A stretch of 56,662 nt of DNA from Nanobdellota archaeon (GTDB lineage Archaea; Nanobdellota; Nanobdellia; Woesearchaeales; CG1-02-33-12): contig JAHJQG010000040.1 of NCBI GenBank assembly GCA_018819345.1, forward strand, positions 1-56,662, written 5' to 3'. A model generated the notes under the pieces. The model was not told the origin of the DNA. It searched no databases and saw only the letters and a program-made list of their open reading frames with translations. Below are positions 1-56,662 of this stretch, one piece after another. The first letter of the stretch is position 1, and each line of letters opens with the position of its first letter. The translations under genes were made by a program, and so were the position numbers.

Positions 1-1
1 G

Positions 2-136
2 GAAAAAGCAAGAGAGCTTGCAAAAAACCTGAATACAAATTTGACTGTAATAAGAAATGGCGGCCACCTGAATGAAAAATCAGGCTATGTAAGGTTTGAC
101 CTTCTTCTCGAGGAAATAAAGAACGAGCTATATTAA
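2..136 (+). CDS. 3' end of an ORF cut by the window edge; tail resembles YdeN/RBBP9-type alpha/beta serine hydrolases
   Basis: Frame-2 ORF open to the window start, TAA at 134-136. The tail VIRNGGHLNEKSGYVRFDLLLEEI resembles the GGH..G..F C-terminal motif of that family (memory only). Confidence 0.35.
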   Translation, partial: EKARELAKNLNTNLTVIRNGGHLNEKSGYVRFDLLLEEIKNELY

Positions 137-210
137 GTATTCACCAAGAAATTCTATAACCAAATCCTTTAATGGAAAGATTTATATTTATCTAGCTTAA
201 TTAAGAAAGC

Positions 211-633
211 ATGAAAATATACTTTGCAGGTGCGATAAGAGGGGGAAGACATGACATTGAGATTTACAAGCAGATTATTGAGCACCTTAAAAAACATGGC
301 GAGGTCCTAACAGAGCATGTAGGAAAAGATAATATATCCAAGGATGGCGAGATAAATCTTACAGACAAATACATACACAACAGGGATGTTAACTGGATTG
401 ATGAGTGTGATGTTTTTATTACAGAGGTTACAAGGCCATCCCACGGAGTTGGATATGAGGTAAGAACAGCAGTTGAAAAGAAAAAAAGGATTTTGTGCAT
501 CTACAGGCCAAAAGAACTAAAAAGGGTCTCAGCAATGATAGCAGGAGCACCAGGAATAAAAACCTCTCTATATAACACAATAGAAGACGCAAAGAAAATC
601 ATTGATAGATTCATAAAAGATGTTGAATCTTAA
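211..633 (+). CDS. 2'-deoxynucleoside 5'-phosphate N-hydrolase (DNPH1/Rcl-like, nucleoside 2-deoxyribosyltransferase fold)
   Basis: 140 aa. IYFAGAIRGGR ... LTEHV ... ITEVTRPSHGVGYE ... KRILCIYRP ... VSAMI aligns motif for motif with DNPH1 as I remember it. Confidence 0.75.
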   Translation: MKIYFAGAIRGGRHDIEIYKQIIEHLKKHGEVLTEHVGKDNISKDGEINLTDKYIHNRDVNWIDECDVFITEVTRPSHGVGYEVRTAVEKKKRILCIYRPKELKRVSAMIAGAPGIKTSLYNTIEDAKKIIDRFIKDVES

Positions 634-678
634 TAAATAATAAAAACATTTATATAATAAATATCCTAATTTCTTTTT

Positions 679-1986
679 ATGCAAGCTAAAACCAGAGATA
701 CTGTTGTTGTTGAGACAAAAGATAAGAAGTTAAATGGAATTCTTATGCCTGTTCCTGAGACTGAAAAGGATATTGTTATTCTTAAGCTGGAAAGTGGATA
801 TAATATTGGAATTGATAAAAAGAATATCAAGGCAATAAAACTTGTTAAAACTTTTGAAAGGAAAAAGGAAAAAACAGCAGAGGTAAAATTAAACAAAAAG
901 TTACCAACTATCTCAATACTTCACACAGGCGGAACAATAGCATCAAAAGTGGATTACAAAACAGGAGCTGTTAGTGCAAAATTCTCTCCAAGCGAGATTA
1001 TTGACATGTTTCCTGAGTTAAAGAAAATTGCAAACATAAAGTCAAGAAAGATAGCAAGCATGCAGTCTGAGATGATGAGGTTTGTGCATTATAATCTTAT
1101 GGCCAAGGAAATTGAAAAAGAGGTTAAAAAAGGTGTTAATGGAATAATAATAACCCATGGAACAGACACAATGCATTATACCTCTGCTGCATTATCATTT
1201 ATTTTAGAGGATTTACCTGTTCCTGTTATATTGGTTGGCTCGCAGAGAAGCTCTGACAGGGGCTCAACTGATGCTGGCTTAAACCTTGTATCTGCTTGTT
1301 ATTTTATTGCTAATTCTGATTTTGCAGATGTTGCTATATGCATGCATGAAAACCTTAATGATGAATCATGCTTAATCCTGCCCGCTTTAAAAACAAGAAA
1401 AATGCATACAAGCAGAAGAGATGCTTTTAGGCCAATAAACACAACCCCAATTGCAAGAGTTAATTTTAATGAGAAAAATATTTCCTTCATGAAAAAGGAT
1501 TATGATAAGAAAAATAAGAATAAAAAATTAAACTTGAAACTATTTAATGAAAAAACAAGGGTTGGCTTAATAAAAACACATACAAACATGTTTGCTGAGG
1601 AGTTTTTGGCTTACAAAGATTTTGATGGATTGGTTATTGAGGGCACTGGCCTCGGCCATCTGCCTAACGAGGAAATAGATGAGTACACAAAGGAAAACAA
1701 AAAAATCTTCAATGCATTAAGTGATATGATAAAAAAAGGCCTTGTTGCAGTCATGTCATCTCAAACAATTTATGGCAGATTGCAGATGAATGTTTACACT
1801 CCAATGAGAGAATTGCAGGAAATTGGAGTTTTGGGCCATCTAAGTGATATGACAGCTGAAACAACTTTCATAAAGCTGGCATGGCTTTTAAGCAACTACA
1901 AGAAAGAGGAAGTTAAACAACTAATCACAAAAAATCTTAGGGGAGAAATCTCTGAAAGAGTTGAAGATAAAACTTTTCTTAGCTGA
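679..1986 (+). CDS. gatD: Glu-tRNA(Gln) amidotransferase subunit D (asparaginase-like)
   Basis: 435 aa. HTGGTIASKVDYKTGAV and HGTDTM asparaginase motifs; archaeal N-terminal extension; gatE lies two genes downstream. Confidence 0.9.
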   Translation: MQAKTRDTVVVETKDKKLNGILMPVPETEKDIVILKLESGYNIGIDKKNIKAIKLVKTFERKKEKTAEVKLNKKLPTISILHTGGTIASKVDYKTGAVSAKFSPSEIIDMFPELKKIANIKSRKIASMQSEMMRFVHYNLMAKEIEKEVKKGVNGIIITHGTDTMHYTSAALSFILEDLPVPVILVGSQRSSDRGSTDAGLNLVSACYFIANSDFADVAICMHENLNDESCLILPALKTRKMHTSRRDAFRPINTTPIARVNFNEKNISFMKKDYDKKNKNKKLNLKLFNEKTRVGLIKTHTNMFAEEFLAYKDFDGLVIEGTGLGHLPNEEIDEYTKENKKIFNALSDMIKKGLVAVMSSQTIYGRLQMNVYTPMRELQEIGVLGHLSDMTAETTFIKLAWLLSNYKKEEVKQLITKNLRGEISERVEDKTFLS

Positions 1987-1989
1987 AAG

Positions 1990-2229
1990 ATGCAGTATAT
2001 TCTTGATTTATTGAACAAGATAAAGTGGGACAAGAACGAAAAGCCAGAAGATTATTCTATAGCTTATTTTGACAGGATAAGCAATAAAAAGGAAAATCTT
2101 AAATATAGTGAGATAAAAACAATTAAAAGGGGTTTTATTGTCTTGGATAAAAAAGATAAAGAGTCATATATCCCATTGCATAGAATAAGAGAGGTGAGGA
2201 AAAAAGGGGTTGTTATCTGGAAAAGGTAA
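1990..2229 (+). CDS. DUF504/UPF0248 small protein (MJ1316-type RNA cyclic-phosphate-end recognition domain)
   Basis: 79 aa ending IPLHRIREVRKKGVVIWKR, the typical IP.HRI..I...G..IW.R signature. Confidence 0.55.
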   Translation: MQYILDLLNKIKWDKNEKPEDYSIAYFDRISNKKENLKYSEIKTIKRGFIVLDKKDKESYIPLHRIREVRKKGVVIWKR

Positions 2230-2234
2230 TTTTC

Positions 2235-2894
2235 ATGAAAGAACTAATGTTAGTTGCACTTGCTGGAGCAAGCTGTTCTGGTAAAACAACAATAGCCAAA
2301 AAAATAGCAGAAAGAATAGAAGATATGAACAGATATCTTAGTGCTAATTTTACTGGCTTAACTATTAAGATGGATAATTACTACAATGACCAGAAACATA
2401 TTCCACCTGAAAAAAGGCCAGAAATAAACTATGACCATCCAAATGCATTTGACTGGCTTTTGATGTATAATCAGATTCGAGCACTGTCACAAAACAAAGA
2501 AATTGAAATGCCCCTTTACTGTTTTGATAATCATACCAGAAAGGAAGAGACAGAGACAAAATCTCCTTCAGATTTGATTATTGTTGAAGGAATTCTTACA
2601 TTATATAACGAGAAAATTTATGATTTAGTGGATTGTAAAATCTTTATTGAAACTGACATAAATAAATGCCGTGATAGGAGGCTTGAAAGAGATACAAATG
2701 AAAGGGGAAGAACACGTGAATCTGTTGTAAAACAGTGGGAAAAAACAGTTCTGCCAGGTTATGAAAAATATATACTTCCTTCAAGAGATATAGCAGACCT
2801 CATTATAAGAGGCGAGGGTAATAATGAAGAAGATATTAAAAGAGCAATGGTAAAAATAAAGTATTTCTTAATAAACAATCAGCAAGATTTATAA
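2235..2894 (+). CDS. udk: uridine kinase
   Basis: 219 aa. P-loop GASCSGKTT, DNYY, NYDHPNAFD and VEGIL motifs. Confidence 0.85.
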   Translation: MKELMLVALAGASCSGKTTIAKKIAERIEDMNRYLSANFTGLTIKMDNYYNDQKHIPPEKRPEINYDHPNAFDWLLMYNQIRALSQNKEIEMPLYCFDNHTRKEETETKSPSDLIIVEGILTLYNEKIYDLVDCKIFIETDINKCRDRRLERDTNERGRTRESVVKQWEKTVLPGYEKYILPSRDIADLIIRGEGNNEEDIKRAMVKIKYFLINNQQDL

Positions 2895-2917
2895 AGTTCT
2901 TATGTTTTTATTTAGTT

Positions 2918-4336
2918 ATGCAGTTAGACTATAAAAAGCTTAATTTCAAATGCGGAATTGAGATACATCAGCAGCTTGACACAAAAAAATTATTTTGTAA
3001 TTGTCCTTCTTTAATTAGGGATGACAAGCCAGATATTATTATAAAAAGAAGATTAAGAGCAAGTGCTGGCGAGAGCGGCGAGGTTGATGCTGCTGCATTG
3101 CATGAAGTAAAAAAGGAAAAACAGTTTATTTATCAGGCTTATTCTGATACAACATGCCTTGTTGAACTGGATGAAGAGCCGCCGCATGATGTAAATAAAC
3201 AAGCATTGGAAATTAGTTTGCAAATAGCTTTAATGCTTAATGCAAAGATTGTTGACAAAATTTGTTTTATGAGAAAAACAGTTGTTGACGGATCAAACAC
3301 TTCCGGCTTTCAAAGGACAGCTTTAATTGCAACAGATGGCTTTATTGAAACATCAAAAGGCAAAGTTAAAATTGAAACCATTTGCTTAGAAGAAGAGGCT
3401 GCAAAGATTGTCAAGAGAACTAAAAAAGAAGATACATATAATCTTTCAAGATTAGGAATTCCATTGATTGAGATTGCTACTTCGCCAGATATAAAAGATC
3501 CAGAGCACTGCATGGAAACTGCAAAAAAGCTAGGAATGATTTTAAGATCAACAAACAAAGTGAAACGAGGTTTAGGAACAATAAGGCAGGATGTTAATCT
3601 TTCTATAAAAGGAAAATCAAGAGTTGAAATAAAGGGTTTTCAGGATTTAAGAAATATGCCAAAAATTATTGAGAATGAGGCAAGAAGGCATCTTGAACTA
3701 TTGGAAAAGGGGCAGGAGCTAAAAAAAGAAGTTAGAAAAGCAAATAAAGACTTGACAACGAGCTTTATGAGGCCAATGCCCGGCTCTGCAAGGATGTATC
3801 CTGAGACTGATATTAAGACTATAAGGCCGGATATAAGCAAAATAAAGATTCCAGAGCTGATAACAGACAAATCAGAAAAGCTTGAAAAAGATTTCAACTT
3901 AAACAAGGATCTGGCAGACCTAATAACAAAATCAGGAAAAATTGACTTCTTCATAAGCCTTGCAAATAAATACAAGAACATAAAGCCATTATTTATTGCA
4001 GATATTTTAATGAACTCTGGAAAAGAAATAAAAAGAAGGTATAATAAAGAGATTGATGCAAGCAGGCATATTGAAGAAATTCTTGAACATCTTAATAAAG
4101 GAAAAATATCAAAAGAAGCTGTTTTTGAGATTCTGGTTGAGAAAGCAAATGGAAAAAAGATTGACTATAAAAAATATCTTTTAATGAGCGATGAGGAAAT
4201 AAAGAAAATTCTTAAAGAGATAATTGCAAAGAACAAGGGCGCTCCATTCAATGCTTTGATGGGCCAGGCAATGGCCAAATTAAGAGGCAAGGCAGACGGG
4301 AAAAAGATAGTTGAATTGTTGAAAAAGTTAGTTTAA
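2918..4336 (+). CDS. gatE: Glu-tRNA(Gln) amidotransferase subunit E, short form lacking the AspRS-like insertion domain
   Basis: 472 aa. CGIEIHQQLDTKKLFCNCPS, RQDVNLSI and RPMPGSARMYPETD motifs plus a YqeY-like tail. Only about 25 aa sit where GatE normally has a roughly 120-aa insertion. Confidence 0.8.
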   Translation: MQLDYKKLNFKCGIEIHQQLDTKKLFCNCPSLIRDDKPDIIIKRRLRASAGESGEVDAAALHEVKKEKQFIYQAYSDTTCLVELDEEPPHDVNKQALEISLQIALMLNAKIVDKICFMRKTVVDGSNTSGFQRTALIATDGFIETSKGKVKIETICLEEEAAKIVKRTKKEDTYNLSRLGIPLIEIATSPDIKDPEHCMETAKKLGMILRSTNKVKRGLGTIRQDVNLSIKGKSRVEIKGFQDLRNMPKIIENEARRHLELLEKGQELKKEVRKANKDLTTSFMRPMPGSARMYPETDIKTIRPDISKIKIPELITDKSEKLEKDFNLNKDLADLITKSGKIDFFISLANKYKNIKPLFIADILMNSGKEIKRRYNKEIDASRHIEEILEHLNKGKISKEAVFEILVEKANGKKIDYKKYLLMSDEEIKKILKEIIAKNKGAPFNALMGQAMAKLRGKADGKKIVELLKKLV

Positions 4337-4411
4337 TTCTAATATATATACTTTAGTTTAACTAAATTTATAAATCAATTCAAATACCTTTTCAGATGAG
4401 GGGTAGTTGAA

Positions 4412-7030
4412 ATGAAAAAAAAGAAATATGTATATTTTTTTGGTGAAGGCGGAAAAGAGATGAAAGCTCTTTTGGGTGGAAAAGGCGCTAACCTAAGCGA
4501 GATGACAAAAATAGGAATACCAGTGCCACAGGGCTTCACAATCACAACAGAGGTCTGCAACTTATATTCTAAGAACAATAAGGAATATCCAGAGGGACTG
4601 GATGTTGAGATAGAAGCTAACATGAATAAGCTTGAGGAAAAAACAGGAAAAAAATTTGGAAACAAGAAAAATCCTTTGCTTGTTTCTGTAAGGTCTGGAG
4701 CAGCTGTTTCAATGCCTGGTATGATGGATACTATTCTCAATCTTGGATTAAACCCAGATACAGTGCAGGGGCTTATAGAGCTCACAAAAAACGAGAGATT
4801 TGTATTGGATTCTTACAGAAGATTCATACAGATGTTTGGAAATGTTGTGCTTGGAATATCGAGTGAAAACTTTGAGAAAATATTAGAAGAGGTAAAAGAA
4901 GAAAATAAGATTAAGCTTGATACAGAGCTTAATATTAAAGCATTGCAAAAGATTGTTGAGCTTTACAAGGCAAAGGTCAAAGAAGTAACAAATGAGGATT
5001 TTCCAGAAAAGCCAAACATACAATTGAATATGGCAATAAATGCTGTTTTTGACTCATGGAACAATGAAAGGGCAATTGCATATCGCAAGCTAAATGACAT
5101 TCCGGATAATCTTGGAACAGCTGTTAACATACAGTCAATGGTCTTTGGAAACATGGGAAATGATTCTGGAACAGGTGTTGCATTTACTAGGAATCCAAGC
5201 ACTGGAGAGAAAAGATTTTTTGGTGAATACCTTATGAATGCCCAGGGCGAGGATGTTGTTGCAGGAATAAGAACACCAAAAGAAATTGAGAAGCTAAAAA
5301 AAGACATGCCCCCTGTTTATAATCAGCTTGTTGATGTATATAAAAAACTGGAATTACACTATAAAGATATGCAGGATATTGAGTTTACAATAGAGAAAGG
5401 AAAATTATTTCTGCTTCAGACAAGAACAGGAAAGAGAACAGCCCATGCAGCTGTAAAAGTAGCTGTTGATATGGTTGATGAAGGCTTAATAACAAAACAA
5501 GATGCTGTCTTGAGAGTAGAGCCAAACCAGCTTGACCAGCTTTTGCACAAGACAATTGATCCAAAGGCAAAACTTGAGGTTATTGCAAAAGGGCTTCCAG
5601 CTTCACCAGGAGCAGCTGTTGGCTCTGTTGTTTTTGATGCAAAAAAAGCACATGACCTTAATGAAGAAGGAAAGAAAGTAATTCTTGTAAGAAATGAAAC
5701 AAGCCCAGAGGATATTGAGGGAATGGCTGCTGCACAGGGAATTTTAACTGCCCGAGGAGGAATGACCTCTCATGCAGCTGTTGTAGCCAGGGGAATGGGA
5801 AAGTGTTGTATTGCTGGATGTGAAAAAATAAGAATAAATGAAAAAACAAAAGAGTTCAAGATTGGTGATGTCGTTATTAAGGAAAATGACACAATAACAT
5901 TAAATGGGAACACAGGAGAAGTAATTTTAGGAGAAGTTAGGTTAATAGACCCTGAGCTAAAGGGAGAATTCAAAACATTGATGCAATGGGCTGACTCATA
6001 CAGAACATTGGGTGTAAGAACAAATGCTGACACTCCTCATGATGCCAAAATATCTGTTGAGTTTGGTGCAGAAGGTATAGGACTTTGCAGGACAGAGCAC
6101 ATGTTCTTCCAGGAGGACAGGATAAAAGCTGTCAGGGAAATGATTTTAGCAGAGGATATTGTAGGAAGGAAAAAAGCACTTGACAAGCTTTTGCCAATGC
6201 AGAAATCAGATTTTATTGGAATATTCAAGGCAATGAAAGGTCTTCCAGTTACAATAAGATTATTAGATCCTCCATTGCATGAATTTTTGCCGCAGGCAAA
6301 GGATGATATAAAATATCTTGCCCATGAAATGGGTGTTACAGAGGAGAAAATAGAAGAAAAAATAACAGCACTGCATGAGATGAATCCAATGCTTGGTCAT
6401 CGCGGATGCAGATTAGCTATTACCTATCCAGAGATAGCAGAGATGCAGGTTAAGGCAATATTTGAAGCTAGCTGCGAGCTTGTAAAGCAGGGCATAAAAG
6501 TAATGCCTGAGGTGATGATTCCATTGGTTGGAGCATTAAAAGAATTCACAATATTAAAAAAGCTCGCAAAAAACAAGGCTGATGAGATAATTAAAGATTA
6601 TGGTGTTGAGCTGGATTACAAGATAGGCACAATGATAGAGATACCTAGGGCATGCATAATAGCTGACCAGATTGCTCATGAAGCAGAGTTTTTCTCTTTT
6701 GGAACAAATGACTTAACACAAATGACATTTGGCTTTAGCAGGGATGATGTTGGAAAGTTTGTTCCTGAATATATTGAAAAGGGAATCCTTGAGAAAGACC
6801 CATTCCAGGTTCTTGATAAAGAAGGTGTTGGAAGCCTTGTTAAGATGGGTGTTGAAAAAGGCCGCAAAGCAAGAAAAGACCTTAAGATTGGAATCTGCGG
6901 AGAGCACGGCGGTGAGCCAAGCTCTGTTGAATTCTGCCATAAGGCAAAAATGAATTATGTAAGCTGCTCACCCTATAGAATTCCAATTGCAAGGCTTGCA
7001 GCTGCACATGCAAAACTCAAAGAGAAATAA
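4412..7030 (+). CDS. ppdK: pyruvate, phosphate dikinase
   Basis: 872 aa. GGKGANLSEM, the phosphohistidine region GGMTSHAAVVARG and the PEP-utilising C-terminal GICGE. Confidence 0.95.
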   Translation: MKKKKYVYFFGEGGKEMKALLGGKGANLSEMTKIGIPVPQGFTITTEVCNLYSKNNKEYPEGLDVEIEANMNKLEEKTGKKFGNKKNPLLVSVRSGAAVSMPGMMDTILNLGLNPDTVQGLIELTKNERFVLDSYRRFIQMFGNVVLGISSENFEKILEEVKEENKIKLDTELNIKALQKIVELYKAKVKEVTNEDFPEKPNIQLNMAINAVFDSWNNERAIAYRKLNDIPDNLGTAVNIQSMVFGNMGNDSGTGVAFTRNPSTGEKRFFGEYLMNAQGEDVVAGIRTPKEIEKLKKDMPPVYNQLVDVYKKLELHYKDMQDIEFTIEKGKLFLLQTRTGKRTAHAAVKVAVDMVDEGLITKQDAVLRVEPNQLDQLLHKTIDPKAKLEVIAKGLPASPGAAVGSVVFDAKKAHDLNEEGKKVILVRNETSPEDIEGMAAAQGILTARGGMTSHAAVVARGMGKCCIAGCEKIRINEKTKEFKIGDVVIKENDTITLNGNTGEVILGEVRLIDPELKGEFKTLMQWADSYRTLGVRTNADTPHDAKISVEFGAEGIGLCRTEHMFFQEDRIKAVREMILAEDIVGRKKALDKLLPMQKSDFIGIFKAMKGLPVTIRLLDPPLHEFLPQAKDDIKYLAHEMGVTEEKIEEKITALHEMNPMLGHRGCRLAITYPEIAEMQVKAIFEASCELVKQGIKVMPEVMIPLVGALKEFTILKKLAKNKADEIIKDYGVELDYKIGTMIEIPRACIIADQIAHEAEFFSFGTNDLTQMTFGFSRDDVGKFVPEYIEKGILEKDPFQVLDKEGVGSLVKMGVEKGRKARKDLKIGICGEHGGEPSSVEFCHKAKMNYVSCSPYRIPIARLAAAHAKLKEK

Positions 7031-7033
7031 TTT

Positions 7034-8506
7034 TTATTTTTCTTCTTCTGGCTTCATCATTGGGAATAAAACAACATCCCTTACAGTTGGCTGGTTTGTC
7101 AGTATGGCCAGCAGTCTGTCAATGCCCAAGCCAAAGCCAGCTGTTGGAGGCATTCCTATTTCCAGGGCTTCAATAAAGTCCTGGTCCATCATCTGGGCCT
7201 CTTCATCTCCTGCTGCCCTTAGTTTCATCTGCTCTTCAAATCTTTCTTTCTGGTCAATTGGGTCATTTAACTCTGTGAATGCATTTACAATCTCTGAGCC
7301 TGCAACCAGTGCCTGAAATCTTTGTGTAAGTTTAGGATTGTCTTTGTGCTTTTTTGCAAGAGGAGAAATATCAATTGGATGATCTATTAAAAAGCATGGC
7401 TGTATAAGCTTTGGCCTTATATACTGCTTATATAACTGGTCTATTATACGGCCACGGCCAAGATTCTCGTCAATATCTATTTTAAGGCCCTTTTTTCTTA
7501 TAGCAGCTATAAGTTTTTCCTTAGTATCCTCTTTATTTAAATCAAGGCCTGTTTCTTCCTTCATTATTTTTGTGTAATCTATTTTTTTCCATTTCTTGCC
7601 TAAATCAATCGTTTTGTTGTTGTAGTTGATTTTAAGGGTGTTGAATGTTTGCTTTATTACTGTCTGTAAAAACCTTTCAGTGAAATCCATTAGCTCATTA
7701 TAATCCATGTAAGCAGCATAAAACTCAAGCATGGTGAATTCCTGCAGATGCTGAGTAGATAAGCCCTCATTCCTAAACACCTTTCCAATTTCATAAACCC
7801 TTTCATAGCCACCAACAATAAGCCTTTTCAGATGAAGCTCTAATGAGATTCTCAGATACATATCCATATCAAGAGTATTATGATGTGTTATGAATGGCCT
7901 AGCATCAGCACCACCTGGAACTAATTCAAGAACAGGAGTTTCAACCTCTAAAAACTTGTTTTCCTCAAGAAATTTCCTTAAATTAGTTATGAATTTTGCT
8001 CTTATGATGAAGAAGTCAAAAATCTTTCTGTTTGAGATTAAGTCAATATACCTCTTTCTGTATCTTATTTCCTGATCTTTGAGGCCGTGCCATTTTTCTG
8101 GCAGCTGTGCTAGGCTTTTTGTCAGTAATTGGAATGAATCAACATGGATAGTTATTTCTCCTGTTTTTGTCATGAAAACAGTTCCCTTGATTCCTATTAT
8201 ATCGCCAATGTCCAATAATTTTAATTTCTTGTATTCTTGTTTTCCAATATCATCCTGCCTGAAATATAATTGTATTTTTCCTTGTTTATCTGATAGGTTC
8301 ATGAAGCAGGCTTTTCCCATTGGCCTGTTCTGCATTATCCTGCCAGCAATAGAAACTTTCTTTTTAGTATGCTCTCCTTTAGAAATATTTTTGAATTTGG
8401 TTTTGATTTCCCTGCTGTCTGAATCAACCTTAAACACGCTTGGGTAAGGGTCTATTCCTTTTTCATAAATCCTGTCTAGTTTCTCTTTCTTGGTTTTGTT
8501 TATCAT
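7034..8506 (-). CDS. lysS: lysyl-tRNA synthetase, class II
   Basis: 490 aa. OB anticodon-binding N-domain and class II motifs (FRNEG, GGADARPF, GIDRL). Confidence 0.95.
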   Translation of the reverse strand: MINKTKKEKLDRIYEKGIDPYPSVFKVDSDSREIKTKFKNISKGEHTKKKVSIAGRIMQNRPMGKACFMNLSDKQGKIQLYFRQDDIGKQEYKKLKLLDIGDIIGIKGTVFMTKTGEITIHVDSFQLLTKSLAQLPEKWHGLKDQEIRYRKRYIDLISNRKIFDFFIIRAKFITNLRKFLEENKFLEVETPVLELVPGGADARPFITHHNTLDMDMYLRISLELHLKRLIVGGYERVYEIGKVFRNEGLSTQHLQEFTMLEFYAAYMDYNELMDFTERFLQTVIKQTFNTLKINYNNKTIDLGKKWKKIDYTKIMKEETGLDLNKEDTKEKLIAAIRKKGLKIDIDENLGRGRIIDQLYKQYIRPKLIQPCFLIDHPIDISPLAKKHKDNPKLTQRFQALVAGSEIVNAFTELNDPIDQKERFEEQMKLRAAGDEEAQMMDQDFIEALEIGMPPTAGFGLGIDRLLAILTNQPTVRDVVLFPMMKPEEEK

Positions 8507-8640
8507 TTTATTTTTATTATCTTAAATTATTTATAAATGTTGCTAATTTTTAGGGAATAAATTAGATTTTTAAAAGAAAAAGAAATTAGAAAAATAAAAA
8601 AGTTTTAATTAAATCACATCAAAGTCCCTGTATATAAAAG

Positions 8641-8988
8641 TTATAAGTCTTTAAACTTTTGAGATATCTCTTTTTTAATTTTATCAAATTCTGGCAATTC
8701 GCCAATCATTAGATTTTTAAGATCTATCTGCCATAGGTTTCTCATCATCTCAATCTTCTCTCTAAATTCTTTAAAGTCAAATTCTGTATTATAAAGTGCC
8801 AATTTTTTGTTTATCAAATTCTTATTGGGAATAATTTTTTTCTGCCTTTCATTCAATTTACTAACTATGTTCTCATCAATCTCAATAAAGGCCGGCTCTT
8901 TAATCTTCGATTCAAAGATAATTTTAGTTTCAACAGGATGTAATCTGTAATAAGGCTCTTTATTGCCTAATTGGTTACCTAAAAACAT
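8641..8988 (-). CDS. orphan C-terminal cassette ORF. Its first ~30 codons duplicate an internal segment of the upstream COG2865 gene.
   Basis: 115 aa starting MFLGNQLGNKEPYYRLHPVETKIIFESKIKEPAFIEI, compared with WGNKEPYYRLHPVETKIIFESKIKEPTFIDI inside 9097-10527. Nucleotides 8891-8968 are near-identical to 9391-9466. The remainder is unique and non-HTH. Confidence 0.5.
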   Translation of the reverse strand: MFLGNQLGNKEPYYRLHPVETKIIFESKIKEPAFIEIDENIVSKLNERQKKIIPNKNLINKKLALYNTEFDFKEFREKIEMMRNLWQIDLKNLMIGELPEFDKIKKEISQKFKDL

Positions 8989-9097
8989 GATATACCAACC
9001 TCCCTTTACCTTTTCTTACCAAAATATTTTCTTTTACAAGCTGGTTTAATTCCATTAAAGATATTCTCTTTGAGATAGAATTTACTTTTCTATGCAT
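8975..9097 (-). CDS. 40-aa ORF encoding only a winged-helix recognition helix and wing (orphan fragment or pseudogene)
   Basis: Its ATG overlaps the TAA of the upstream gene (TAATG). MHRKVNSISKRISLMELNQLVKENILVRKGKGRLVYHVFR parallels the C-terminal wHTH of COG2865 proteins. Conserved at 16061-16186. Confidence 0.3.
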   Translation of the reverse strand: MHRKVNSISKRISLMELNQLVKENILVRKGKGRLVYHVFR

Positions 9098-10527
9098 TAT
9101 TTGCTCCTCCTTTTTACAGTGCCATTTACAGTGCCATTTACAGTGCCATTTACAGTATCATTTACAGTATCATCAAAGCAATAATATCCTCTTTTGGCTG
9201 AGCCAATGAATCTAATAATTTTTTTCTTTTTTAAATCAAGTAAATCTCTTTTAGCAGTCCTCAAAGAAATTTTAACTAACTTAACATATTCTTCAGTTGT
9301 AATCCTGCCCTTATGTTTAAGATAATCTATTGCTTTAATCTGCCTCCTATTTAATCTCTCTAAAATATCTTTTTCAATATCAATAAACGTCGGCTCTTTA
9401 ATCTTTGATTCAAAGATAATTTTAGTTTCAACGGGGTGCAATCTGTAATAAGGCTCTTTATTGCCCCATTTTTTACACAAATCTCTCATCATATAAATTC
9501 CAGAGCCATACTTCTCAATAAAGCCAACATCATAAATCAACTGGCAGAGAATTTCATTAACTGGCTTGTGCCTTGGGTTTTTTGGGGTAACCCCTTTTGG
9601 AAAGGTTCCTGGATTAATGATTTCTACCCTATTGTCAAATATAAATATCCTTACATCGCCGGTTTCAAAATAATTTCTATGTATCAGGGCATTGATTATT
9701 GCTTCTCGTAATGCCCTTATCGGATACTCAAACTTATCTTCTCTCCTAAAACTCCTTTCTGTTCTTGTCCCTAAAAGCCTTATGTTTTTTCTTATAAAAT
9801 CCTCAGCAGTACTTATCATCTCCCAAATTGTTCCCTCACAATTAGCAGTATCTAATGTTGGATGAATCACTTTTGTGCCTTTAAATCTGACAACTCTTAA
9901 CCCTGCATTAGGCAGGAATTTTTGAGGAAACTTTCCAAAAAATAAGATTCCAGCATTTGTTGGTTTGTTGTTATGCAATGCTTTGATGTTCTGCAGCAAC
10001 TTATTAGTTGAGATTTTTGTTTCTCTGGAGATATTTCTTGCCTTTTCTCTTTGCTTAAGATAGCATTTAACTTTCTCTTCGTCAATGTCTTCTAAACCTG
10101 CATATTCACAAACCTGCTCACCCCATTTTATTTTTCCAGTGTCTTTAGCAAACTCAATAACTTCTTCTGGTGATAAGGGCTTATCATGAGATGCAATTCT
10201 TTTATAAGCAATATTCCTGAAAGAATGCAAACTATCTAACTTTTTAATTTCTGCAATAAAAATATTCTTGCCTTCAGTTTCAACAGCTTCAATTTTAGGA
10301 TAAACAGATGGCTTGCAGGTATGTGCAATATTGGCAATTTCCCTTTCATGTTTTTTATCAATACCAATAATTTCCCCGCTATCACTTATCCCAACTAAAA
10401 CAATTCCATCATTTGTGTTAGCAAAGGAGCAGATAGATTTGCCTAAGCCATCATCTATCTTTGATTTAAACTCTACTTTCTGATTTTCTCCTTTTTCTAT
10501 CAATTTTTCAATCTCTTTCTCATTCAT
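9097..10527 (-). CDS. Schlafen-like AlbA_2 + HATPase_c_4 + C-terminal wHTH protein (COG2865-type putative regulator/ATP-binding protein)
   Basis: 476 aa. EFKSK...SFANTNDGIVLVGISDSGEIIGI (AlbA_2) and REAIINALIHRNY (HATPase_c_4), a wHTH tail and a TVNG repeat at the C-terminus. Confidence 0.85.
   Translation of the reverse strand: MNEKEIEKLIEKGENQKVEFKSKIDDGLGKSICSFANTNDGIVLVGISDSGEIIGIDKKHEREIANIAHTCKPSVYPKIEAVETEGKNIFIAEIKKLDSLHSFRNIAYKRIASHDKPLSPEEVIEFAKDTGKIKWGEQVCEYAGLEDIDEEKVKCYLKQREKARNISRETKISTNKLLQNIKALHNNKPTNAGILFFGKFPQKFLPNAGLRVVRFKGTKVIHPTLDTANCEGTIWEMISTAEDFIRKNIRLLGTRTERSFRREDKFEYPIRALREAIINALIHRNYFETGDVRIFIFDNRVEIINPGTFPKGVTPKNPRHKPVNEILCQLIYDVGFIEKYGSGIYMMRDLCKKWGNKEPYYRLHPVETKIIFESKIKEPTFIDIEKDILERLNRRQIKAIDYLKHKGRITTEEYVKLVKISLRTAKRDLLDLKKKKIIRFIGSAKRGYYCFDDTVNDTVNGTVNGTVNGTVKRRSK
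9116..9173. repeat. 12-nt coding minisatellite (acagtgccattt, about 4.8 units) encoding DTVN/GTVN repeats
   Basis: Read directly. Units at 9116, 9128, 9140, 9152 and 9164. Only 2 units are present in the paralogous copy at 16202-16225. Confidence 0.9.
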
Positions 10528-10625
10528 TTTATCGCTTCTGCTTCGCCCCTGATTTGGAGGTTTGAGCCATTAAAGCTTATTGTTTGATTGGCATTGTTAT
10601 CTTAATGAATAATGTTTTTGTAATT

Positions 10626-10725
10626 AGTTTATACAAACACAGGGCTTTTTTATGCTTTGCCTGGTTTTTTCATTGGTTTTTTTAGAATTAGCGAATGAAT
10701 TCCGGAAAATAAGGCAATCAATTAG
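10626..10725. repeat. intergenic repeat family R1, copy a
   Basis: Aligns with 13754-13857 and 17730-17816. Carries the internal inverted repeat ttgcctgrtttt / aaaataaggcaa around a gaattccggaa palindrome. Confidence 0.8.
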
Positions 10726-10783
10726 AAAAAAAATTAAGGCAACTTAACATATCTGCAAGATTCTTAAAGTGTTATTTAATTAA
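10726..10783. repeat. intergenic repeat family R3, copy a
   Basis: aaaaaaattaaggcaacttaacatatctgcaagattcttaaagtg..tttaattaa recurs at 12588-12644. On the minus strand it reads as hairpin TTAAG-TTGC-CTTAA followed by a T7 run (terminator-like). Confidence 0.8.
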
Positions 10784-10858
10784 TTTACAGCGTTAAAAAA
10801 TAAGACTAATAAACTCTTTATTTTTACCATGCTAAATAATAGCTAATCCATACTATTT

Positions 10859-10921
10859 ATTTGAATGAATAGCTCAAATAACCGAAAGATTTATATATTT
10901 ATTTGAATAAATAGTTCAAAT
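10859..10921 (+). promoter_or_regulatory. promoter of the AbiE-like operon: BRE/TATA (cgaaagatttatata, TATA 10890-10897) flanked by two 21-bp inverted repeats
   Basis: ATTTGA-N9-TCAAAT occurs at 10859-10879 and 10901-10921. The second copy abuts the ATG at 10922. TATA-to-ATG spacing suggests a leaderless mRNA. Confidence 0.55.
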
Positions 10922-11656
10922 ATGTGGATTCCAAGATGGCTATGGGAAAGGTATAGGGAATTAAGGCTAAAGATAGGCCTTAATAACAGCTTCAGCTTTA
11001 AACAGGCAAAAGAGATATTCAGCTATAACAGGAATGAGATGATTTACAAGACATTAAATGAGTTGGAAAGACTAAATATAATCAATGTTGAAAGATCCAA
11101 AAATGATAAAAGAGTAAAAAGATATAAAATAGTCCTGGAATTAAAAGACATTCCATATGCAGATATTACAATTCCAACAAATAAGCAACAAGAACCCCAT
11201 GGTTTCCTTTCTTCAACTGGCTCTGCAGCTATTTTTGGAACAACATCTGCAAAACCCAGTGCTGCTTTTCATAGGATGTATAGTAAAGAGGGGAAACAAC
11301 AAATTACTATAGCCAAAAAGCCAGCAGCCAAAACAATTGAAGAGTATCTTGTTGAGAACATAAAAAGCTATAAATCTGCTGAGTCAATATTAGCTATAGT
11401 AAAAAAAGAAAAAATTGATTTCAGGAAAGTAATAAGAAACCTGAACTCATTCCAAAGAAGGTATTTAGGGGCATTATTGGAAATACTAAACAAAAAGGAA
11501 TTAGTAGAAGAATTGTATAATCTAACCAAAAATGATAACAGGAAATTCTCCATATTCCCAAAACAAATAAAAAAGGTTCCAGAAAAATATAAAAAGATAG
11601 CAAAGAAATGGAGAATTAATCTTAATATTGATGTGGTGAATATAGATGAACTATGA
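10922..11656 (+). CDS. AbiEi-like antitoxin/transcriptional regulator candidate (N-terminal wHTH)
   Basis: 244 aa. The N-terminal segment FKQAKEIF...YKTLNELERLNIINVER..KRVKRYKIV looks like a wHTH. Overlaps the downstream NTase gene by 11 nt. Confidence 0.45.
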   Translation: MWIPRWLWERYRELRLKIGLNNSFSFKQAKEIFSYNRNEMIYKTLNELERLNIINVERSKNDKRVKRYKIVLELKDIPYADITIPTNKQQEPHGFLSSTGSAAIFGTTSAKPSAAFHRMYSKEGKQQITIAKKPAAKTIEEYLVENIKSYKSAESILAIVKKEKIDFRKVIRNLNSFQRRYLGALLEILNKKELVEELYNLTKNDNRKFSIFPKQIKKVPEKYKKIAKKWRINLNIDVVNIDEL

Positions 11657-12335
11657 GGAAACTGAAAAACAGTCCTTAGAGCTAACAGATGATTTATGTA
11701 ATAATATACTCAGCAAGATAAGCCACTTTGTTATAGGCGGGTGGGCAGTTACAGCTTACAGCGGCAATATTAGGTTTACTGCTGATGTTGACCTCATAAC
11801 AAAGCCATTAACAACAATGCCTGTTATAAAGGCATTTAATAAGGATTGGGATACAAAAAAAGTATTTTATGGTGTTCAGGCTAAACATAGAAAAACAGGT
11901 ATACAGGTTCACATAAATACAATCAGTAATATGCTTGACAGGACAACTAATACAAAAATACCTGTTCCCAGTGAATTATTTGAGAATATATGCAAAGCAA
12001 GGATTAATGGAATTTATTGCAAAAACACAATTGAGATTCCCATTTGTCCCTTTAATTATCTGCTTACATTGAAAGCAATCCCAAATAGGGTAAGGGATGA
12101 TTTTGATTTTATTCTATTATGGCTAAATAAAAATTATTCAATTGAGGAATTCAAGAAATATCTGAATAAATGCAATAATATTAAGCCTTTTTTTGATAAG
12201 TGCAGAAGAATTTCAGATAAAAATTATTTTTATTCCTTACCTAAAAAGCTTATTACCAATCAGAGATTTGATTTAATAAAATATAATGTAATAACTAAAA
12301 AGATTGATGAAATAAAAGCTATGTGTAAAAGCTAA
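11646..12335 (+). CDS. AbiEii/DUF1814-like nucleotidyltransferase (type IV toxin candidate)
   Basis: 229 aa. VIGGWAVTAYSGNIRFTADVDL matches the GG.A...Y...R.T.D.D NTase signature. Confidence 0.55.
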   Translation: MNYEETEKQSLELTDDLCNNILSKISHFVIGGWAVTAYSGNIRFTADVDLITKPLTTMPVIKAFNKDWDTKKVFYGVQAKHRKTGIQVHINTISNMLDRTTNTKIPVPSELFENICKARINGIYCKNTIEIPICPFNYLLTLKAIPNRVRDDFDFILLWLNKNYSIEEFKKYLNKCNNIKPFFDKCRRISDKNYFYSLPKKLITNQRFDLIKYNVITKKIDEIKAMCKS

Positions 12336-12429
12336 TGAGTTTTCTCAAGAATCCTGTCTGTTATAACAATAAAAACCAAAACCATTACTAATTCTAAGCT
12401 GGTGGGAAAATAAATAATTTCTCGACGAG

Positions 12430-12512
12430 AAAATCAAAATAAAAAAAATCACTATCAACTGGTTATGCTTAAAGGTTTTTAAGGAAAAACCTGTTTTAAC
12501 AACTTTTAGGCA
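12430..12512. repeat. intergenic repeat family R2, copy a
   Basis: aataaaaaaaatcact..ctggttatgcttaaaggtttttaaggaaaaacctgttttaacaacttttag. Copies at 13858-13940 and 14642-14730. Contains the hairpin aggttttt-aagg-aaaaacct. Confidence 0.8.
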
Positions 12513-12587
12513 AGAAAAATACCGAAGTGAAGCATAGGCACAGTATGACGCAGGGCACTCTTTATTAAGTGCGAAGCAGAATAAAAG

Positions 12588-12644
12588 AAAAAAATTAAGG
12601 CAACTTAACATATCTGCAAGATTCTTAAAGTGCTGTTTAATTAA
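12588..12644. repeat. intergenic repeat family R3, copy b (overlaps the stop codon of 12641-13258)
   Basis: Near-identical to 10726-10783. Confidence 0.8.
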
Positions 12645-13258
12645 CCTGCCTCATTAAAGTAAACATCCTGTTTTGTATAATTTACATTGAGCTTATTGAG
12701 GAAACCAATCATATCATTCTCCCTGTTTTTTGGTATAGCAAGCATTCCATCCCCTAATCTTCTCCCGCCAAGTGCTTCTACTGCACCCTTTTTTATGTAT
12801 ATCTTGCTGCCTACTTTTTGCTTATATCCATAAAGCCTTCTCCATACCCTCAGCCTTGTCTTTTGGTGCAGCTTCTTCATTGAAATAGCAAATGAAATGA
12901 AATGCTTTAGGTTTTCTGGCAGCTTTTCATATTTGCCATATAAAGTTATGCCATTGTCTAGAATACTTTCTCTCAAGCTAGGCCAATCCTTAAGCTTTCC
13001 TATCTTGAGTGAAATCTGATTCTCTGTTCCTAAATCCAAATATTTTTCATGCTCTTTTGATTTTTTAAACAATTTGAGGGTTTCCTCTATTTTTTTCTCA
13101 CTTTCTTCTGTTTCTATAAATAAATCAATATCACTCTCATTATCATAATCCCCTCTTGCAACTGAGCCAAACAGCACAACAGCATTCACATTCTGTATTC
13201 TCCTTAAGAGAAAAGATGTGAAAGCAAGTGCATATGATATAATCTCATTTCTCTTCAT
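12641..13258 (-). CDS. MNT-type nucleotidyltransferase with an uncharacterised ~95-aa C-terminal extension
   Basis: 205 aa. LFGSVARGDYDNESDIDLFIE. Paralog at 17839-18459 has the same architecture. Overlaps the upstream HEPN-like gene by 14 nt. Confidence 0.7.
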   Translation of the reverse strand: MKRNEIISYALAFTSFLLRRIQNVNAVVLFGSVARGDYDNESDIDLFIETEESEKKIEETLKLFKKSKEHEKYLDLGTENQISLKIGKLKDWPSLRESILDNGITLYGKYEKLPENLKHFISFAISMKKLHQKTRLRVWRRLYGYKQKVGSKIYIKKGAVEALGGRRLGDGMLAIPKNRENDMIGFLNKLNVNYTKQDVYFNEAG

Positions 13259-13646
13259 TTTTCATCACCTTATTTACATCCTCTTCAATATTCTGAAGAA
13301 GCTTTACAGCTTTCAATACCTCTGCTTTATCTTTTTTTGAGCCATAACTAAGTTTTTCGCAGGTTTTTTCCAATTCTATAATCTTCTCTAATATTGGCGC
13401 TTTATGGGGAAATGCCGGAAGCTTGCCACTAACCTTCTTGCTTTTAAACCATCTGTGGTTAAGCTGCATTCCTGGACCAATTCTTTTTGTTTTCTGAAGA
13501 TATATTGCCAGGATATCAAGAGCAGCCCTTGATGCATGCAGACCTATTATGCGCTGGCTGTTTTCTATTCCCTTAACTTCAAGCGCCCAGTCAAATATAG
13601 CTTCTTTATGCTACTTTAGTGATTCTTCATGCTCTTCAGTTTTCAT
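13245..13646 (-). pseudogene. HEPN-like four-helix protein interrupted by an in-frame TAG at codon 12 (13611-13613)
   Basis: Translation MKTEEHEESLK*HKEAIFDWALEVKGIENSQRIIGLHASRAALDILAIYLQKTKRIGPGMQLNHRWFKSKK... is colinear with the intact 132-aa paralog at 18443-18841. The ORF track shows only the last 74 aa. Confidence 0.6.
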
Positions 13647-13664
13647 AATATTTGCCTGTCTTTT

Positions 13665-13729
13665 ATGATATCTTATATCATATTTTTCTAATACTATATA
13701 TCATATGATATTTAGTATATAAATGTTTT
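13665..13729 (-). promoter_or_regulatory. promoter core aaaacatttatata (13716-13729, minus sense) plus two palindromes built on the half-site ATGATAT
   Basis: atgatat-ctt-atatcat at 13665-13681 and atatcatatgatat at 13698-13711, both between the TATA and the ATG at 13646. Confidence 0.5.
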
Positions 13730-13753
13730 GATATTTAGCCATCTTAGTGAATT

Positions 13754-13857
13754 AGCTTATACAAACATAGGGCTTTTTTATTCTTTGCCTGATTTTTTTA
13801 TGGGTTTTTTTAGAATTAATAAATGAATTCCGGAAAATAAGGCAATTAATCTTAAGA
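13754..13857. repeat. intergenic repeat family R1, copy b
   Basis: Aligns with 10626-10725. Confidence 0.8.
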
Positions 13858-13940
13858 AATCACAATAAAAAAATCACTGTTGGTTATGCTTAAAGATTTT
13901 TAAGGAAAAACCTGTTTTAGCAACTTTTAGAAAACAAAAT
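13858..13940. repeat. intergenic repeat family R2, copy b
   Basis: Aligns with 12430-12512 and 14642-14730. Confidence 0.8.
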
Positions 13941-14014
13941 ATTTTTTTATTGGATTCAAAATTAGTTGCACACAAATTGCTTGCAAATTGTCTTTAAGAA
14001 ATATTAGCTAAATC

Positions 14015-14560
14015 CTACTTTAAACAGGATATATCCAAGCCCCCTTCTTCGAGGCATATTATCATATTATTTTCAATTTTATAAGAACTTATATCAGGAT
14101 TATCCACTTTTGCCTTGCAGCATAAATTATTTGCAAGGTTTTCTGCAAGAAGGTCATATTGAAGCTCCAAATAATCTATTTCTTCTTGTTTTTCATTTCT
14201 TAGTTTGTCCAGCTCTTCATTTTTTTGGTCTAAATCCGCTCTCAATAAACTAAAATTTGTTTTCAGTGCATTTAATTCACTGTTGCACTCAGAAAATTTA
14301 TCTGAGTATTTCTCTAATTCAGTCAAAAGCTCTTTATTGAATGCGCTGCAGGATGACAGGTTTGTGTCAGAGACCAGAAGTTTTGTTTTCAAGTCCTGTA
14401 TGTCTTCTCCGTAATCTTCCACAGAATAATTTGATTCTTTTACCTGTTTGTATATAGTATAACCTATTATTCCCGGTCTTATTATGAATATTAACAGTAT
14501 TATAGCAATAACTATTATTAATGCAAGAATAATATTTCTTTTAAGTTTTTCTTCAACCAT
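14015..14560 (-). CDS. membrane-anchored coiled-coil protein with a Cys-rich C-terminus, function unknown
   Basis: 181 aa. One N-terminal TM (IILALIIVIAIILLIFII), a heptad-like E/K/L-rich middle and seven cysteines (five in the C-terminal half). Flanked by R2 copies b and c. Confidence 0.5.
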   Translation of the reverse strand: MVEEKLKRNIILALIIVIAIILLIFIIRPGIIGYTIYKQVKESNYSVEDYGEDIQDLKTKLLVSDTNLSSCSAFNKELLTELEKYSDKFSECNSELNALKTNFSLLRADLDQKNEELDKLRNEKQEEIDYLELQYDLLAENLANNLCCKAKVDNPDISSYKIENNMIICLEEGGLDISCLK

Positions 14561-14641
14561 ACAGACTTTAAATTAGATGTCTAATTTTTTAAATCTTTCT
14601 ATTTCTGGGATTTTTACATTAATAATAAATTTCCCGTCAAT

Positions 14642-14730
14642 AAAATCAGAATAAAAAAAATCACTACTAACTGGTTATGCTTATATATTTTTAAAGGAAA
14701 ATCTGTTTTAACAACTTTTAGAAAACAAAA
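14642..14730. repeat. intergenic repeat family R2, copy c
   Basis: Aligns with copies a and b; the hairpin arm is partly degraded. Confidence 0.75.
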
Positions 14731-14886
14731 CAGCACAAAACAAACCAATTCTTTACGCTAAAATTATTTTATGTGCAGTTATTTTAAGATTAGAATAAGA
14801 ATAATTTAAGATAAGAATAAGCATAAAATAAAAATAAAAAAATAGAGGCAGAAAATGAAAGAAGGAATGATAAAGCAAAAAAAAGA

Positions 14887-15597
14887 TTAAGAGCATCTCT
14901 CTGATATTCTCTTCATCCCTTCCGGCATAAGCTCCTCAAGTTCTATACCCTTTGCTAAGTATGGTTTGACATTGTGCATCGCACCTATGATAAGTAAGCC
15001 AGTTTCTTCTTCTTTTAATGATTTGTTTATGTTATCTGCGATTGCCATGTCTCTTTTTTCCCCTCTTTCAGCTTGTTCTGATTGTTGCTTCGCAATTTTA
15101 ACTGTTAGCTCTTTTATCTCTTCCTCCTCTTTCGGGTTGTACTTCTTCCCCTTGCTTAACTCTTCTTTAACCTTAATGAGTTTGACATAATTTTGAAAGA
15201 ATGTTGCTTCTTCCAATACTAGTTTTGGGTCTTCTGTTTGTTTTATTTCCGATCCTTTCTTTGCTAAGTTTAATACTAGTTCATAGCTTCTGCTTCCAGC
15301 TGATACTTTCTCTTCCAGATCGTTCAGGAATTGGTCGTAAATTTCTGGTTTTGTTTTTGCAACAGTTGCCCAGTCAATAGCCCCGCCATCCTGGTATATT
15401 TTATCAACTTTTTCTTTTTCAAACTTCTTTCCTAATAAATCATAAAAATTGTTTATCACTTTTTCAAGTTTCTTAATTCCTTCGCTTCCGTAAGCCTTTT
15501 TCTCGATGTTTTTTATGTCGTCTGCTGATATGCCTAAGGTTTTGTTTTCAAGGTCTGTACTAAGGTGTATGTCGTATACGCAAAATAGTTTTCTCAT
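14887..15597 (-). CDS. hypothetical protein, possible Tiki/TraB/ChaN-superfamily fold
   Basis: 236 aa. N-terminal VYDIHLS and C-terminal ERGEKRDMAIADNI...GLLIIGAMHNV resemble the GxxH ... R(D/E)xxM ... GxxH pattern. Weak, from memory only. Confidence 0.35.
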   Translation of the reverse strand: MRKLFCVYDIHLSTDLENKTLGISADDIKNIEKKAYGSEGIKKLEKVINNFYDLLGKKFEKEKVDKIYQDGGAIDWATVAKTKPEIYDQFLNDLEEKVSAGSRSYELVLNLAKKGSEIKQTEDPKLVLEEATFFQNYVKLIKVKEELSKGKKYNPKEEEEIKELTVKIAKQQSEQAERGEKRDMAIADNINKSLKEEETGLLIIGAMHNVKPYLAKGIELEELMPEGMKRISERCS

Positions 15598-15716
15598 TTT
15601 TTGTTCCCTCTATCTTAATCAATAATAATACCATTATTTTTGTTATAATTGTATTTCTATAATTATTTTTTCAAAACTGAGATTGAATAAAATGTTAAGT
15701 GCTATATAAAGTAAAA

Positions 15717-15744
15717 GGTTTTCGCAAGCATTTCTGTGCATAAT
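15717..15744. repeat. 28-nt exact repeat ggttttcgcaagcatttctgtgcataat (second copy at 24485-24512)
   Basis: Read directly. On the minus strand it supplies gcgaaaacc (BRE-like) just upstream of a tttatata box, ahead of 14887-15597. Confidence 0.85.
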
Positions 15745-15747
15745 TTT

Positions 15748-16074
15748 TCATTTGCCTATTACCTCCCAATGCCCACTTTTAGTTGGACCTTTCCATTCAA
15801 CAACTCCTTTCTTCCTTAATTGTTTAATATGATATTTCACCCCATCTATAGTAATACCCAATTGTTTTGCAAGTTCCTCTTTCGTAATTTTTGGGTTTTT
15901 CCTAACTAAAATAAGGATACTCTCACCAGTTTTAAGGGTAGTTTTCCCCACAGTTTTCTCCACAGTTTTCTCACTAATTTGAGAGTAAACAACTGCTTTA
16001 GTTTCAACAGGATGGAATCTGTAATAAGGCTCTTTATTGCCTAATTGGTTGCCTAATTGGTTACTTAAAAACAT
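15748..16074 (-). CDS. orphan C-terminal cassette ORF: end of a HATPase_c_4 domain plus a complete wHTH
   Basis: 108 aa. MFLSNQLGNQLGNKEPYYRFHPVETK..., then ILILVRKNPKITKEELAKQLGITIDGVKYHIKQLRKKGVVEWKG. Its 5' end lies inside junction repeat R4-B. Confidence 0.5.
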   Translation of the reverse strand: MFLSNQLGNQLGNKEPYYRFHPVETKAVVYSQISEKTVEKTVGKTTLKTGESILILVRKNPKITKEELAKQLGITIDGVKYHIKQLRKKGVVEWKGPTKSGHWEVIGK

Positions 16075-16223
16075 AATATACCGACCTCCCTTTACCTTTT
16101 CTTACCAAAATATTTTCTTTTACAAGCTGGTTTAATTCCATTAAAGATATTCTCTTTGAGATAGAATTTATTTTTCCATGTATCATTTGCTCCTCCTTTT
16201 TACAGTATCATTTACAGTGCCAT
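15997..16223. repeat. junction repeat R4, copy B
   Basis: See 8923-9173. Relative to copy A it carries an extra gcctaattggtt unit and only 2 minisatellite units. Confidence 0.85.
16061..16186 (-). CDS. 41-aa ORF, paralog of 8975-9097 (wHTH recognition helix and wing fragment)
   Basis: MIHGKINSISKRISLMELNQLVKENILVRKGKGRSVYYVFK. Its ATG overlaps the TGA of the remnant tail (ATGA). Confidence 0.3.
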   Translation of the reverse strand: MIHGKINSISKRISLMELNQLVKENILVRKGKGRSVYYVFK

Positions 16224-16287
16224 CTAGACAGTAATAACCTGTTTTTGGCGGACCAACAAACCGAATTATTTTACTTTTGACTTTCTG
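16183..16287 (-). pseudogene. remnant of a COG2865-gene C-terminal tail, in frame with 16288-17691 directly after its TGA
   Basis: QKVKSKIIRFVGPPKTGYYCLDGTVNDTVKRRSK* parallels KKIIRFIGSAKRGYYCFDDTVND...KRRSK* of gene 9097-10527. Confidence 0.55.
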
Positions 16288-16316
16288 TCACCTTTTGTCA
16301 CCTTTTGTCACCTTTA
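16287..16316. repeat. 3 x 10-nt tandem repeat (gtcacctttt) containing the stop codon of 16288-17691
   Basis: Read directly. The unit length is not a multiple of 3. Confidence 0.9.
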
Positions 16317-17691
16317 TAATATAATATCTCCCCCTACCAGTAACAGAGCCTTTTTGTACAACTACACCAAGTTTAACTAGTTGATTTAAATCACGTATAG
16401 CTGTTCTTTTACTACAACCTATGAGTTCAATGTACTGTTGTGTTGTTATTTTTTCTTCTCCTTCTATACCTCTATCAAAAAACTTCTTTTGTCTCTGGTT
16501 CAGCTTACTTTCATCCAGTACAGGAATTTTTTGTATTGCAGGATTAACAAACTTAATAACAAAAAAACCTTGTTTTTCTATGAATTCAGGATTTGGTAGA
16601 TTCCATTTCCTCATAGACTCCCTAATTCTCAAGAAGCCAGTTCCTCTTTTATCCATAACCCCTGATTTGCTTAGTACCTCAACCAAAACCTTATTCCTAC
16701 TCTTAGGAATATAATCATCTTTCATAATATCACTAATTTTAAGGGGTCTTAATAGTTCTCCAGGACTTATAATATCAATATGGCTATTAAACATTCTAAG
16801 TAAAATAGCATTAGAACTATGCCAGTCTCTATGCACTAAAGCATTGATTATAGCTTCTCTTAGTGCTTCAACTGGATATTCTGTTCTAAATTCTGTTTTA
16901 AAACCAATAACTTTAGCAGGTGTTCTCATATTTTTAAGCATGAATTCTTCTGTTAGTTTAATTATCTCAAATAAAGTTCCATGGATATCCTTTCTGTCTA
17001 ACCATTCTACCATAGAATCCCCAACATACCTGTCTGCTCTTATTTCACATTGTGTTATGTTTAAATGTGAGTTTTTGCCAAACAATAAAATACCTGCAAT
17101 TGTTGGTATTAGTCGATCATTTTCTTTAACAATAAAATGCTCCTTTAACATTAACTCACTCAAGTAACCATTGTTCAATTGTTTTGTTAACTCACTTTTT
17201 TTCAAATATTTTTTCACTTTTTCTAAATCCAAATCATCTAAACCAGCGTTTTCAACAGGAAAAACATCCTGTGACTTGCTTGATCCTTCCCTATACAATC
17301 TTGCGATTTCTTCCTTATTTGCAATAACATTAGAAGAGCCAATTCTTACTCTTGGTTTTGATTCACCTCTGACAAAATAAGGTGTATCTTTTCCTTTAGG
17401 GCAATGAACAACAATGAAATCCCTATTTTCATATTTTATAAATTCAATTTTTGGCTCTTCATCAAGCCGGCACCAATGCCTTATTATTTGGGTAAACCTA
17501 TGTTCTGCCTTCTGTGGCTCTTTGATGCCAAGGAGTTTTCTCCCTTTATCTTCCACACCAAGAATTATCTTGCCCCCTCTTGAATTATAAAAGGCAGTAA
17601 CTAACTGGGCAACTTTTTTAGATTCAGGCAACTCCAGCTTGAAATCCAAATCCTTATTTTCTTTTTCTTTTACAAATTTTTCCACATTCAT
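16288..17691 (-). CDS. Schlafen-like AlbA_2 + HATPase_c_4 + wHTH protein (COG2865-type), second paralog
   Basis: 467 aa. DFKLEL...AFYNSRGGKIILGVEDKGRKLLGI, REAIINALVHRDW and the C-terminal wHTH SKRTAIRDLNQLVKLGVV. Confidence 0.85.
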   Translation of the reverse strand: MNVEKFVKEKENKDLDFKLELPESKKVAQLVTAFYNSRGGKIILGVEDKGRKLLGIKEPQKAEHRFTQIIRHWCRLDEEPKIEFIKYENRDFIVVHCPKGKDTPYFVRGESKPRVRIGSSNVIANKEEIARLYREGSSKSQDVFPVENAGLDDLDLEKVKKYLKKSELTKQLNNGYLSELMLKEHFIVKENDRLIPTIAGILLFGKNSHLNITQCEIRADRYVGDSMVEWLDRKDIHGTLFEIIKLTEEFMLKNMRTPAKVIGFKTEFRTEYPVEALREAIINALVHRDWHSSNAILLRMFNSHIDIISPGELLRPLKISDIMKDDYIPKSRNKVLVEVLSKSGVMDKRGTGFLRIRESMRKWNLPNPEFIEKQGFFVIKFVNPAIQKIPVLDESKLNQRQKKFFDRGIEGEEKITTQQYIELIGCSKRTAIRDLNQLVKLGVVVQKGSVTGRGRYYIIKVTKGDKR

Positions 17692-17729
17692 TTTGAAGTT
17701 TGAACTGTTAAAGCCTATTGCCCTTAACT

Positions 17730-17816
17730 TATTTTTATGTTTTGCCTGATTTTTTCATTGGTTTTTTTAGAATTAGCGAATAAATTTCGGAAAAATAAGG
17801 CAATTAATCTTAAGAA
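17730..17816. repeat. intergenic repeat family R1, copy c (5'-truncated)
   Basis: Aligns with the distal two thirds of copies a and b. Fills the gap between the 17839 stop and the 17691 start. Confidence 0.75.
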
Positions 17817-17838
17817 TTAGAAAAAGCAAAATATCTTA

Positions 17839-18459
17839 TTAGCTGTATTCTACTATCTTTCTTATTTTAGCTGTTATTTTCATTTTCTTAAAAAGCTTCA
17901 TAAAAACAGTTGAATGCTTTGTTAGAACTATGATGCTTCCCTTACTTAATTTTTCACCACCATACTGATTCAGAAGCCCTTTATATTCTTTTTTCTCAGC
18001 CTTATACCCAAATAATCTTTTAAATAATAACACTCTTCTTGATTCAGGTTTTATCTTTTCCCATGAAAAGATGGTTTTGTGAACAGCATTTCCTGGTGTT
18101 GATTCATATTTCCCGTATAATAAAATGCCATTTGATATTATGCTGTTCTTTATATCCTTCCAGTTATCCAATCTTCCTGTAATAATTTTGATATCATTCT
18201 TTATTCCCTTTAATTCCCAGTAATTCCTGCATCTCATCGAACTGAAGAACATGCTCTTTATTTTTTCAGCAGACTTTTCAATATTCACATTATTCACAGT
18301 TTCTATAAATAAATCAACATCGCTGTTAGCATCAGCTTCTTCTCTAGCAACAGAGCCAAATAGGATTATTTTCTCAATCTTGCTTGTATCAACCCTTTCC
18401 AGAAAAAAGGATATAAAATCAATAGCATAGCTTAATAGTCTTTTAGTCAAGATCAACAC
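17839..18459 (-). CDS. MNT-type nucleotidyltransferase with the same ~95-aa C-terminal extension as 12641-13258
   Basis: 206 aa. LFGSVAREEADANSDVDLFIE...LLYGKYE, then RRVLLFKRLFGYK... parallel to RLRVWRRLYGYK... Confidence 0.7.
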   Translation of the reverse strand: MLILTKRLLSYAIDFISFFLERVDTSKIEKIILFGSVAREEADANSDVDLFIETVNNVNIEKSAEKIKSMFFSSMRCRNYWELKGIKNDIKIITGRLDNWKDIKNSIISNGILLYGKYESTPGNAVHKTIFSWEKIKPESRRVLLFKRLFGYKAEKKEYKGLLNQYGGEKLSKGSIIVLTKHSTVFMKLFKKMKITAKIRKIVEYS

Positions 18460-18841
18460 CCTTATCCTTAAATATTTTCTTTAGCTCATTGAACTTGTTT
18501 ATTATCTCCTTAATAAAATTCTCTGACTTTGGTGTTCCGTAACAAAGAGGGTCTCTGCTCTCCTCAATAAAGGTCATCAATTTTAAGATTCTTTCTTTGT
18601 CTTTAAAATCAAAAGGAAACTTCTCCTTTATTTTATTCTTTGATTTGAACCATTCGTGTTTAACTATAAATCCCGGATCCACTATTTTATTCTTATGCAG
18701 AAGAATTTCAAACATATCAGCAGAAGCTGCAGAAATGCTAAAGCCTATTGTTCTTTGTCTCTTTGTAATATCTTTTGTTATACTCTCGTCTATTACTTCT
18801 ATGCTTTCTTTCAGTCTTTCCAGATGTTTTTCTATATTCAT
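18443..18841 (-). CDS. HEPN-like (PF05168-type, non-RxxxxH) four-helix protein, partner of the NTase
   Basis: 132 aa. ISAASADMFEILLHKNKIV..KHEWF...SRDPLCYG. Overlaps the NTase start by 17 nt. Confidence 0.55.
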   Translation of the reverse strand: MNIEKHLERLKESIEVIDESITKDITKRQRTIGFSISAASADMFEILLHKNKIVDPGFIVKHEWFKSKNKIKEKFPFDFKDKERILKLMTFIEESRDPLCYGTPKSENFIKEIINKFNELKKIFKDKGVDLD

Positions 18842-18842
18842 A

Positions 18843-18950
18843 GTTACAAACGTAACCTCCTTATTGGTACAATTGTAACTAATAATAATTATTAAATATA
18901 TATAAATGTTTTGGTTACAAACGTAACTATAATATAGTTACAAACGTAAC
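18843..18950 (-). promoter_or_regulatory. promoter core aaaacatttatata (18899-18912) bracketed by GTTAC-N4-GTAAC palindromes
   Basis: Exact gttacaaacgtaac at 18843-18856, 18914-18927 and 18937-18950. Degenerate ggtacaattgtaac at 18866-18879. Start-to-start spacing within each pair is 23 bp. Confidence 0.55.
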
Positions 18951-19023
18951 CAGAAAATATCTGTTGAGTGGATAATACATCAAATTAAATTCAAGAATAC
19001 CCAAAAAAATTAACAAAAAAACA

Positions 19024-20118
19024 CTAATCCTTTCCCATTGAATCAAGAAGATTAACAGACCAGAGCATGGCCTCATCAGCATAGTAAAACATTGTTTTAT
19101 AGGGAGTGCCATCTGGGTTAAAGAGCTCAAGATAATTCCCATACTTTTCAACATTTCTAACATACTGGCCAATGTATTCCCTTGCCTTTTCCTTATCAAT
19201 CTTTTTAACAACATCAATAAAGCACTGGCCAAGATTTGTCCAGATAGTATTGCCCTCATAATTAGGAACTAAAATACTATACAAGAGCAAATAATTTCCA
19301 ACCTGCTCTTTTGTATATTTCAAAGGAAATGGCTTGTCTAGACCATCCCTTTGTATTGACTCAAATGATAATTTAATCATTTTCTTTGAATCAAACAATC
19401 CGGTCCAGTAGGGAAAAACATTTGCATCTCCTGCTATATAATCAAGACCAGATAAATCATCCAGAAAATAATTTCCTGTCCAGAAATTATCTTTTATTAT
19501 TTTTTTGAAATTATAGCTTTTGAAAGGATTATACAAGCCAAAATAATCAATGTCATTGTTTAGCATAGCAATCATTGAATTATTATAAACAGAAGAGCTT
19601 CTTAATGCATTATCTTTCATTGAGGAAAAATAAGCATTCTTTTTTATCAATCCAGTATCAGTGTTAAATGATTTAAAAAAAGCCTTTCTTATTTCTTTTT
19701 CTAAAAAAAACCTATGCTTGAACAAGAGCTCTTTTGCATCAGCTAATCTTATTGAATGGATGAGATAAGCAACTGACTCTGGAGTATAATATGGAAAGTC
19801 AAAAACAGAACCATGATAGATTGTAGTAGTTACCTTATTACTCCTTGAATAAGTATCTAATGCAAATTCAAGTGTTTTAACAACTTTATCCCTATAACCA
19901 AGATTCAATAATGCCTGCACACTTATTCCAAAATCCCTTATATAAAAACAGGAAAAATGTCCAGCACTTGCCTGAAAAAACCTCTTGTTCCAGCAGTCAT
20001 TAATTGCTTGCCTTAATATCTGCTTTGTATTTCCATTATATTTTCTTATGCCCCCTAACCTAACCTTAACAGACCTCTTAAAAACACCAAGCCCTTTTTT
20101 CAGGAGGATAAGTTTCAT
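19024..20118 (-). CDS. (alpha/alpha)6-barrel glycoside-hydrolase-like protein (GH63/GH15-like)
   Basis: 364 aa. FYIRDFGISVQALLNLGY and aromatic-rich repeats. Family-level guess only. Confidence 0.45.
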   Translation of the reverse strand: MKLILLKKGLGVFKRSVKVRLGGIRKYNGNTKQILRQAINDCWNKRFFQASAGHFSCFYIRDFGISVQALLNLGYRDKVVKTLEFALDTYSRSNKVTTTIYHGSVFDFPYYTPESVAYLIHSIRLADAKELLFKHRFFLEKEIRKAFFKSFNTDTGLIKKNAYFSSMKDNALRSSSVYNNSMIAMLNNDIDYFGLYNPFKSYNFKKIIKDNFWTGNYFLDDLSGLDYIAGDANVFPYWTGLFDSKKMIKLSFESIQRDGLDKPFPLKYTKEQVGNYLLLYSILVPNYEGNTIWTNLGQCFIDVVKKIDKEKAREYIGQYVRNVEKYGNYLELFNPDGTPYKTMFYYADEAMLWSVNLLDSMGKD

Positions 20119-20171
20119 TTTTTTTAGATTATTATTTATTTAAGTGATTATTTTTTTAATACTGCTAATTT

Positions 20172-21170
20172 TTATTTATTGTTCCCTGCTATATTCTTAA
20201 ATTTAATCTTGTGCAAGGCAAGGTATGACAACCCCAAAAATACCCATATCATGTCCCTGCCCCTGATAATAATACTAAGTGCAAGTCCTATACCTTTGCT
20301 TACTCTCAGGATAGCAGATGCAGATGACTGTCCAAATTCCAAAGCACCGAGAGCAGCAGGCACTGGAATTATGTAGGCAAGGCCAACAAGAGACAGCACT
20401 ATGAAGATAGCTACAAATGATGCATTATAGCCCAATAAAAGCAATGCCAGCTTATATTCAAAAAACATCAAAATCCATACCAAAAGAAAAACAAGCGAGG
20501 TATCCCTGAATCCTTTTTTGTTGTACTTAAAAAAGTAAATCAAATGCAATTCCATGCCCTTGATGTCTTTTTCATATTTTTTAGTAAGCTTCCATTTATT
20601 AAGCCTGAGCAGCCTGAAGCATGTTGTAAAAAACCCCTTTTCTGTTATGGTTAAATGATAAAAAGAATATATTGCAGCAGCCATTGCAAAAAAGCTCAAA
20701 ACCATAAGGGTTGCTGTTCTTTCTGAGACAGTGAAATTAGCTAAAATAATAAGTATGGTTATGCATGCAAAAAATCCATTGAGACTTAAGTCAAGTGATT
20801 TATCAATAACAACAGAGGATAATGCTTTTTTAAATGGAATATTATGGTTGGTTTTAAGCAGGTATGCCCTTACAGGCTCGCCACCCATATGAGCAGCAGG
20901 GGTTACATAACTCACTCCAAAACCAGCCAGTTTATATATAAAAAGTTTTGGAAAAGGTATTTTGCAACCCTGGGATTTTAAAATTATGCTCCACTTGAGC
21001 GTATGCAGAAGCATCATTATTATTGATACTATTATAAACAATATAAGCTTGTCAAAAGAGAAATAGCTGAAAGCCTTTAATATTTCCTCAACCTTAATAT
21101 ACCAAAAAAGGAATATTACTATAATAATTCCGATTATTGCAGATAATAATTCTGATTTTATTTTTCTCAT
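20172..21170 (-). CDS. flippase-like membrane protein (LPG_synthase_TM / UPF0104 family)
   Basis: Multi-TM with the C-terminal motif IPVPAALGALEFGQ. The start was moved to MRKIKSE (ATG 21170) because the ORF-track start at 21200 runs into the tRNA-Arg 3' exon. Confidence 0.65.
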   Translation of the reverse strand: MRKIKSELLSAIIGIIIVIFLFWYIKVEEILKAFSYFSFDKLILFIIVSIIMMLLHTLKWSIILKSQGCKIPFPKLFIYKLAGFGVSYVTPAAHMGGEPVRAYLLKTNHNIPFKKALSSVVIDKSLDLSLNGFFACITILIILANFTVSERTATLMVLSFFAMAAAIYSFYHLTITEKGFFTTCFRLLRLNKWKLTKKYEKDIKGMELHLIYFFKYNKKGFRDTSLVFLLVWILMFFEYKLALLLLGYNASFVAIFIVLSLVGLAYIIPVPAALGALEFGQSSASAILRVSKGIGLALSIIIRGRDMIWVFLGLSYLALHKIKFKNIAGNNK

Positions 21171-21179
21171 TTTAAAAAA

Positions 21180-21344
21180 CGAGCCTGCCGGGACTTTCAC
21201 AATGGTTGCGAGCGAAGCGAGCTAAGGGGGTTTGGCTTTTAAGCCAAACCCTCTGTTGCGTATCAAATGCGCGTAACCATTTGTTCGAACCCGGGATCTA
21301 CAGCTTAGGAGGCTGTCACCCTATCCAGACTAGGCTACAGGCTC
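21180..21344 (-). tRNA. tRNA-Arg(CCU) with a 90-nt intron in the T-loop (between positions 59 and 60)
   Basis: Exon 1 is 21284-21344 (GAGCCUG-UA-GCCU..GGGU-G-ACAGC-CUCCUAA-GCUGU-AGAUC-CCGGG-UUCGAA). The intron is 21194-21283. Exon 2 is 21180-21193 (U-CCCGG-CAGGCUC-G), followed by T6. Acceptor and T stems are perfect, and a BHB spans both junctions. Confidence 0.85.
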
Positions 21345-21379
21345 ATAAGCCAGGAAAAATATGAAGCTTTATTAATGTT

Positions 21380-22450
21380 TTGTGTTTTTATACTTGCATG
21401 TATGTAATAAAACAGGTTCCAGAAGATTTTATAGTAAAAGAGGTAAATGATATTGAATTAAAGGAAAATGGGAATTACAGTTATTTTATTCTTAAAAAAA
21501 AGAACTACACAACAGAAAAAGCTGTTTCAACTATTACACATTACCTAAAAATAGATAGAAGGAAAATAGGATATGCTGGCTCAAAGGACAAAAATGCTAT
21601 AACAGAGCAGATGATTTCTATACAATGGTTTAACAAAACAAAGGATATTGAATTAAAAGACATTGAGCTTATTTACAAAGGCATGGGTAATGAAAGACTT
21701 AGTTTAGGTGATTTAAAGGAAAATAAATTCACTATAACAGTAAGAAACCTAAACAAAGAAGAAATTAAAATCAATTCAGATGTTCTCTCAGTCCCAAATT
21801 ATTTTGATGAGCAGAGGTTCAGCAAAAACAATTATTTAATAGGAAAATCAATACTGAAAAAGGACTTCAAGAAAGCAGTTGGTTTGATTTTAGAAGATTC
21901 TTCTGAAAAAACATCTTGTTTTGAAGAAGATGTAAAAGAGCATATTTCAAAATCACCCAATGACTTTGTTGGCGCAATAAAAAAAGTTCCAAAGAAAATA
22001 AGAATGATGTATGTCCATGCTTTCCAAAGTTTAATATTCAACAAAACAGTTTCTGAGTTAATAATGTCAGAAACAGAAGATTACAAGGAAGTTAATTATT
22101 CACAAGGGATTTTTGTTTTTCCAAATAAAGACCTAAATAACATCAAAATACCAATAGTTGGTTTTGGAACTGAATTCAAAGACAATAAATTAAAGGAAAT
22201 CTCATTGAAACTTCTTAAAGAGGAAGGAATAACTTTAAGGGACTTCATTGTAAGAGGGATGCCAGAACTTGCCTCAGAGGGAGATGAAAGAAATATGTTT
22301 GTAAAAGCAGAAAAATTAAACATAAAAACAGAAGATGATGAGCTAAACAAAAACAAAAAGAAATGCATTATATCATTCACGCTTCCAAAAGGCTCTTATG
22401 CAACAATAATTATTAAGAAAATTTTTAGTTATACACCCAAAACCAAATAA
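21380..22450 (+). CDS. truD: tRNA pseudouridine synthase TruD/Pus7
   Basis: 356 aa. PEDFIVKE, GYAGSKDKNAITEQ. The start may instead be the Met at 21398. Confidence 0.85.
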   Translation: MCFYTCMYVIKQVPEDFIVKEVNDIELKENGNYSYFILKKKNYTTEKAVSTITHYLKIDRRKIGYAGSKDKNAITEQMISIQWFNKTKDIELKDIELIYKGMGNERLSLGDLKENKFTITVRNLNKEEIKINSDVLSVPNYFDEQRFSKNNYLIGKSILKKDFKKAVGLILEDSSEKTSCFEEDVKEHISKSPNDFVGAIKKVPKKIRMMYVHAFQSLIFNKTVSELIMSETEDYKEVNYSQGIFVFPNKDLNNIKIPIVGFGTEFKDNKLKEISLKLLKEEGITLRDFIVRGMPELASEGDERNMFVKAEKLNIKTEDDELNKNKKKCIISFTLPKGSYATIIIKKIFSYTPKTK

Positions 22451-22508
22451 GAGTACAACTTGTTCATTAAAAGAAAGCTTTATATTTAGGCTAGTTTTTC
22501 AATATTGC

Positions 22509-23105
22509 ATGATTAAAGCAATAATTTTTGATTATGGCGGAGTATTGTCTGTTGAAGGCAGTCTTAGTTCTTTTGGTGAAATATATGCACCTAAATTAGG
22601 GGTAGATCCTGAAGAATTAAAAAGAGTGATTATTGATAATTGGTTCAAAGCAAGAATAAGCAAGATGGATTCAAAATTGTTCTGGCTAAATATTTCTAAA
22701 TTCCTGGAAATAGACCAGAAAATCCTTAGAAAAGATTTACTGGAATTTTCCGGATTTAATCATGAAGTTTTAGACCTGATTAAAAAATTAAAAAAGAACT
22801 ATAAAGTAGGCTTGCTATCCAACCAAATAGAAGACTGGTTAGAAGAGATTATTGCTGAACATAAACTAAATGAGGTTTTTGATGTAATTACAACATCATA
22901 TAAATCAAAAATAGCAAAACCAGATATTTCTATTTTCAAAGAAATAGTTGAACAATTAGGTGTTAATCCAACTGAATGCATTTATATAGATGATTTGGAA
23001 AAAAACATTCAACCTGCAAAGGAATTAGGAATGAAGATGATTTTATTTAAAAATTTTGAACAATTAAAAAAAGAACTTATTTCTTTTTCAATAAAAATAG
23101 ACTAA
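22509..23105 (+). CDS. HAD-superfamily hydrolase, subfamily IA
   Basis: 198 aa. IIFDYGGVL motif I, LLSN, KPD and DD motifs. Confidence 0.8.
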   Translation: MIKAIIFDYGGVLSVEGSLSSFGEIYAPKLGVDPEELKRVIIDNWFKARISKMDSKLFWLNISKFLEIDQKILRKDLLEFSGFNHEVLDLIKKLKKNYKVGLLSNQIEDWLEEIIAEHKLNEVFDVITTSYKSKIAKPDISIFKEIVEQLGVNPTECIYIDDLEKNIQPAKELGMKMILFKNFEQLKKELISFSIKID

Positions 23106-23112
23106 CCAGATT

Positions 23113-23760
23113 TTATTCATCCAATGCCTTTCTGGCATCAGCTATTATCTCATCAACCTGCTCAAAAGGCCTGTTAGCATCAATATCTGCAAGAAGGCCT
23201 TTTTCTTTGTAATATTCTATTAAAGGTTCTGTCTGTTTTTTGTAAACATCAAGCCTTTTTTTAATTGAGTCCGGCTTGTCGTCATCCCTCTGGATAAGTT
23301 TTCCATTACATTCATCACAAACACCCTCTGTTTTTGGAGGAATATTCTTAATATGGAATATAGCTCCACATTCAATGCAAACCCTTCTGCCAGACAACCT
23401 GCTAATTATTATCTCTTCTGAAGCTGTGAAATTCAGCACCTTATCAATAACAACTATATTAGAAAGTGCATCTGCCTGTGCTATTGTCCTTGGAAAGCCA
23501 TCAAACATAAAGCCGTTTTTGCAGTCATCCTGCTTTAGCCTTTGCTCAACAATTTTTATTGTGACATCATCGGGCACAAGATTGCCCTTATCATAATATG
23601 TTTTGGCAAGCAAGCCAATCTCTGTTTTGTTCTTAATAGCTTCCCTGAACATATCTCCTGTTGAAATCTGTGGAATATTATATATTTTTGATATTCTCTC
23701 TGCATAAGTTCCCTTGCCAACACCTGGTGAGCCCAATAACACAATATTCATCTTAACCAA
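23113..23760 (-). CDS. adk: adenylate kinase, long form with a Cys4 zinc lid
   Basis: 215 aa. GSPGVGKGT; lid C.EC...C.EC. Confidence 0.9.
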   Translation of the reverse strand: MVKMNIVLLGSPGVGKGTYAERISKIYNIPQISTGDMFREAIKNKTEIGLLAKTYYDKGNLVPDDVTIKIVEQRLKQDDCKNGFMFDGFPRTIAQADALSNIVVIDKVLNFTASEEIIISRLSGRRVCIECGAIFHIKNIPPKTEGVCDECNGKLIQRDDDKPDSIKKRLDVYKKQTEPLIEYYKEKGLLADIDANRPFEQVDEIIADARKALDE

Positions 23761-24217
23761 AATACCTCGCTTTGTATTCTTTTGTTGATTCTTTTTCCCA
23801 AAAATTCTTTATCTTTTTAATAAAACCGGTTGTCTCAATTCTTATTTTGTTCCATGAGCTAAAAAAATTATTAATAAAATCAGCATCATTTTTCTCATCA
23901 GGATTTACTGAAAGCTCTAATGCTAATTTTTCAAGCACTTTAATCCTTTTGTACAATTCAAATATCTTTTTTCTTTCATCATCATCAAATGCCTTATACT
24001 CATAAATGTTTGCTATGCTGTTGTCAGGGCTTAACAAATCCTCTAAGAACTCACACATTGCATTTATTTTATCAGCTATCTTTTTCCTTATTTTTCTAAG
24101 CAAGAATTCTTCACACTCTATAGTTGATATCTCAAACTCATGGTTTAGTTCATTAAAATCAGGAAGAGTATGCTTCGCTTTCAGTTCATCATATTTCCTC
24201 TTTATTTTTTGTTCCAT
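23753..24217 (-). CDS. hypothetical protein
   Basis: 154 aa, helical and charged, with no motif I recognise. Overlaps the adk start by 8 nt. Confidence 0.45.
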   Translation of the reverse strand: MEQKIKRKYDELKAKHTLPDFNELNHEFEISTIECEEFLLRKIRKKIADKINAMCEFLEDLLSPDNSIANIYEYKAFDDDERKKIFELYKRIKVLEKLALELSVNPDEKNDADFINNFFSSWNKIRIETTGFIKKIKNFWEKESTKEYKARYFG

Positions 24218-24230
24218 TTTTAAAAGTAAA

Positions 24231-24303
24231 AGCCTCGGAGGGGAGTCGAACCCCCGACCTGCGGATTACAAGTCCGCCGCTATAGCCACTAAGCCACCGA
24301 GGC
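24231..24303 (-). tRNA. tRNA-Thr(UGU)
   Basis: GCCUCGG..GCGGA-CUUGUAA-UCCGC..GGGGG-UUCGACU-CCCCU-CCGAGGC-U. 73 nt, perfect acceptor stem, TATA-like ctatatatat about 30 nt upstream. Confidence 0.9.
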
Positions 24304-24371
24304 ATAAAACCTAGTGGTAAGCTGATAATATATATAGTTTTCTGTTAAAATCAAGGAAAATTTTATATCAT

Positions 24372-24463
24372 AAAAATCCACAGTGGATTTTTAGGACACA
24401 AGGAAAACTTAGTTTTCCAGTGTGCCAAAAATGCAGAGCATTTTTGAGCATGCCAGAAATGCT
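24372..24463. other. four tandem A-run/hairpin/T-run stem-loops in a divergent intergenic region (possible small RNA or bidirectional terminator stack)
   Basis: aaaaatccac-a-gtggattttt (24372-24392), ggaaaac-tta-gttttcc (24402-24418), aaaaatgc-aga-gcattttt (24426-24444) and gagcat-gccagaa-atgctc (24445-24463). Confidence 0.4.
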
Positions 24464-24484
24464 CATCATTATACTAAAGTATGC

Positions 24485-24512
24485 GGTTTTCGCAAGCATT
24501 TCTGTGCATAAT
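24485..24512. repeat. 28-nt exact repeat, second copy (see 15717-15744)
   Basis: Identical 28-mer. On the minus strand it is followed by the TATA-like tttagtataa (24468-24477), pointing toward the hairpin cluster. Confidence 0.85.
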
Positions 24513-24591
24513 ACTTTTAGGAGTAAAAACAAAATATTTAAATATAACCTATAATTAGTATCAATTGATACTATTAGTAGTATAATTTAAA

Positions 24592-25200
24592 ATGTTTACA
24601 AGAACCCAAGAACAAATTTTGATTTTTTTATTAAGCAAACCAGAAGAGCAGCTTACAATTAGAGGTATTGCGAAAAGACTGGGCAAATCATACACATTAG
24701 TTTATAATAATATTGCTAAACTAGAGAAGGAAAGCATTATTAGGAAACAAAATGTTCCTCCTGGGCAGATTATAACATTAAATGAATTTGCACCCACAGA
24801 AATTTTTGTTGATATTGAACTAAAAAGAAAAAAAGAATTCCTAAAAAAATATCCATGGGTGCAAGTAATGCTTAGGGATATTTTGTTATCTACTAAAAAT
24901 CTTTTTTTTACTCTGCTTGTTTTTGGCTCTTATGCTAAAGCAACACAAACAAAGAGTTCTGATTTTGACTTATTAATCATTGTGCAGGACAAAAAAGATA
25001 TAAAGGATGTAGAGTATGCTATAGGGGGGGCTTATACCAAAGTTAAAAAAGGATTGAATTTTGTTGATATAAATGATTTTAAAGAAATGATTAAAAATAC
25101 AAACGAATTGAATATTGGAAATGAAGCAAAAAAACACCACATTGTACTATATGGAGTAGAAGTATACTATCAATTGCTAGAAAGGATTTATAAAAGATGA
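24592..25200 (+). CDS. wHTH-fused MNT-type nucleotidyltransferase
   Basis: 202 aa. N-terminal wHTH (LTIRGIAKRLGKSYTLVYNNIAKLEKESII) and VFGSYAKATQTKSSDFDLLI. Confidence 0.7.
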   Translation: MFTRTQEQILIFLLSKPEEQLTIRGIAKRLGKSYTLVYNNIAKLEKESIIRKQNVPPGQIITLNEFAPTEIFVDIELKRKKEFLKKYPWVQVMLRDILLSTKNLFFTLLVFGSYAKATQTKSSDFDLLIIVQDKKDIKDVEYAIGGAYTKVKKGLNFVDINDFKEMIKNTNELNIGNEAKKHHIVLYGVEVYYQLLERIYKR

Positions 25201-25823
25201 AAGTAAATGATGTAATAAAAAATAAAATTAAAATTGCTGAAAAAAGAGTCCTAGAACTTGTTAAAGCAGGCAATCTAAAGAAGCTCTCTGAAACAGAAAA
25301 ACATCAAATAAGCAGATTCTATGAAGAGAAAAGTAAGAATAGGTTAGAAACAGCAAAGATTATCTATAATGCCTCAAAAGGCTCATATAAAGAAGGAATT
25401 AGTGAGGGATACAAAGATTATGCAGAAGTTGTAGCTGCAGCCTATTATTCTATGTATTATATTGTTCATGCATTTTTAGCATTAAAATATAAAACAAAAC
25501 TTAGAGAAGGTTTAAGGGGCGTTCACGCAATAACTGAACACATTATACTCTACTATCTTGTTAAGACTAAAAAATTAGCAAAACACCTTTATGAAGAATA
25601 TTTAAAGACCTATGAAACCACTGCTCAAATTCAAAAATTTAATGTAGAGGATTTTCAAGAACAGGCCTATAAATATGCTAAACAATATGATGAAAGCCGA
25701 ACTGCAAGAGAAATATTCACTTATAATGTTACACCAAGTGTAGAAGAGTATAATACCAAGCAAGCAATTAGTGCTGCAGAAGAATTTATTAATACTATAA
25801 GGCAAGTTATGATTCAAAAATAA
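25197..25823 (+). CDS. HEPN-domain protein, partner of the upstream NTase
   Basis: 208 aa. AAAYYSMYYIVHAFLALKY...GVHAITEH. 4-nt ATGA overlap with the NTase gene. Confidence 0.6.
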   Translation: MKVNDVIKNKIKIAEKRVLELVKAGNLKKLSETEKHQISRFYEEKSKNRLETAKIIYNASKGSYKEGISEGYKDYAEVVAAAYYSMYYIVHAFLALKYKTKLREGLRGVHAITEHIILYYLVKTKKLAKHLYEEYLKTYETTAQIQKFNVEDFQEQAYKYAKQYDESRTAREIFTYNVTPSVEEYNTKQAISAAEEFINTIRQVMIQK

Positions 25824-25886
25824 AAAAAGCAAACATTCTTTAATAATAAATGATTAGGTTAGGGTAGCAAGAAAAATTGGGGTTAG

Positions 25887-26828
25887 ATGTTGAAAATGGT
25901 ATTAATATGTAATTATTATGTAAGTATGAGATGTAATTCAAAATGTGAATTCTGTAATATTTGGAATTCCAAAGATAATTCATTGGCGAAATATTCAGAT
26001 TTTGAAAACAACATAAAAGATTTAAAAGCTTTAGGAGTAAAATTAATTGACTTTACGGGTGGAGAACCATTAATGAATCCAGAAATAGATTTGTTCTTAA
26101 AATTAGCAAAAGTATATAAAATTAGAACTGCATTAACAACTAACGCTATTTTATTTCCAAAGAAATGGAGAAAGATACATAATCTCGTTGATATCTTAAG
26201 TTTTTCATTGGATGGTTATAACGAAGATACACATAACAAAATTAGGGGAGTCAATTGCTTCAATAGTTTAATGGAAAGTATTAGTATAGCCCAAAAGGAG
26301 AGATTTAATTTTTATATTATACATACAATTACTAATAAAAATTATAAGAACCTGGGCCGAGTATTATCTTTAGCAAAACAAAAAAAATTTTTAGTAAAAA
26401 TCAATCCTGAGTTCAGTTATTTTAGAAATAGTGGTTTTAATAGAGCTTACATAAGAGAGATTTTAAAATATAAACACCATCCAAACATATTAATTAATTA
26501 TGCTCAATTAAAATTTCTCAAGAAAAATTATGTAAACCCTCCTTGTAAGATAGCAAAAACAAACATTGTAATTAGTTCAAGTAATGAATTAATTTTACCA
26601 TGCTTTCATCATCAAATTAAGAAATTGAAAATAAACTCTAACTTGAAGAAAATTTATAAATCCCCTGAAGTCAGAAAACTTTTAAAAAATGCAGGTAAGT
26701 TTAACTTTTGTAGAGGATGTTCACTTTGGTGTTATTTCGTTCCGTCTTTTTTATATAATATAAATTTTTTTAAAGATAATATAAAATGTGGTATTGATTA
26801 TCTTTTAAAAAAAAGAAGATTAAATTAG
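25887..26828 (+). CDS. radical SAM protein
   Basis: 313 aa. CNSKCEFC (CxxxCxxC), a GGEPL glycine motif and a Cys-rich tail CRGCSLWC. Confidence 0.8.
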   Translation: MLKMVLICNYYVSMRCNSKCEFCNIWNSKDNSLAKYSDFENNIKDLKALGVKLIDFTGGEPLMNPEIDLFLKLAKVYKIRTALTTNAILFPKKWRKIHNLVDILSFSLDGYNEDTHNKIRGVNCFNSLMESISIAQKERFNFYIIHTITNKNYKNLGRVLSLAKQKKFLVKINPEFSYFRNSGFNRAYIREILKYKHHPNILINYAQLKFLKKNYVNPPCKIAKTNIVISSSNELILPCFHHQIKKLKINSNLKKIYKSPEVRKLLKNAGKFNFCRGCSLWCYFVPSFLYNINFFKDNIKCGIDYLLKKRRLN

Positions 26829-26904
26829 TGGTACAATAATAAAAACTGAAAAATCAAAATAAGTACACTGTAATGATTTAACAACTAAAAATAAAGGCAA
26901 TTTC

Positions 26905-28026
26905 ATGAAAATTGGCATATTCACAAATGTTTACAAGCCAGTCATAAATGGTGTTGTTAATTCGATATCTTCTTTCAAAAAAGGGCTGGAAGAGCTTGGG
27001 CATGATGTTTACATATTTGCCCCAAAACACCCAAATTATAAAGACAATGAAAAAGGAATATTTAGGATTGAATCTATAAGATTATCTTCAAAAGAGAAAT
27101 ACAGGCTGTCGCTTCCAATATTCAGAAAATCACTAAAAGTTATCAAACAACTGGATATTATACATACACAGTATCCATTTATTATGGGAAACTACGGCTC
27201 TTTTTTTGCAGATTGGTATAATAAACCACTGATTTTTACCCACCATACTCAATATGAAAAATATACCCATTATATCCCATTTGAGCAGGAGATAACAAAA
27301 AAATTTACAAGATGGATTGTAAGAGATTATGCCAATAAATGCGATTGTGTAATAGCTCCTTCTGAGAGCATTAAAAAGATGCTTCTAAACCAAGGAATCA
27401 GATCAAGGATTGAGGTTGTTCCAACAGGCATTAACCTAGAGGTTTTTGGAAATCCCAACAGGGAAATTATCAGAAAAAAATACAACCTTGGTCAAGAGCA
27501 AAAACTGCTTTTATATGCCGGAAGGATAGCAAAAGAAAAAAATCTTGAGTTTCTCCTGAAAGCATTTAAGCTTGTTCTTAATAAAAAGCCAAACACTTAT
27601 TTGATGCTTGTCGGTCGTTGCACTAAAAAAAATTATTTAATTGATTTAATCAAAAAACTTCATTTGGAGACAAAGGTTTTTTTAGTTGGGCACTCAAATG
27701 CTGTGCAGAATTATTATGGGGCAGCAGACCTTTTTGTCTTCAGTTCTGTGACTGAAACCCAAGGCCTGGTTTTAGTCGAGGCAATGGCAGCAGGAACACC
27801 TGTTGTTGCAGTTGATTCTCCAGGAATAAGAGAGGTAGTTGATGGAAAAAACGGATTGTTGGCTAAAGAATCCCTGACTGAATTTAGTGAAAAAGTAATC
27901 AAGGTGCTTGATGACAACAAGTTAAGGGAAAAAATGTCTAAGAATGCAAGAAAAACAGCAAGCAATTATTCAATCTCAAAAATGTCCAGAAAAATGCTTA
28001 AAGTCTATAAGTCAGTTTTAAAGTAA
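26905..28026 (+). CDS. glycosyltransferase family 4
   Basis: 373 aa. GRIAKEKN ... ETQGLVLVEAMAAGTPVVA (EX7E-type). Confidence 0.85.
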   Translation: MKIGIFTNVYKPVINGVVNSISSFKKGLEELGHDVYIFAPKHPNYKDNEKGIFRIESIRLSSKEKYRLSLPIFRKSLKVIKQLDIIHTQYPFIMGNYGSFFADWYNKPLIFTHHTQYEKYTHYIPFEQEITKKFTRWIVRDYANKCDCVIAPSESIKKMLLNQGIRSRIEVVPTGINLEVFGNPNREIIRKKYNLGQEQKLLLYAGRIAKEKNLEFLLKAFKLVLNKKPNTYLMLVGRCTKKNYLIDLIKKLHLETKVFLVGHSNAVQNYYGAADLFVFSSVTETQGLVLVEAMAAGTPVVAVDSPGIREVVDGKNGLLAKESLTEFSEKVIKVLDDNKLREKMSKNARKTASNYSISKMSRKMLKVYKSVLK

Positions 28027-28878
28027 TTATTTTTTTTCTGCATAAAAAATTCCATATTCCCATAAATTTTCTTTCAAAGCCTTATGTTGAAAATATGCCC
28101 CAATCACATTTTTTGTTTGAAATTTATTTCTAATTCCAAGGAAATTGGAAATATAAGTAACAATAAAACCAGGAAAAGAAGCCAGATACATTCTTTTAGA
28201 TGAATTCATAACCTTATCATTAATTTTTTCATATATTATATTTTTGAATCCTATAGCCTTTGATCTGGTTTTAAAAAATAATGGGGTTTCCAAAGAATCA
28301 ACTGCCCAGCTATTTAACCATTTATTTATTAATTTTTTTTCCTTCTCAGAAAAATTTGATTTTGAGTTAAAACCATCAGCAACAACCAATCTTCCTCTCT
28401 TTTTTAATAATCTATAAGCTTCTCTCAGGAATTTTTCTTTGTTAGAATAACAAACACTTTCTAATGCAAAAATAACATCAAAACTATTTGATTTGAATTT
28501 TGTATTCATGTAATCCTGATTTGAAAAATTAACTAAGGAGCTTACATTAAGCTTTTTTGCAAGTTTTTTGGCTTTATCAACCTGATTCTGGGAAATTGTA
28601 ATTCCTTCAATTTTACAGCCGATTTTTCTAGCAATAAAGATGGAAGTTCCTCCAATTCCGCATCCAGCATCCAGAATTCTGTCGGTTTTTTTTATTTTTG
28701 CTTTTTCTATTATTATTTCATTGAATCTTAAGAGAGACTGGTCAAAATTTTTTACTTTTTCATCCCAGTATCCATAATGAAAAGCATAACTTTTATTCAG
28801 ATGCCAAAGAAGCTTATAGTCAATTTCACAGGAATCATAATATTTGATTATCTGTTCATTATTGGATTTCATATTCAA
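28027..28878 (-). CDS. class I SAM-dependent methyltransferase
   Basis: 283 aa. ILDAGCGIGGTSIFIA motif I. Confidence 0.8.
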   Translation of the reverse strand: MNMKSNNEQIIKYYDSCEIDYKLLWHLNKSYAFHYGYWDEKVKNFDQSLLRFNEIIIEKAKIKKTDRILDAGCGIGGTSIFIARKIGCKIEGITISQNQVDKAKKLAKKLNVSSLVNFSNQDYMNTKFKSNSFDVIFALESVCYSNKEKFLREAYRLLKKRGRLVVADGFNSKSNFSEKEKKLINKWLNSWAVDSLETPLFFKTRSKAIGFKNIIYEKINDKVMNSSKRMYLASFPGFIVTYISNFLGIRNKFQTKNVIGAYFQHKALKENLWEYGIFYAEKK

Positions 28879-28905
28879 TAAGAAAATTTAAATTTAATTA
28901 ATAAA

Positions 28906-29280
28906 TCACTCTTCTTCTTTCTTAAAGCTTTCTGGAAGGTCGATGAGGTATTTCCCTTCTTCCAGCTTGTATATCAGTGGCCTTTTCTTGAACAGATTAA
29001 CAATATCAAGCTCATACTTTCCAGGCTTGAGTATTCTTATTGACTCCAGGTCAAGAACAACTGGCTTTTCCACTCCTCTTTCTATGCCAATAAGGTCAAA
29101 AACATCTTTTTCAATCTCATCTTTTTCTTTAGTTGTCAAGTCAGTTACTATGTTTTTTGTCTCTTCAAGCTTTTTTTTGCTTATGTAAAAGAATAATCTT
29201 CCGCCGCACGGGCAGCCCTTTAATATCTCTTCAGCTCCATCATCATAGAGTTTTCCACACCTGACACATTGATGAGGCAT
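28906..29280 (-). CDS. Zn-ribbon protein (DUF2072/COG3364-like)
   Basis: 124 aa. CVRCG...CPCGG. Conserved archaeal trio with DUF2073 and a small GTPase. Confidence 0.6.
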   Translation of the reverse strand: MPHQCVRCGKLYDDGAEEILKGCPCGGRLFFYISKKKLEETKNIVTDLTTKEKDEIEKDVFDLIGIERGVEKPVVLDLESIRILKPGKYELDIVNLFKKRPLIYKLEEGKYLIDLPESFKKEEE

Positions 29281-29293
29281 TTTATCTCAAGAA

Positions 29294-29689
29294 TTAGCTC
29301 TTCCTCCTTTTTCTTGCTTTAGTATCATCTTCAGTAAGAAGCTGTATCTTATCAGGATCTTTTTTTATCTCTCTTACAACAGATGCAGGCCCGATAATGG
29401 TTAAGCCCTGCCTGTCACCCAACAGCATATTAACAAAATTTCTTTTTATCTTTCTGAATAAGTCACTCTCTTTCTTGTCTGGATAGATAACAGAAAGCTC
29501 TATTCCCTTGAAATCCTTGTCTATCTCTTCCATTGTTGCTTTTATAAGCTCTGTTTCTTCCTCTTTTCTTAATCTGCCCTGTAACAAAACTATCCTGTTT
29601 TCCTTTGTTATGTTAAGGAGTTTTCTTATTCTTCCAACAGAGCTGAGATATTCTATTTCAGTGTATGGAACAAACTGCAATGTTAACAT
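29294..29689 (-). CDS. DUF2073-family archaeal protein
   Basis: 131 aa. IVLLQGRLRKEEETELIKATMEEID..FKGIE. Gene context supports the call. Confidence 0.55.
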   Translation of the reverse strand: MLTLQFVPYTEIEYLSSVGRIRKLLNITKENRIVLLQGRLRKEEETELIKATMEEIDKDFKGIELSVIYPDKKESDLFRKIKRNFVNMLLGDRQGLTIIGPASVVREIKKDPDKIQLLTEDDTKARKRRKS

Positions 29690-30321
29690 TATCCTACCAC
29701 CTTAAATAATCCTTCGTAAAACTCATCAATATTGTTGCCATACTTAGCAGATATCCCAACAACATGATACTGTGGAAATGCTGACTGGACTTTTTTTATC
29801 TTTGCCTTCTTTAAATCTACTTTATTGGCTACTATCAAAACAGGAATCTTCCTTGCCTCTAAGTTTCCGATGATTGTTATGTTAACCTGCGAATATGGGT
29901 CTTTTGTTGCATCAAGAACAACAACCACTGTGTCCATGTTGTCAAGCCACCTTATAGAATCTATAACCCCTTTTGTTGCCTCTTTTGCCCTTTTCTTGGC
30001 TTTGGTTGCAGTCAGACCAAACTTCATAAAATCCTCATAATCAATCTTGGTTGCAATTCCTGGAGTGTCAACAAGATTAAAAGAAATCTCTTTTTTGCCG
30101 CTTTTGATGCTTATCTGCTCTTTTATCTGTATCTCCCTTGTTTCATGGGGTATGTTTGTTACCTTGCCCATGCTCTCTCCCAGCCAGTCCTCGCAGATTT
30201 TATTGGCCAAAGTAGTCTTGCCAGCATTTGGCGGCCCATATAAGCCAAGCTTTATGTGCTTTTTCCTCCTGAAAAGGTTTTTAAAGAAAGTTTTTATGAA
30301 TTTCTCAAATATATTTGCCAT
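29689..30321 (-). CDS. small GTP-binding protein
   Basis: 210 aa. G1 GPPNAGKTT, G3 DTPG, G4 NKVD. Confidence 0.8.
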   Translation of the reverse strand: MANIFEKFIKTFFKNLFRRKKHIKLGLYGPPNAGKTTLANKICEDWLGESMGKVTNIPHETREIQIKEQISIKSGKKEISFNLVDTPGIATKIDYEDFMKFGLTATKAKKRAKEATKGVIDSIRWLDNMDTVVVVLDATKDPYSQVNITIIGNLEARKIPVLIVANKVDLKKAKIKKVQSAFPQYHVVGISAKYGNNIDEFYEGLFKVVG

Positions 30322-30449
30322 TTTTGTAAATTATAGTTTAACTATTATATATAAAGTTTTGGTTTTTAAGTATGAATTATATACCTAAATCTATTTTATC
30401 TCTGCTTATTATTCACAACCAGACTAAAAATAAAACAAACATTTACCTC

Positions 30450-31448
30450 TTAGAAATATTTGTTTATGTATTCGTGAGCATAATATGCAGCAGTCACTCC
30501 TTGTGAGACTCCTATGATTGCCTGCTTCCATTCAGTGTTTGTGACATCGCCTATAGCATAAAATCCCGGAATGTTTGTCTCTGACCTTTGGTTAATTATT
30601 ACTTCTCCTTTGGCATTTAAATTAACTTTAATATCATCTGCTAATTTGCTAAGCGGGGTAAGGCCTATATAAATAAATACACCTTCTAATTTCAATTCTG
30701 TGCTTCCTTTGTATGGCTTATTAAAAACAACTTTCTCAACACTGTCTTTGCCTTTTATCTCTTTTACTTCAATGCTGTTTATGACTTCTATCTTATTTTT
30801 CTGGATATTCTCCTGCAATTTTTTAGAGTTTGAGAATTCAGGATGAAGCTCCTCTTCATTGTTTATGATGTAAATTTTTTTTGCATATCCTGTGAGCAGA
30901 TTAGCTTCTTTTACAGCACTATCCCCCCCGCCTATTACTGCGATGATCTTGTTTTTTACATGATTGGCATCACAAAGAGCACAATAATAAACTCCTTTTC
31001 CAAAAAATTCCTTTTCCCCAGGAACACCTAGCTTTTTCACTTTAGTGCCTGTTGCAAAAATAATGGTTTTGCTGTTAAATGCTTTTTTCTCAAGATGGAC
31101 TGTAAATATTTCTTTCTCTGATTTTTTCACAGAAATTTTTTCAACTATGTCTGTAAGAATATCAACATCATAATCCATTGCATGATTTTCTATGAGCTGG
31201 GCAAGCTTCTGGCCGTCTATGGAAACAAAGCCAGGGTAGTTCTCCACAGTTCCTGTTAGTGCTATTGTTCCTCCAGGCACTTCTCCAATTACCAGGGTTT
31301 TGAGCCCTAATCTTGCAGCATACATACCTGATGCTAAACCTGCCACCCCTGTGCCAATGATTATTACATCATACAGTATTGATTCATTAGGCTCGTGATT
31401 ATAGTTGTTTCTTGGTTCAAATATTATTTCTTCTTTTGTGTTTGGCAT
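30450..31448 (-). CDS. trxB: thioredoxin-disulfide reductase
   Basis: 332 aa. IIIGTGVAGLASGMYAAR, redox CALCD and GGGDSA. Confidence 0.85.
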   Translation of the reverse strand: MPNTKEEIIFEPRNNYNHEPNESILYDVIIIGTGVAGLASGMYAARLGLKTLVIGEVPGGTIALTGTVENYPGFVSIDGQKLAQLIENHAMDYDVDILTDIVEKISVKKSEKEIFTVHLEKKAFNSKTIIFATGTKVKKLGVPGEKEFFGKGVYYCALCDANHVKNKIIAVIGGGDSAVKEANLLTGYAKKIYIINNEEELHPEFSNSKKLQENIQKNKIEVINSIEVKEIKGKDSVEKVVFNKPYKGSTELKLEGVFIYIGLTPLSKLADDIKVNLNAKGEVIINQRSETNIPGFYAIGDVTNTEWKQAIIGVSQGVTAAYYAHEYINKYF

Positions 31449-31458
31449 TGTTCCCTCC

Positions 31459-32664
31459 TTATCTTAGAAGATGCGGTGCAAAAACTAAGATAATTCCTAA
31501 TATTGTAAGTATAACTCCTCCCAGTAATCTGCAATATTTTGCATATTTCTCTCCTAAAGAGCTTCCGATTGCAAATGCAGCCATGCTAAAAATAACTAAA
31601 TCATCCAGCATGAAAAACAAGGTGTACAATCCTATGTATGCATAATGCTGCAAAGTCGATAATCCGCTGATAGCAAGTATTTGCGTAAAAACAGCTGGTA
31701 TTGCAGAAGAGCATACAAACTCAACTGAGTTGACAACAAAAGCAAGCCCAATTATTGATAATATAATTGCAATTGAAAGAGGCTGGGAAATTATTTTCCG
31801 GATTTTAGTCATTGTTTTTTCATGTGATTGCTCATCACCCACTTCGCAAGCCAGATCTCCTTTAGTTGTGAAATATTCCTTTAAATGAATTATTCCTCCA
31901 CCTAATGCAACAAGCCCGATAAGTATTGTCAAAATCCTTATATATCCTATGAAGAGAAATAGGTTTATCCATGCAGTCATAAATAGAAAGTAAAGTACTC
32001 CGGAAGCAAGGACAAAACTGCCAATAATAACCCATATTTTCTTCCTGTCTTTTATGCCTATCAAAAGCCCAATTAAATAAACAAGAACCCACATGGCGCA
32101 GGGATTAAAGCCGTCAATAAGCCCAAGGACTATTGCTAAAACAGGTATTGAAAAAGCTGTTAAGTCTGTTCTTCCAATAAAAGGCAGTTCAAAATCTTTA
32201 AAACTTGATTTTACTTCCTGAGACATAACATGATGACTTCCATTAGCAATGCACTTTTCCCTGCATTCATGTATGGTCTCTTTGATTTGCTCTTTGGAAT
32301 GGACTCCTATTAAAGGGTGCTTTTCAACAAAGATTGTAGGAACTGCAAGCCCTGATTTATCAAGCCCTGATTCTGCAGCTAACCTGTAGAACAACGCAGA
32401 GCCTTCCTTGGATGAGGCATCATATGAATAGAAGTTTACATCTTTCATTTCCTCTTTAAGCTCATTGAATATTGGCTTTTGTTCAGTGCAATGAGGGCAG
32501 GCAGGAAGATAAAAGAATATGACTGAGAACCCATCATCCTGGCTAATTTTTGGCTCGCTTGTAAAAATAAATGCAAATGCCCCCATGATTATCAATGCTA
32601 TGACTAAGTAAATGTTAAATTTGGATTCAAAAAACTTTTTTATAGCTGACAATATAGGATTCAT
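31459..32664 (-). CDS. thioredoxin-fold (CPHC) domain fused to a CcdA/DsbD-like membrane electron-transfer domain
   Basis: 401 aa. N-terminal TM, YLPACPHC, then a multi-TM region with DGFNPCAMW. Confidence 0.7.
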   Translation of the reverse strand: MNPILSAIKKFFESKFNIYLVIALIIMGAFAFIFTSEPKISQDDGFSVIFFYLPACPHCTEQKPIFNELKEEMKDVNFYSYDASSKEGSALFYRLAAESGLDKSGLAVPTIFVEKHPLIGVHSKEQIKETIHECREKCIANGSHHVMSQEVKSSFKDFELPFIGRTDLTAFSIPVLAIVLGLIDGFNPCAMWVLVYLIGLLIGIKDRKKIWVIIGSFVLASGVLYFLFMTAWINLFLFIGYIRILTILIGLVALGGGIIHLKEYFTTKGDLACEVGDEQSHEKTMTKIRKIISQPLSIAIILSIIGLAFVVNSVEFVCSSAIPAVFTQILAISGLSTLQHYAYIGLYTLFFMLDDLVIFSMAAFAIGSSLGEKYAKYCRLLGGVILTILGIILVFAPHLLR

Positions 32665-32894
32665 TCTATTCCCAGTGCCTCTTTTAGTTTCTTAAGGTCA
32701 TACCCTGTAATGATTTTTCCATCCACTTCAGTAACAGGCACGTTTTCCTGGTTGCTTTTTTTAGCCATTTCAGCTCCTTTTTCCTTGTCTTTAAAAACAT
32801 CTATTTCTTCAAAACTAATGTTGTTTTTCTTAAGATAGTTTTTTATAATAATGCAGTATGGGCATATTGGTGTGGTATAGATAATTACTTTCAT
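32661..32894 (-). CDS. glutaredoxin/NrdH-like small redoxin
   Basis: 77 aa. IYTTPICPYC. Confidence 0.75.
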   Translation of the reverse strand: MKVIIYTTPICPYCIIIKNYLKKNNISFEEIDVFKDKEKGAEMAKKSNQENVPVTEVDGKIITGYDLKKLKEALGIE

Positions 32895-32896
32895 GG

Positions 32897-33259
32897 TTAA
32901 TACTCCTTTTTATTTTTCATGCAACAACTTTTTTTAAAAATCTTTCCTTTAGTATTGCCTAATGCCCTGAAAACATCACAAACCCTGTAATCCTTGATTT
33001 TGTAAAAAACCTGTTTTCCTTCTTTTCTTGATTCCAGGATTCCGCAGCTTTTTAATTTGCCTAACTGGATTGAAACTGTTGACTGTGTTCTTTTTGTATG
33101 CGGAATTATCTCGCAAACACATTTCTCTCCATCCAAAAGAAATTCTACTATTTTCAGCCTTGTTTCATCTGACAAGGCTTTTAAGATTCTTAGTGATTTT
33201 TCCATATTTACATATTGATAATTGTCAATATTTATAAATTTAATGTTTTTTGTGGACAT
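32897..33259 (-). CDS. ArsR/SmtB-family transcriptional regulator
   Basis: 120 aa. LKALSDETRLKIVEFLLDGEKCVCEI. Confidence 0.8.
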   Translation of the reverse strand: MSTKNIKFINIDNYQYVNMEKSLRILKALSDETRLKIVEFLLDGEKCVCEIIPHTKRTQSTVSIQLGKLKSCGILESRKEGKQVFYKIKDYRVCDVFRALGNTKGKIFKKSCCMKNKKEY

Positions 33260-33324
33260 TGATTAGAAGTTATTTATTAGGATTTTCAATTAGATGGTTT
33301 TAAAATTTAGAAGAAGTAGGAAAA

Positions 33325-34512
33325 TTATTCTCTTTTTATCTGTAGGCCATACTTTATTATTTCCTCTGCCTTGTCAATGTCTTCTTTTTTTACTGTTTTT
33401 CTTAGTTCCATTCTTGCCGCCGCCTTTGCAATCCTCATGAGGCCAATTACAATCCTTGGTGAGATTTCAATTAAATATTTCTTTTCATCCTTTTTCAGCT
33501 CTGTTGAGAACTCAACAACCTGCTTTTCAAACTCTTTTGGAAACTCAACATCAACCTGCTCTGCAAAATCAACATAATCTTTTATGAATTCCATGTCTTT
33601 TATGTTGACTTTCATCTTGTCGTTCTGGACTATCTTTTTTGTTATTTTTGCAAACCTTTCAAGCCCGGGCTTTCTTATTAAAAAAACCAGATGGAATCTT
33701 GTCAAAAGAGCAGAATCAAATGGAATCTGCTGTTTCAATATGCTTATTATATTTCCAACAAAGCGATCTCCCTTAGGGTTGGATGTTGCAATAACCCTTA
33801 CTTTAGCATCAAGCTGAAAATGCTTGTTTGCTTTATCATAAGTGATAAATCCTTTTTCCATTGCAGAATACAAGGCAGCATAGTCTGTTTTTTTCATTAA
33901 ATTTAGCTCGTCAATGCAGCATATTCCCTCATTTGCCATTGGAAGAAGCCCCCTTATTATCTCATTTCCCTTAACAGCAGCTGAAAGCCCTGCTTTGGAA
34001 GCTCCGGAGCCAAGTCCAAAAGAAGTTATTGGATGCAAATTACTTACTGACCTTAGTATATCTGTTTTTCCTGTTCCAGGGTCTCCCAAAAGAAGTATAT
34101 GAATTGGTTCTGTTGCAAGAAGCTGTAAAGCTGCTGCTTCTTTTGCAAGCCCAAGGCCAAATATATTTGGTGCAATAAACTCTTTTATTGTTTTTCTTGC
34201 TCTCTCAGAAAATAACCTGAATGCTCTTCTCTTAAGCTTTCCCTCAATCTCCTTGTTTGTTTTTTCTACAAACAACTGCGTCTCATTATCCTCTAAAGCC
34301 AGGTTAAGCTGTGGAAATAAAACATCATCACCAATTTTTTCAGATATCCCAAGGCTTGAAAAGGAAACACCAATTTTTTTGTTCTTCAGAAGATTCTTTA
34401 TTCTCTTCAAATCCCTTGGCTCAAGGTATTTATCTAGCTCAGACATGTAGTCTTTTTCCTTTTTTGAGAAAGGCCTTACAAAATGAATAAATTTCATGAA
34501 ATCAGATGCCAT
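33325..34512 (-). CDS. divergent MCM-family AAA+ ATPase lacking the canonical N-terminal OB/Zn domain
   Basis: 395 aa. LLLGDPGTGKTDIL (Walker A), CCIDELNLM (Walker B), YSAMEKGFITYDKA, ATSNP and LLTRFHLVF (Arg finger), with a wHTH-like tail. Only about 110 aa precede the AAA+ core. Confidence 0.7.
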   Translation of the reverse strand: MASDFMKFIHFVRPFSKKEKDYMSELDKYLEPRDLKRIKNLLKNKKIGVSFSSLGISEKIGDDVLFPQLNLALEDNETQLFVEKTNKEIEGKLKRRAFRLFSERARKTIKEFIAPNIFGLGLAKEAAALQLLATEPIHILLLGDPGTGKTDILRSVSNLHPITSFGLGSGASKAGLSAAVKGNEIIRGLLPMANEGICCIDELNLMKKTDYAALYSAMEKGFITYDKANKHFQLDAKVRVIATSNPKGDRFVGNIISILKQQIPFDSALLTRFHLVFLIRKPGLERFAKITKKIVQNDKMKVNIKDMEFIKDYVDFAEQVDVEFPKEFEKQVVEFSTELKKDEKKYLIEISPRIVIGLMRIAKAAARMELRKTVKKEDIDKAEEIIKYGLQIKRE

Positions 34513-34569
34513 AACTATTATTAAGAAGTTAAAGATTATAAAGGTTTTGTTTTATTAGAGTTTAATAAA

Positions 34570-35085
34570 TTAAATTTTTATATTAAGTCTTTTAGTGTAG
34601 TAATCTCTTATGCCGTCAGGTACATAAAAGCCAACCTTTTTTTTGTAAAGGATTTCTCCCATTGTTTTCAATATTTCAATTAAATCGTTGTCCTTTCCTA
34701 AATAAAGAATTTCTTGATTGCCTGTATCAGAGGAACCAGAATAATACACTCTGCGAACAATAACAGTAAAGTAATCAATTTCCCCATTAATCCCAGGAAA
34801 TTTGAAAATATAATCATTAACTTCTCTCTTAAAAACATAAAATATTCTCATAAACCATTTCTCTAAAAGAATTTTATCTGAAAGAATAACCACCAGATTT
34901 GAATTATCGTCTTTCAAATGGTCTCTAACTTTATATTTTTTTATTTCTTTGCATGCAAGTTCTGTTGAATTTATTATTTTATCAATAGTTTTCTTTTCTG
35001 GAATCCTTATTAATGGGTCTCCTTTGCTAAAAAAACTCTCAACCTTATTCCTCGGCAGATCTGGAAATATAAACATTTCTTCCAT
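34570..35085 (-). CDS. hypothetical protein immediately upstream of the MCM-like gene
   Basis: 171 aa, no recognised motif. Its position resembles the gins23-mcm arrangement in some archaea (context only). Confidence 0.4.
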   Translation of the reverse strand: MEEMFIFPDLPRNKVESFFSKGDPLIRIPEKKTIDKIINSTELACKEIKKYKVRDHLKDDNSNLVVILSDKILLEKWFMRIFYVFKREVNDYIFKFPGINGEIDYFTVIVRRVYYSGSSDTGNQEILYLGKDNDLIEILKTMGEILYKKKVGFYVPDGIRDYYTKRLNIKI

Positions 35086-35121
35086 AATCTAAATATTGTA
35101 AAGAAAGTATATAAACTTTTC

Positions 35122-36072
35122 TTAGTAAGTTTTTTTAACCTTTGCAACAAAAAAGCCGCATGTGTCATTGTCCTGTGGCCAGATCCTTAAGCATTTTTCA
35201 ACTTCTTTGCTGTATTGCTGGCCATTGAAATCTGTTATTACAGGGCCGTGCTTTATATTTAAATTAATTTTCTCAAGCTTTGCATTTTCATATTTGTTTA
35301 ACAAAAAGTCAATTATTGCCTCGTTTTCCTCTGGCTCTAATGTGCATGTTGAATAGGTCATTACTCCACCAGGATTTAAACAGTTGAATGCAACATCAAT
35401 CAACTGCCTCTGTGTTCCTGCAATTCTTTTGACCATGTTTGGGTTCCACATCTTTAAAGTTTTAAGGCTTTTTCTTATTGTGCCTGTTCCAGAGCAAGGG
35501 GCATCTAATAATATTTTGTCAAAAGGCATTTTAAAGAAGCGGCCTTCCATTAATGTAACCAATGTATTTGTTGCTCCTGTTCTCTGAATGTTAAAGCTTA
35601 ATGGAGCCATTCTTTTGTAGTCAGAATCATTTGAAACCAGAACTCCTTTGTTCTGCATCATTGCTGCAATCTGTGTTGTTTTTGAGCCAGGAGCAGAGCA
35701 CATATCCAGAACAATATCATCTGGTTTTGGATTTAAAACAACAGCTGGAATCATTGAAGCTGCTTCCTGCACATAGAAATAACCTAGGTTATGCTCAATA
35801 AGGTTTCCAATATCCCTTCTCAAGCCTTTTTTATGCTCTATGAAAAAACCCTGTTTGCACCATGGAATTTGAGTAAGCTTCCATTCCTTCTCCAGTCTTT
35901 TCTTAAGCTCATCAATTGTTATCTTTAGTGTATTGACTCTAATGCTTTTTCTCATGAATGAAAGGGATGTTTCTATGAATTTTTTGTAATCCTTTCCCAA
36001 AAGGACCCTGTACCTCTCCTCAAACTTTTCTTTTATTTTAATATTTTCAGTTTTGGGTATTTTTTTTAACAT
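35122..36072 (-). CDS. NOL1/NOP2/Sun-family RNA cytosine-C5 methyltransferase
   Basis: 316 aa. DMCSAPGSKT, DAPCSGTG and TYSTCT. Confidence 0.85.
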   Translation of the reverse strand: MLKKIPKTENIKIKEKFEERYRVLLGKDYKKFIETSLSFMRKSIRVNTLKITIDELKKRLEKEWKLTQIPWCKQGFFIEHKKGLRRDIGNLIEHNLGYFYVQEAASMIPAVVLNPKPDDIVLDMCSAPGSKTTQIAAMMQNKGVLVSNDSDYKRMAPLSFNIQRTGATNTLVTLMEGRFFKMPFDKILLDAPCSGTGTIRKSLKTLKMWNPNMVKRIAGTQRQLIDVAFNCLNPGGVMTYSTCTLEPEENEAIIDFLLNKYENAKLEKINLNIKHGPVITDFNGQQYSKEVEKCLRIWPQDNDTCGFFVAKVKKTY

Positions 36073-36078
36073 TTTATT

Positions 36079-37800
36079 TTAATTTCCATTGTTTAGATAT
36101 TTTACCATGTAAGGCCCATGCTTTTTATATCCAAGCCTGCGGTAATAATTTCTTACACCAATTCCTGAGATTGCAACAATTTTATTCTTTTTGTTTTTCC
36201 TTGATATATCTTCTGCCTTTTTTAATAGTTTCTTCCCATAGCCAGCGTGCTGTATATTTCCTTTTTTTCCAATTGAGATTGCAGAGCCAAAGACATGAAG
36301 CTCTCTTATAAGTGCTGATTTGCCTGTTATTTCTTTTCTTAAGCTTTGCGATGGAAACCTCATCCTGCAAAATCCAATCAATGCATTGTTTTTTGCATCT
36401 TCATAGCTTATGAAAAATTCTTTTCCATTGCTTGCATTATATTCAAGGACTTTTAGTTTTATATTTTTTAAATTTAGTTTTATTTTTTCTTTTTTTAGTT
36501 TATGCCCAATTTCTCTGCATCTAATGCAATTGCATTTTATTCCCTTTTCTTTTAATTCTTTTTCAATGTACTGCCTTAAATTAGTTTTGTCAACCCCTGC
36601 CTCTGTCAAGTATGTTGGAATATCCCTTTGAACTCTCATGATTCTTACATAAGGCGGGACGAATCTTTTTATTTCTGTTATTATTTCAACTGCTTTTTTT
36701 GTTGTTACTGGCTTGTATTTTTTGTTTTTCCATAACCTGTAAAGCTTTGTTCCCTTTAAAACCATGCAGGGATATATTTTAAGCATATCAGGCCTAAAGC
36801 TTTGATCTGAAAATATTTCTTTAAAAGAATTAATATCTTTTTTCCTGTCTGAGCCAGGCAGGCCAATCATCATATGATAATTTATCTTAAATCCGGTGTC
36901 TTTTAAGGACTTGGTTGAATTAACTGAATCCTGAACAGAATGTCCTCTTTCTATTTTATTAAGAACATTATCATAAACAGTCTGGACTCCAAGCTCAACC
37001 CTTGTTGCTCCAAGCCTTAGCATCTGGTTAGCATGTTTTTGTTTTGCAAAATCAGGCCTTGTCTCAATTGTAAGACCAACACATCTTATTTTTGAGGATT
37101 CATTTTTCTTTTGTTCTTTTTCAAGTGTTGTTTTTGTTTTGTTCTTTAAAATCAAAAGTTTCTTTTTTATCCTATTAACACGCGCATCATCCTGGAAATT
37201 TCCAGGCATTTCAAAGAATGTCTTAAACTTAACTAAATCAAGTTCCTCATTTCTAAAAAATATTTTAGAAAAATCATTCATTGCCTTTAATGCATATTTA
37301 ATAAAATAATCCTGGTATGTTTTTTTAAAGCTTGGAAATGTTCCGCCCATTATTATAAGCTCGATTTTGTCAGGGACATGACCTGTCATTATATACTGCT
37401 CAAGCCTGTTCATAACCTGCAGATAAGGGTCAAAATTGTTTCTTATGGCGCGCCTTGCTGCTGGCTCCTTGCCTGTATAGCTCTGAGGCATATTTCCAAA
37501 AAAAGATTTTGGACCACCAGGGCATATAGCACACTTTCCATGAGGGCACTTTATTGGCTTTGTCATAATAGCACAAACAGCAACACCAGAAATAGTCCTT
37601 GTTGGCTTTGTTATCAAATGCTTCAATAATTTACGGTCTTTTACATCTGCACTTAATAATATTCTTATGTCTGTCGGAATGTCTATCTTATATTTCCTGC
37701 ATAGACGAGTCTTTAAATTAGAAATCTCCTGCTTTGAGAGCTTTTTTTTCTTTAGAATCCCAATGATCTCATTAAAATATTCCTTTTCATAATCTGCCAT
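36079..37800 (-). CDS. elp3: Elp3-family radical SAM / GNAT tRNA modification enzyme
   Basis: 573 aa. CPHGKCAICPGG, a radical SAM core and a C-terminal GNAT (HAGYGKKLL). Confidence 0.9.
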   Translation of the reverse strand: MADYEKEYFNEIIGILKKKKLSKQEISNLKTRLCRKYKIDIPTDIRILLSADVKDRKLLKHLITKPTRTISGVAVCAIMTKPIKCPHGKCAICPGGPKSFFGNMPQSYTGKEPAARRAIRNNFDPYLQVMNRLEQYIMTGHVPDKIELIIMGGTFPSFKKTYQDYFIKYALKAMNDFSKIFFRNEELDLVKFKTFFEMPGNFQDDARVNRIKKKLLILKNKTKTTLEKEQKKNESSKIRCVGLTIETRPDFAKQKHANQMLRLGATRVELGVQTVYDNVLNKIERGHSVQDSVNSTKSLKDTGFKINYHMMIGLPGSDRKKDINSFKEIFSDQSFRPDMLKIYPCMVLKGTKLYRLWKNKKYKPVTTKKAVEIITEIKRFVPPYVRIMRVQRDIPTYLTEAGVDKTNLRQYIEKELKEKGIKCNCIRCREIGHKLKKEKIKLNLKNIKLKVLEYNASNGKEFFISYEDAKNNALIGFCRMRFPSQSLRKEITGKSALIRELHVFGSAISIGKKGNIQHAGYGKKLLKKAEDISRKNKKNKIVAISGIGVRNYYRRLGYKKHGPYMVKYLNNGN

Positions 37801-37856
37801 ATAACACTAGAACAAGCAATGGTATTTAAATATTGATGAAAACTATAGCTGTTCCA

Positions 37857-38804
37857 TCATATTGTATTTATGTAGAACTCAATAATAACAAAGAATATGT
37901 AAAGCAGAATTAAAGAGATTCCCTCTTTTACATATAGCTTATTACCGCTCTCAACAAATGTTGCAAACAGGAATGCAACTACTACCATGAATATTGCACT
38001 TACAGAAAATAAAAGTATATTTGCAGTAATTGGAAATATGATTGCAGTTATTCCCAAAACAAGTGTTGAATTTACAATCACAGAGCCGATTAAATTACCT
38101 AAAGCCATTTCTGAATGTCCTGCCAGAACTGCCCTGCTTCCAAATGTAAGCTCTGGCAGAGTAGTTCCTATTGAGATTATGAATAATCCAACAATTATTG
38201 GCGGCAGTGCTAAATCAACAGACAATAAGGTTGCATATCCCACAACAAATCTTGCACTTAAAAATAACAGGGCAAGGCTAAAGACAAACAAGATAGTTGT
38301 TAAAATAATATCCCTTCTTTTAATTCCATCCTCAACCTCTTTTTTAAATAATCTTTTTTGCCTTAAGATTCTTCTTGCATAAATAACAAACGCAGCTAAC
38401 AAAATAATTCCATCTATCCTTGATAAAGAATTGCCAATTATCATCAAAACCATTGGCAGTGAAGCAATAAAAACCATATAAAGTGCATCTGTCTTTGTTT
38501 TCTTGCTCTCAATCTTTATTCCCCTTCCAAGAAGTATTGCAATGCCAATCACTAATGTTAAATTTATTATATTTGCACCAATCACATTTCCAAGTGCTAA
38601 TGCAGAATTTTTTGCAAGAGCAGATGTTATGCCCACAAATAATTCTGGTATGGATGTTGCAAAGGCCATTATTATAAAGCCAACAACAAACTCGCTTAGC
38701 TTTAGAAAGGCAGCTATCTTTGTAAGGGTTTTAACTAATAAGTTGCCGCTTATTACAAGCACAATGCATGCTATTAAAAATACTATTAGGTTAGTTATTA
38801 ACAT
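37857..38804 (-). CDS. Na+/Ca2+ exchanger family (CaCA/YrbG-like) membrane protein
   Basis: 315 aa. Alpha-repeats GTSIPEL..GNVIGANIINL and GTTLPEL..GNLIGSVIVN. Confidence 0.85.
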   Translation of the reverse strand: MLITNLIVFLIACIVLVISGNLLVKTLTKIAAFLKLSEFVVGFIIMAFATSIPELFVGITSALAKNSALALGNVIGANIINLTLVIGIAILLGRGIKIESKKTKTDALYMVFIASLPMVLMIIGNSLSRIDGIILLAAFVIYARRILRQKRLFKKEVEDGIKRRDIILTTILFVFSLALLFLSARFVVGYATLLSVDLALPPIIVGLFIISIGTTLPELTFGSRAVLAGHSEMALGNLIGSVIVNSTLVLGITAIIFPITANILLFSVSAIFMVVVAFLFATFVESGNKLYVKEGISLILLYIFFVIIEFYINTI

Positions 38805-38956
38805 TCAATCCTCTGTGGGCTTATTTTTTTCTCTTCTTTAATCTCATTAAGGCCGTATTTTTCAAGCCTTTTCTCTGCTTCTTGCTGTGAGAGACCTTTA
38901 GAAGATGTCTTAAATTCATCTAATATCTTATTTATAGGATAATTATAGTAATCCAT
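38798..38956 (-). pseudogene. 52-codon remnant of a P-type cation ATPase N-terminus (Cation_ATPase_N)
   Basis: MDYYNYPINKILDEFKTSSKGLSQQEAEKRLEKYGLNEIKEEKKISPQRIEC*. The GLS..EA..RL..YG.NE motif is present. Its stop overlaps the start of the exchanger gene by 7 nt. Confidence 0.5.
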
Positions 38957-39066
38957 AACCCACCCCTTTTTAATGGTTTAAGATATTATTTGTTTATATA
39001 ACTTATCATTTTATGGAATTTAAATCCAAAAGTTATTTATATGAATTAAAAGTCTTAAAATATTTT

Positions 39067-39420
39067 ATGAAGACAAAAAAAGAAGCAATAGCACTTGTTT
39101 TGTTCTGCACATTTCTAACTGCAGCAGGCCAGATATTCCTTAAGATTGGCTCAGGGAATCTAAGTTTCAGTATTTTAAAGCTATTAGGCAATTTTCCATT
39201 GGTAACCGGGTTTGTTCTTTATTTCTTGGGAGCTGTAATTCTGGTTACTGCATTAAAGCATGGAGAGCTTTCTGTGCTTTACCCTATTATTGCAACATCA
39301 TTTATCTGGGTAAGCTTTTTATCCATAATATTTCTTAATGAAATTATGAATTCATGGAAATGGGCAGGCGTTATAACAATAATAATTGGCATTAGCCTGA
39401 TAGGAAGAGGTGCAAGCTGA
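39067..39420 (+). CDS. small 4-TM EamA/DMT half-transporter (SMR/ArnE-like), first of a pair
   Basis: The start was moved to MKTKKEAIAL because a TATA-like ttatttatatga lies inside the ORF-track 5' extension. Confidence 0.6.
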   Translation: MKTKKEAIALVLFCTFLTAAGQIFLKIGSGNLSFSILKLLGNFPLVTGFVLYFLGAVILVTALKHGELSVLYPIIATSFIWVSFLSIIFLNEIMNSWKWAGVITIIIGISLIGRGAS

Positions 39421-39772
39421 AATGGCAACACAATTATGGGCAATAGCAACTGTCTTGTTCGGAACTGTCATAGGAAGTTTCGGAGCACTTTATTTTAAGA
39501 TAGGCTCTGAAACAATCTCATTAGATATTAAAAAACTCATAAAAAATTATAAACTGATTTTGGGATTTTTGTTTTATGGCATTTCATCTATATTTTTCAT
39601 AATAGCATTAACTGGTGGAGAGCTTTCTGTTCTTTACCCTTTATGTGCAGCGTCTTATATCTGGGTCTGCTTTTTATCAATGAAATTCCTGAATGAAAAA
39701 ATGAATAAATTAAAATGGCTTGGCATAATAACAATAATAATAGGCATAACATTTATTGGAATTGGAGGTTAA
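39410..39772 (+). CDS. small 4-TM EamA/DMT half-transporter, second of a pair
   Basis: 120 aa, paralogous to the upstream ORF (GELSVLYP..., IIIGI). 11-nt overlap with it. Confidence 0.6.
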   Translation: MQAEMATQLWAIATVLFGTVIGSFGALYFKIGSETISLDIKKLIKNYKLILGFLFYGISSIFFIIALTGGELSVLYPLCAASYIWVCFLSMKFLNEKMNKLKWLGIITIIIGITFIGIGG

Positions 39773-39773
39773 G

Positions 39774-40454
39774 ATGGCAAAAACAATTGTAATATCATTG
39801 GGCGGCTCAATAGTTGTTCCTGATAAGATAGATGTTGAATTTCTAAAAGATTTCAAAAAAATCATAATAGATTTTGTTGAAAAAGGAAACAAGGCAATTA
39901 TTGTCTGCGGCGGTGGAAAAACATGCAGGCGCTACCAGGACGCTGCTGCAAAAGTAAGTAATTTAAGGGATGAGGACTTAGACTGGATTGGAATACACAC
40001 AACAAGGCTCAATGCGCAGCTTGTAAAGAGTTTATTTTTAGGCATTGTTCATGAAGAAATAATTCATAATCCAAATGATAATGTTGATTTCAAGGAAAAT
40101 GTTTTGATTGCATCTGGATGGAAGCCGGGATGGAGCACTGACTATGATGCTATAAGGCTTGCGCACAATTTTAATGTGAAAAAAGTTATTAACTTAAGCG
40201 ATGTTCCTTATATTTATAACAAAGAGCCAAAAAACAATCATGATGCAAGGCCAATTAAAGATATTTCATGGAAAAATTTCAGGAAAATGGTTGGAGATAA
40301 ATGGGATCCTGGCCTTAATGTTCCTTTTGACCCTATAGCATCAAAAGAGGCAGAAAAACTAGGCCTAAAGGTCATAATACTAAAGGGAACTGATTTAGAT
40401 AATTTCAAGAATTTTTTAGATAAAAAAGAATTTAATGGGACTATTATCAGTTAA
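39774..40454 (+). CDS. pyrH: UMP kinase, archaeal type
   Basis: ISLGGSIVVP, VCGGGK..RRY, GIHTTRLNA, PGWSTD and FDP, ending GTII. GGAGGT lies 5 nt upstream of the ATG at 39774. Confidence 0.75.
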   Translation: MAKTIVISLGGSIVVPDKIDVEFLKDFKKIIIDFVEKGNKAIIVCGGGKTCRRYQDAAAKVSNLRDEDLDWIGIHTTRLNAQLVKSLFLGIVHEEIIHNPNDNVDFKENVLIASGWKPGWSTDYDAIRLAHNFNVKKVINLSDVPYIYNKEPKNNHDARPIKDISWKNFRKMVGDKWDPGLNVPFDPIASKEAEKLGLKVIILKGTDLDNFKNFLDKKEFNGTIIS

Positions 40455-41363
40455 TTAGAATAATCTTGCTTTGTTTTTCTCAAGCTCAAGAAGCCTTTGC
40501 CACTGGTCATCTGTATGATACTGTACATCTTTTATTTCTTCTTCTGTCATATGCTTGAATCTGCCTTGTGTAACAAGATAGTCTTTCACAGGAACTTTAT
40601 TTACAGGCTTTTTTGATATTGTCAATATGCCTTTTTCAATCTCATAAATAGGGGTTATATTGGATTGGAAAGCAAGCTTTCCAATTTCTATTGTCATATC
40701 ATTAATGAATTTCCATCCTGTTGGGCATGGAACATAAACCTGTATGTAAGCTGGCCCATTAAATGCAAGGCCTTTCTTAACCTTATTGATAAAATCCAGG
40801 GGAAATGCTATATTAGCTGTTGCAACATAAGCGCCGTGAGCTGCCATTATAAATGGCATTGGCTTCTTAAACTCGGTTTTTCCATGAATCAATTTTCCTG
40901 CAGGGCTTGTTGTTGTTGAGGCATATTTTGGTGTTGCCCCTGAACGCTGTATACCTGTGTTCATGTAAGCTGCATTATCAAGGCAGACATAACAGAAGTT
41001 ATGGCCCCTCTCAGTTGCTCCTGATAATGCCTGAAGACCAATATCAAATGTCCCGCCATCTCCTCCAAAAACAAGCAAGTTAATATCCTTCTGTTTTCCC
41101 AGAACTTTCAATGCCCTGTCTATACCAGATGCAATTGCAGCTGCATTTTCAAAAGCACCATGTATCCATGGAACTCTCCAGGAAGTCTCTGGATATGGAG
41201 TGCTAAATACCTCTAAACAACTGGTTGCAGTAACAACTATTGTGTTTTTGCCAGCTGCCTTTAAAGCATGCCTTGCAGCAAGCGCATTTCCACAGCCAGC
41301 ACATGCCCTGTGGCCTGATGCAAAAAATTCCTCTGTTGAAATTCCTGCAATTGTTTTTTCCAT
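40455..41363 (-). CDS. porB: pyruvate:ferredoxin oxidoreductase beta subunit (TPP-binding)
   Basis: 302 aa. GHRACAGCG, GGDGGTFDIG. Confidence 0.9.
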   Translation of the reverse strand: MEKTIAGISTEEFFASGHRACAGCGNALAARHALKAAGKNTIVVTATSCLEVFSTPYPETSWRVPWIHGAFENAAAIASGIDRALKVLGKQKDINLLVFGGDGGTFDIGLQALSGATERGHNFCYVCLDNAAYMNTGIQRSGATPKYASTTTSPAGKLIHGKTEFKKPMPFIMAAHGAYVATANIAFPLDFINKVKKGLAFNGPAYIQVYVPCPTGWKFINDMTIEIGKLAFQSNITPIYEIEKGILTISKKPVNKVPVKDYLVTQGRFKHMTEEEIKDVQYHTDDQWQRLLELEKNKARLF

Positions 41364-41364
41364 T

Positions 41365-41685
41365 TTATGGGTTTTTAATTTTTTTATGTTTAATATCTTT
41401 TTTCAATTTTCCTTGTGTCTTTATTCCTTTTTTATGTTCAATCTTTTTTTCCAAACTTTCCTCTGCCTTTATTTTAAAGCCATTGCCATCCCAATGGTCA
41501 TGGCCTGAGCCGTGAAAATCAACCTTAATCCTGTTTTTTGTTTCACATCCAGGGCAAACAATTGTTTTATAATGAATCTCTGCTTCAAACTCTGAACTCC
41601 AATTTTCTCCTTTTAGTTTTTTTCCGCAATATCCACAAACATCCTTTGTTTGTAACTCTTTTATTAAATGGTGTGCTGCTGTCAT
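41365..41685 (-). CDS. Zn-ribbon protein with a Lys-rich tail, inserted between porA and porB
   Basis: 106 aa. CGYCG...CPGC, HGSGHDHW. AGGAGG lies 6 nt upstream of its ATG. Confidence 0.55.
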   Translation of the reverse strand: MTAAHHLIKELQTKDVCGYCGKKLKGENWSSEFEAEIHYKTIVCPGCETKNRIKVDFHGSGHDHWDGNGFKIKAEESLEKKIEHKKGIKTQGKLKKDIKHKKIKNP

Positions 41686-41709
41686 TTCTATCCTCCTAAA
41701 AATAAAAAA

Positions 41710-42885
41710 CTAAAGCAACCATTCAGTGTCACTGCTGTTTTCTATTTTATTAAAAGCTGTTTTAATATGGCCAGGAGTTATGTCCCTGCCGCCAAGGCCA
41801 GCAATAAAGCCCTTTATTATTGGTTTTTTATTTTGATTGTAAAATACTGATCTTAATTCAGTGTACATGGCACCTTCATTTCCTAATGATATATTTCGGT
41901 CAATAACTGCAATTCCTTTAAGGTTTTCTGCAGCTTTTATTATTTCTTGTTTTGGGAATGGCCTGAATGATTTTATTTTTATCAAGCCAACCTTTTTTCC
42001 TTGTTTTCTTAGTTCGTCAACAACAACCCTTGTTGTGCTGCATGCAGTGCCCATTGCTGCAATAGCATAATCTGCATCGTTTATTTTGTAAGTTTCTATT
42101 AATCCATTTCCATAAGACCTGTTGAAAGATTTTTTAAAATTATTATTAACATCTTTGATTATATCAATTGAGTTTAGCATTGCCTCATGCGTTGCTTTTC
42201 TGAATTCCATGTAAGTGTTTGGAAATCCAATTGGGCCCATTGTAATTGGTTTTTCTGGATCAAGCTTGAATAAGGGATTGTATTTTGGGAGGAATTTATC
42301 AACATCTTTTTTCTCAGGAATATTAACAGGCTCATAGACATGGCTTAAAGTAAATCCATCTAAGCAGACCATGACTGGCAGTAAAATTTTTTTGTTTTCT
42401 GCTATTTTATATGCCTGGATTACTGTGTCAAGTGCTTCTTGTGCTGATTCAACATAAAGCTGTATCCATCCTGAGTCACGCTCTGATATTGAATCCTGTT
42501 GGTCGTTCCAGATGTTTATTGGAGCGCTTAAGGCTCGGTTTGCAACAGCTATTACAACAGGAAGCCTCATTCCTGAAACTACAAAAAGAATTTCATGCAT
42601 TAATGCCAGGCCCTGCGAAGCTGTTGCTGTAAATGTTCTTACACCCATTGCTTCTGCACCTAAGGCTGCTGAAATTGCACTATGCTCTGACTCTGCATGA
42701 ATCATCTCTGATTTAAGCAGGCCATCATTTATGTAGTCTGCAAGGCGCTCTACTATGTGCGTATCCACTGGTTAAGTATTTACTTAAACCAACTGTGGTG
42801 TTATGGGGTACATAGGAATTACCCCTGGCTCACATAGCTTTACACCAAGTGCTACAGCAGTGCTTGCTTCAATTACTTTTTTCAT
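41710..42885 (-). CDS. porA: pyruvate:ferredoxin oxidoreductase alpha subunit, interrupted by a 30-nt BHB element (exons 42793-42885 and 41710-42762)
   Basis: The ATG overlaps the porD stop (ATGA). Exon 1 reads MKKVIEASTAVALGVKLCEPGVIPMYPITPQ. Exon 2 reads THIVERLADY...ESEHSAISAALGA...TATASQGLALMHE. The ORF track shows only the GTG-started 352-aa part. Confidence 0.85.
42763..42792 (-). other. candidate BHB mini-intron inside porA
   Basis: The RNA reads CCAC-AG|U-UGGUU-U-AAGU-AAAU-ACUU-AACCA-GUGG-AU|A. It has a 4-bp central helix, two 3-nt bulges on opposite strands and two in-frame UAA codons. Excision restores the frame and the conserved motif. Confidence 0.6.
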
Positions 42886-43163
42886 TTCTCCTCTTTCACC
42901 ATTTTTATTGCCTTAACAGGGCATTCTTTTGAGCATATTCCGCAGCCCTTGCAATAATCATAATTAATTTCAAACTCGCCTTTCTTGTTTTTCCTTACTG
43001 CATTATCTGGGCAGAACTTCCAGCAGGTTCCGCATTTTATGCATTTTTTCTGGTCTATGACTGGCCTGAAAGACCTCCAGCCGCCTGTCTTGTTTTTTAT
43101 TGTCGAGCCTGGCTCCTCTATTACAGCTCCTACACTAATTTTTGGCTTTTCTTGTTTTTTCAT
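42882..43163 (-). CDS. porD: pyruvate:ferredoxin oxidoreductase delta subunit (2x[4Fe-4S])
   Basis: 93 aa. CIKCGTCWKFCP and CKGCGICSKECP. Confidence 0.9.
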   Translation of the reverse strand: MKKQEKPKISVGAVIEEPGSTIKNKTGGWRSFRPVIDQKKCIKCGTCWKFCPDNAVRKNKKGEFEINYDYCKGCGICSKECPVKAIKMVKEEK

Positions 43164-43708
43164 TTTGTCTGATTGTAAACAGATGTTATTGCCTCCTTGT
43201 TAAGCTCAGCTATTTTCTTTCCTTTTGTTTCTAAAAATGTTTCATCAATTGCCCTAACCAATGATTTTAATGAGATTTCTTTTGTTATCTTGGAGAATGC
43301 CCCAAGCATTGGGGTGTTTACAATAGGACTTCTAAAAATCTTTAATGCAATTGATGTTGCATCAACAGTATGAACATTGAAGTTTCCCTTTATGTTTAAA
43401 TCAGCAGGCTTTTTGTTTGTGTTAACTATTAAAGTGCCTTTTTCTTTTAAGCCAGATGTTACATCAACTGTTTCAAGCAAAGAGGCATCTAAAACAATGA
43501 CTATATCTGGGCTGTATATCTGGCTCCTTATGTTTATTTTTTCATCAGAAATCCTTGCAAATGCCTGAACAGGGGCTCCTGATCTTTCAACACCAAACAT
43601 GGGAAATGTCTGGCTCTGCTTGCCATCATAAAAAGCTGCTATTGCCATTATCTGGCCTGTTGTAACAGCTCCCTGGCCACCCCTTCCGTGAATCCTTATT
43701 TCTATCAT
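43160..43708 (-). CDS. porG: pyruvate:ferredoxin oxidoreductase gamma subunit
   Basis: 182 aa. IRIHGRGGQGAVT. Confidence 0.9.
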   Translation of the reverse strand: MIEIRIHGRGGQGAVTTGQIMAIAAFYDGKQSQTFPMFGVERSGAPVQAFARISDEKINIRSQIYSPDIVIVLDASLLETVDVTSGLKEKGTLIVNTNKKPADLNIKGNFNVHTVDATSIALKIFRSPIVNTPMLGAFSKITKEISLKSLVRAIDETFLETKGKKIAELNKEAITSVYNQTK

Positions 43709-43816
43709 CCTCTTTCTGGAATTTGAAGTTATTGAAACTATTTATATCTTTTTGTTTTGCTTAAGAAACTTTAATTTCTTAAAAAGGTTTATAAAGCCAT
43801 AATCTAACCTTGCTTT

Positions 43817-43972
43817 ATGAAATGCGAAATATGCAAGAAAAAGATTGAGGAGACTTTTTTGAAAAAGATATTGGGCACTTATGTAAAGAATGGGAAAGGA
43901 AAAAAGCATGCTGTATGCTTTGAATGCCAGAAAAAGTTTCCAAGCAAAGAAGAGCTGCTAAAACAGCTTTAA
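43817..43972 (+). CDS. 51-aa CxxC...CxxC zinc-ribbon miniprotein (below the ORF-track cutoff)
   Basis: MKCEICKKKIEETFLKKILGTYVKNGKGKKHAVCFECQKKFPSKEELLKQL*. Read manually. Confidence 0.45.
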   Translation: MKCEICKKKIEETFLKKILGTYVKNGKGKKHAVCFECQKKFPSKEELLKQL

Positions 43973-43978
43973 TTCTCT

Positions 43979-44052
43979 GCCTCGGTAGCTTAGCTAGCCA
44001 GAGCAGCAGACTCGTAATCTGCAGGTCGGGGGTGCAAATCCCTCTCGAGGCT
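43979..44052 (+). tRNA. tRNA-Thr(CGU)
   Basis: GCCUCGG..GCAGA-CUCGUAA-UCUGC-AGGUC-GGGGG-UGCAAAU-CCCUC-UCGAGGC-U, followed by T6. The T-loop has G where U55 is expected. Confidence 0.85.
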
Positions 44053-44109
44053 TTTTTAAAAAGCAAAATTTTAAATATTAATGTCCTATTTTGAAAAAAA
44101 GGTGAGAAT

Positions 44110-44538
44110 ATGCAACATGAGGAACAAAAAGAGGAAATAAAAAATCAACCAACAACAAAAGAAGAAGACAGAAAAAGGATATTAAAAATAATATTTGGAA
44201 CGGTTTTTGTTGTGATAATTGCTTCTTATTTATTATACTTGAGAATTGTAGCAAAATCAATAAAAGAATTAGTTTTAATAATAGTTGCTTCTATCATTGT
44301 AATTATTTATCTCACGCGTCAAAAGCGTTTTGAGTTATCTAAATGGGGAAAAGAATGGGTAAGAAGAGGTTTAAAAATAAGGTGGATTTTGTGGTTAGGA
44401 TTGTTTCTTGCATTTTTATCTTTTCTATTTTATAAAGTTTATCCAGAAAATGATTTATGGGTCTTTGCAGTAATACCAGCAATTCTTCTTTTAGCAACTT
44501 ATATGTATAGACCACCTTTCCTATTTAAATCAGAATAA
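44110..44538 (+). CDS. membrane protein, function unknown
   Basis: 142 aa, charged N-terminus then 4 hydrophobic segments. Confidence 0.5.
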   Translation: MQHEEQKEEIKNQPTTKEEDRKRILKIIFGTVFVVIIASYLLYLRIVAKSIKELVLIIVASIIVIIYLTRQKRFELSKWGKEWVRRGLKIRWILWLGLFLAFLSFLFYKVYPENDLWVFAVIPAILLLATYMYRPPFLFKSE

Positions 44539-44622
44539 AAATAAATTTTTAAAATTTAATTTTAAAATAAAAAAATTCTAATTAATCAAAAATCTTAATT
44601 CTTCTAAAATTTCCCTGTTTAA

Positions 44623-44703
44623 CTATTTTTTCTTCATAACAAAAAAATAGTAGAGAAGGGCTAATAAAATTATTACTAAAACAACCCATATCCATGTTTC
44701 CAT
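44623..44703 (-). CDS. 26-aa single-TM peptide
   Basis: METWIWVVLVIILLALLYYFFVMKKK*. AAGGAGG lies 7 nt upstream of its ATG. Confidence 0.35.
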   Translation of the reverse strand: METWIWVVLVIILLALLYYFFVMKKK

Positions 44704-44897
44704 TTTAAAACCTCCTTTTATTTTTTATAAAACCTCTTTCAACTATATACATAATCACTCATATTTAAAACTTTCTTTAATTGGACTGGAAAAAGCCAAA
44801 ATCCTAAAATTATTGCTTAAAAACCGAAAGGTTTATGAGTAAGCAGTTTTTATTCATTTAAAAAGGCCTTTAAAAAGGCTTATATGGGGGTTTAAAA

Positions 44898-45440
44898 ATG
44901 GCTAAAGCAATAAGAATTGTCAACATGGTTGTTTCTACGGACTTTAAGCATCCATTGAATCTAGAAAAAATAGCATCTACTCTGCCAAATACAGAGTATA
45001 ATCCAGAGCAATTTCCAGGACTTGTTATAAGATTAAAAACGCCAAAATCATCAGCACTTCTCTTTACAACTGGGCGTGTTGTTTGCACTGGTGCAAAGAC
45101 GATGAAAGAAGTAAAAGAGTCTATCCATAAGATAATGAAACTTTTAGAGAGAGTAAAAGTCAAGATAACTATTGAGCCTGAAATACATGTGCAGAACATG
45201 GTTGCTTCTGGTGCTTTAGGTTTTGCACTTAACCTTAATGATCTGGTTATGAAGCTAAGAAATGTTGAGTATGAGCCAGAGCAATTTCCAGGATTGGTTT
45301 ATAAAATTAAAGAGCCAAAGGCAAGCTTTTTGTTGTTCTCTAACGGCAAGATAGTCTGCACAGGCGTTAAAAGCAAGAAAGAGGCAGACGAGGCTGTTGC
45401 AAAACTGGAGGCAACATTAGAAAAGGCAAAAAAGAAATGA
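44898..45440 (+). CDS. tbp: TATA-box binding protein
   Basis: 180 aa, two direct repeats (NMV.S..L...L.L..I.......EYEPEQFPGL.YR). BRE/TATA ccgaaaggtttatga at 44823-44837. Confidence 0.95.
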   Translation: MAKAIRIVNMVVSTDFKHPLNLEKIASTLPNTEYNPEQFPGLVIRLKTPKSSALLFTTGRVVCTGAKTMKEVKESIHKIMKLLERVKVKITIEPEIHVQNMVASGALGFALNLNDLVMKLRNVEYEPEQFPGLVYKIKEPKASFLLFSNGKIVCTGVKSKKEADEAVAKLEATLEKAKKK

Positions 45441-45664
45441 AAACGCAGCAAATTAATGAAAAAGACCTTGAAAAAATGAATAGTGTATTTATTTCTCTGA
45501 AAACAAGGAAGAATGAGATATCTGCGAAAGAGTTTGCTCAGGAACTTAAATGGAAGTTTGATAAAACTGTTGATGCTCTAAGGACTATTTTTGACAACCC
45601 AGAGAAATACAAAACATTATTTTATGTTCTTTTAAACTCAAACAATAAGATTTTTTTAAGATAA
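45437..45664 (+). CDS. hypothetical small protein translationally coupled to tbp
   Basis: 75 aa. ATGA overlap with the tbp stop. Confidence 0.4.
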   Translation: MKTQQINEKDLEKMNSVFISLKTRKNEISAKEFAQELKWKFDKTVDALRTIFDNPEKYKTLFYVLLNSNNKIFLR

Positions 45665-45665
45665 A

Positions 45666-46436
45666 TTAATTTTTAAATAATTTTTTTAATATATCAAGAG
45701 TGTAGAGTATTATTGCATAAGCCTGCTGCTTTGTTGGAAAAAAAGCCTCTTTTTTCTTGTGGACAGATGAGATTCTCACCTTGTTTATCAGGTGAATCTG
45801 GTCTTTTATGCCGGGGTCGAATTCAACCTTGTTATTGAGCTTTGCTATTAAGTTTCCTAGGCCAATTCCTGGATTTGTTTCTAATATATCTTTTCCTATT
45901 GCCTCAAAGTATTTTCTATGCAAAGCAGTTTCTAATATCCTGCCGCAGAGTATTGTTGAAGACCTATAACATTTTGCATTAAAACAGCGCTTTAGTTCCC
46001 TGATATCAGCCATTACATCTGGCTCTATTCCTGATGGAAGTGTTGGAATATCAAAGTTTAGTTCATCTTCTTTTACTGTTTTTGATTTAAGCAATGCTGT
46101 GATTTCAGCTATATCTTCAAGACATGAAACCATATCCTCAAAATTAGACATTTGATATTTCCTCTCGGTTTTTATAACAAGCTCAAGTATTTTTATTATG
46201 TTTTGCTCGTTTGCTTTGTCTATATTATAAACTCCTGAAAGGGCCCATGCAGATGATTTAAGCTCTTTCATTGAATTAGAAAGTGATGCTCTCATATAAT
46301 CTTCCTTGTTCTGCCTGAAATCAAATAGTCTCTTAGCTTTCTGTTTTTTCATGCTTAGCTTCTTAGAAATAATATTATTCAGGTTGTTTCTCAGGTTATT
46401 AACGCTTTTTTTAAAATCTAATAAAGGATCAGACAT
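45666..46436 (-). CDS. DUF4145/HEPN-superfamily protein with an N-terminal coiled coil
   Basis: 256 aa. CGRILETALH...LGNLIAKL...INKVRISSVHKK (an R-x4-H motif). Confidence 0.5.
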   Translation of the reverse strand: MSDPLLDFKKSVNNLRNNLNNIISKKLSMKKQKAKRLFDFRQNKEDYMRASLSNSMKELKSSAWALSGVYNIDKANEQNIIKILELVIKTERKYQMSNFEDMVSCLEDIAEITALLKSKTVKEDELNFDIPTLPSGIEPDVMADIRELKRCFNAKCYRSSTILCGRILETALHRKYFEAIGKDILETNPGIGLGNLIAKLNNKVEFDPGIKDQIHLINKVRISSVHKKKEAFFPTKQQAYAIILYTLDILKKLFKN

Positions 46437-46544
46437 TTAATAAGGATAGTAAGAGCAACTTAATAAAATTTTTGTATGTTTTTCAGAAATGTTTAAATAA
46501 GAATAGGCCAATACCTTAGTTATCCATAAAAAGGAGGTTGCCTT

Positions 46545-46772
46545 ATGAAAATCATAATAGACACAAAAGAGGATTCTAATGAGGATATTAAAAAGCTGAT
46601 AAAGATGCTTTCAAGCCTTATTGGAGAGGAATACAAATCAGGGGATGAAAATAAGGAAATACCAGAAGTCTCTGAAGGAACATTTAACATGTTTGACAGC
46701 TCAGCAGAAGAAAAACAGGAAGAATATAAAGAAGAAAAGCCATTTGAATTAAATGATGTTGTAACTTACTGA
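46545..46772 (+). CDS. small acidic protein upstream of archease
   Basis: 75 aa, E/D-rich. GGAGGT lies upstream of the start. Confidence 0.4.
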   Translation: MKIIIDTKEDSNEDIKKLIKMLSSLIGEEYKSGDENKEIPEVSEGTFNMFDSSAEEKQEEYKEEKPFELNDVVTY

Positions 46773-46774
46773 AG

Positions 46775-47188
46775 ATGGAAAAATACAAATTTATAGATGA
46801 CCTTACATCAGATGTAATGTTTGAGGCCTATGGAAAAAACCTTAAAGAGCTTTTTAAGAACTCTGCACTTGCACTATTCAGTCTTATATGTGAGATAAAC
46901 AATGTTGGAGAGGAAAAAACAATTGATATTGAAGTTAGTGGGGATTCATTAGAAGAATTAATGGTTAACTGGCTGCAGGAATTGATAGCTTTGGTTGATA
47001 CAGAGGAAATGTTTTTCTCAAGGTTTGAAATAATAGAAATCAATGAAAATAATTTAAAGGCAAAAGCTTATGGAGAACCTATAAGCCCTGAAAAAGCAGG
47101 TGTTGTTGTCAAGGGAGTTACATATTACAAACTAAAGCTTGAAAAAATAAAAGATAATTATAAAGCAACCATAAGCTTGGATATTTAA
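46775..47188 (+). CDS. archease (RtcB activator)
   Basis: 137 aa. Begins YKFIDDLTSDVMFEAYG and ends with a VKGVTYYKL-type motif. Lies immediately upstream of rtcB. Confidence 0.85.
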   Translation: MEKYKFIDDLTSDVMFEAYGKNLKELFKNSALALFSLICEINNVGEEKTIDIEVSGDSLEELMVNWLQELIALVDTEEMFFSRFEIIEINENNLKAKAYGEPISPEKAGVVVKGVTYYKLKLEKIKDNYKATISLDI

Positions 47189-47197
47189 GGTGTTAAG

Positions 47198-48592
47198 ATG
47201 AAAGAAAAAATCCAGAAAATAAATGATTATGAATGGTTATTGCCAAAAAATGCAAGAGAAGGAATGAAGGTTGATGCAAAGATTATTGCAAACAGAGCAA
47301 TATTAGATGCAATTGAAGACAGCGCTGTTCAACAGCTTACAAATGTTGCATGCCTGCCAGGAATTGTTGAGCCAGTTATTGGATTGCCAGACATGCACTT
47401 TGGTTATGGTTTACCAATGGGTGCAGTAAGTGCATTTGACAGTGAAAAAGGAATAATCTCAGCAGGTTTGTGTGGCTTCGATATAAACTGTGGAATAAAC
47501 TCCATAAGAACAAATTTAACAGTTGAGGAAGTCAATGAAAAATTAAAAGAGCTTATTCCAGCATTATTCAATGCAATTCCATGCGGTGTTGGCTCCAAGG
47601 GAAAGCTAAGGTTAAATTATAATGAGCTTGATAATGTTATGACTCATGGAGTTAATTGGGCTGTTGAAAATGGCTATGGAACAAAAGAGGATATAAAAAA
47701 TACAGAGGAAAATGGCTGCATGCCTGGTGCAGATCCCTCAAAGGTTTCTGATCTGGCAAAAAAAAGGGGATTACCACAGCTTGGCACTTTAGGGGCAGGG
47801 AATCATTTTCTCGAGATACAGAAAGTGAGTGATATCTTTGATAAGGAATATGCAAAAAAACTAGGGATTGTTAATAAAGACCAGGTCATGATTATGCTTC
47901 ACTGCGGAAGCAGGGGTTTTGGACACCAGATTGCAACAGATTATCTTAAAATACAGGAGAGAGCTGTTAAAAAATACAATATCTGGCTTCCTGACAGGCA
48001 GCTTGCATGCGCTCCTGTAAATTCAGAGGAAGGCCAGGATTACTATAGTGCAATGAAGTGTGCTGTTAACTATTCTTTTACAAACAGGCTTGTTATGACA
48101 CAGTGGATAAGGGAAACCTTTGAAAAAGTGTTTAAAAAATCATGGGAAGATATGGACATGCAGACTGTTTATGCAATCTGCCATAATGTTGTAAAGCTTG
48201 ATAAAATAAAAGGCAGGGAATATTATGTTCATAGAAAAGGTGCAACAAGGGCCTTTCCTGACCTGCCTGTTATTGTTGCAGGAACAATGGGAACAGCTTC
48301 ATATATCTGTAAGGGAACAGAGCTTGCTTTGGAAAAAACCTTTGGAAGCTCGTGCCATGGCTCTGGGCGCGCTATGAGCAGGCATGCTGCATTAAGGAAA
48401 TTCAGAGGAGAAAAAGTAAATGAAGAGTTAAAGCAGAAGGGCATAATAGGAAAAGCAGGCAACTGGAAATCATTTGCAGAAGAAGCTCCTGGATGCTACA
48501 AGGATGTTGAGCAGGTTGTTGATTCTGTTCATAATGCAGGAATAAGCTTAAAGGTTGTTAGAATGAAACCCTTGGGAGTTCTTAAGGGTTAA
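47198..48592 (+). CDS. rtcB: RNA-splicing ligase RtcB
   Basis: 464 aa. PDMHFGYG, GFDINCG, GAGNHF, HCGSRGFGHQ and SSCHGSGR. No intein. Confidence 0.95.
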   Translation: MKEKIQKINDYEWLLPKNAREGMKVDAKIIANRAILDAIEDSAVQQLTNVACLPGIVEPVIGLPDMHFGYGLPMGAVSAFDSEKGIISAGLCGFDINCGINSIRTNLTVEEVNEKLKELIPALFNAIPCGVGSKGKLRLNYNELDNVMTHGVNWAVENGYGTKEDIKNTEENGCMPGADPSKVSDLAKKRGLPQLGTLGAGNHFLEIQKVSDIFDKEYAKKLGIVNKDQVMIMLHCGSRGFGHQIATDYLKIQERAVKKYNIWLPDRQLACAPVNSEEGQDYYSAMKCAVNYSFTNRLVMTQWIRETFEKVFKKSWEDMDMQTVYAICHNVVKLDKIKGREYYVHRKGATRAFPDLPVIVAGTMGTASYICKGTELALEKTFGSSCHGSGRAMSRHAALRKFRGEKVNEELKQKGIIGKAGNWKSFAEEAPGCYKDVEQVVDSVHNAGISLKVVRMKPLGVLKG

Positions 48593-49013
48593 ACTTCTTC
48601 ATAAACTTTTTTACTTCTTTAACAGATTTTTTTACTTCTTTAATTATCTTATCTGTAGCCATATTTTCCCTTGCATAATCCATTATGGGCTTGACAGAGC
48701 TGATTCCTCTGCCGAATCTTTCCATCCATTTGTGTCTTGGAAATATCTAGACATGGAAGTTATACTCTGTGTCTTCGTTCTGAAAAAAGTAAACATCTTC
48801 AATACCTAAAACATCTTTCATTCCTTTCCTTACCTCGCGGAGAAGCATTATAAATTCAATGGTTTCATCATCATTAAACTCAGAAATAGAGCACATCTTT
48901 CTTTTTGGTGATAAAATAAAGAAACCTGTTATTGGAAATTTCCAGTCCTGACTAACCTCAAAGTTCCTAGTGATTATTACTGAATCATTTGGAAATAAGA
49001 TTTTATTTTTCAT
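48582..49013 (-). pseudogene. HIT-like fold protein interrupted by an in-frame TAG (48747-48749) inside the histidine-triad-like motif
   Basis: ...YFFQNEDTEYNFHV*IFPRHKWMERFGRG... continues for 54 codons to TAA at 48582-48584. Its tail overlaps the rtcB 3' end by 11 nt. The family call is from memory. Confidence 0.45.
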
Positions 49014-49019
49014 TTAAGG

Positions 49020-49679
49020 TTATATTTCTATTATTTTTCCCTTTCTGCCGACATTTATAACCCTTGTTTTTCCTATCTTTTCCTCAATTCCTTCTGCCTC
49101 ATGAACATGCGAGCAGAGAAGGATGTCTGGCTTAAAACTGTCTATCGCCTTTTTAACACCTTTTGAGCCTGGAAATATTTTAGTGAATTTCTCCATCTTT
49201 GTTCCAGAAGGATGAACATGTGTTATCATTATTTTCTTGTCTAAATATTTTATTTTATCAAATCCTTTTTTTAATAAACTGAATATTTCTTTTTCCCCAA
49301 GCTGAAACAACCCAATGTTAGCTCCGCCGCAGCCAAAAAGGCCAACATCTTTGTATTTAACAGAATAGCCATGTAAATTCTTTGCCCCGTAAAGCTCTGC
49401 CAAAAAATCAGCTGTTGCAACAGTTTCATGGTTTCCTGGAATAAGAATTACCTTTTTTTTCCTCTTAACAAAAGGGCCTATAATGTTTGAAGTGTCTTTT
49501 TCTCCCAGTGTTAAGTCGCCGCAAAGTATTACCAAGTCAACCTTTTCTTTTTTTGCCTTTTCAGCAAGCTTTTCTGCAAGGCCTGTGTCGCCGTGTATGT
49601 CCCCGGAAGCAAGTATTCTTAATCTTGATTTTTTGGGTTTTGTTTTGGCCTTCTCTATTGATTTTTTCTTTTTTTCCAT
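49020..49679 (-). CDS. metallophosphoesterase (calcineurin-like)
   Basis: 219 aa. ASGDIHGD, CGDL, GNHE, and HVHP and SHVH motifs. Confidence 0.8.
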   Translation of the reverse strand: MEKKKKSIEKAKTKPKKSRLRILASGDIHGDTGLAEKLAEKAKKEKVDLVILCGDLTLGEKDTSNIIGPFVKRKKKVILIPGNHETVATADFLAELYGAKNLHGYSVKYKDVGLFGCGGANIGLFQLGEKEIFSLLKKGFDKIKYLDKKIMITHVHPSGTKMEKFTKIFPGSKGVKKAIDSFKPDILLCSHVHEAEGIEEKIGKTRVINVGRKGKIIEI

Positions 49680-49682
49680 ATT

Positions 49683-50255
49683 TTATCTCTTTATTATCTC
49701 AGGTTTCTCTTTTGTCAAATCAATGATTTTAGATGGCCTGCCCTTCTTTGTTCCCACATAAACAATAAAGTCAACCTTGCTTTTTATTTTTGGATTAAGG
49801 TCATCAATAGATGTCATAAAGTCCTCTCCAGCAATGTTTGCACTTGTAGTTACAAAGGGAACACCTGCTTTTTCAACAAGAGCAGTAAACCAGTGCTTTG
49901 GAATTCTAACTCCTAAAGTATCCCATGCATTGTTAACTGTTTTTGAAACAGCTTTTTTGTTCTTAAGCTTTAGTATCAAGGTATATCTTCCGGGAAGTTT
50001 GTTGATCCATTTCTCAATATTTTTTGTAATAACACAATTATCATAAATCCACTGTTTTGATGGTGCTATGACTAAGAAAGGCATTGTTTGCCTTTTTTTC
50101 ATCTTTCTTATCTTATTAACAGCCTTTGAATCAAGGGCATTACATCCTATTCCATAGATAGTGTCTGTTGGATGTACAATTATTGATCCATTCCTTATCT
50201 TTCTCACTGCATCTTCCTTTCTCAGCAAGACTTCTTCTTTTATGTAGATTCTCAT
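49683..50255 (-). CDS. tsaC: L-threonylcarbamoyladenylate synthase, YrdC-only form (Sua5/YrdC/YwlC family)
   Basis: 190 aa. IIVHPTDTIYGIGCNA, PFVTTSAN. Confidence 0.8.
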   Translation of the reverse strand: MRIYIKEEVLLRKEDAVRKIRNGSIIVHPTDTIYGIGCNALDSKAVNKIRKMKKRQTMPFLVIAPSKQWIYDNCVITKNIEKWINKLPGRYTLILKLKNKKAVSKTVNNAWDTLGVRIPKHWFTALVEKAGVPFVTTSANIAGEDFMTSIDDLNPKIKSKVDFIVYVGTKKGRPSKIIDLTKEKPEIIKR

Positions 50256-50321
50256 AATCAGGTGGTAGTAACTCCTCTTTAAATATTTTATTAAAGTGGA
50301 TAATATAAGTTAGAATAAAAA

Positions 50322-50338
50322 CCCCCTCAAAGAGGGGG
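50322..50338 (-). terminator. GC hairpin plus T-run
   Basis: The minus strand reads CCCCCU-CUUUG-AGGGGG followed by UUUUUAUU, 15 nt after the sORF3 stop. Confidence 0.5.
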
Positions 50339-50353
50339 CAGAGGTGTTTGGAT

Positions 50354-50491
50354 TTAAAGGTTCTTTATGCTTTGCTTGTAAACGCCCTGTTGCCAGTAAA
50401 AATACTCCAGAAAGTCAATTTTTACCTTGTAATCATTCCATTCTACAAATTTTGTCTTAAACAGTTTTTTAAATAAATTGAATTTAATCAC
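50354..50491 (-). CDS. candidate small ORF 3 (45 aa, GTG start)
   Basis: GGAGGTG overlaps the GTG start. (M)IKFNLFKKLFKTKFVEWNDYKVKIDFLEYFYWQQGVYKQSIKNL*. Confidence 0.25.
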   Translation of the reverse strand: MIKFNLFKKLFKTKFVEWNDYKVKIDFLEYFYWQQGVYKQSIKNL

Positions 50492-50508
50492 CTCCAAATT
50501 TAAATTTT

Positions 50509-50607
50509 CTAGTTAAAAACCTGCACTAGTTTGTCTGTGTTGAAAGTCAGGTTTTTTATCTGCTGAAAAAATATGTTTTCAATTGTTTTTATGCTTAAAT
50601 CATTCAT
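50509..50607 (-). CDS. candidate small ORF 2 (32 aa)
   Basis: AGGTGAT lies 5 nt upstream of the ATG. MNDLSIKTIENIFFQQIKNLTFNTDKLVQVFN*. Confidence 0.25.
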   Translation of the reverse strand: MNDLSIKTIENIFFQQIKNLTFNTDKLVQVFN

Positions 50608-50613
50608 TTTTTA

Positions 50614-50736
50614 TCACCTCTGGCAATAAGAATATCTGTTTTGTTTAAATACCTCATCCAGACAGTTGTCCAGTGTCCAGTGGATATTGAAATGCCTGTA
50701 TGTGAAGAAATCATTTGTTTCAAGGCCTGCATGCAT
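50614..50736 (-). CDS. candidate small ORF 1 (40 aa)
   Basis: MHAGLETNDFFTYRHFNIHWTLDNCLDEVFKQNRYSYCQR*. Its TGA sits inside the AGGTGAT that serves sORF2. Confidence 0.2.
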   Translation of the reverse strand: MHAGLETNDFFTYRHFNIHWTLDNCLDEVFKQNRYSYCQR

Positions 50737-50782
50737 TGGACAAAAGGTTAAATTAAAATACTGGTATTTATTTTAGTTAGCT

Positions 50783-51055
50783 ATGAAAAGGGTTCATATT
50801 ATTATATCTGGCTATGTGCAGGGTGTTTGCTTCAGGTATTTCACAAAGATTGAGGCCAGGAGGTTAGGACTTAAAGGCTTTGTGAAAAACCTGCCTAATG
50901 GAGATGTAGAGGTTGTTGCAGAGGGCAATGAGAAAGAGCTTAATGAACTGATTGATTTCTGCAGAAAGGGCCCTATGTTCTCGTGTGTTGCTAATCTTAA
51001 ACTTGAATATGGGGAATTTAAAGGAGAGTTTGATGATTTTACATTTAAATCCTAG
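50783..51055 (+). CDS. acyP: acylphosphatase
   Basis: 90 aa. ISGYVQGVCFRYF, GFVKNLPNGDVEVVAEG. Confidence 0.85.
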   Translation: MKRVHIIISGYVQGVCFRYFTKIEARRLGLKGFVKNLPNGDVEVVAEGNEKELNELIDFCRKGPMFSCVANLKLEYGEFKGEFDDFTFKS

Positions 51056-52125
51056 AAATCAGTAATCTTTTTTGTTATATCCTTATAGTTTATTACTGTT
51101 GTTTTTCCTTCCTTTCCGCCGGTTATCTTCTCAGTTGATATAAATTTATCCTTATCCAGCTTTGCTATCTTTCTCTGAAAGGTTTTATAGACAGCCTTGC
51201 CACCTGCTGCTTGATATTCCTTGTAGATTTCACCTATCTTTTTCCCAGAATTCTTTTTTATTATATCCAGGATAAACTTCTTGTCTTCCTCTAATTCAGA
51301 GCTTTTCTTTGTGCTGAATTCTGTGAGTTTTTCAATTGCTTTTTTAACATCATCTACTGTTATTTTTCTTGAAGAGCGGTCTTCTGCACTATTGCCTGCC
51401 TCTTTTAGTATGAATAATCCTGACCTTATATCCCCTAAGCTGAATGTTTCATTAACCGCAAACTCAACTGCATCTTCATCCCAAACACTTTCTACAAATG
51501 CATAATTTATTCTTTCCTTTAGTATGCCCCTTGTTTCTTCTTGGTTGTAAGGCCTGAACTCAAGCATCTCTGGAGTTAGTCTTGATTTTATTCTGCCATC
51601 AAGCTCACTAATCCAGCTGCCACTATTTGTTATTAAAAAGATTGATTTCCTGTAAATTTCTTCTAAGATCATGTATAAAAAGTCAAAGTCTTCTAGCTTG
51701 TCTGATTCATCAAATACAAAAACAGCTGACTTCTTGTTGAGCATTGATTTGACAATGCTGAAAAGCTCATCTGTCTTCTTGTTGTGCGTCAGCTTATAGC
51801 CAATGATACTGCATATCTCGATCAGGATTTTAAAGCTAGTGTTTTTCTGCCAGCAGTTTATGTAGATTGGGATTATCTCATCTGATTCCTGCTCTAAATC
51901 TTGTAAAACATGCCTGCATGCAACTGTTTTTCCAATGCCTGGTCTGCCATATATGAAAAGATTCCTTCCATTCCTTCTCTGCAACAAAGGCTTTATGCAT
52001 GAGGCCATCTGCTGCTGCTCACCCTCGCGGTATTTAATCAGCTTTGGCATGTAGTCATAATCCAGGGCAACAGAATTCTTAAAAAGTGTTTCATCAGATT
52101 TCAGCATGTCTTTGAATAAGGCCAT
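51052..52125 (-). CDS. cdc6: Orc1/Cdc6 replication initiator
   Basis: 357 aa. REGEQQQM, GRPGIGKT, VFDESD and a C-terminal wHTH. Confidence 0.9.
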   Translation of the reverse strand: MALFKDMLKSDETLFKNSVALDYDYMPKLIKYREGEQQQMASCIKPLLQRRNGRNLFIYGRPGIGKTVACRHVLQDLEQESDEIIPIYINCWQKNTSFKILIEICSIIGYKLTHNKKTDELFSIVKSMLNKKSAVFVFDESDKLEDFDFLYMILEEIYRKSIFLITNSGSWISELDGRIKSRLTPEMLEFRPYNQEETRGILKERINYAFVESVWDEDAVEFAVNETFSLGDIRSGLFILKEAGNSAEDRSSRKITVDDVKKAIEKLTEFSTKKSSELEEDKKFILDIIKKNSGKKIGEIYKEYQAAGGKAVYKTFQRKIAKLDKDKFISTEKITGGKEGKTTVINYKDITKKITDF

Positions 52126-52167
52126 AAAACAAAATAAAAGAAAGAGATTTATATAGTTTTTGATTAG

Positions 52168-53448
52168 TTATTCTTTTTCTATCTTGGTTATTCCATTCAT
52201 GTATGGAACAAGAACTTTTGGAATTGTTAGTGAGCTGTCCTTGTTCTGGTAGTTCTCAAGTATTGCCCTGAAGGCCCTTGAGGTTGCAATTGCAGTGTTG
52301 TTTAAGGTATGAATAAATTCTCTTTCTCCATTCTTTTTTTCATACTTTATATTAAGCCGTGTTGCCTGGTATGCTGTGCAGTTTGAGTTAGAGCCGACCT
52401 CAAAATACTTTTTTTCTCTTGGTGACCATGCCTCTAAGTCATATTTCTTTGCTGCAATAATTCCAATATCTCCTGTGCACACATTCACAACCCTAAAAGG
52501 AATCTTTAATCCCTTGTAAATATCCTCTGCATTTTTCTGGATTTCCTCATGGAATTTCCAGCTCTGCTCTGGCCTGCAGAATATGAACTGCTCTATCTTG
52601 CTGAACTGGTGAACCCTAAAAGTGCCTCTTGTATCGATTCCATGCGAGCCAATTTCCTTTCTGAAGCATGCAGATAATCCGCAGAATTTTATTGGAAGCT
52701 CTTGTTCCTTTAAAACCTCATTCATGAACATTGCTCCCATTGGATGCTCTGCTGTTGCAATAAGATAAAGGTCTTCATTTTCTATTTTATACATAACATT
52801 TTCAAAATCAGCAAGCGATGTTACTCCTTCGTATGCCTTCCGGTTCATCAGGAAAGGGGGCTCAATAAGAGTATAGCCTCTTTTAACAAGCAGGTCAATT
52901 GCAAAGCGTTGCAAAGCAAGGTCTAATAAAGCTATTTTTCCTTTTAGGTAATAGAAACCAGTGCCTGCTATTTTTGCAGCTCTGCTAAAATCACCACCAT
53001 TAAGATGCTCTATCATTTCTCCGTGTGATTTTAACTTGAAATCAAATTTCTTTTTTTTGCCAACCTCATTTACAACAATATTATCAGTATCATCTTTTCC
53101 AAAAGGAACTGACTCATGCAGGATGTTTGGAATCCTCATTAGGTAATAGGTTATTTTTTCTTTTAGCTCTTTTTGTTTTTCTTCTATCTTCTTTATCTTG
53201 GATGGCAATTCCTTTATTTCCTTTATTTTTGCAGAAATATCCTTTCCTTGCTTCTTAAGCTTGTTTATCTCTTCTGTAACCTTATTTCTTTTTGCCCTCA
53301 GGGCCTGTGATTTCTGAAGTGATTTCCTGTATTCCTCATCCTTCTTTAGCAGGTCATCTACCCATGCAATCATTTCTTTCTCATGCCTTTTTTTCAGGTC
53401 TTTCTTAACCATATCTGGATTTTCCCTGATAAATTTTATTCCGAGCAT
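52168..53448 (-). CDS. serS: seryl-tRNA synthetase
   Basis: 426 aa. N-terminal coiled coil and class II motifs (FRKE, GIDTRG, NNTAIATSR). Confidence 0.95.
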   Translation of the reverse strand: MLGIKFIRENPDMVKKDLKKRHEKEMIAWVDDLLKKDEEYRKSLQKSQALRAKRNKVTEEINKLKKQGKDISAKIKEIKELPSKIKKIEEKQKELKEKITYYLMRIPNILHESVPFGKDDTDNIVVNEVGKKKKFDFKLKSHGEMIEHLNGGDFSRAAKIAGTGFYYLKGKIALLDLALQRFAIDLLVKRGYTLIEPPFLMNRKAYEGVTSLADFENVMYKIENEDLYLIATAEHPMGAMFMNEVLKEQELPIKFCGLSACFRKEIGSHGIDTRGTFRVHQFSKIEQFIFCRPEQSWKFHEEIQKNAEDIYKGLKIPFRVVNVCTGDIGIIAAKKYDLEAWSPREKKYFEVGSNSNCTAYQATRLNIKYEKKNGEREFIHTLNNTAIATSRAFRAILENYQNKDSSLTIPKVLVPYMNGITKIEKE

Positions 53449-53534
53449 TTATACACCTTATAAGTTTGTTTAAAGAGATTAATCTATTGAATATTTATTA
53501 ATGTTTTGTTTTTAAAGCATAATCAAGAATACAA

Positions 53535-55361
53535 TTACAACATTAATTTAATTTTCTCGCCTGTGTTTATTGCATCAACAAGTATTCTTGCTATCTTATT
53601 GTTCTTCTTTATCTTTATAAGGCCGGTCTTGCCTGACTTTGCTGTTAAGAGGTAATCATCATTGACATATATGTCTATGTTCTTATCCTTGAACCCCATA
53701 TCAAGATAAAAAACAATGTTTTTCTTTTTTATCTCTGTGTTAAAGTTTATGTTTTGGCCTTGTGTTTTCTTATCAAGCTCTTTAATGTCTATGCTCATTC
53801 CAAGCCTTTTTTCAATCTCATCAATATTCTTGCCCTGCCTACCTATAATCTTAGCAATATTGGTTTCAGGAACATATACAATGCATTTATTCTCTGATAC
53901 AACATCTACTTCAACATCTTCAGAATAATGCCTGAATGCCTGTTTTATTGTTTTTTCAGCAAGCTTGTCTGCAGGTGTTTTATAGTCAGATATAACTGGA
54001 ACAACAACTGTTTCCTCGCCATAAGAATAAAGCTCATATTCTAATTTATTTGTCTCAAAGTCATTCACAATAACAACAGGCCTTGCTAAATCAGCTTCTG
54101 TCATTCCTGTCGGCACTTTAACAACCATTTTCAGGCTTAAGACTTCATCAACAAAACCATTTTTTATGAATATTACAGTATCTATGACCTGAGGTATAAC
54201 ACCTAATTCAATCCTTCCAACAAAGCGCTGGATTGCATCTATTGGATTTGTTGCATGGACAACTCCTGCCAAGCCAATTCCAGATAATCTTAAGTCAGCA
54301 AAAAGCTGGAAATCAGAGGTGTTTCTCATCTCATCAAAGATTGTGTAGTCTGGCCTTGACAAAAGCAGGACATCATGGATTTCCTGGGCACTTCCGTGAG
54401 AAATTGCATACTGTGTTATATTATCTGACAACACTAAATCACGGGGCGCTTCTATTGTTTTCACAATCTTGTCCTTTTCTGAATAGAATTTGGCTAAAGC
54501 CTGTGCAAAGGTTGATTTTCCCATGCCAGGAGAGCCAGCAATTAAAATTCCCTCTGCCTGCTCTGCAATTCTTTGCTTTAATTTTTCAGATAATTTATAA
54601 TCTTCTAATAAAAGTGTTTTAACTGGCCTTACAGCTGTTATTTCCCAGCCATCTGAAAATGGGGGCTTTGTTATAACAATCCTGAACTTTCCAATCTGGG
54701 CTATTGTTGAGCCAGCTCTTTCTATCTCTATAAAAGCATCTCTTGCTATTGTTGATTCCTCAATTATTTCCCTGCTTATGTCTTTTATATCTTCTCTTGT
54801 GAGTTCTGTTTTTTCAACAGCAACAAATTTCCATTTTCCAGGAGTGCCTTTTTTTGCATATGGAACAACATTTTCCCTAAGATGAACACTCATTGTTGTT
54901 TCATCAAAGAACTTCTCAAGCTTTAGTTTTTTGAAAAGCTTTTTTATCTCAATAAAAATAGTTTGAATGTCTTTTGCCTCTGCAACCCTTGCCTGTGTTT
55001 TGTCAGATGTCATTAAGCTTGCATTCTCATTATAAGCAAGCTCTCTTATCAATGAATCAATCTCGCCAAGGCGTGCATATTTTATTTCGTAAGCATTCGG
55101 TCTTTTTCCAGCAAACTCAAGACTAAACCCAAGTTTTTTTGAAAGCTCTCTTATTTTGTTTAGTTCTTCAAGGCCAATAACTCCCGTTTCTTTATTTTGA
55201 TTTGCCTGATGCTCAAGCTCTGCAAGAACTGCCTCGTGTATAATAATAGATTTTGTAATTATCTCTTTTTTTTCTATCTTTGAAGATACAAGGCCCTCTA
55301 TTATAACAGAAGTGTCAGGAACAAGTTTTTCAATATTAATTGCTTTTTTCTTCATATTCAT
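53535..55361 (-). CDS. PIN-domain / PilT-like ATPase / KH-domain protein (COG1855-type)
   Basis: 608 aa. VPDTSVIIEG, AGSPGMGKSTFAQALA and IIGRQGKNIDEIEKRLG. Confidence 0.8.
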   Translation of the reverse strand: MNMKKKAINIEKLVPDTSVIIEGLVSSKIEKKEIITKSIIIHEAVLAELEHQANQNKETGVIGLEELNKIRELSKKLGFSLEFAGKRPNAYEIKYARLGEIDSLIRELAYNENASLMTSDKTQARVAEAKDIQTIFIEIKKLFKKLKLEKFFDETTMSVHLRENVVPYAKKGTPGKWKFVAVEKTELTREDIKDISREIIEESTIARDAFIEIERAGSTIAQIGKFRIVITKPPFSDGWEITAVRPVKTLLLEDYKLSEKLKQRIAEQAEGILIAGSPGMGKSTFAQALAKFYSEKDKIVKTIEAPRDLVLSDNITQYAISHGSAQEIHDVLLLSRPDYTIFDEMRNTSDFQLFADLRLSGIGLAGVVHATNPIDAIQRFVGRIELGVIPQVIDTVIFIKNGFVDEVLSLKMVVKVPTGMTEADLARPVVIVNDFETNKLEYELYSYGEETVVVPVISDYKTPADKLAEKTIKQAFRHYSEDVEVDVVSENKCIVYVPETNIAKIIGRQGKNIDEIEKRLGMSIDIKELDKKTQGQNINFNTEIKKKNIVFYLDMGFKDKNIDIYVNDDYLLTAKSGKTGLIKIKKNNKIARILVDAINTGEKIKLML

Positions 55362-55455
55362 AATAAGAACAAGTCTGATTTATTTAAAGGTTTTGTTAAT
55401 TAAAAGAAGGGATTATCATATGTTTTTTATTATTTACTCATGTAAGTTATATCCT

Positions 55456-55662
55456 TCAACCCTTGCTTATTTCAAACACAACTTTTACTATTGCAGCTAT
55501 TGAAAAGAACATAACAATAAGATTTTCTATTCCATTGGGCATGCCAAGGTCAAATATCAAAGTTCCTTTCTTAAACTGGGCATAGCTTACAAAAAAGACA
55601 GCTACAAATACCAGTAGCAAAACAACTAAGGTCCTTATGGTTCTTTTTCTATAATGGTTCAT
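55456..55662 (-). CDS. small 2-TM membrane protein
   Basis: The start was moved to MNHYRK (GAGGT lies upstream), which avoids overlap with the upstream gene. Confidence 0.4.
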   Translation of the reverse strand: MNHYRKRTIRTLVVLLLVFVAVFFVSYAQFKKGTLIFDLGMPNGIENLIVMFFSIAAIVKVVFEISKG

Positions 55663-55672
55663 TTTCCAAACC

Positions 55673-56662
55673 TCATTTAAGGTAAATATTGTGCTGCTTC
55701 CTCCAGTGAAACATAAAATCATCCTCTGTGTCTTCTATTGAGTCCTTGACAAATTCAGTTATCTCAGCTATTTTTGAGCTCATCTCATCTGCATAATAAA
55801 TAACAACTGCCTCTGGGAACATTGGCTGTTTAGGTGAACCATATTCTGTTTTTCCATGATGGCTGACTATTATGTGAAGCAGTTTATTTTTTAAATTACT
55901 GCCAAGGCCAAGCTTATCCATTTTATTTGAAACAAAGATAGAGCTTAGGACAATATGGCCAACCAGCTGTCCTGAATCAGAGCCCTTAATACGTGAGGTC
56001 ATCTCAAGCTCATCTAGTTTTCCTATGTCATGCAACAATGCTCCTGCAATCAGCAAATCCTTGTCTAAAACAGGGAATAAATCAAAGCTTAAAAGAGAAT
56101 ATTTTAAGACCTCTAAAGTATGCTCCAATAATCCACCTATCCAGTTATGGTGTATTTCAATTGCGCCTGGATGCATCTTAAACTTTGCTTCCATAGCAGG
56201 CTCATTAAATACATCTTCCAGTAATTTTTTTATATCTGGATTTTTAACCTCATCAATAGCTTCCCTTAATTCAGAATACATATCATCAACATTTTTTCTT
56301 GCTGGCTTGATGAAATCAGTTTTGTCATACTCATCTTCTTTTAATGGCTCAATTATAAATGGCTCATTGGTTGTTAGCTGAAGTTTTCCACTATAAACAG
56401 AAACCTTTCCCTGCACATGAACAACAGAATCTGCTTTTATTGAGTTATAAAGTGCTCTGACTTTTTTCTCATCCTGGCTTCCCCAATACCTGTAATCAAG
56501 GGTTTTTCCGCTACTATCTGATAAAATAAGCTGAAAAAAGAACCCCTTGGCATAGGATGACATTGCTTTCTTTATCTTTACAACAAAGACATCATCTACT
56601 TTATCCCCGTCATTTAATGCTGAAACTGGCTGTTTCTTTTTATATTTAATATACAACACCCC
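55673..56662 (-). CDS. OB-fold + HD-domain phosphohydrolase (YhaM-like 3'-5' exoribonuclease), 5' end at or beyond the window edge
   Basis: OB region (VVKIKK...GKLQL). HD region HTLEVL...LLHDIGK...SHHGKTEYGSP. The frame is open to position 56662. Confidence 0.75.
   Translation of the reverse strand, partial: GVLYIKYKKKQPVSALNDGDKVDDVFVVKIKKAMSSYAKGFFFQLILSDSSGKTLDYRYWGSQDEKKVRALYNSIKADSVVHVQGKVSVYSGKLQLTTNEPFIIEPLKEDEYDKTDFIKPARKNVDDMYSELREAIDEVKNPDIKKLLEDVFNEPAMEAKFKMHPGAIEIHHNWIGGLLEHTLEVLKYSLLSFDLFPVLDKDLLIAGALLHDIGKLDELEMTSRIKGSDSGQLVGHIVLSSIFVSNKMDKLGLGSNLKNKLLHIIVSHHGKTEYGSPKQPMFPEAVVIYYADEMSSKIAEITEFVKDSIEDTEDDFMFHWRKQHNIYLK

Follow-up and report, generated by a model that had tools for sequence, protein, structure and literature searches.

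Stacked tail fragments behind two archaeal Schlafen genes are probably displaced 3′ ends of a module-exchanging gene family

Two complete prokaryotic Schlafen genes of a Nanoarchaeota (DPANN) archaeon, here called gene A and gene B, lie within a variable, defence-type island of the analysed DNA (56,662 nt as a whole, in the following called the window), and behind each of them small open reading frames are stacked on the same strand. We suggest that these small ORFs are probably 3′ ends that were displaced by successive tail or gene replacements in module-exchanging Schlafen genes. This view is based on the anatomy of the fragments, the mosaicism of the gene family, the coincidence of breakpoints at one short segment (called the handle below) and the conservation of one junction across genomes, all of which were observed directly.

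Two complete Slfn-HisKinase-HTH genes

Gene A (9097–10527, minus strand) encodes a complete Slfn-HisKinase-HTH prokaryotic Schlafen of 476 aa. A previous reading of the sequence alone (the sequence-only reading) had called the gene complete with AlbA_2, HATPase_c_4 and wHTH, and Pfam confirmed all three domains (SLFN_AlbA_2, PF04326, 3.5e-20; HATPase_c_4, PF13749, 1.6e-17; HTH_DeoR, 1e-5). This class of prokaryotic Schlafens (pSlfn) has been described by Perez Taboada et al. (Nat Microbiol 2026, PMC13056530); its members are also annotated as COG2865, “putative DNA binding domain-containing protein” or “RecG-like”. In the translation of gene A, the Ex4(E/D)xK nuclease motif given in that work (RorSlfn5 positions E15/D20; PMC13056530) has its counterpart in the catalytic-type motif E14-NQKV-E19-F-K21, of which E14 and E19 are nearly invariant in an alignment of 54 sequences. 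The AF2 model of the protein (mean pLDDT 84.2) matched best to 3LMM, SLFN14 and SLFN11 in Foldseek, with weak matches (E about 0.01–0.02) to histidine-kinase CA domains and wHTH proteins.

Gene B (16288–17691, minus strand) is a second complete Slfn-HisKinase-HTH paralogue of 467 aa. It is ~29% identical to gene A, has the same three domains according to Pfam (PF04326 at 5e-18, as well as PF13749 and HTH_DeoR) and carries the motif E11-NKDL-D16-F-K18. By analogy with the family, both proteins are putative antiviral tRNases; in the pSlfn paper no HisKinase-HTH member was shown to defend or to be active (PMC13056530).

AbiEi-like and MNT-type genes are located within 10 kb of genes A and B. Between 8.6 and 25.2 kb, 20 ORFs were scanned and none of them belonged to an integrase or recombinase family; Rfam yielded no structured RNA in 8400–18000. 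A scan for bacterial promoters and terminators was uninformative, the models being bacterial and the host an archaeon. A repeat near a tRNA-Thr (15703–15744 and 24470–24512) was considered as a sign of an integrated element, which was rejected as the enclosed genes are housekeeping genes without an integrase.

Upstream of gene A lies a conserved element, D2 (10622–10731, minus strand), with copies upstream of gene B (17707–17816) and at 13750–13859; the sequences preceding the orthologues of gene A in the related loci L014 and L016 are ~67% similar to it. The C-terminus of gene A contains a 12-nt tandem repeat encoding the tetrapeptide TVNG (9113–9168, minus strand; 4.7 copies by TRF). The copy number of this repeat differs between strains, with a 12-nt deletion at 9162–9173 in the NCBI MAG contig L024.

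The arrangement was identical in the window contig, the independent ENA contig L001 and L024 (99.3% identical), and is not an assembly error. One might still suspect that mixed strains were collapsed into false partial tandem duplications, as these are metagenome assemblies and contigs of other assemblies break within the island: L001 stops near 13.2 kb and the NCBI MAG splits gene B. With the same layout in all three contigs, and the same junction between an X-type tail and the handle (see below) in a Logan assembly of another organism, we regard such an artefact as extremely improbable.

Fragments behind gene A and the shared handle

Next to gene A follows ORF40 (8975–9097, minus strand), a 40-aa remnant of what we call an X-type wHTH tail, which lacks the handle. 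It aligns to the last ~38 residues of this tail, comprising the end of helix 2, the recognition helix and the wing, in agreement with the previous statement that it encodes only a wHTH recognition helix and wing. The complete X-type tail is present on the full-length relatives P0007, P0012, P0015 and P0016 and also on the fragments P0003 and P0047. The homology of ORF40 to these tails begins at ~9089, as judged from the alignments to P0003, P0007, P0012, P0015 and P0016 and from blastn against L010, a locus of another genome.

ORF115 (8641–8988, minus strand) follows with a copy of the handle (8876–8978). The earlier description of this 115-aa ORF as diverging into an unrelated C-terminus applies to its last 64 codons, but not to the stretch before them, in which weak homology to gene A reaches 8836 (LNERQKK). 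The unique tail had no Pfam match and contains no recognisable domain. Its only homologue among 5.8 billion proteins was the protein itself, no relative was found by tblastx and blastn in any frame of the window and the fetched loci, and the PDB held no sequence relative. The open frames of this tail (64 codons) and of the tail of ORF108 described below (80 codons) have a P of about 0.001 in shuffles. Because open frames of this kind are improbable in AT-rich DNA, both tails are either young or under some constraint.

Within gene A, the handle (9374–9476, minus strand; GNKEPYYRLHPVETKIIFESKIKEPTFI) lies at the boundary between a constant body and a variable tail. Its near-duplicate in ORF115, reported before as a direct repeat, is 89.3% identical to it over 103 nt (8876–8978 versus 9374–9476), at a distance of 498 nt, and two stretches of 26 nt match perfectly between the copies. 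Exactly three occurrences of the 26-mer GGCAATAAAGAGCCTTATTACAGATT are present in the window (8942, 9440 and 16016), with 0 expected from 100 shuffles. In the model of gene A this segment forms two strands (360–363 and 367–373) and runs into a linker (378–385) with a pLDDT below 50; the handle comprises, as modelled, the final beta-hairpin of the GHKL-like domain and the first part of a disordered linker.

Every copy of the handle is direct and no inverted copy was found in 8400–18600, and an invertible segment was rejected on this ground. Selection of the handle for DNA homology was rejected as well. In eight gene pairs, the third-position identity in codons 355–382 equals that of the preceding 54 codons, i.e. 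synonymous sites are not specially conserved; the handle is just where the conserved body ends on its 3′ side. When one genome per species was scanned with the handle alignment, the only matches were two short contigs with the labels Bacteroidales and Saprospiraceae and no useful context.

Fragments behind gene B

The third occurrence of the 26-mer lies in ORF108 (15748–16074, minus strand). The sequence-only reading had treated this ORF as a lone, distant cassette and had missed that it sits behind gene B, a full-length paralogue; its description as an orphan that begins with the handle and holds a complete wHTH was correct (HTH_24, 1.5e-11). ORF108 is composed of a (GNQL)2 12-nt repeat, the 5′ half of the handle (15997–16041), an EKTV repeat linker (15940–15972) and the HTH_24 domain, and its tail is of the same type as that of a 466-aa gene in L002.

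Gene B itself has no DNA-level homology to the handle, and neither of two further fragments behind it contains the handle. The first of these is a 34-codon remnant of an A-type tail (16183–16287, minus strand), consisting of the wing, a TVN repeat and KRRSK followed by a stop. The remnant continues the frame of gene B right after its TGA and is nearest to the P0002/L014 allele. The junction between gene B and this displaced remnant is marked by a 10-nt tandem repeat (16281–16315, minus strand; GTGACAAAAG, 3.4 copies), which contains the TGA stop codon of gene B. The other one, ORF41 (16061–16186, minus strand), is a 41-aa second copy of the X-type wHTH remnant and belongs to a 178-nt repeat family that is 94% identical between locus A and locus B.

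Altogether, the C-terminal end of the A-type tail, ORF40 and the 5′ half of the handle are duplicated at both loci (8923–9140 versus 15997–16226, 90%; 9149–9222 versus 16199–16272, 76%). The blocks of locus A and locus B are 90–94% identical up to VETK and then continue into two different tail classes.

The in-frame position of the A-type remnant directly after the TGA, together with a 14-nt overlap between ORF40 or ORF41 and the next orphan ORF at both loci of the window and in L010, might be taken as a sign of recoding isoforms, in which read-through of the gene B TGA adds 34 codons and a +1 shift at UUU-AGG-UAA joins ORF40/41 to the orphan. We consider this highly improbable, as an in-frame position has a chance of one in three, a recoding signal was not found, the products would duplicate partial domains and ORF40/41 have no functional upstream gene part.

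At the handle-equivalent position of gene B lies a 93-nt patch (16553–16645, minus strand) with 26 SNPs and 8 amino-acid changes. Two natural alleles of this patch exist with otherwise identical flanks: P0135 has the window allele and P0136, P0137 and P0138 have the other one. This patch looks like a gene-conversion tract.

Mosaic relatives and a recurrent breakpoint

The family of genes A and B is a mosaic with a conserved body (about codons 135–385), exchangeable nuclease heads and at least seven types of wHTH tails. Among the relatives, the bodies are 71–93% and the tails 33–85% identical, and the groupings derived from them are incongruent. Gene A and P0007/L018 share 92% in the body and 96% in the handle, with 40% in the tail. 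Conversely, the tails of P0007 and P0016 are 73% identical with bodies at only 81%, and P0061 has the most divergent body (71%) yet an A-type tail at 64%. The N-terminus varies as well: L014 is 93% identical to gene A in the body and 45% in the N-terminus.

The nucleotide similarity of gene A to L018 and L010 ends at 9373–9377. The handle copy of ORF115 loses its high identity, on the 3′ side, at this same position, which falls in the disordered linker of the model. Tail crossovers are concentrated where the GHKL-like domain ends, in its last beta-hairpin and the linker, i.e. at the handle. The earlier suggestion that the handle is a recombination junction is supported by these relatives, which carry other tails on the body of gene A.

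One junction is itself conserved. In L010, the X-tail stop is followed by (GGTAACCAATTA)n and the handle in the same way as in the window, and the X-tail fragment there still has 182 aa. The L010 counterpart of ORF108 is intact, with 112 aa and the same upstream junction and start region; between the two orphans, dS is 0.11 in the handle and about 1.7 in the tail, and omega is 0.27.

C-terminal fragments were found at about seven of twelve distinct related loci, and stacked wHTH pieces are represented by P0127 and P0128. N-terminal fragments (L014, L025–L029) and a fragmented second gene copy are also present at related loci, so that part of the pattern is ordinary decay. Tandem arrays of three to four full paralogues exist in L002 and L019/L020. 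Internal deletions in a former tandem array, of the kind present in L002 and L019, would lead to the same picture as displacement, and the arrays, the fragments of both ends and the fragmented second copy are all features of paralogue decay. Unlike in ordinary decay, however, 3′ fragments strongly predominate, the breakpoints recur at one interdomain hinge, one junction has been kept across genomes and at two loci, and the ORFs are long and open. The 3′ bias may result from counter-selection of nuclease-only fragments rather than from the mechanism.

Proposed displacement of 3′ ends

From these patterns we infer how, and in which direction, the displacement took place. An incoming allele or paralogue would be recombined in from the 5′ side, using as anchor either the homologous body or the upstream element D2, which is shared between the loci and is a possible 5′ anchor for gene replacement. 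An illegitimate join downstream would then strand the resident 3′ end; the downstream joins carry tandem duplications of 10–12 nt. From oldest to newest, locus B would consist of the HTH_24 tail (ORF108), the X-type tail (ORF41), the A-type tail (34 codons) and gene B, and locus A of ORF115, the X-type tail (ORF40) and gene A. The X-tail copies of the window would be later truncations than that of L010, overwritten by an A-type 3′ end. The direct repeats could yet drive a 498-bp deletion fusing the body of gene A to the tail of ORF115, or serve as gene-conversion donors.

The fragments currently behave as silent relics and nothing indicates their continued use. In L024, which has the same structure, the ATG of ORF115 is changed to ATA at 8986. 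No recombinant protein was present in the database, no recombinase and no inverted repeat were found at the locus, and several of the fragments are handle-less. The claim that a cassette system is in use was thus not borne out. As a counterpoint to relics, the omega of 0.27 of the ORF108-type tail is compatible with selection on the orphan itself.

Are the fragments donors or proteins?

The sequence-only reading had further proposed that recombination between the repeats swaps the native wHTH for an orphan tail. For ORF115, this is possible by deletion. ORF108 is located behind the handle-less gene B and, on the coding strand, upstream of gene A, so a simple deletion cannot give gene A its tail, and only gene conversion could do so. 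In an active silent-cassette reservoir, the orphans would be kept as donors, and recombination at the handle, by deletion for ORF115 and by non-reciprocal gene conversion for ORF108, would re-equip the expressed Schlafen gene with another wHTH and change what the nuclease senses or binds, like Rhs orphans or pilE/pilS.

Such a reservoir would fit the handle being kept in both orphans in the same orientation, with a 26-nt stretch identical in three copies, the clear mosaicism of the family at the handle hinge, the still open orphan tails with an omega below 1 and the conversion-like patch of gene B that is polymorphic in nature. Moreover, domains fused to the Slfn nuclease have been proposed as sensors (PMC13056530), and recombination between main and orphan genes has been demonstrated experimentally for Rhs (PMC3967940). 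However, the homology is just 103 nt at 89%, compared to 522 bp at 95% for Rhs main and orphan genes (Koskiniemi et al. 2014, PMC3967940). No tail of ORF115 or ORF108 was found on a full-length body among 5.8 billion proteins, and the three assemblies covering the locus (window, L001 and L024) contain no main/orphan recombinants and show an unchanged structure. Gene B lacks the handle, ORF40, ORF41 and the A-type remnant have no handle through which they could be used, the tail of ORF115 has no DNA-binding domain, and a deletion would be irreversible. On balance, an active reservoir is unlikely. The related idea of a standing library of silent wHTH cassettes, drawn on by gene conversion or deletion at the hinge to retarget a Schlafen immune nuclease, we judge quite unlikely; the 12-nt tetrapeptide-repeat linkers could then act as additional sites of slippage or recombination.

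The small ORFs, chiefly ORF108, might alternatively be co-transcribed stand-alone wHTH proteins that regulate or antagonise the full-length Schlafen and would, for example, compete for the same DNA site or act like antitoxins. ORF108 possesses an ATG and encodes the entire HTH_24 domain, its 112-aa counterpart is intact despite the saturated synonymous divergence of the tail, small proteins with an xKTV repeat and HTH_24 are known elsewhere (P0129 and P0130), and GGAGG-like motifs can be read upstream of the ATGs of ORF40 and ORF115. However, the ATGs come from conserved Tyr-Tyr-Val/Ala codons of the preceding wing (TATTATG) and are therefore probably fortuitous, that of ORF115 is missing in the sister strain, and what resembles GGAGG consists of codons for the conserved motifs KRRSK and GKGR. 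According to the model, the hairpin at the N-terminus would be an orphaned piece of another domain. We find a stand-alone function quite improbable and retain displaced 3′ ends as the preferred reading.

Comparison with known systems

Genes A and B share the three-domain architecture, the Ex4(E/D)xK motif, the SLFN-like fold, the location in a defence-type island and the fusion of a nuclease to variable C-terminal modules with the pSlfn HisKinase-HTH class (PMC13056530). They differ in being archaeal (DPANN) members, known here from sequence and a model. The pSlfn paper describes neither displaced 3′ fragments nor a fixed recombination hinge, and our literature search found no orphan or displaced fragments for Schlafen/COG2865 genes, although absence there is not proof.

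As had been pointed out, the layout is formally that of the orphan CT modules behind Rhs/CdiA genes, with 3′ fragments on the same strand in which a conserved piece precedes a divergent module. ORF115 and ORF108 resemble these orphans in keeping a short stretch of conserved sequence and in looking displaced, in both cases the main gene could become fused to an orphan through direct repeats, and across relatives one constant region is combined with alternative C-terminal modules. In contrast, ORF40, ORF41 and the 34-codon remnant have no conserved piece. The variable module of Rhs/CdiA is a toxin with an immunity gene, whereas here it is a wHTH or an undefined tail, and no small gene follows the fragments. 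The homology is also far shorter and less similar than the 522 bp of Rhs, the host is an archaeon and no recombinant was found.

Shufflons (hsdS of type I R-M systems, BREX pglX) and pilE/pilS likewise contain partial, promoter-less copies with alternative specificity domains, which have a conserved segment for recombination in common with the expressed gene. Shufflons have inverted repeats and an adjacent recombinase, in contrast to the direct repeats without a recombinase found here. There is also no known gene-conversion initiation element here, and there are no variants among the available assemblies.

Implications

That prokaryotic Schlafens are antiviral tRNases was demonstrated only recently, their fused C-terminal domains are credited with specificity, and HisKinase-HTH is one of the two largest pSlfn classes. 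In the genes studied here, the wHTH tail and, separately, the nuclease head are exchanged between alleles or paralogues at defined hinges. The wHTH tail is the fastest-changing part of the protein, which suggests that it is a specificity determinant under diversifying pressure. The exchanges leave behind a readable stack of displaced ends and provide a natural map of permissible chimera junctions for domain swaps (about codon 384, in the disordered linker). The “orphan module” pattern, known from polymorphic toxins, is thereby broadened to include an archaeal immune gene family. If the fragments were reused, they would represent a new route to the diversification of immune sensors, and if a silent library existed, the logic of antigenic variation would be applied to an innate immune sensor.

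Gene arrangement behind two Schlafen paralogues

Gene A (9097–10527, minus strand) encodes a protein of 476 aa with the Pfam domains SLFN_AlbA_2 (residues 14–118), HATPase_c_4 (291–372) and HTH_DeoR (395–444). Directly behind it on the same strand follow ORF40 (8975–9097), which starts in a TAATG overlap with the gene A stop, and ORF115 (8641–8988), which overlaps ORF40 by 14 nt. A segment inside gene A (9374–9476), called the handle, recurs in ORF115 (8876–8978) with 89.3% identity over 103 nt. These two copies lie in direct orientation 498 nt apart and have two exact 26 nt runs in common. One 26-mer from the handle is present three times, and no more, in the window (at 8942, 9440 and 16016) and not at all in 100 shuffles; the third copy forms the opening of ORF108 (15748–16074, minus strand). 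The coordinates, the repeat and the 26-mer counts bear out the layout proposed in the sequence-only reading, a complete gene followed by two small ORFs and a direct repeat, with a third handle copy elsewhere.

ORF115 keeps weak homology to gene A through LNERQKK, followed by 64 codons for which no relatives were found in a collection of 5.8 billion proteins, by tblastx and blastn of the window and fetched loci, or among PDB sequences. This end is open (P about 0.001 in shuffles), the other two frames contain 7 and 11 stops, and it probably derives from an unknown coding sequence.

Gene B (16288–17691, minus strand, 467 aa) has the three domains of gene A, with which it shares about 29% identity, and is followed by a deeper stack. 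Its elements are, in 3′ direction, a 10 nt tandem repeat of 3.4 copies (16281–16315) that includes the gene B TGA stop, a 34-codon remnant of a gene-A-type C-terminus (16183–16287, minus strand; wing, TVN repeat and KRRSK before the stop) in frame with gene B, the ORF40 copy ORF41 (16061–16186, minus strand), the repeat (GGTAACCAATTA)2, the handle, and the ORF108 tail with a complete HTH_24 domain (Pfam, 1.5e-11). ORF108, previously taken for a second orphan cassette, does start with the handle and carry a complete wHTH, but it is not isolated and ends the stack behind gene B. The TGA (16288–16290) lies inside the tandem repeat, and read-through or an altered repeat copy number would change the C-terminus of gene B.

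Both loci have a block in common that consists of the A-type end, ORF40/41 and the 5′ half of the handle (8923–9140 versus 15997–16226, 90% identity). Inside it, a 178 nt repeat family is 94% identical between the loci. A further match, 9149–9222 versus 16199–16272, is at 76%. Past the VETK codons, the copies diverge into different tail classes. Straight after the ORF108 stop, a 42 nt segment (15703–15744) is 91% identical to 24470–24512, which precedes the HTH-NTase gene at 24592 by about 80 nt. An att site was rejected because the intervening genes are housekeeping genes; the segment is another scrap of displaced DNA.

A mosaic family with its hinge at the handle

The closest homologues of gene A, several of them labelled Nanoarchaeota, are 58–78% identical to it overall. 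When the alignment was split into regions, identity to gene A ranged from 43 to 81% in the N-terminus, 71 to 93% in the body (about codons 135–385), 59 to 100% in the handle and 33 to 85% in the C-terminal wHTH tail, and the groupings of relatives were incongruent from region to region. Homologue P0007 matches gene A at 92% in the body and 96% in the handle, but at 40% in the tail. The tails of P0007 and P0016 are 73% identical, their bodies only 81%. P0061 has the most divergent body (71%), yet an A-type tail (64%). At least seven types of wHTH tail were found on gene A-like bodies.

DNA similarity between gene A and related contigs ends at window position 9373 for L018 (84%) and 9377 for L010 (95%), and the high-identity handle copy in ORF115 has the same 3′ limit. 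This breakpoint corresponds to codon ~384; identity per 25 codons drops from about 95% to about 50% over codons 376–400. In an AlphaFold2 model of gene A (54 aligned homologues as input, mean pLDDT 84.2), the handle is the last beta-hairpin of the GHKL-like domain (strands 360–363 and 367–373). It is followed by a disordered linker (378–385, pLDDT below 50) that contains the breakpoint, and by the wHTH (helices 386–434, wing strands 438–451); the terminal TVNG repeat is disordered. Extra synonymous-site conservation of the handle was looked for and not found. The handle is just the end of the constant body, a hinge between constant and variable parts.

Locus L014 pairs a body (93%) and tail (85%) close to gene A with an unrelated N-terminal domain (45%). 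Its positions 2725–4137 match 9097–10527 at 93% nucleotide identity from about codon 135 onward, and its unrelated head resembles that of a 466-aa gene of locus L002. So there is a second hinge for recombination near codon 130–135, and the N-terminal Schlafen nuclease domain is exchanged too.

The top Foldseek match of the gene A model was the COG2865 structure 3LMM, followed by human SLFN14 and pig SLFN11; wHTH proteins and histidine-kinase CA domains matched more weakly. Both genes contain the N-terminal Ex4(E/D)xK motif, the Schlafen tRNase active site (PMC13056530). Their class, Slfn + HisKinase + HTH, is already known and makes up 19.2% of prokaryotic Schlafens, whose fused C-terminal domains have been proposed as sensors (PMC13056530).

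Identity and order of the stacked fragments

ORF115 as query retrieved P0003, a fragment of 182 aa from a different metagenome, where a complete wHTH follows the handle and has the ORF40 sequence as its C-terminal end. This X-type tail also ends the full-length homologues P0007, P0012, P0015 and P0016 and the N-terminally truncated P0047. ORF40 and ORF41 are therefore its last helix and wing, without the handle. The ORF108 tail, which follows an xKTV tetrapeptide repeat, belongs to the HTH_24 class also found on the 466-aa and 437-aa genes of L002. In P0127 and in P0128, a single ORF contains a partial and a complete wHTH together with tetrapeptide repeats.

L010, from a different organism, has segments in common with the window at 84–95% nucleotide identity and contains the same junction: X-tail stop, (GGTAACCAATTA)3, handle and HTH_24 tail. 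The junction is therefore older than the split of these lineages. The L010 X-tail fragment is 182 aa long and reaches back to the middle of the GHKL-like domain; the 40-aa X-tail remnants in the window would then have been truncated later, when an A-type 3′ end, and at locus B gene B as well, overwrote them. The displacement order would be HTH_24 orphan, X tail, A tail and gene B at locus B, and ORF115, X tail and gene A at locus A. Between ORF108 and the L010 orphan, the handle has a dS of 0.11 and the tail is saturated (dS about 1.7, omega 0.27), so that either tails were swapped behind a common handle or the handle was homogenised.

A short tandem duplication was present at all four junctions seen: the 10 nt repeat at the gene B stop, a GNQL 12-mer (single at locus A, double at locus B and triple in L010), an independent ~11 nt repeat (TTATGCCAACT, ~2.5 copies) ahead of the L002 orphan, and, ~15 nt ahead of the junction between A-type tail and X-type remnant, a TVNG 12-mer at the tail end. 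These may be marks of slippage or microhomology joins. In-frame 12 nt tandem repeats (encoding TVNG, EKTV, GNQL, RPND, KVTD and GKTV) occur at module boundaries of the family, between hinge and wHTH, after the wHTH or ahead of orphans (window 9113–9168, 15940–15972 and 16037–16062; L002 ~6017–6050; P0005, P0127–P0130 and L012), and their copy number varies between 99.3%-identical strains.

Conservation among strains and spread in the family

Gene A and ORF115 of the ENA contig L001 have the same translations as in the window, and BLAST gave 100% identity over the stretch compared. L024, an NCBI MAG contig (GCA_018897235.1, "Nanoarchaeota archaeon"), has the same structure at 99.3% identity over 9957 nt. 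As both show the same arrangement, assembly error was rejected as the source of the stacks, and an assembly artefact is hardly credible. No structural variants of the stacks were seen between the window and L001 or L024.

The few differences to L024 comprise TVN repeat copy number at both loci and SNPs, scattered and clustered; the ORF115 start is changed from ATG to ATA (8986). That the small ORFs are stand-alone small wHTH proteins is quite unlikely, and we give recoding very little credence. In gene B, a patch of 26 SNPs (16553–16645) changes 8 residues exactly at the handle equivalent, with identical flanks. Both alleles are natural, since P0135 (same MAG) has the window allele and P0136, P0137 (ENA) and P0138 (JGI) the other; the patch resembles a short tract of gene conversion, in the structural element that corresponds to the handle. 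SNP patches also occur in lysS and an NTase gene (7102–7280, 12849–12855 and 13072–13080), which suggests frequent short-tract recombination, or strain mixing, region-wide rather than in the Schlafen genes only.

In a related species, the 117-aa orphan P0005 opens in mid-handle at LHPVETK, behind a 446-aa full gene in a tandem array of three or four paralogues, depending on the contig. It is identical on at least 24 contigs, and a matching handle is absent from the adjoining gene. When all fetched loci were surveyed by tblastn, roughly 7 of the 12 distinct ones had C-terminal fragments; L014 contains an N-terminal fragment, and L025–L029 a second gene copy in pieces. Debris is common in this Schlafen family and biased to 3′ ends, which may partly come from selection against nuclease-only fragments.

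The surrounding island

In the island between lysS and housekeeping genes, a composite repeat of about 200 nt occupies the intergenic spaces between gene cassettes. D2 (10622–10731, 13750–13859 and 17707–17816) lies upstream of gene A, gene B and a 74-aa/NTase pair, D3 (12409–12518, 13830–13939 and 14621–14730) downstream of three different minus-strand genes, and D9 at 10727–10797 and 12588–12658. They may be shared terminator/promoter modules and recombination anchors. Between the D9 copies, on the opposite (plus) strand, lie an AbiEi-like gene (10922–11656; PADLOC 4e-6, AbiEi C-terminal part only) and an overlapping partner of 229 aa without family match (11646–12335), which look like an inserted toxin-antitoxin or Abi pair.

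There are three MNT-type nucleotidyltransferase genes (12641–13258, 17839–18459 and 24592–25200), the third with a fused N-terminal wHTH. The first two are paralogues (13095–13174 versus 18284–18363, 74%). Each lies upstream of a Schlafen gene, either gene B or, with the AbiEi-like pair in between, gene A, which suggests that a segment with both an NTase and a Schlafen gene was duplicated at an earlier time. A tRNA-like sequence (21286–21344, minus strand; RF00005, 31.9 bits) comprises acceptor, D and anticodon arms (loop CUCCUAA), but where the T arm should be there are only 3 nt, and ARAGORN gave no call. It may represent a pseudogene, one half of a tRNA or an atypical tRNA; in Nanoarchaeota, this is of interest.

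Probable displaced relics and the reservoir alternative

We favour, with some reserve, the view that the orphans are displaced relics. Tails or whole genes would be replaced by recombination in a mosaic family, with 3′ ends displaced serially and the handle as the hinge. Orphan modules are known for polymorphic toxins, and modular shuffling of defence sensors is widely accepted. The formal likeness to Rhs/CdiA orphans noted earlier agrees with this: those are displaced fragments that keep some conserved coding sequence, usually without initiation signals (PMC3967940), and here, too, 3′ fragments lie behind a full-length gene. In contrast, the tails here are DNA-binding domains without immunity partners, and the homology is 103 nt at 89.3%, compared with 522 bp at 95% identity supporting main/orphan recombination in Rhs (PMC3967940).

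An actively used reservoir of tails, the cassette system envisaged before, is unlikely. The homology is short, the tails lack immunity partners, no recombinase gene was found among 20 ORFs scanned (8.6–25.2 kb) and no inverted handle copy between 8400 and 18600, and gene B and several fragments lack the handle. Deletion cannot move the ORF108 tail to gene A, since, read along the coding strand, ORF108 comes before gene A. Neither the ORF115 nor the ORF108 tail was found on a full-length body in the 5.8-billion-sequence protein collection.

The literature searched contained no account of stacked displaced tails, a hypervariable wHTH tail or a fixed hinge, either for Schlafen/COG2865 genes or for archaea. 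The stacks are not a new mechanism unless reuse of fragments is shown; the locus is useful for the design of chimeras and for arguing that the wHTH tail is a specificity determinant.
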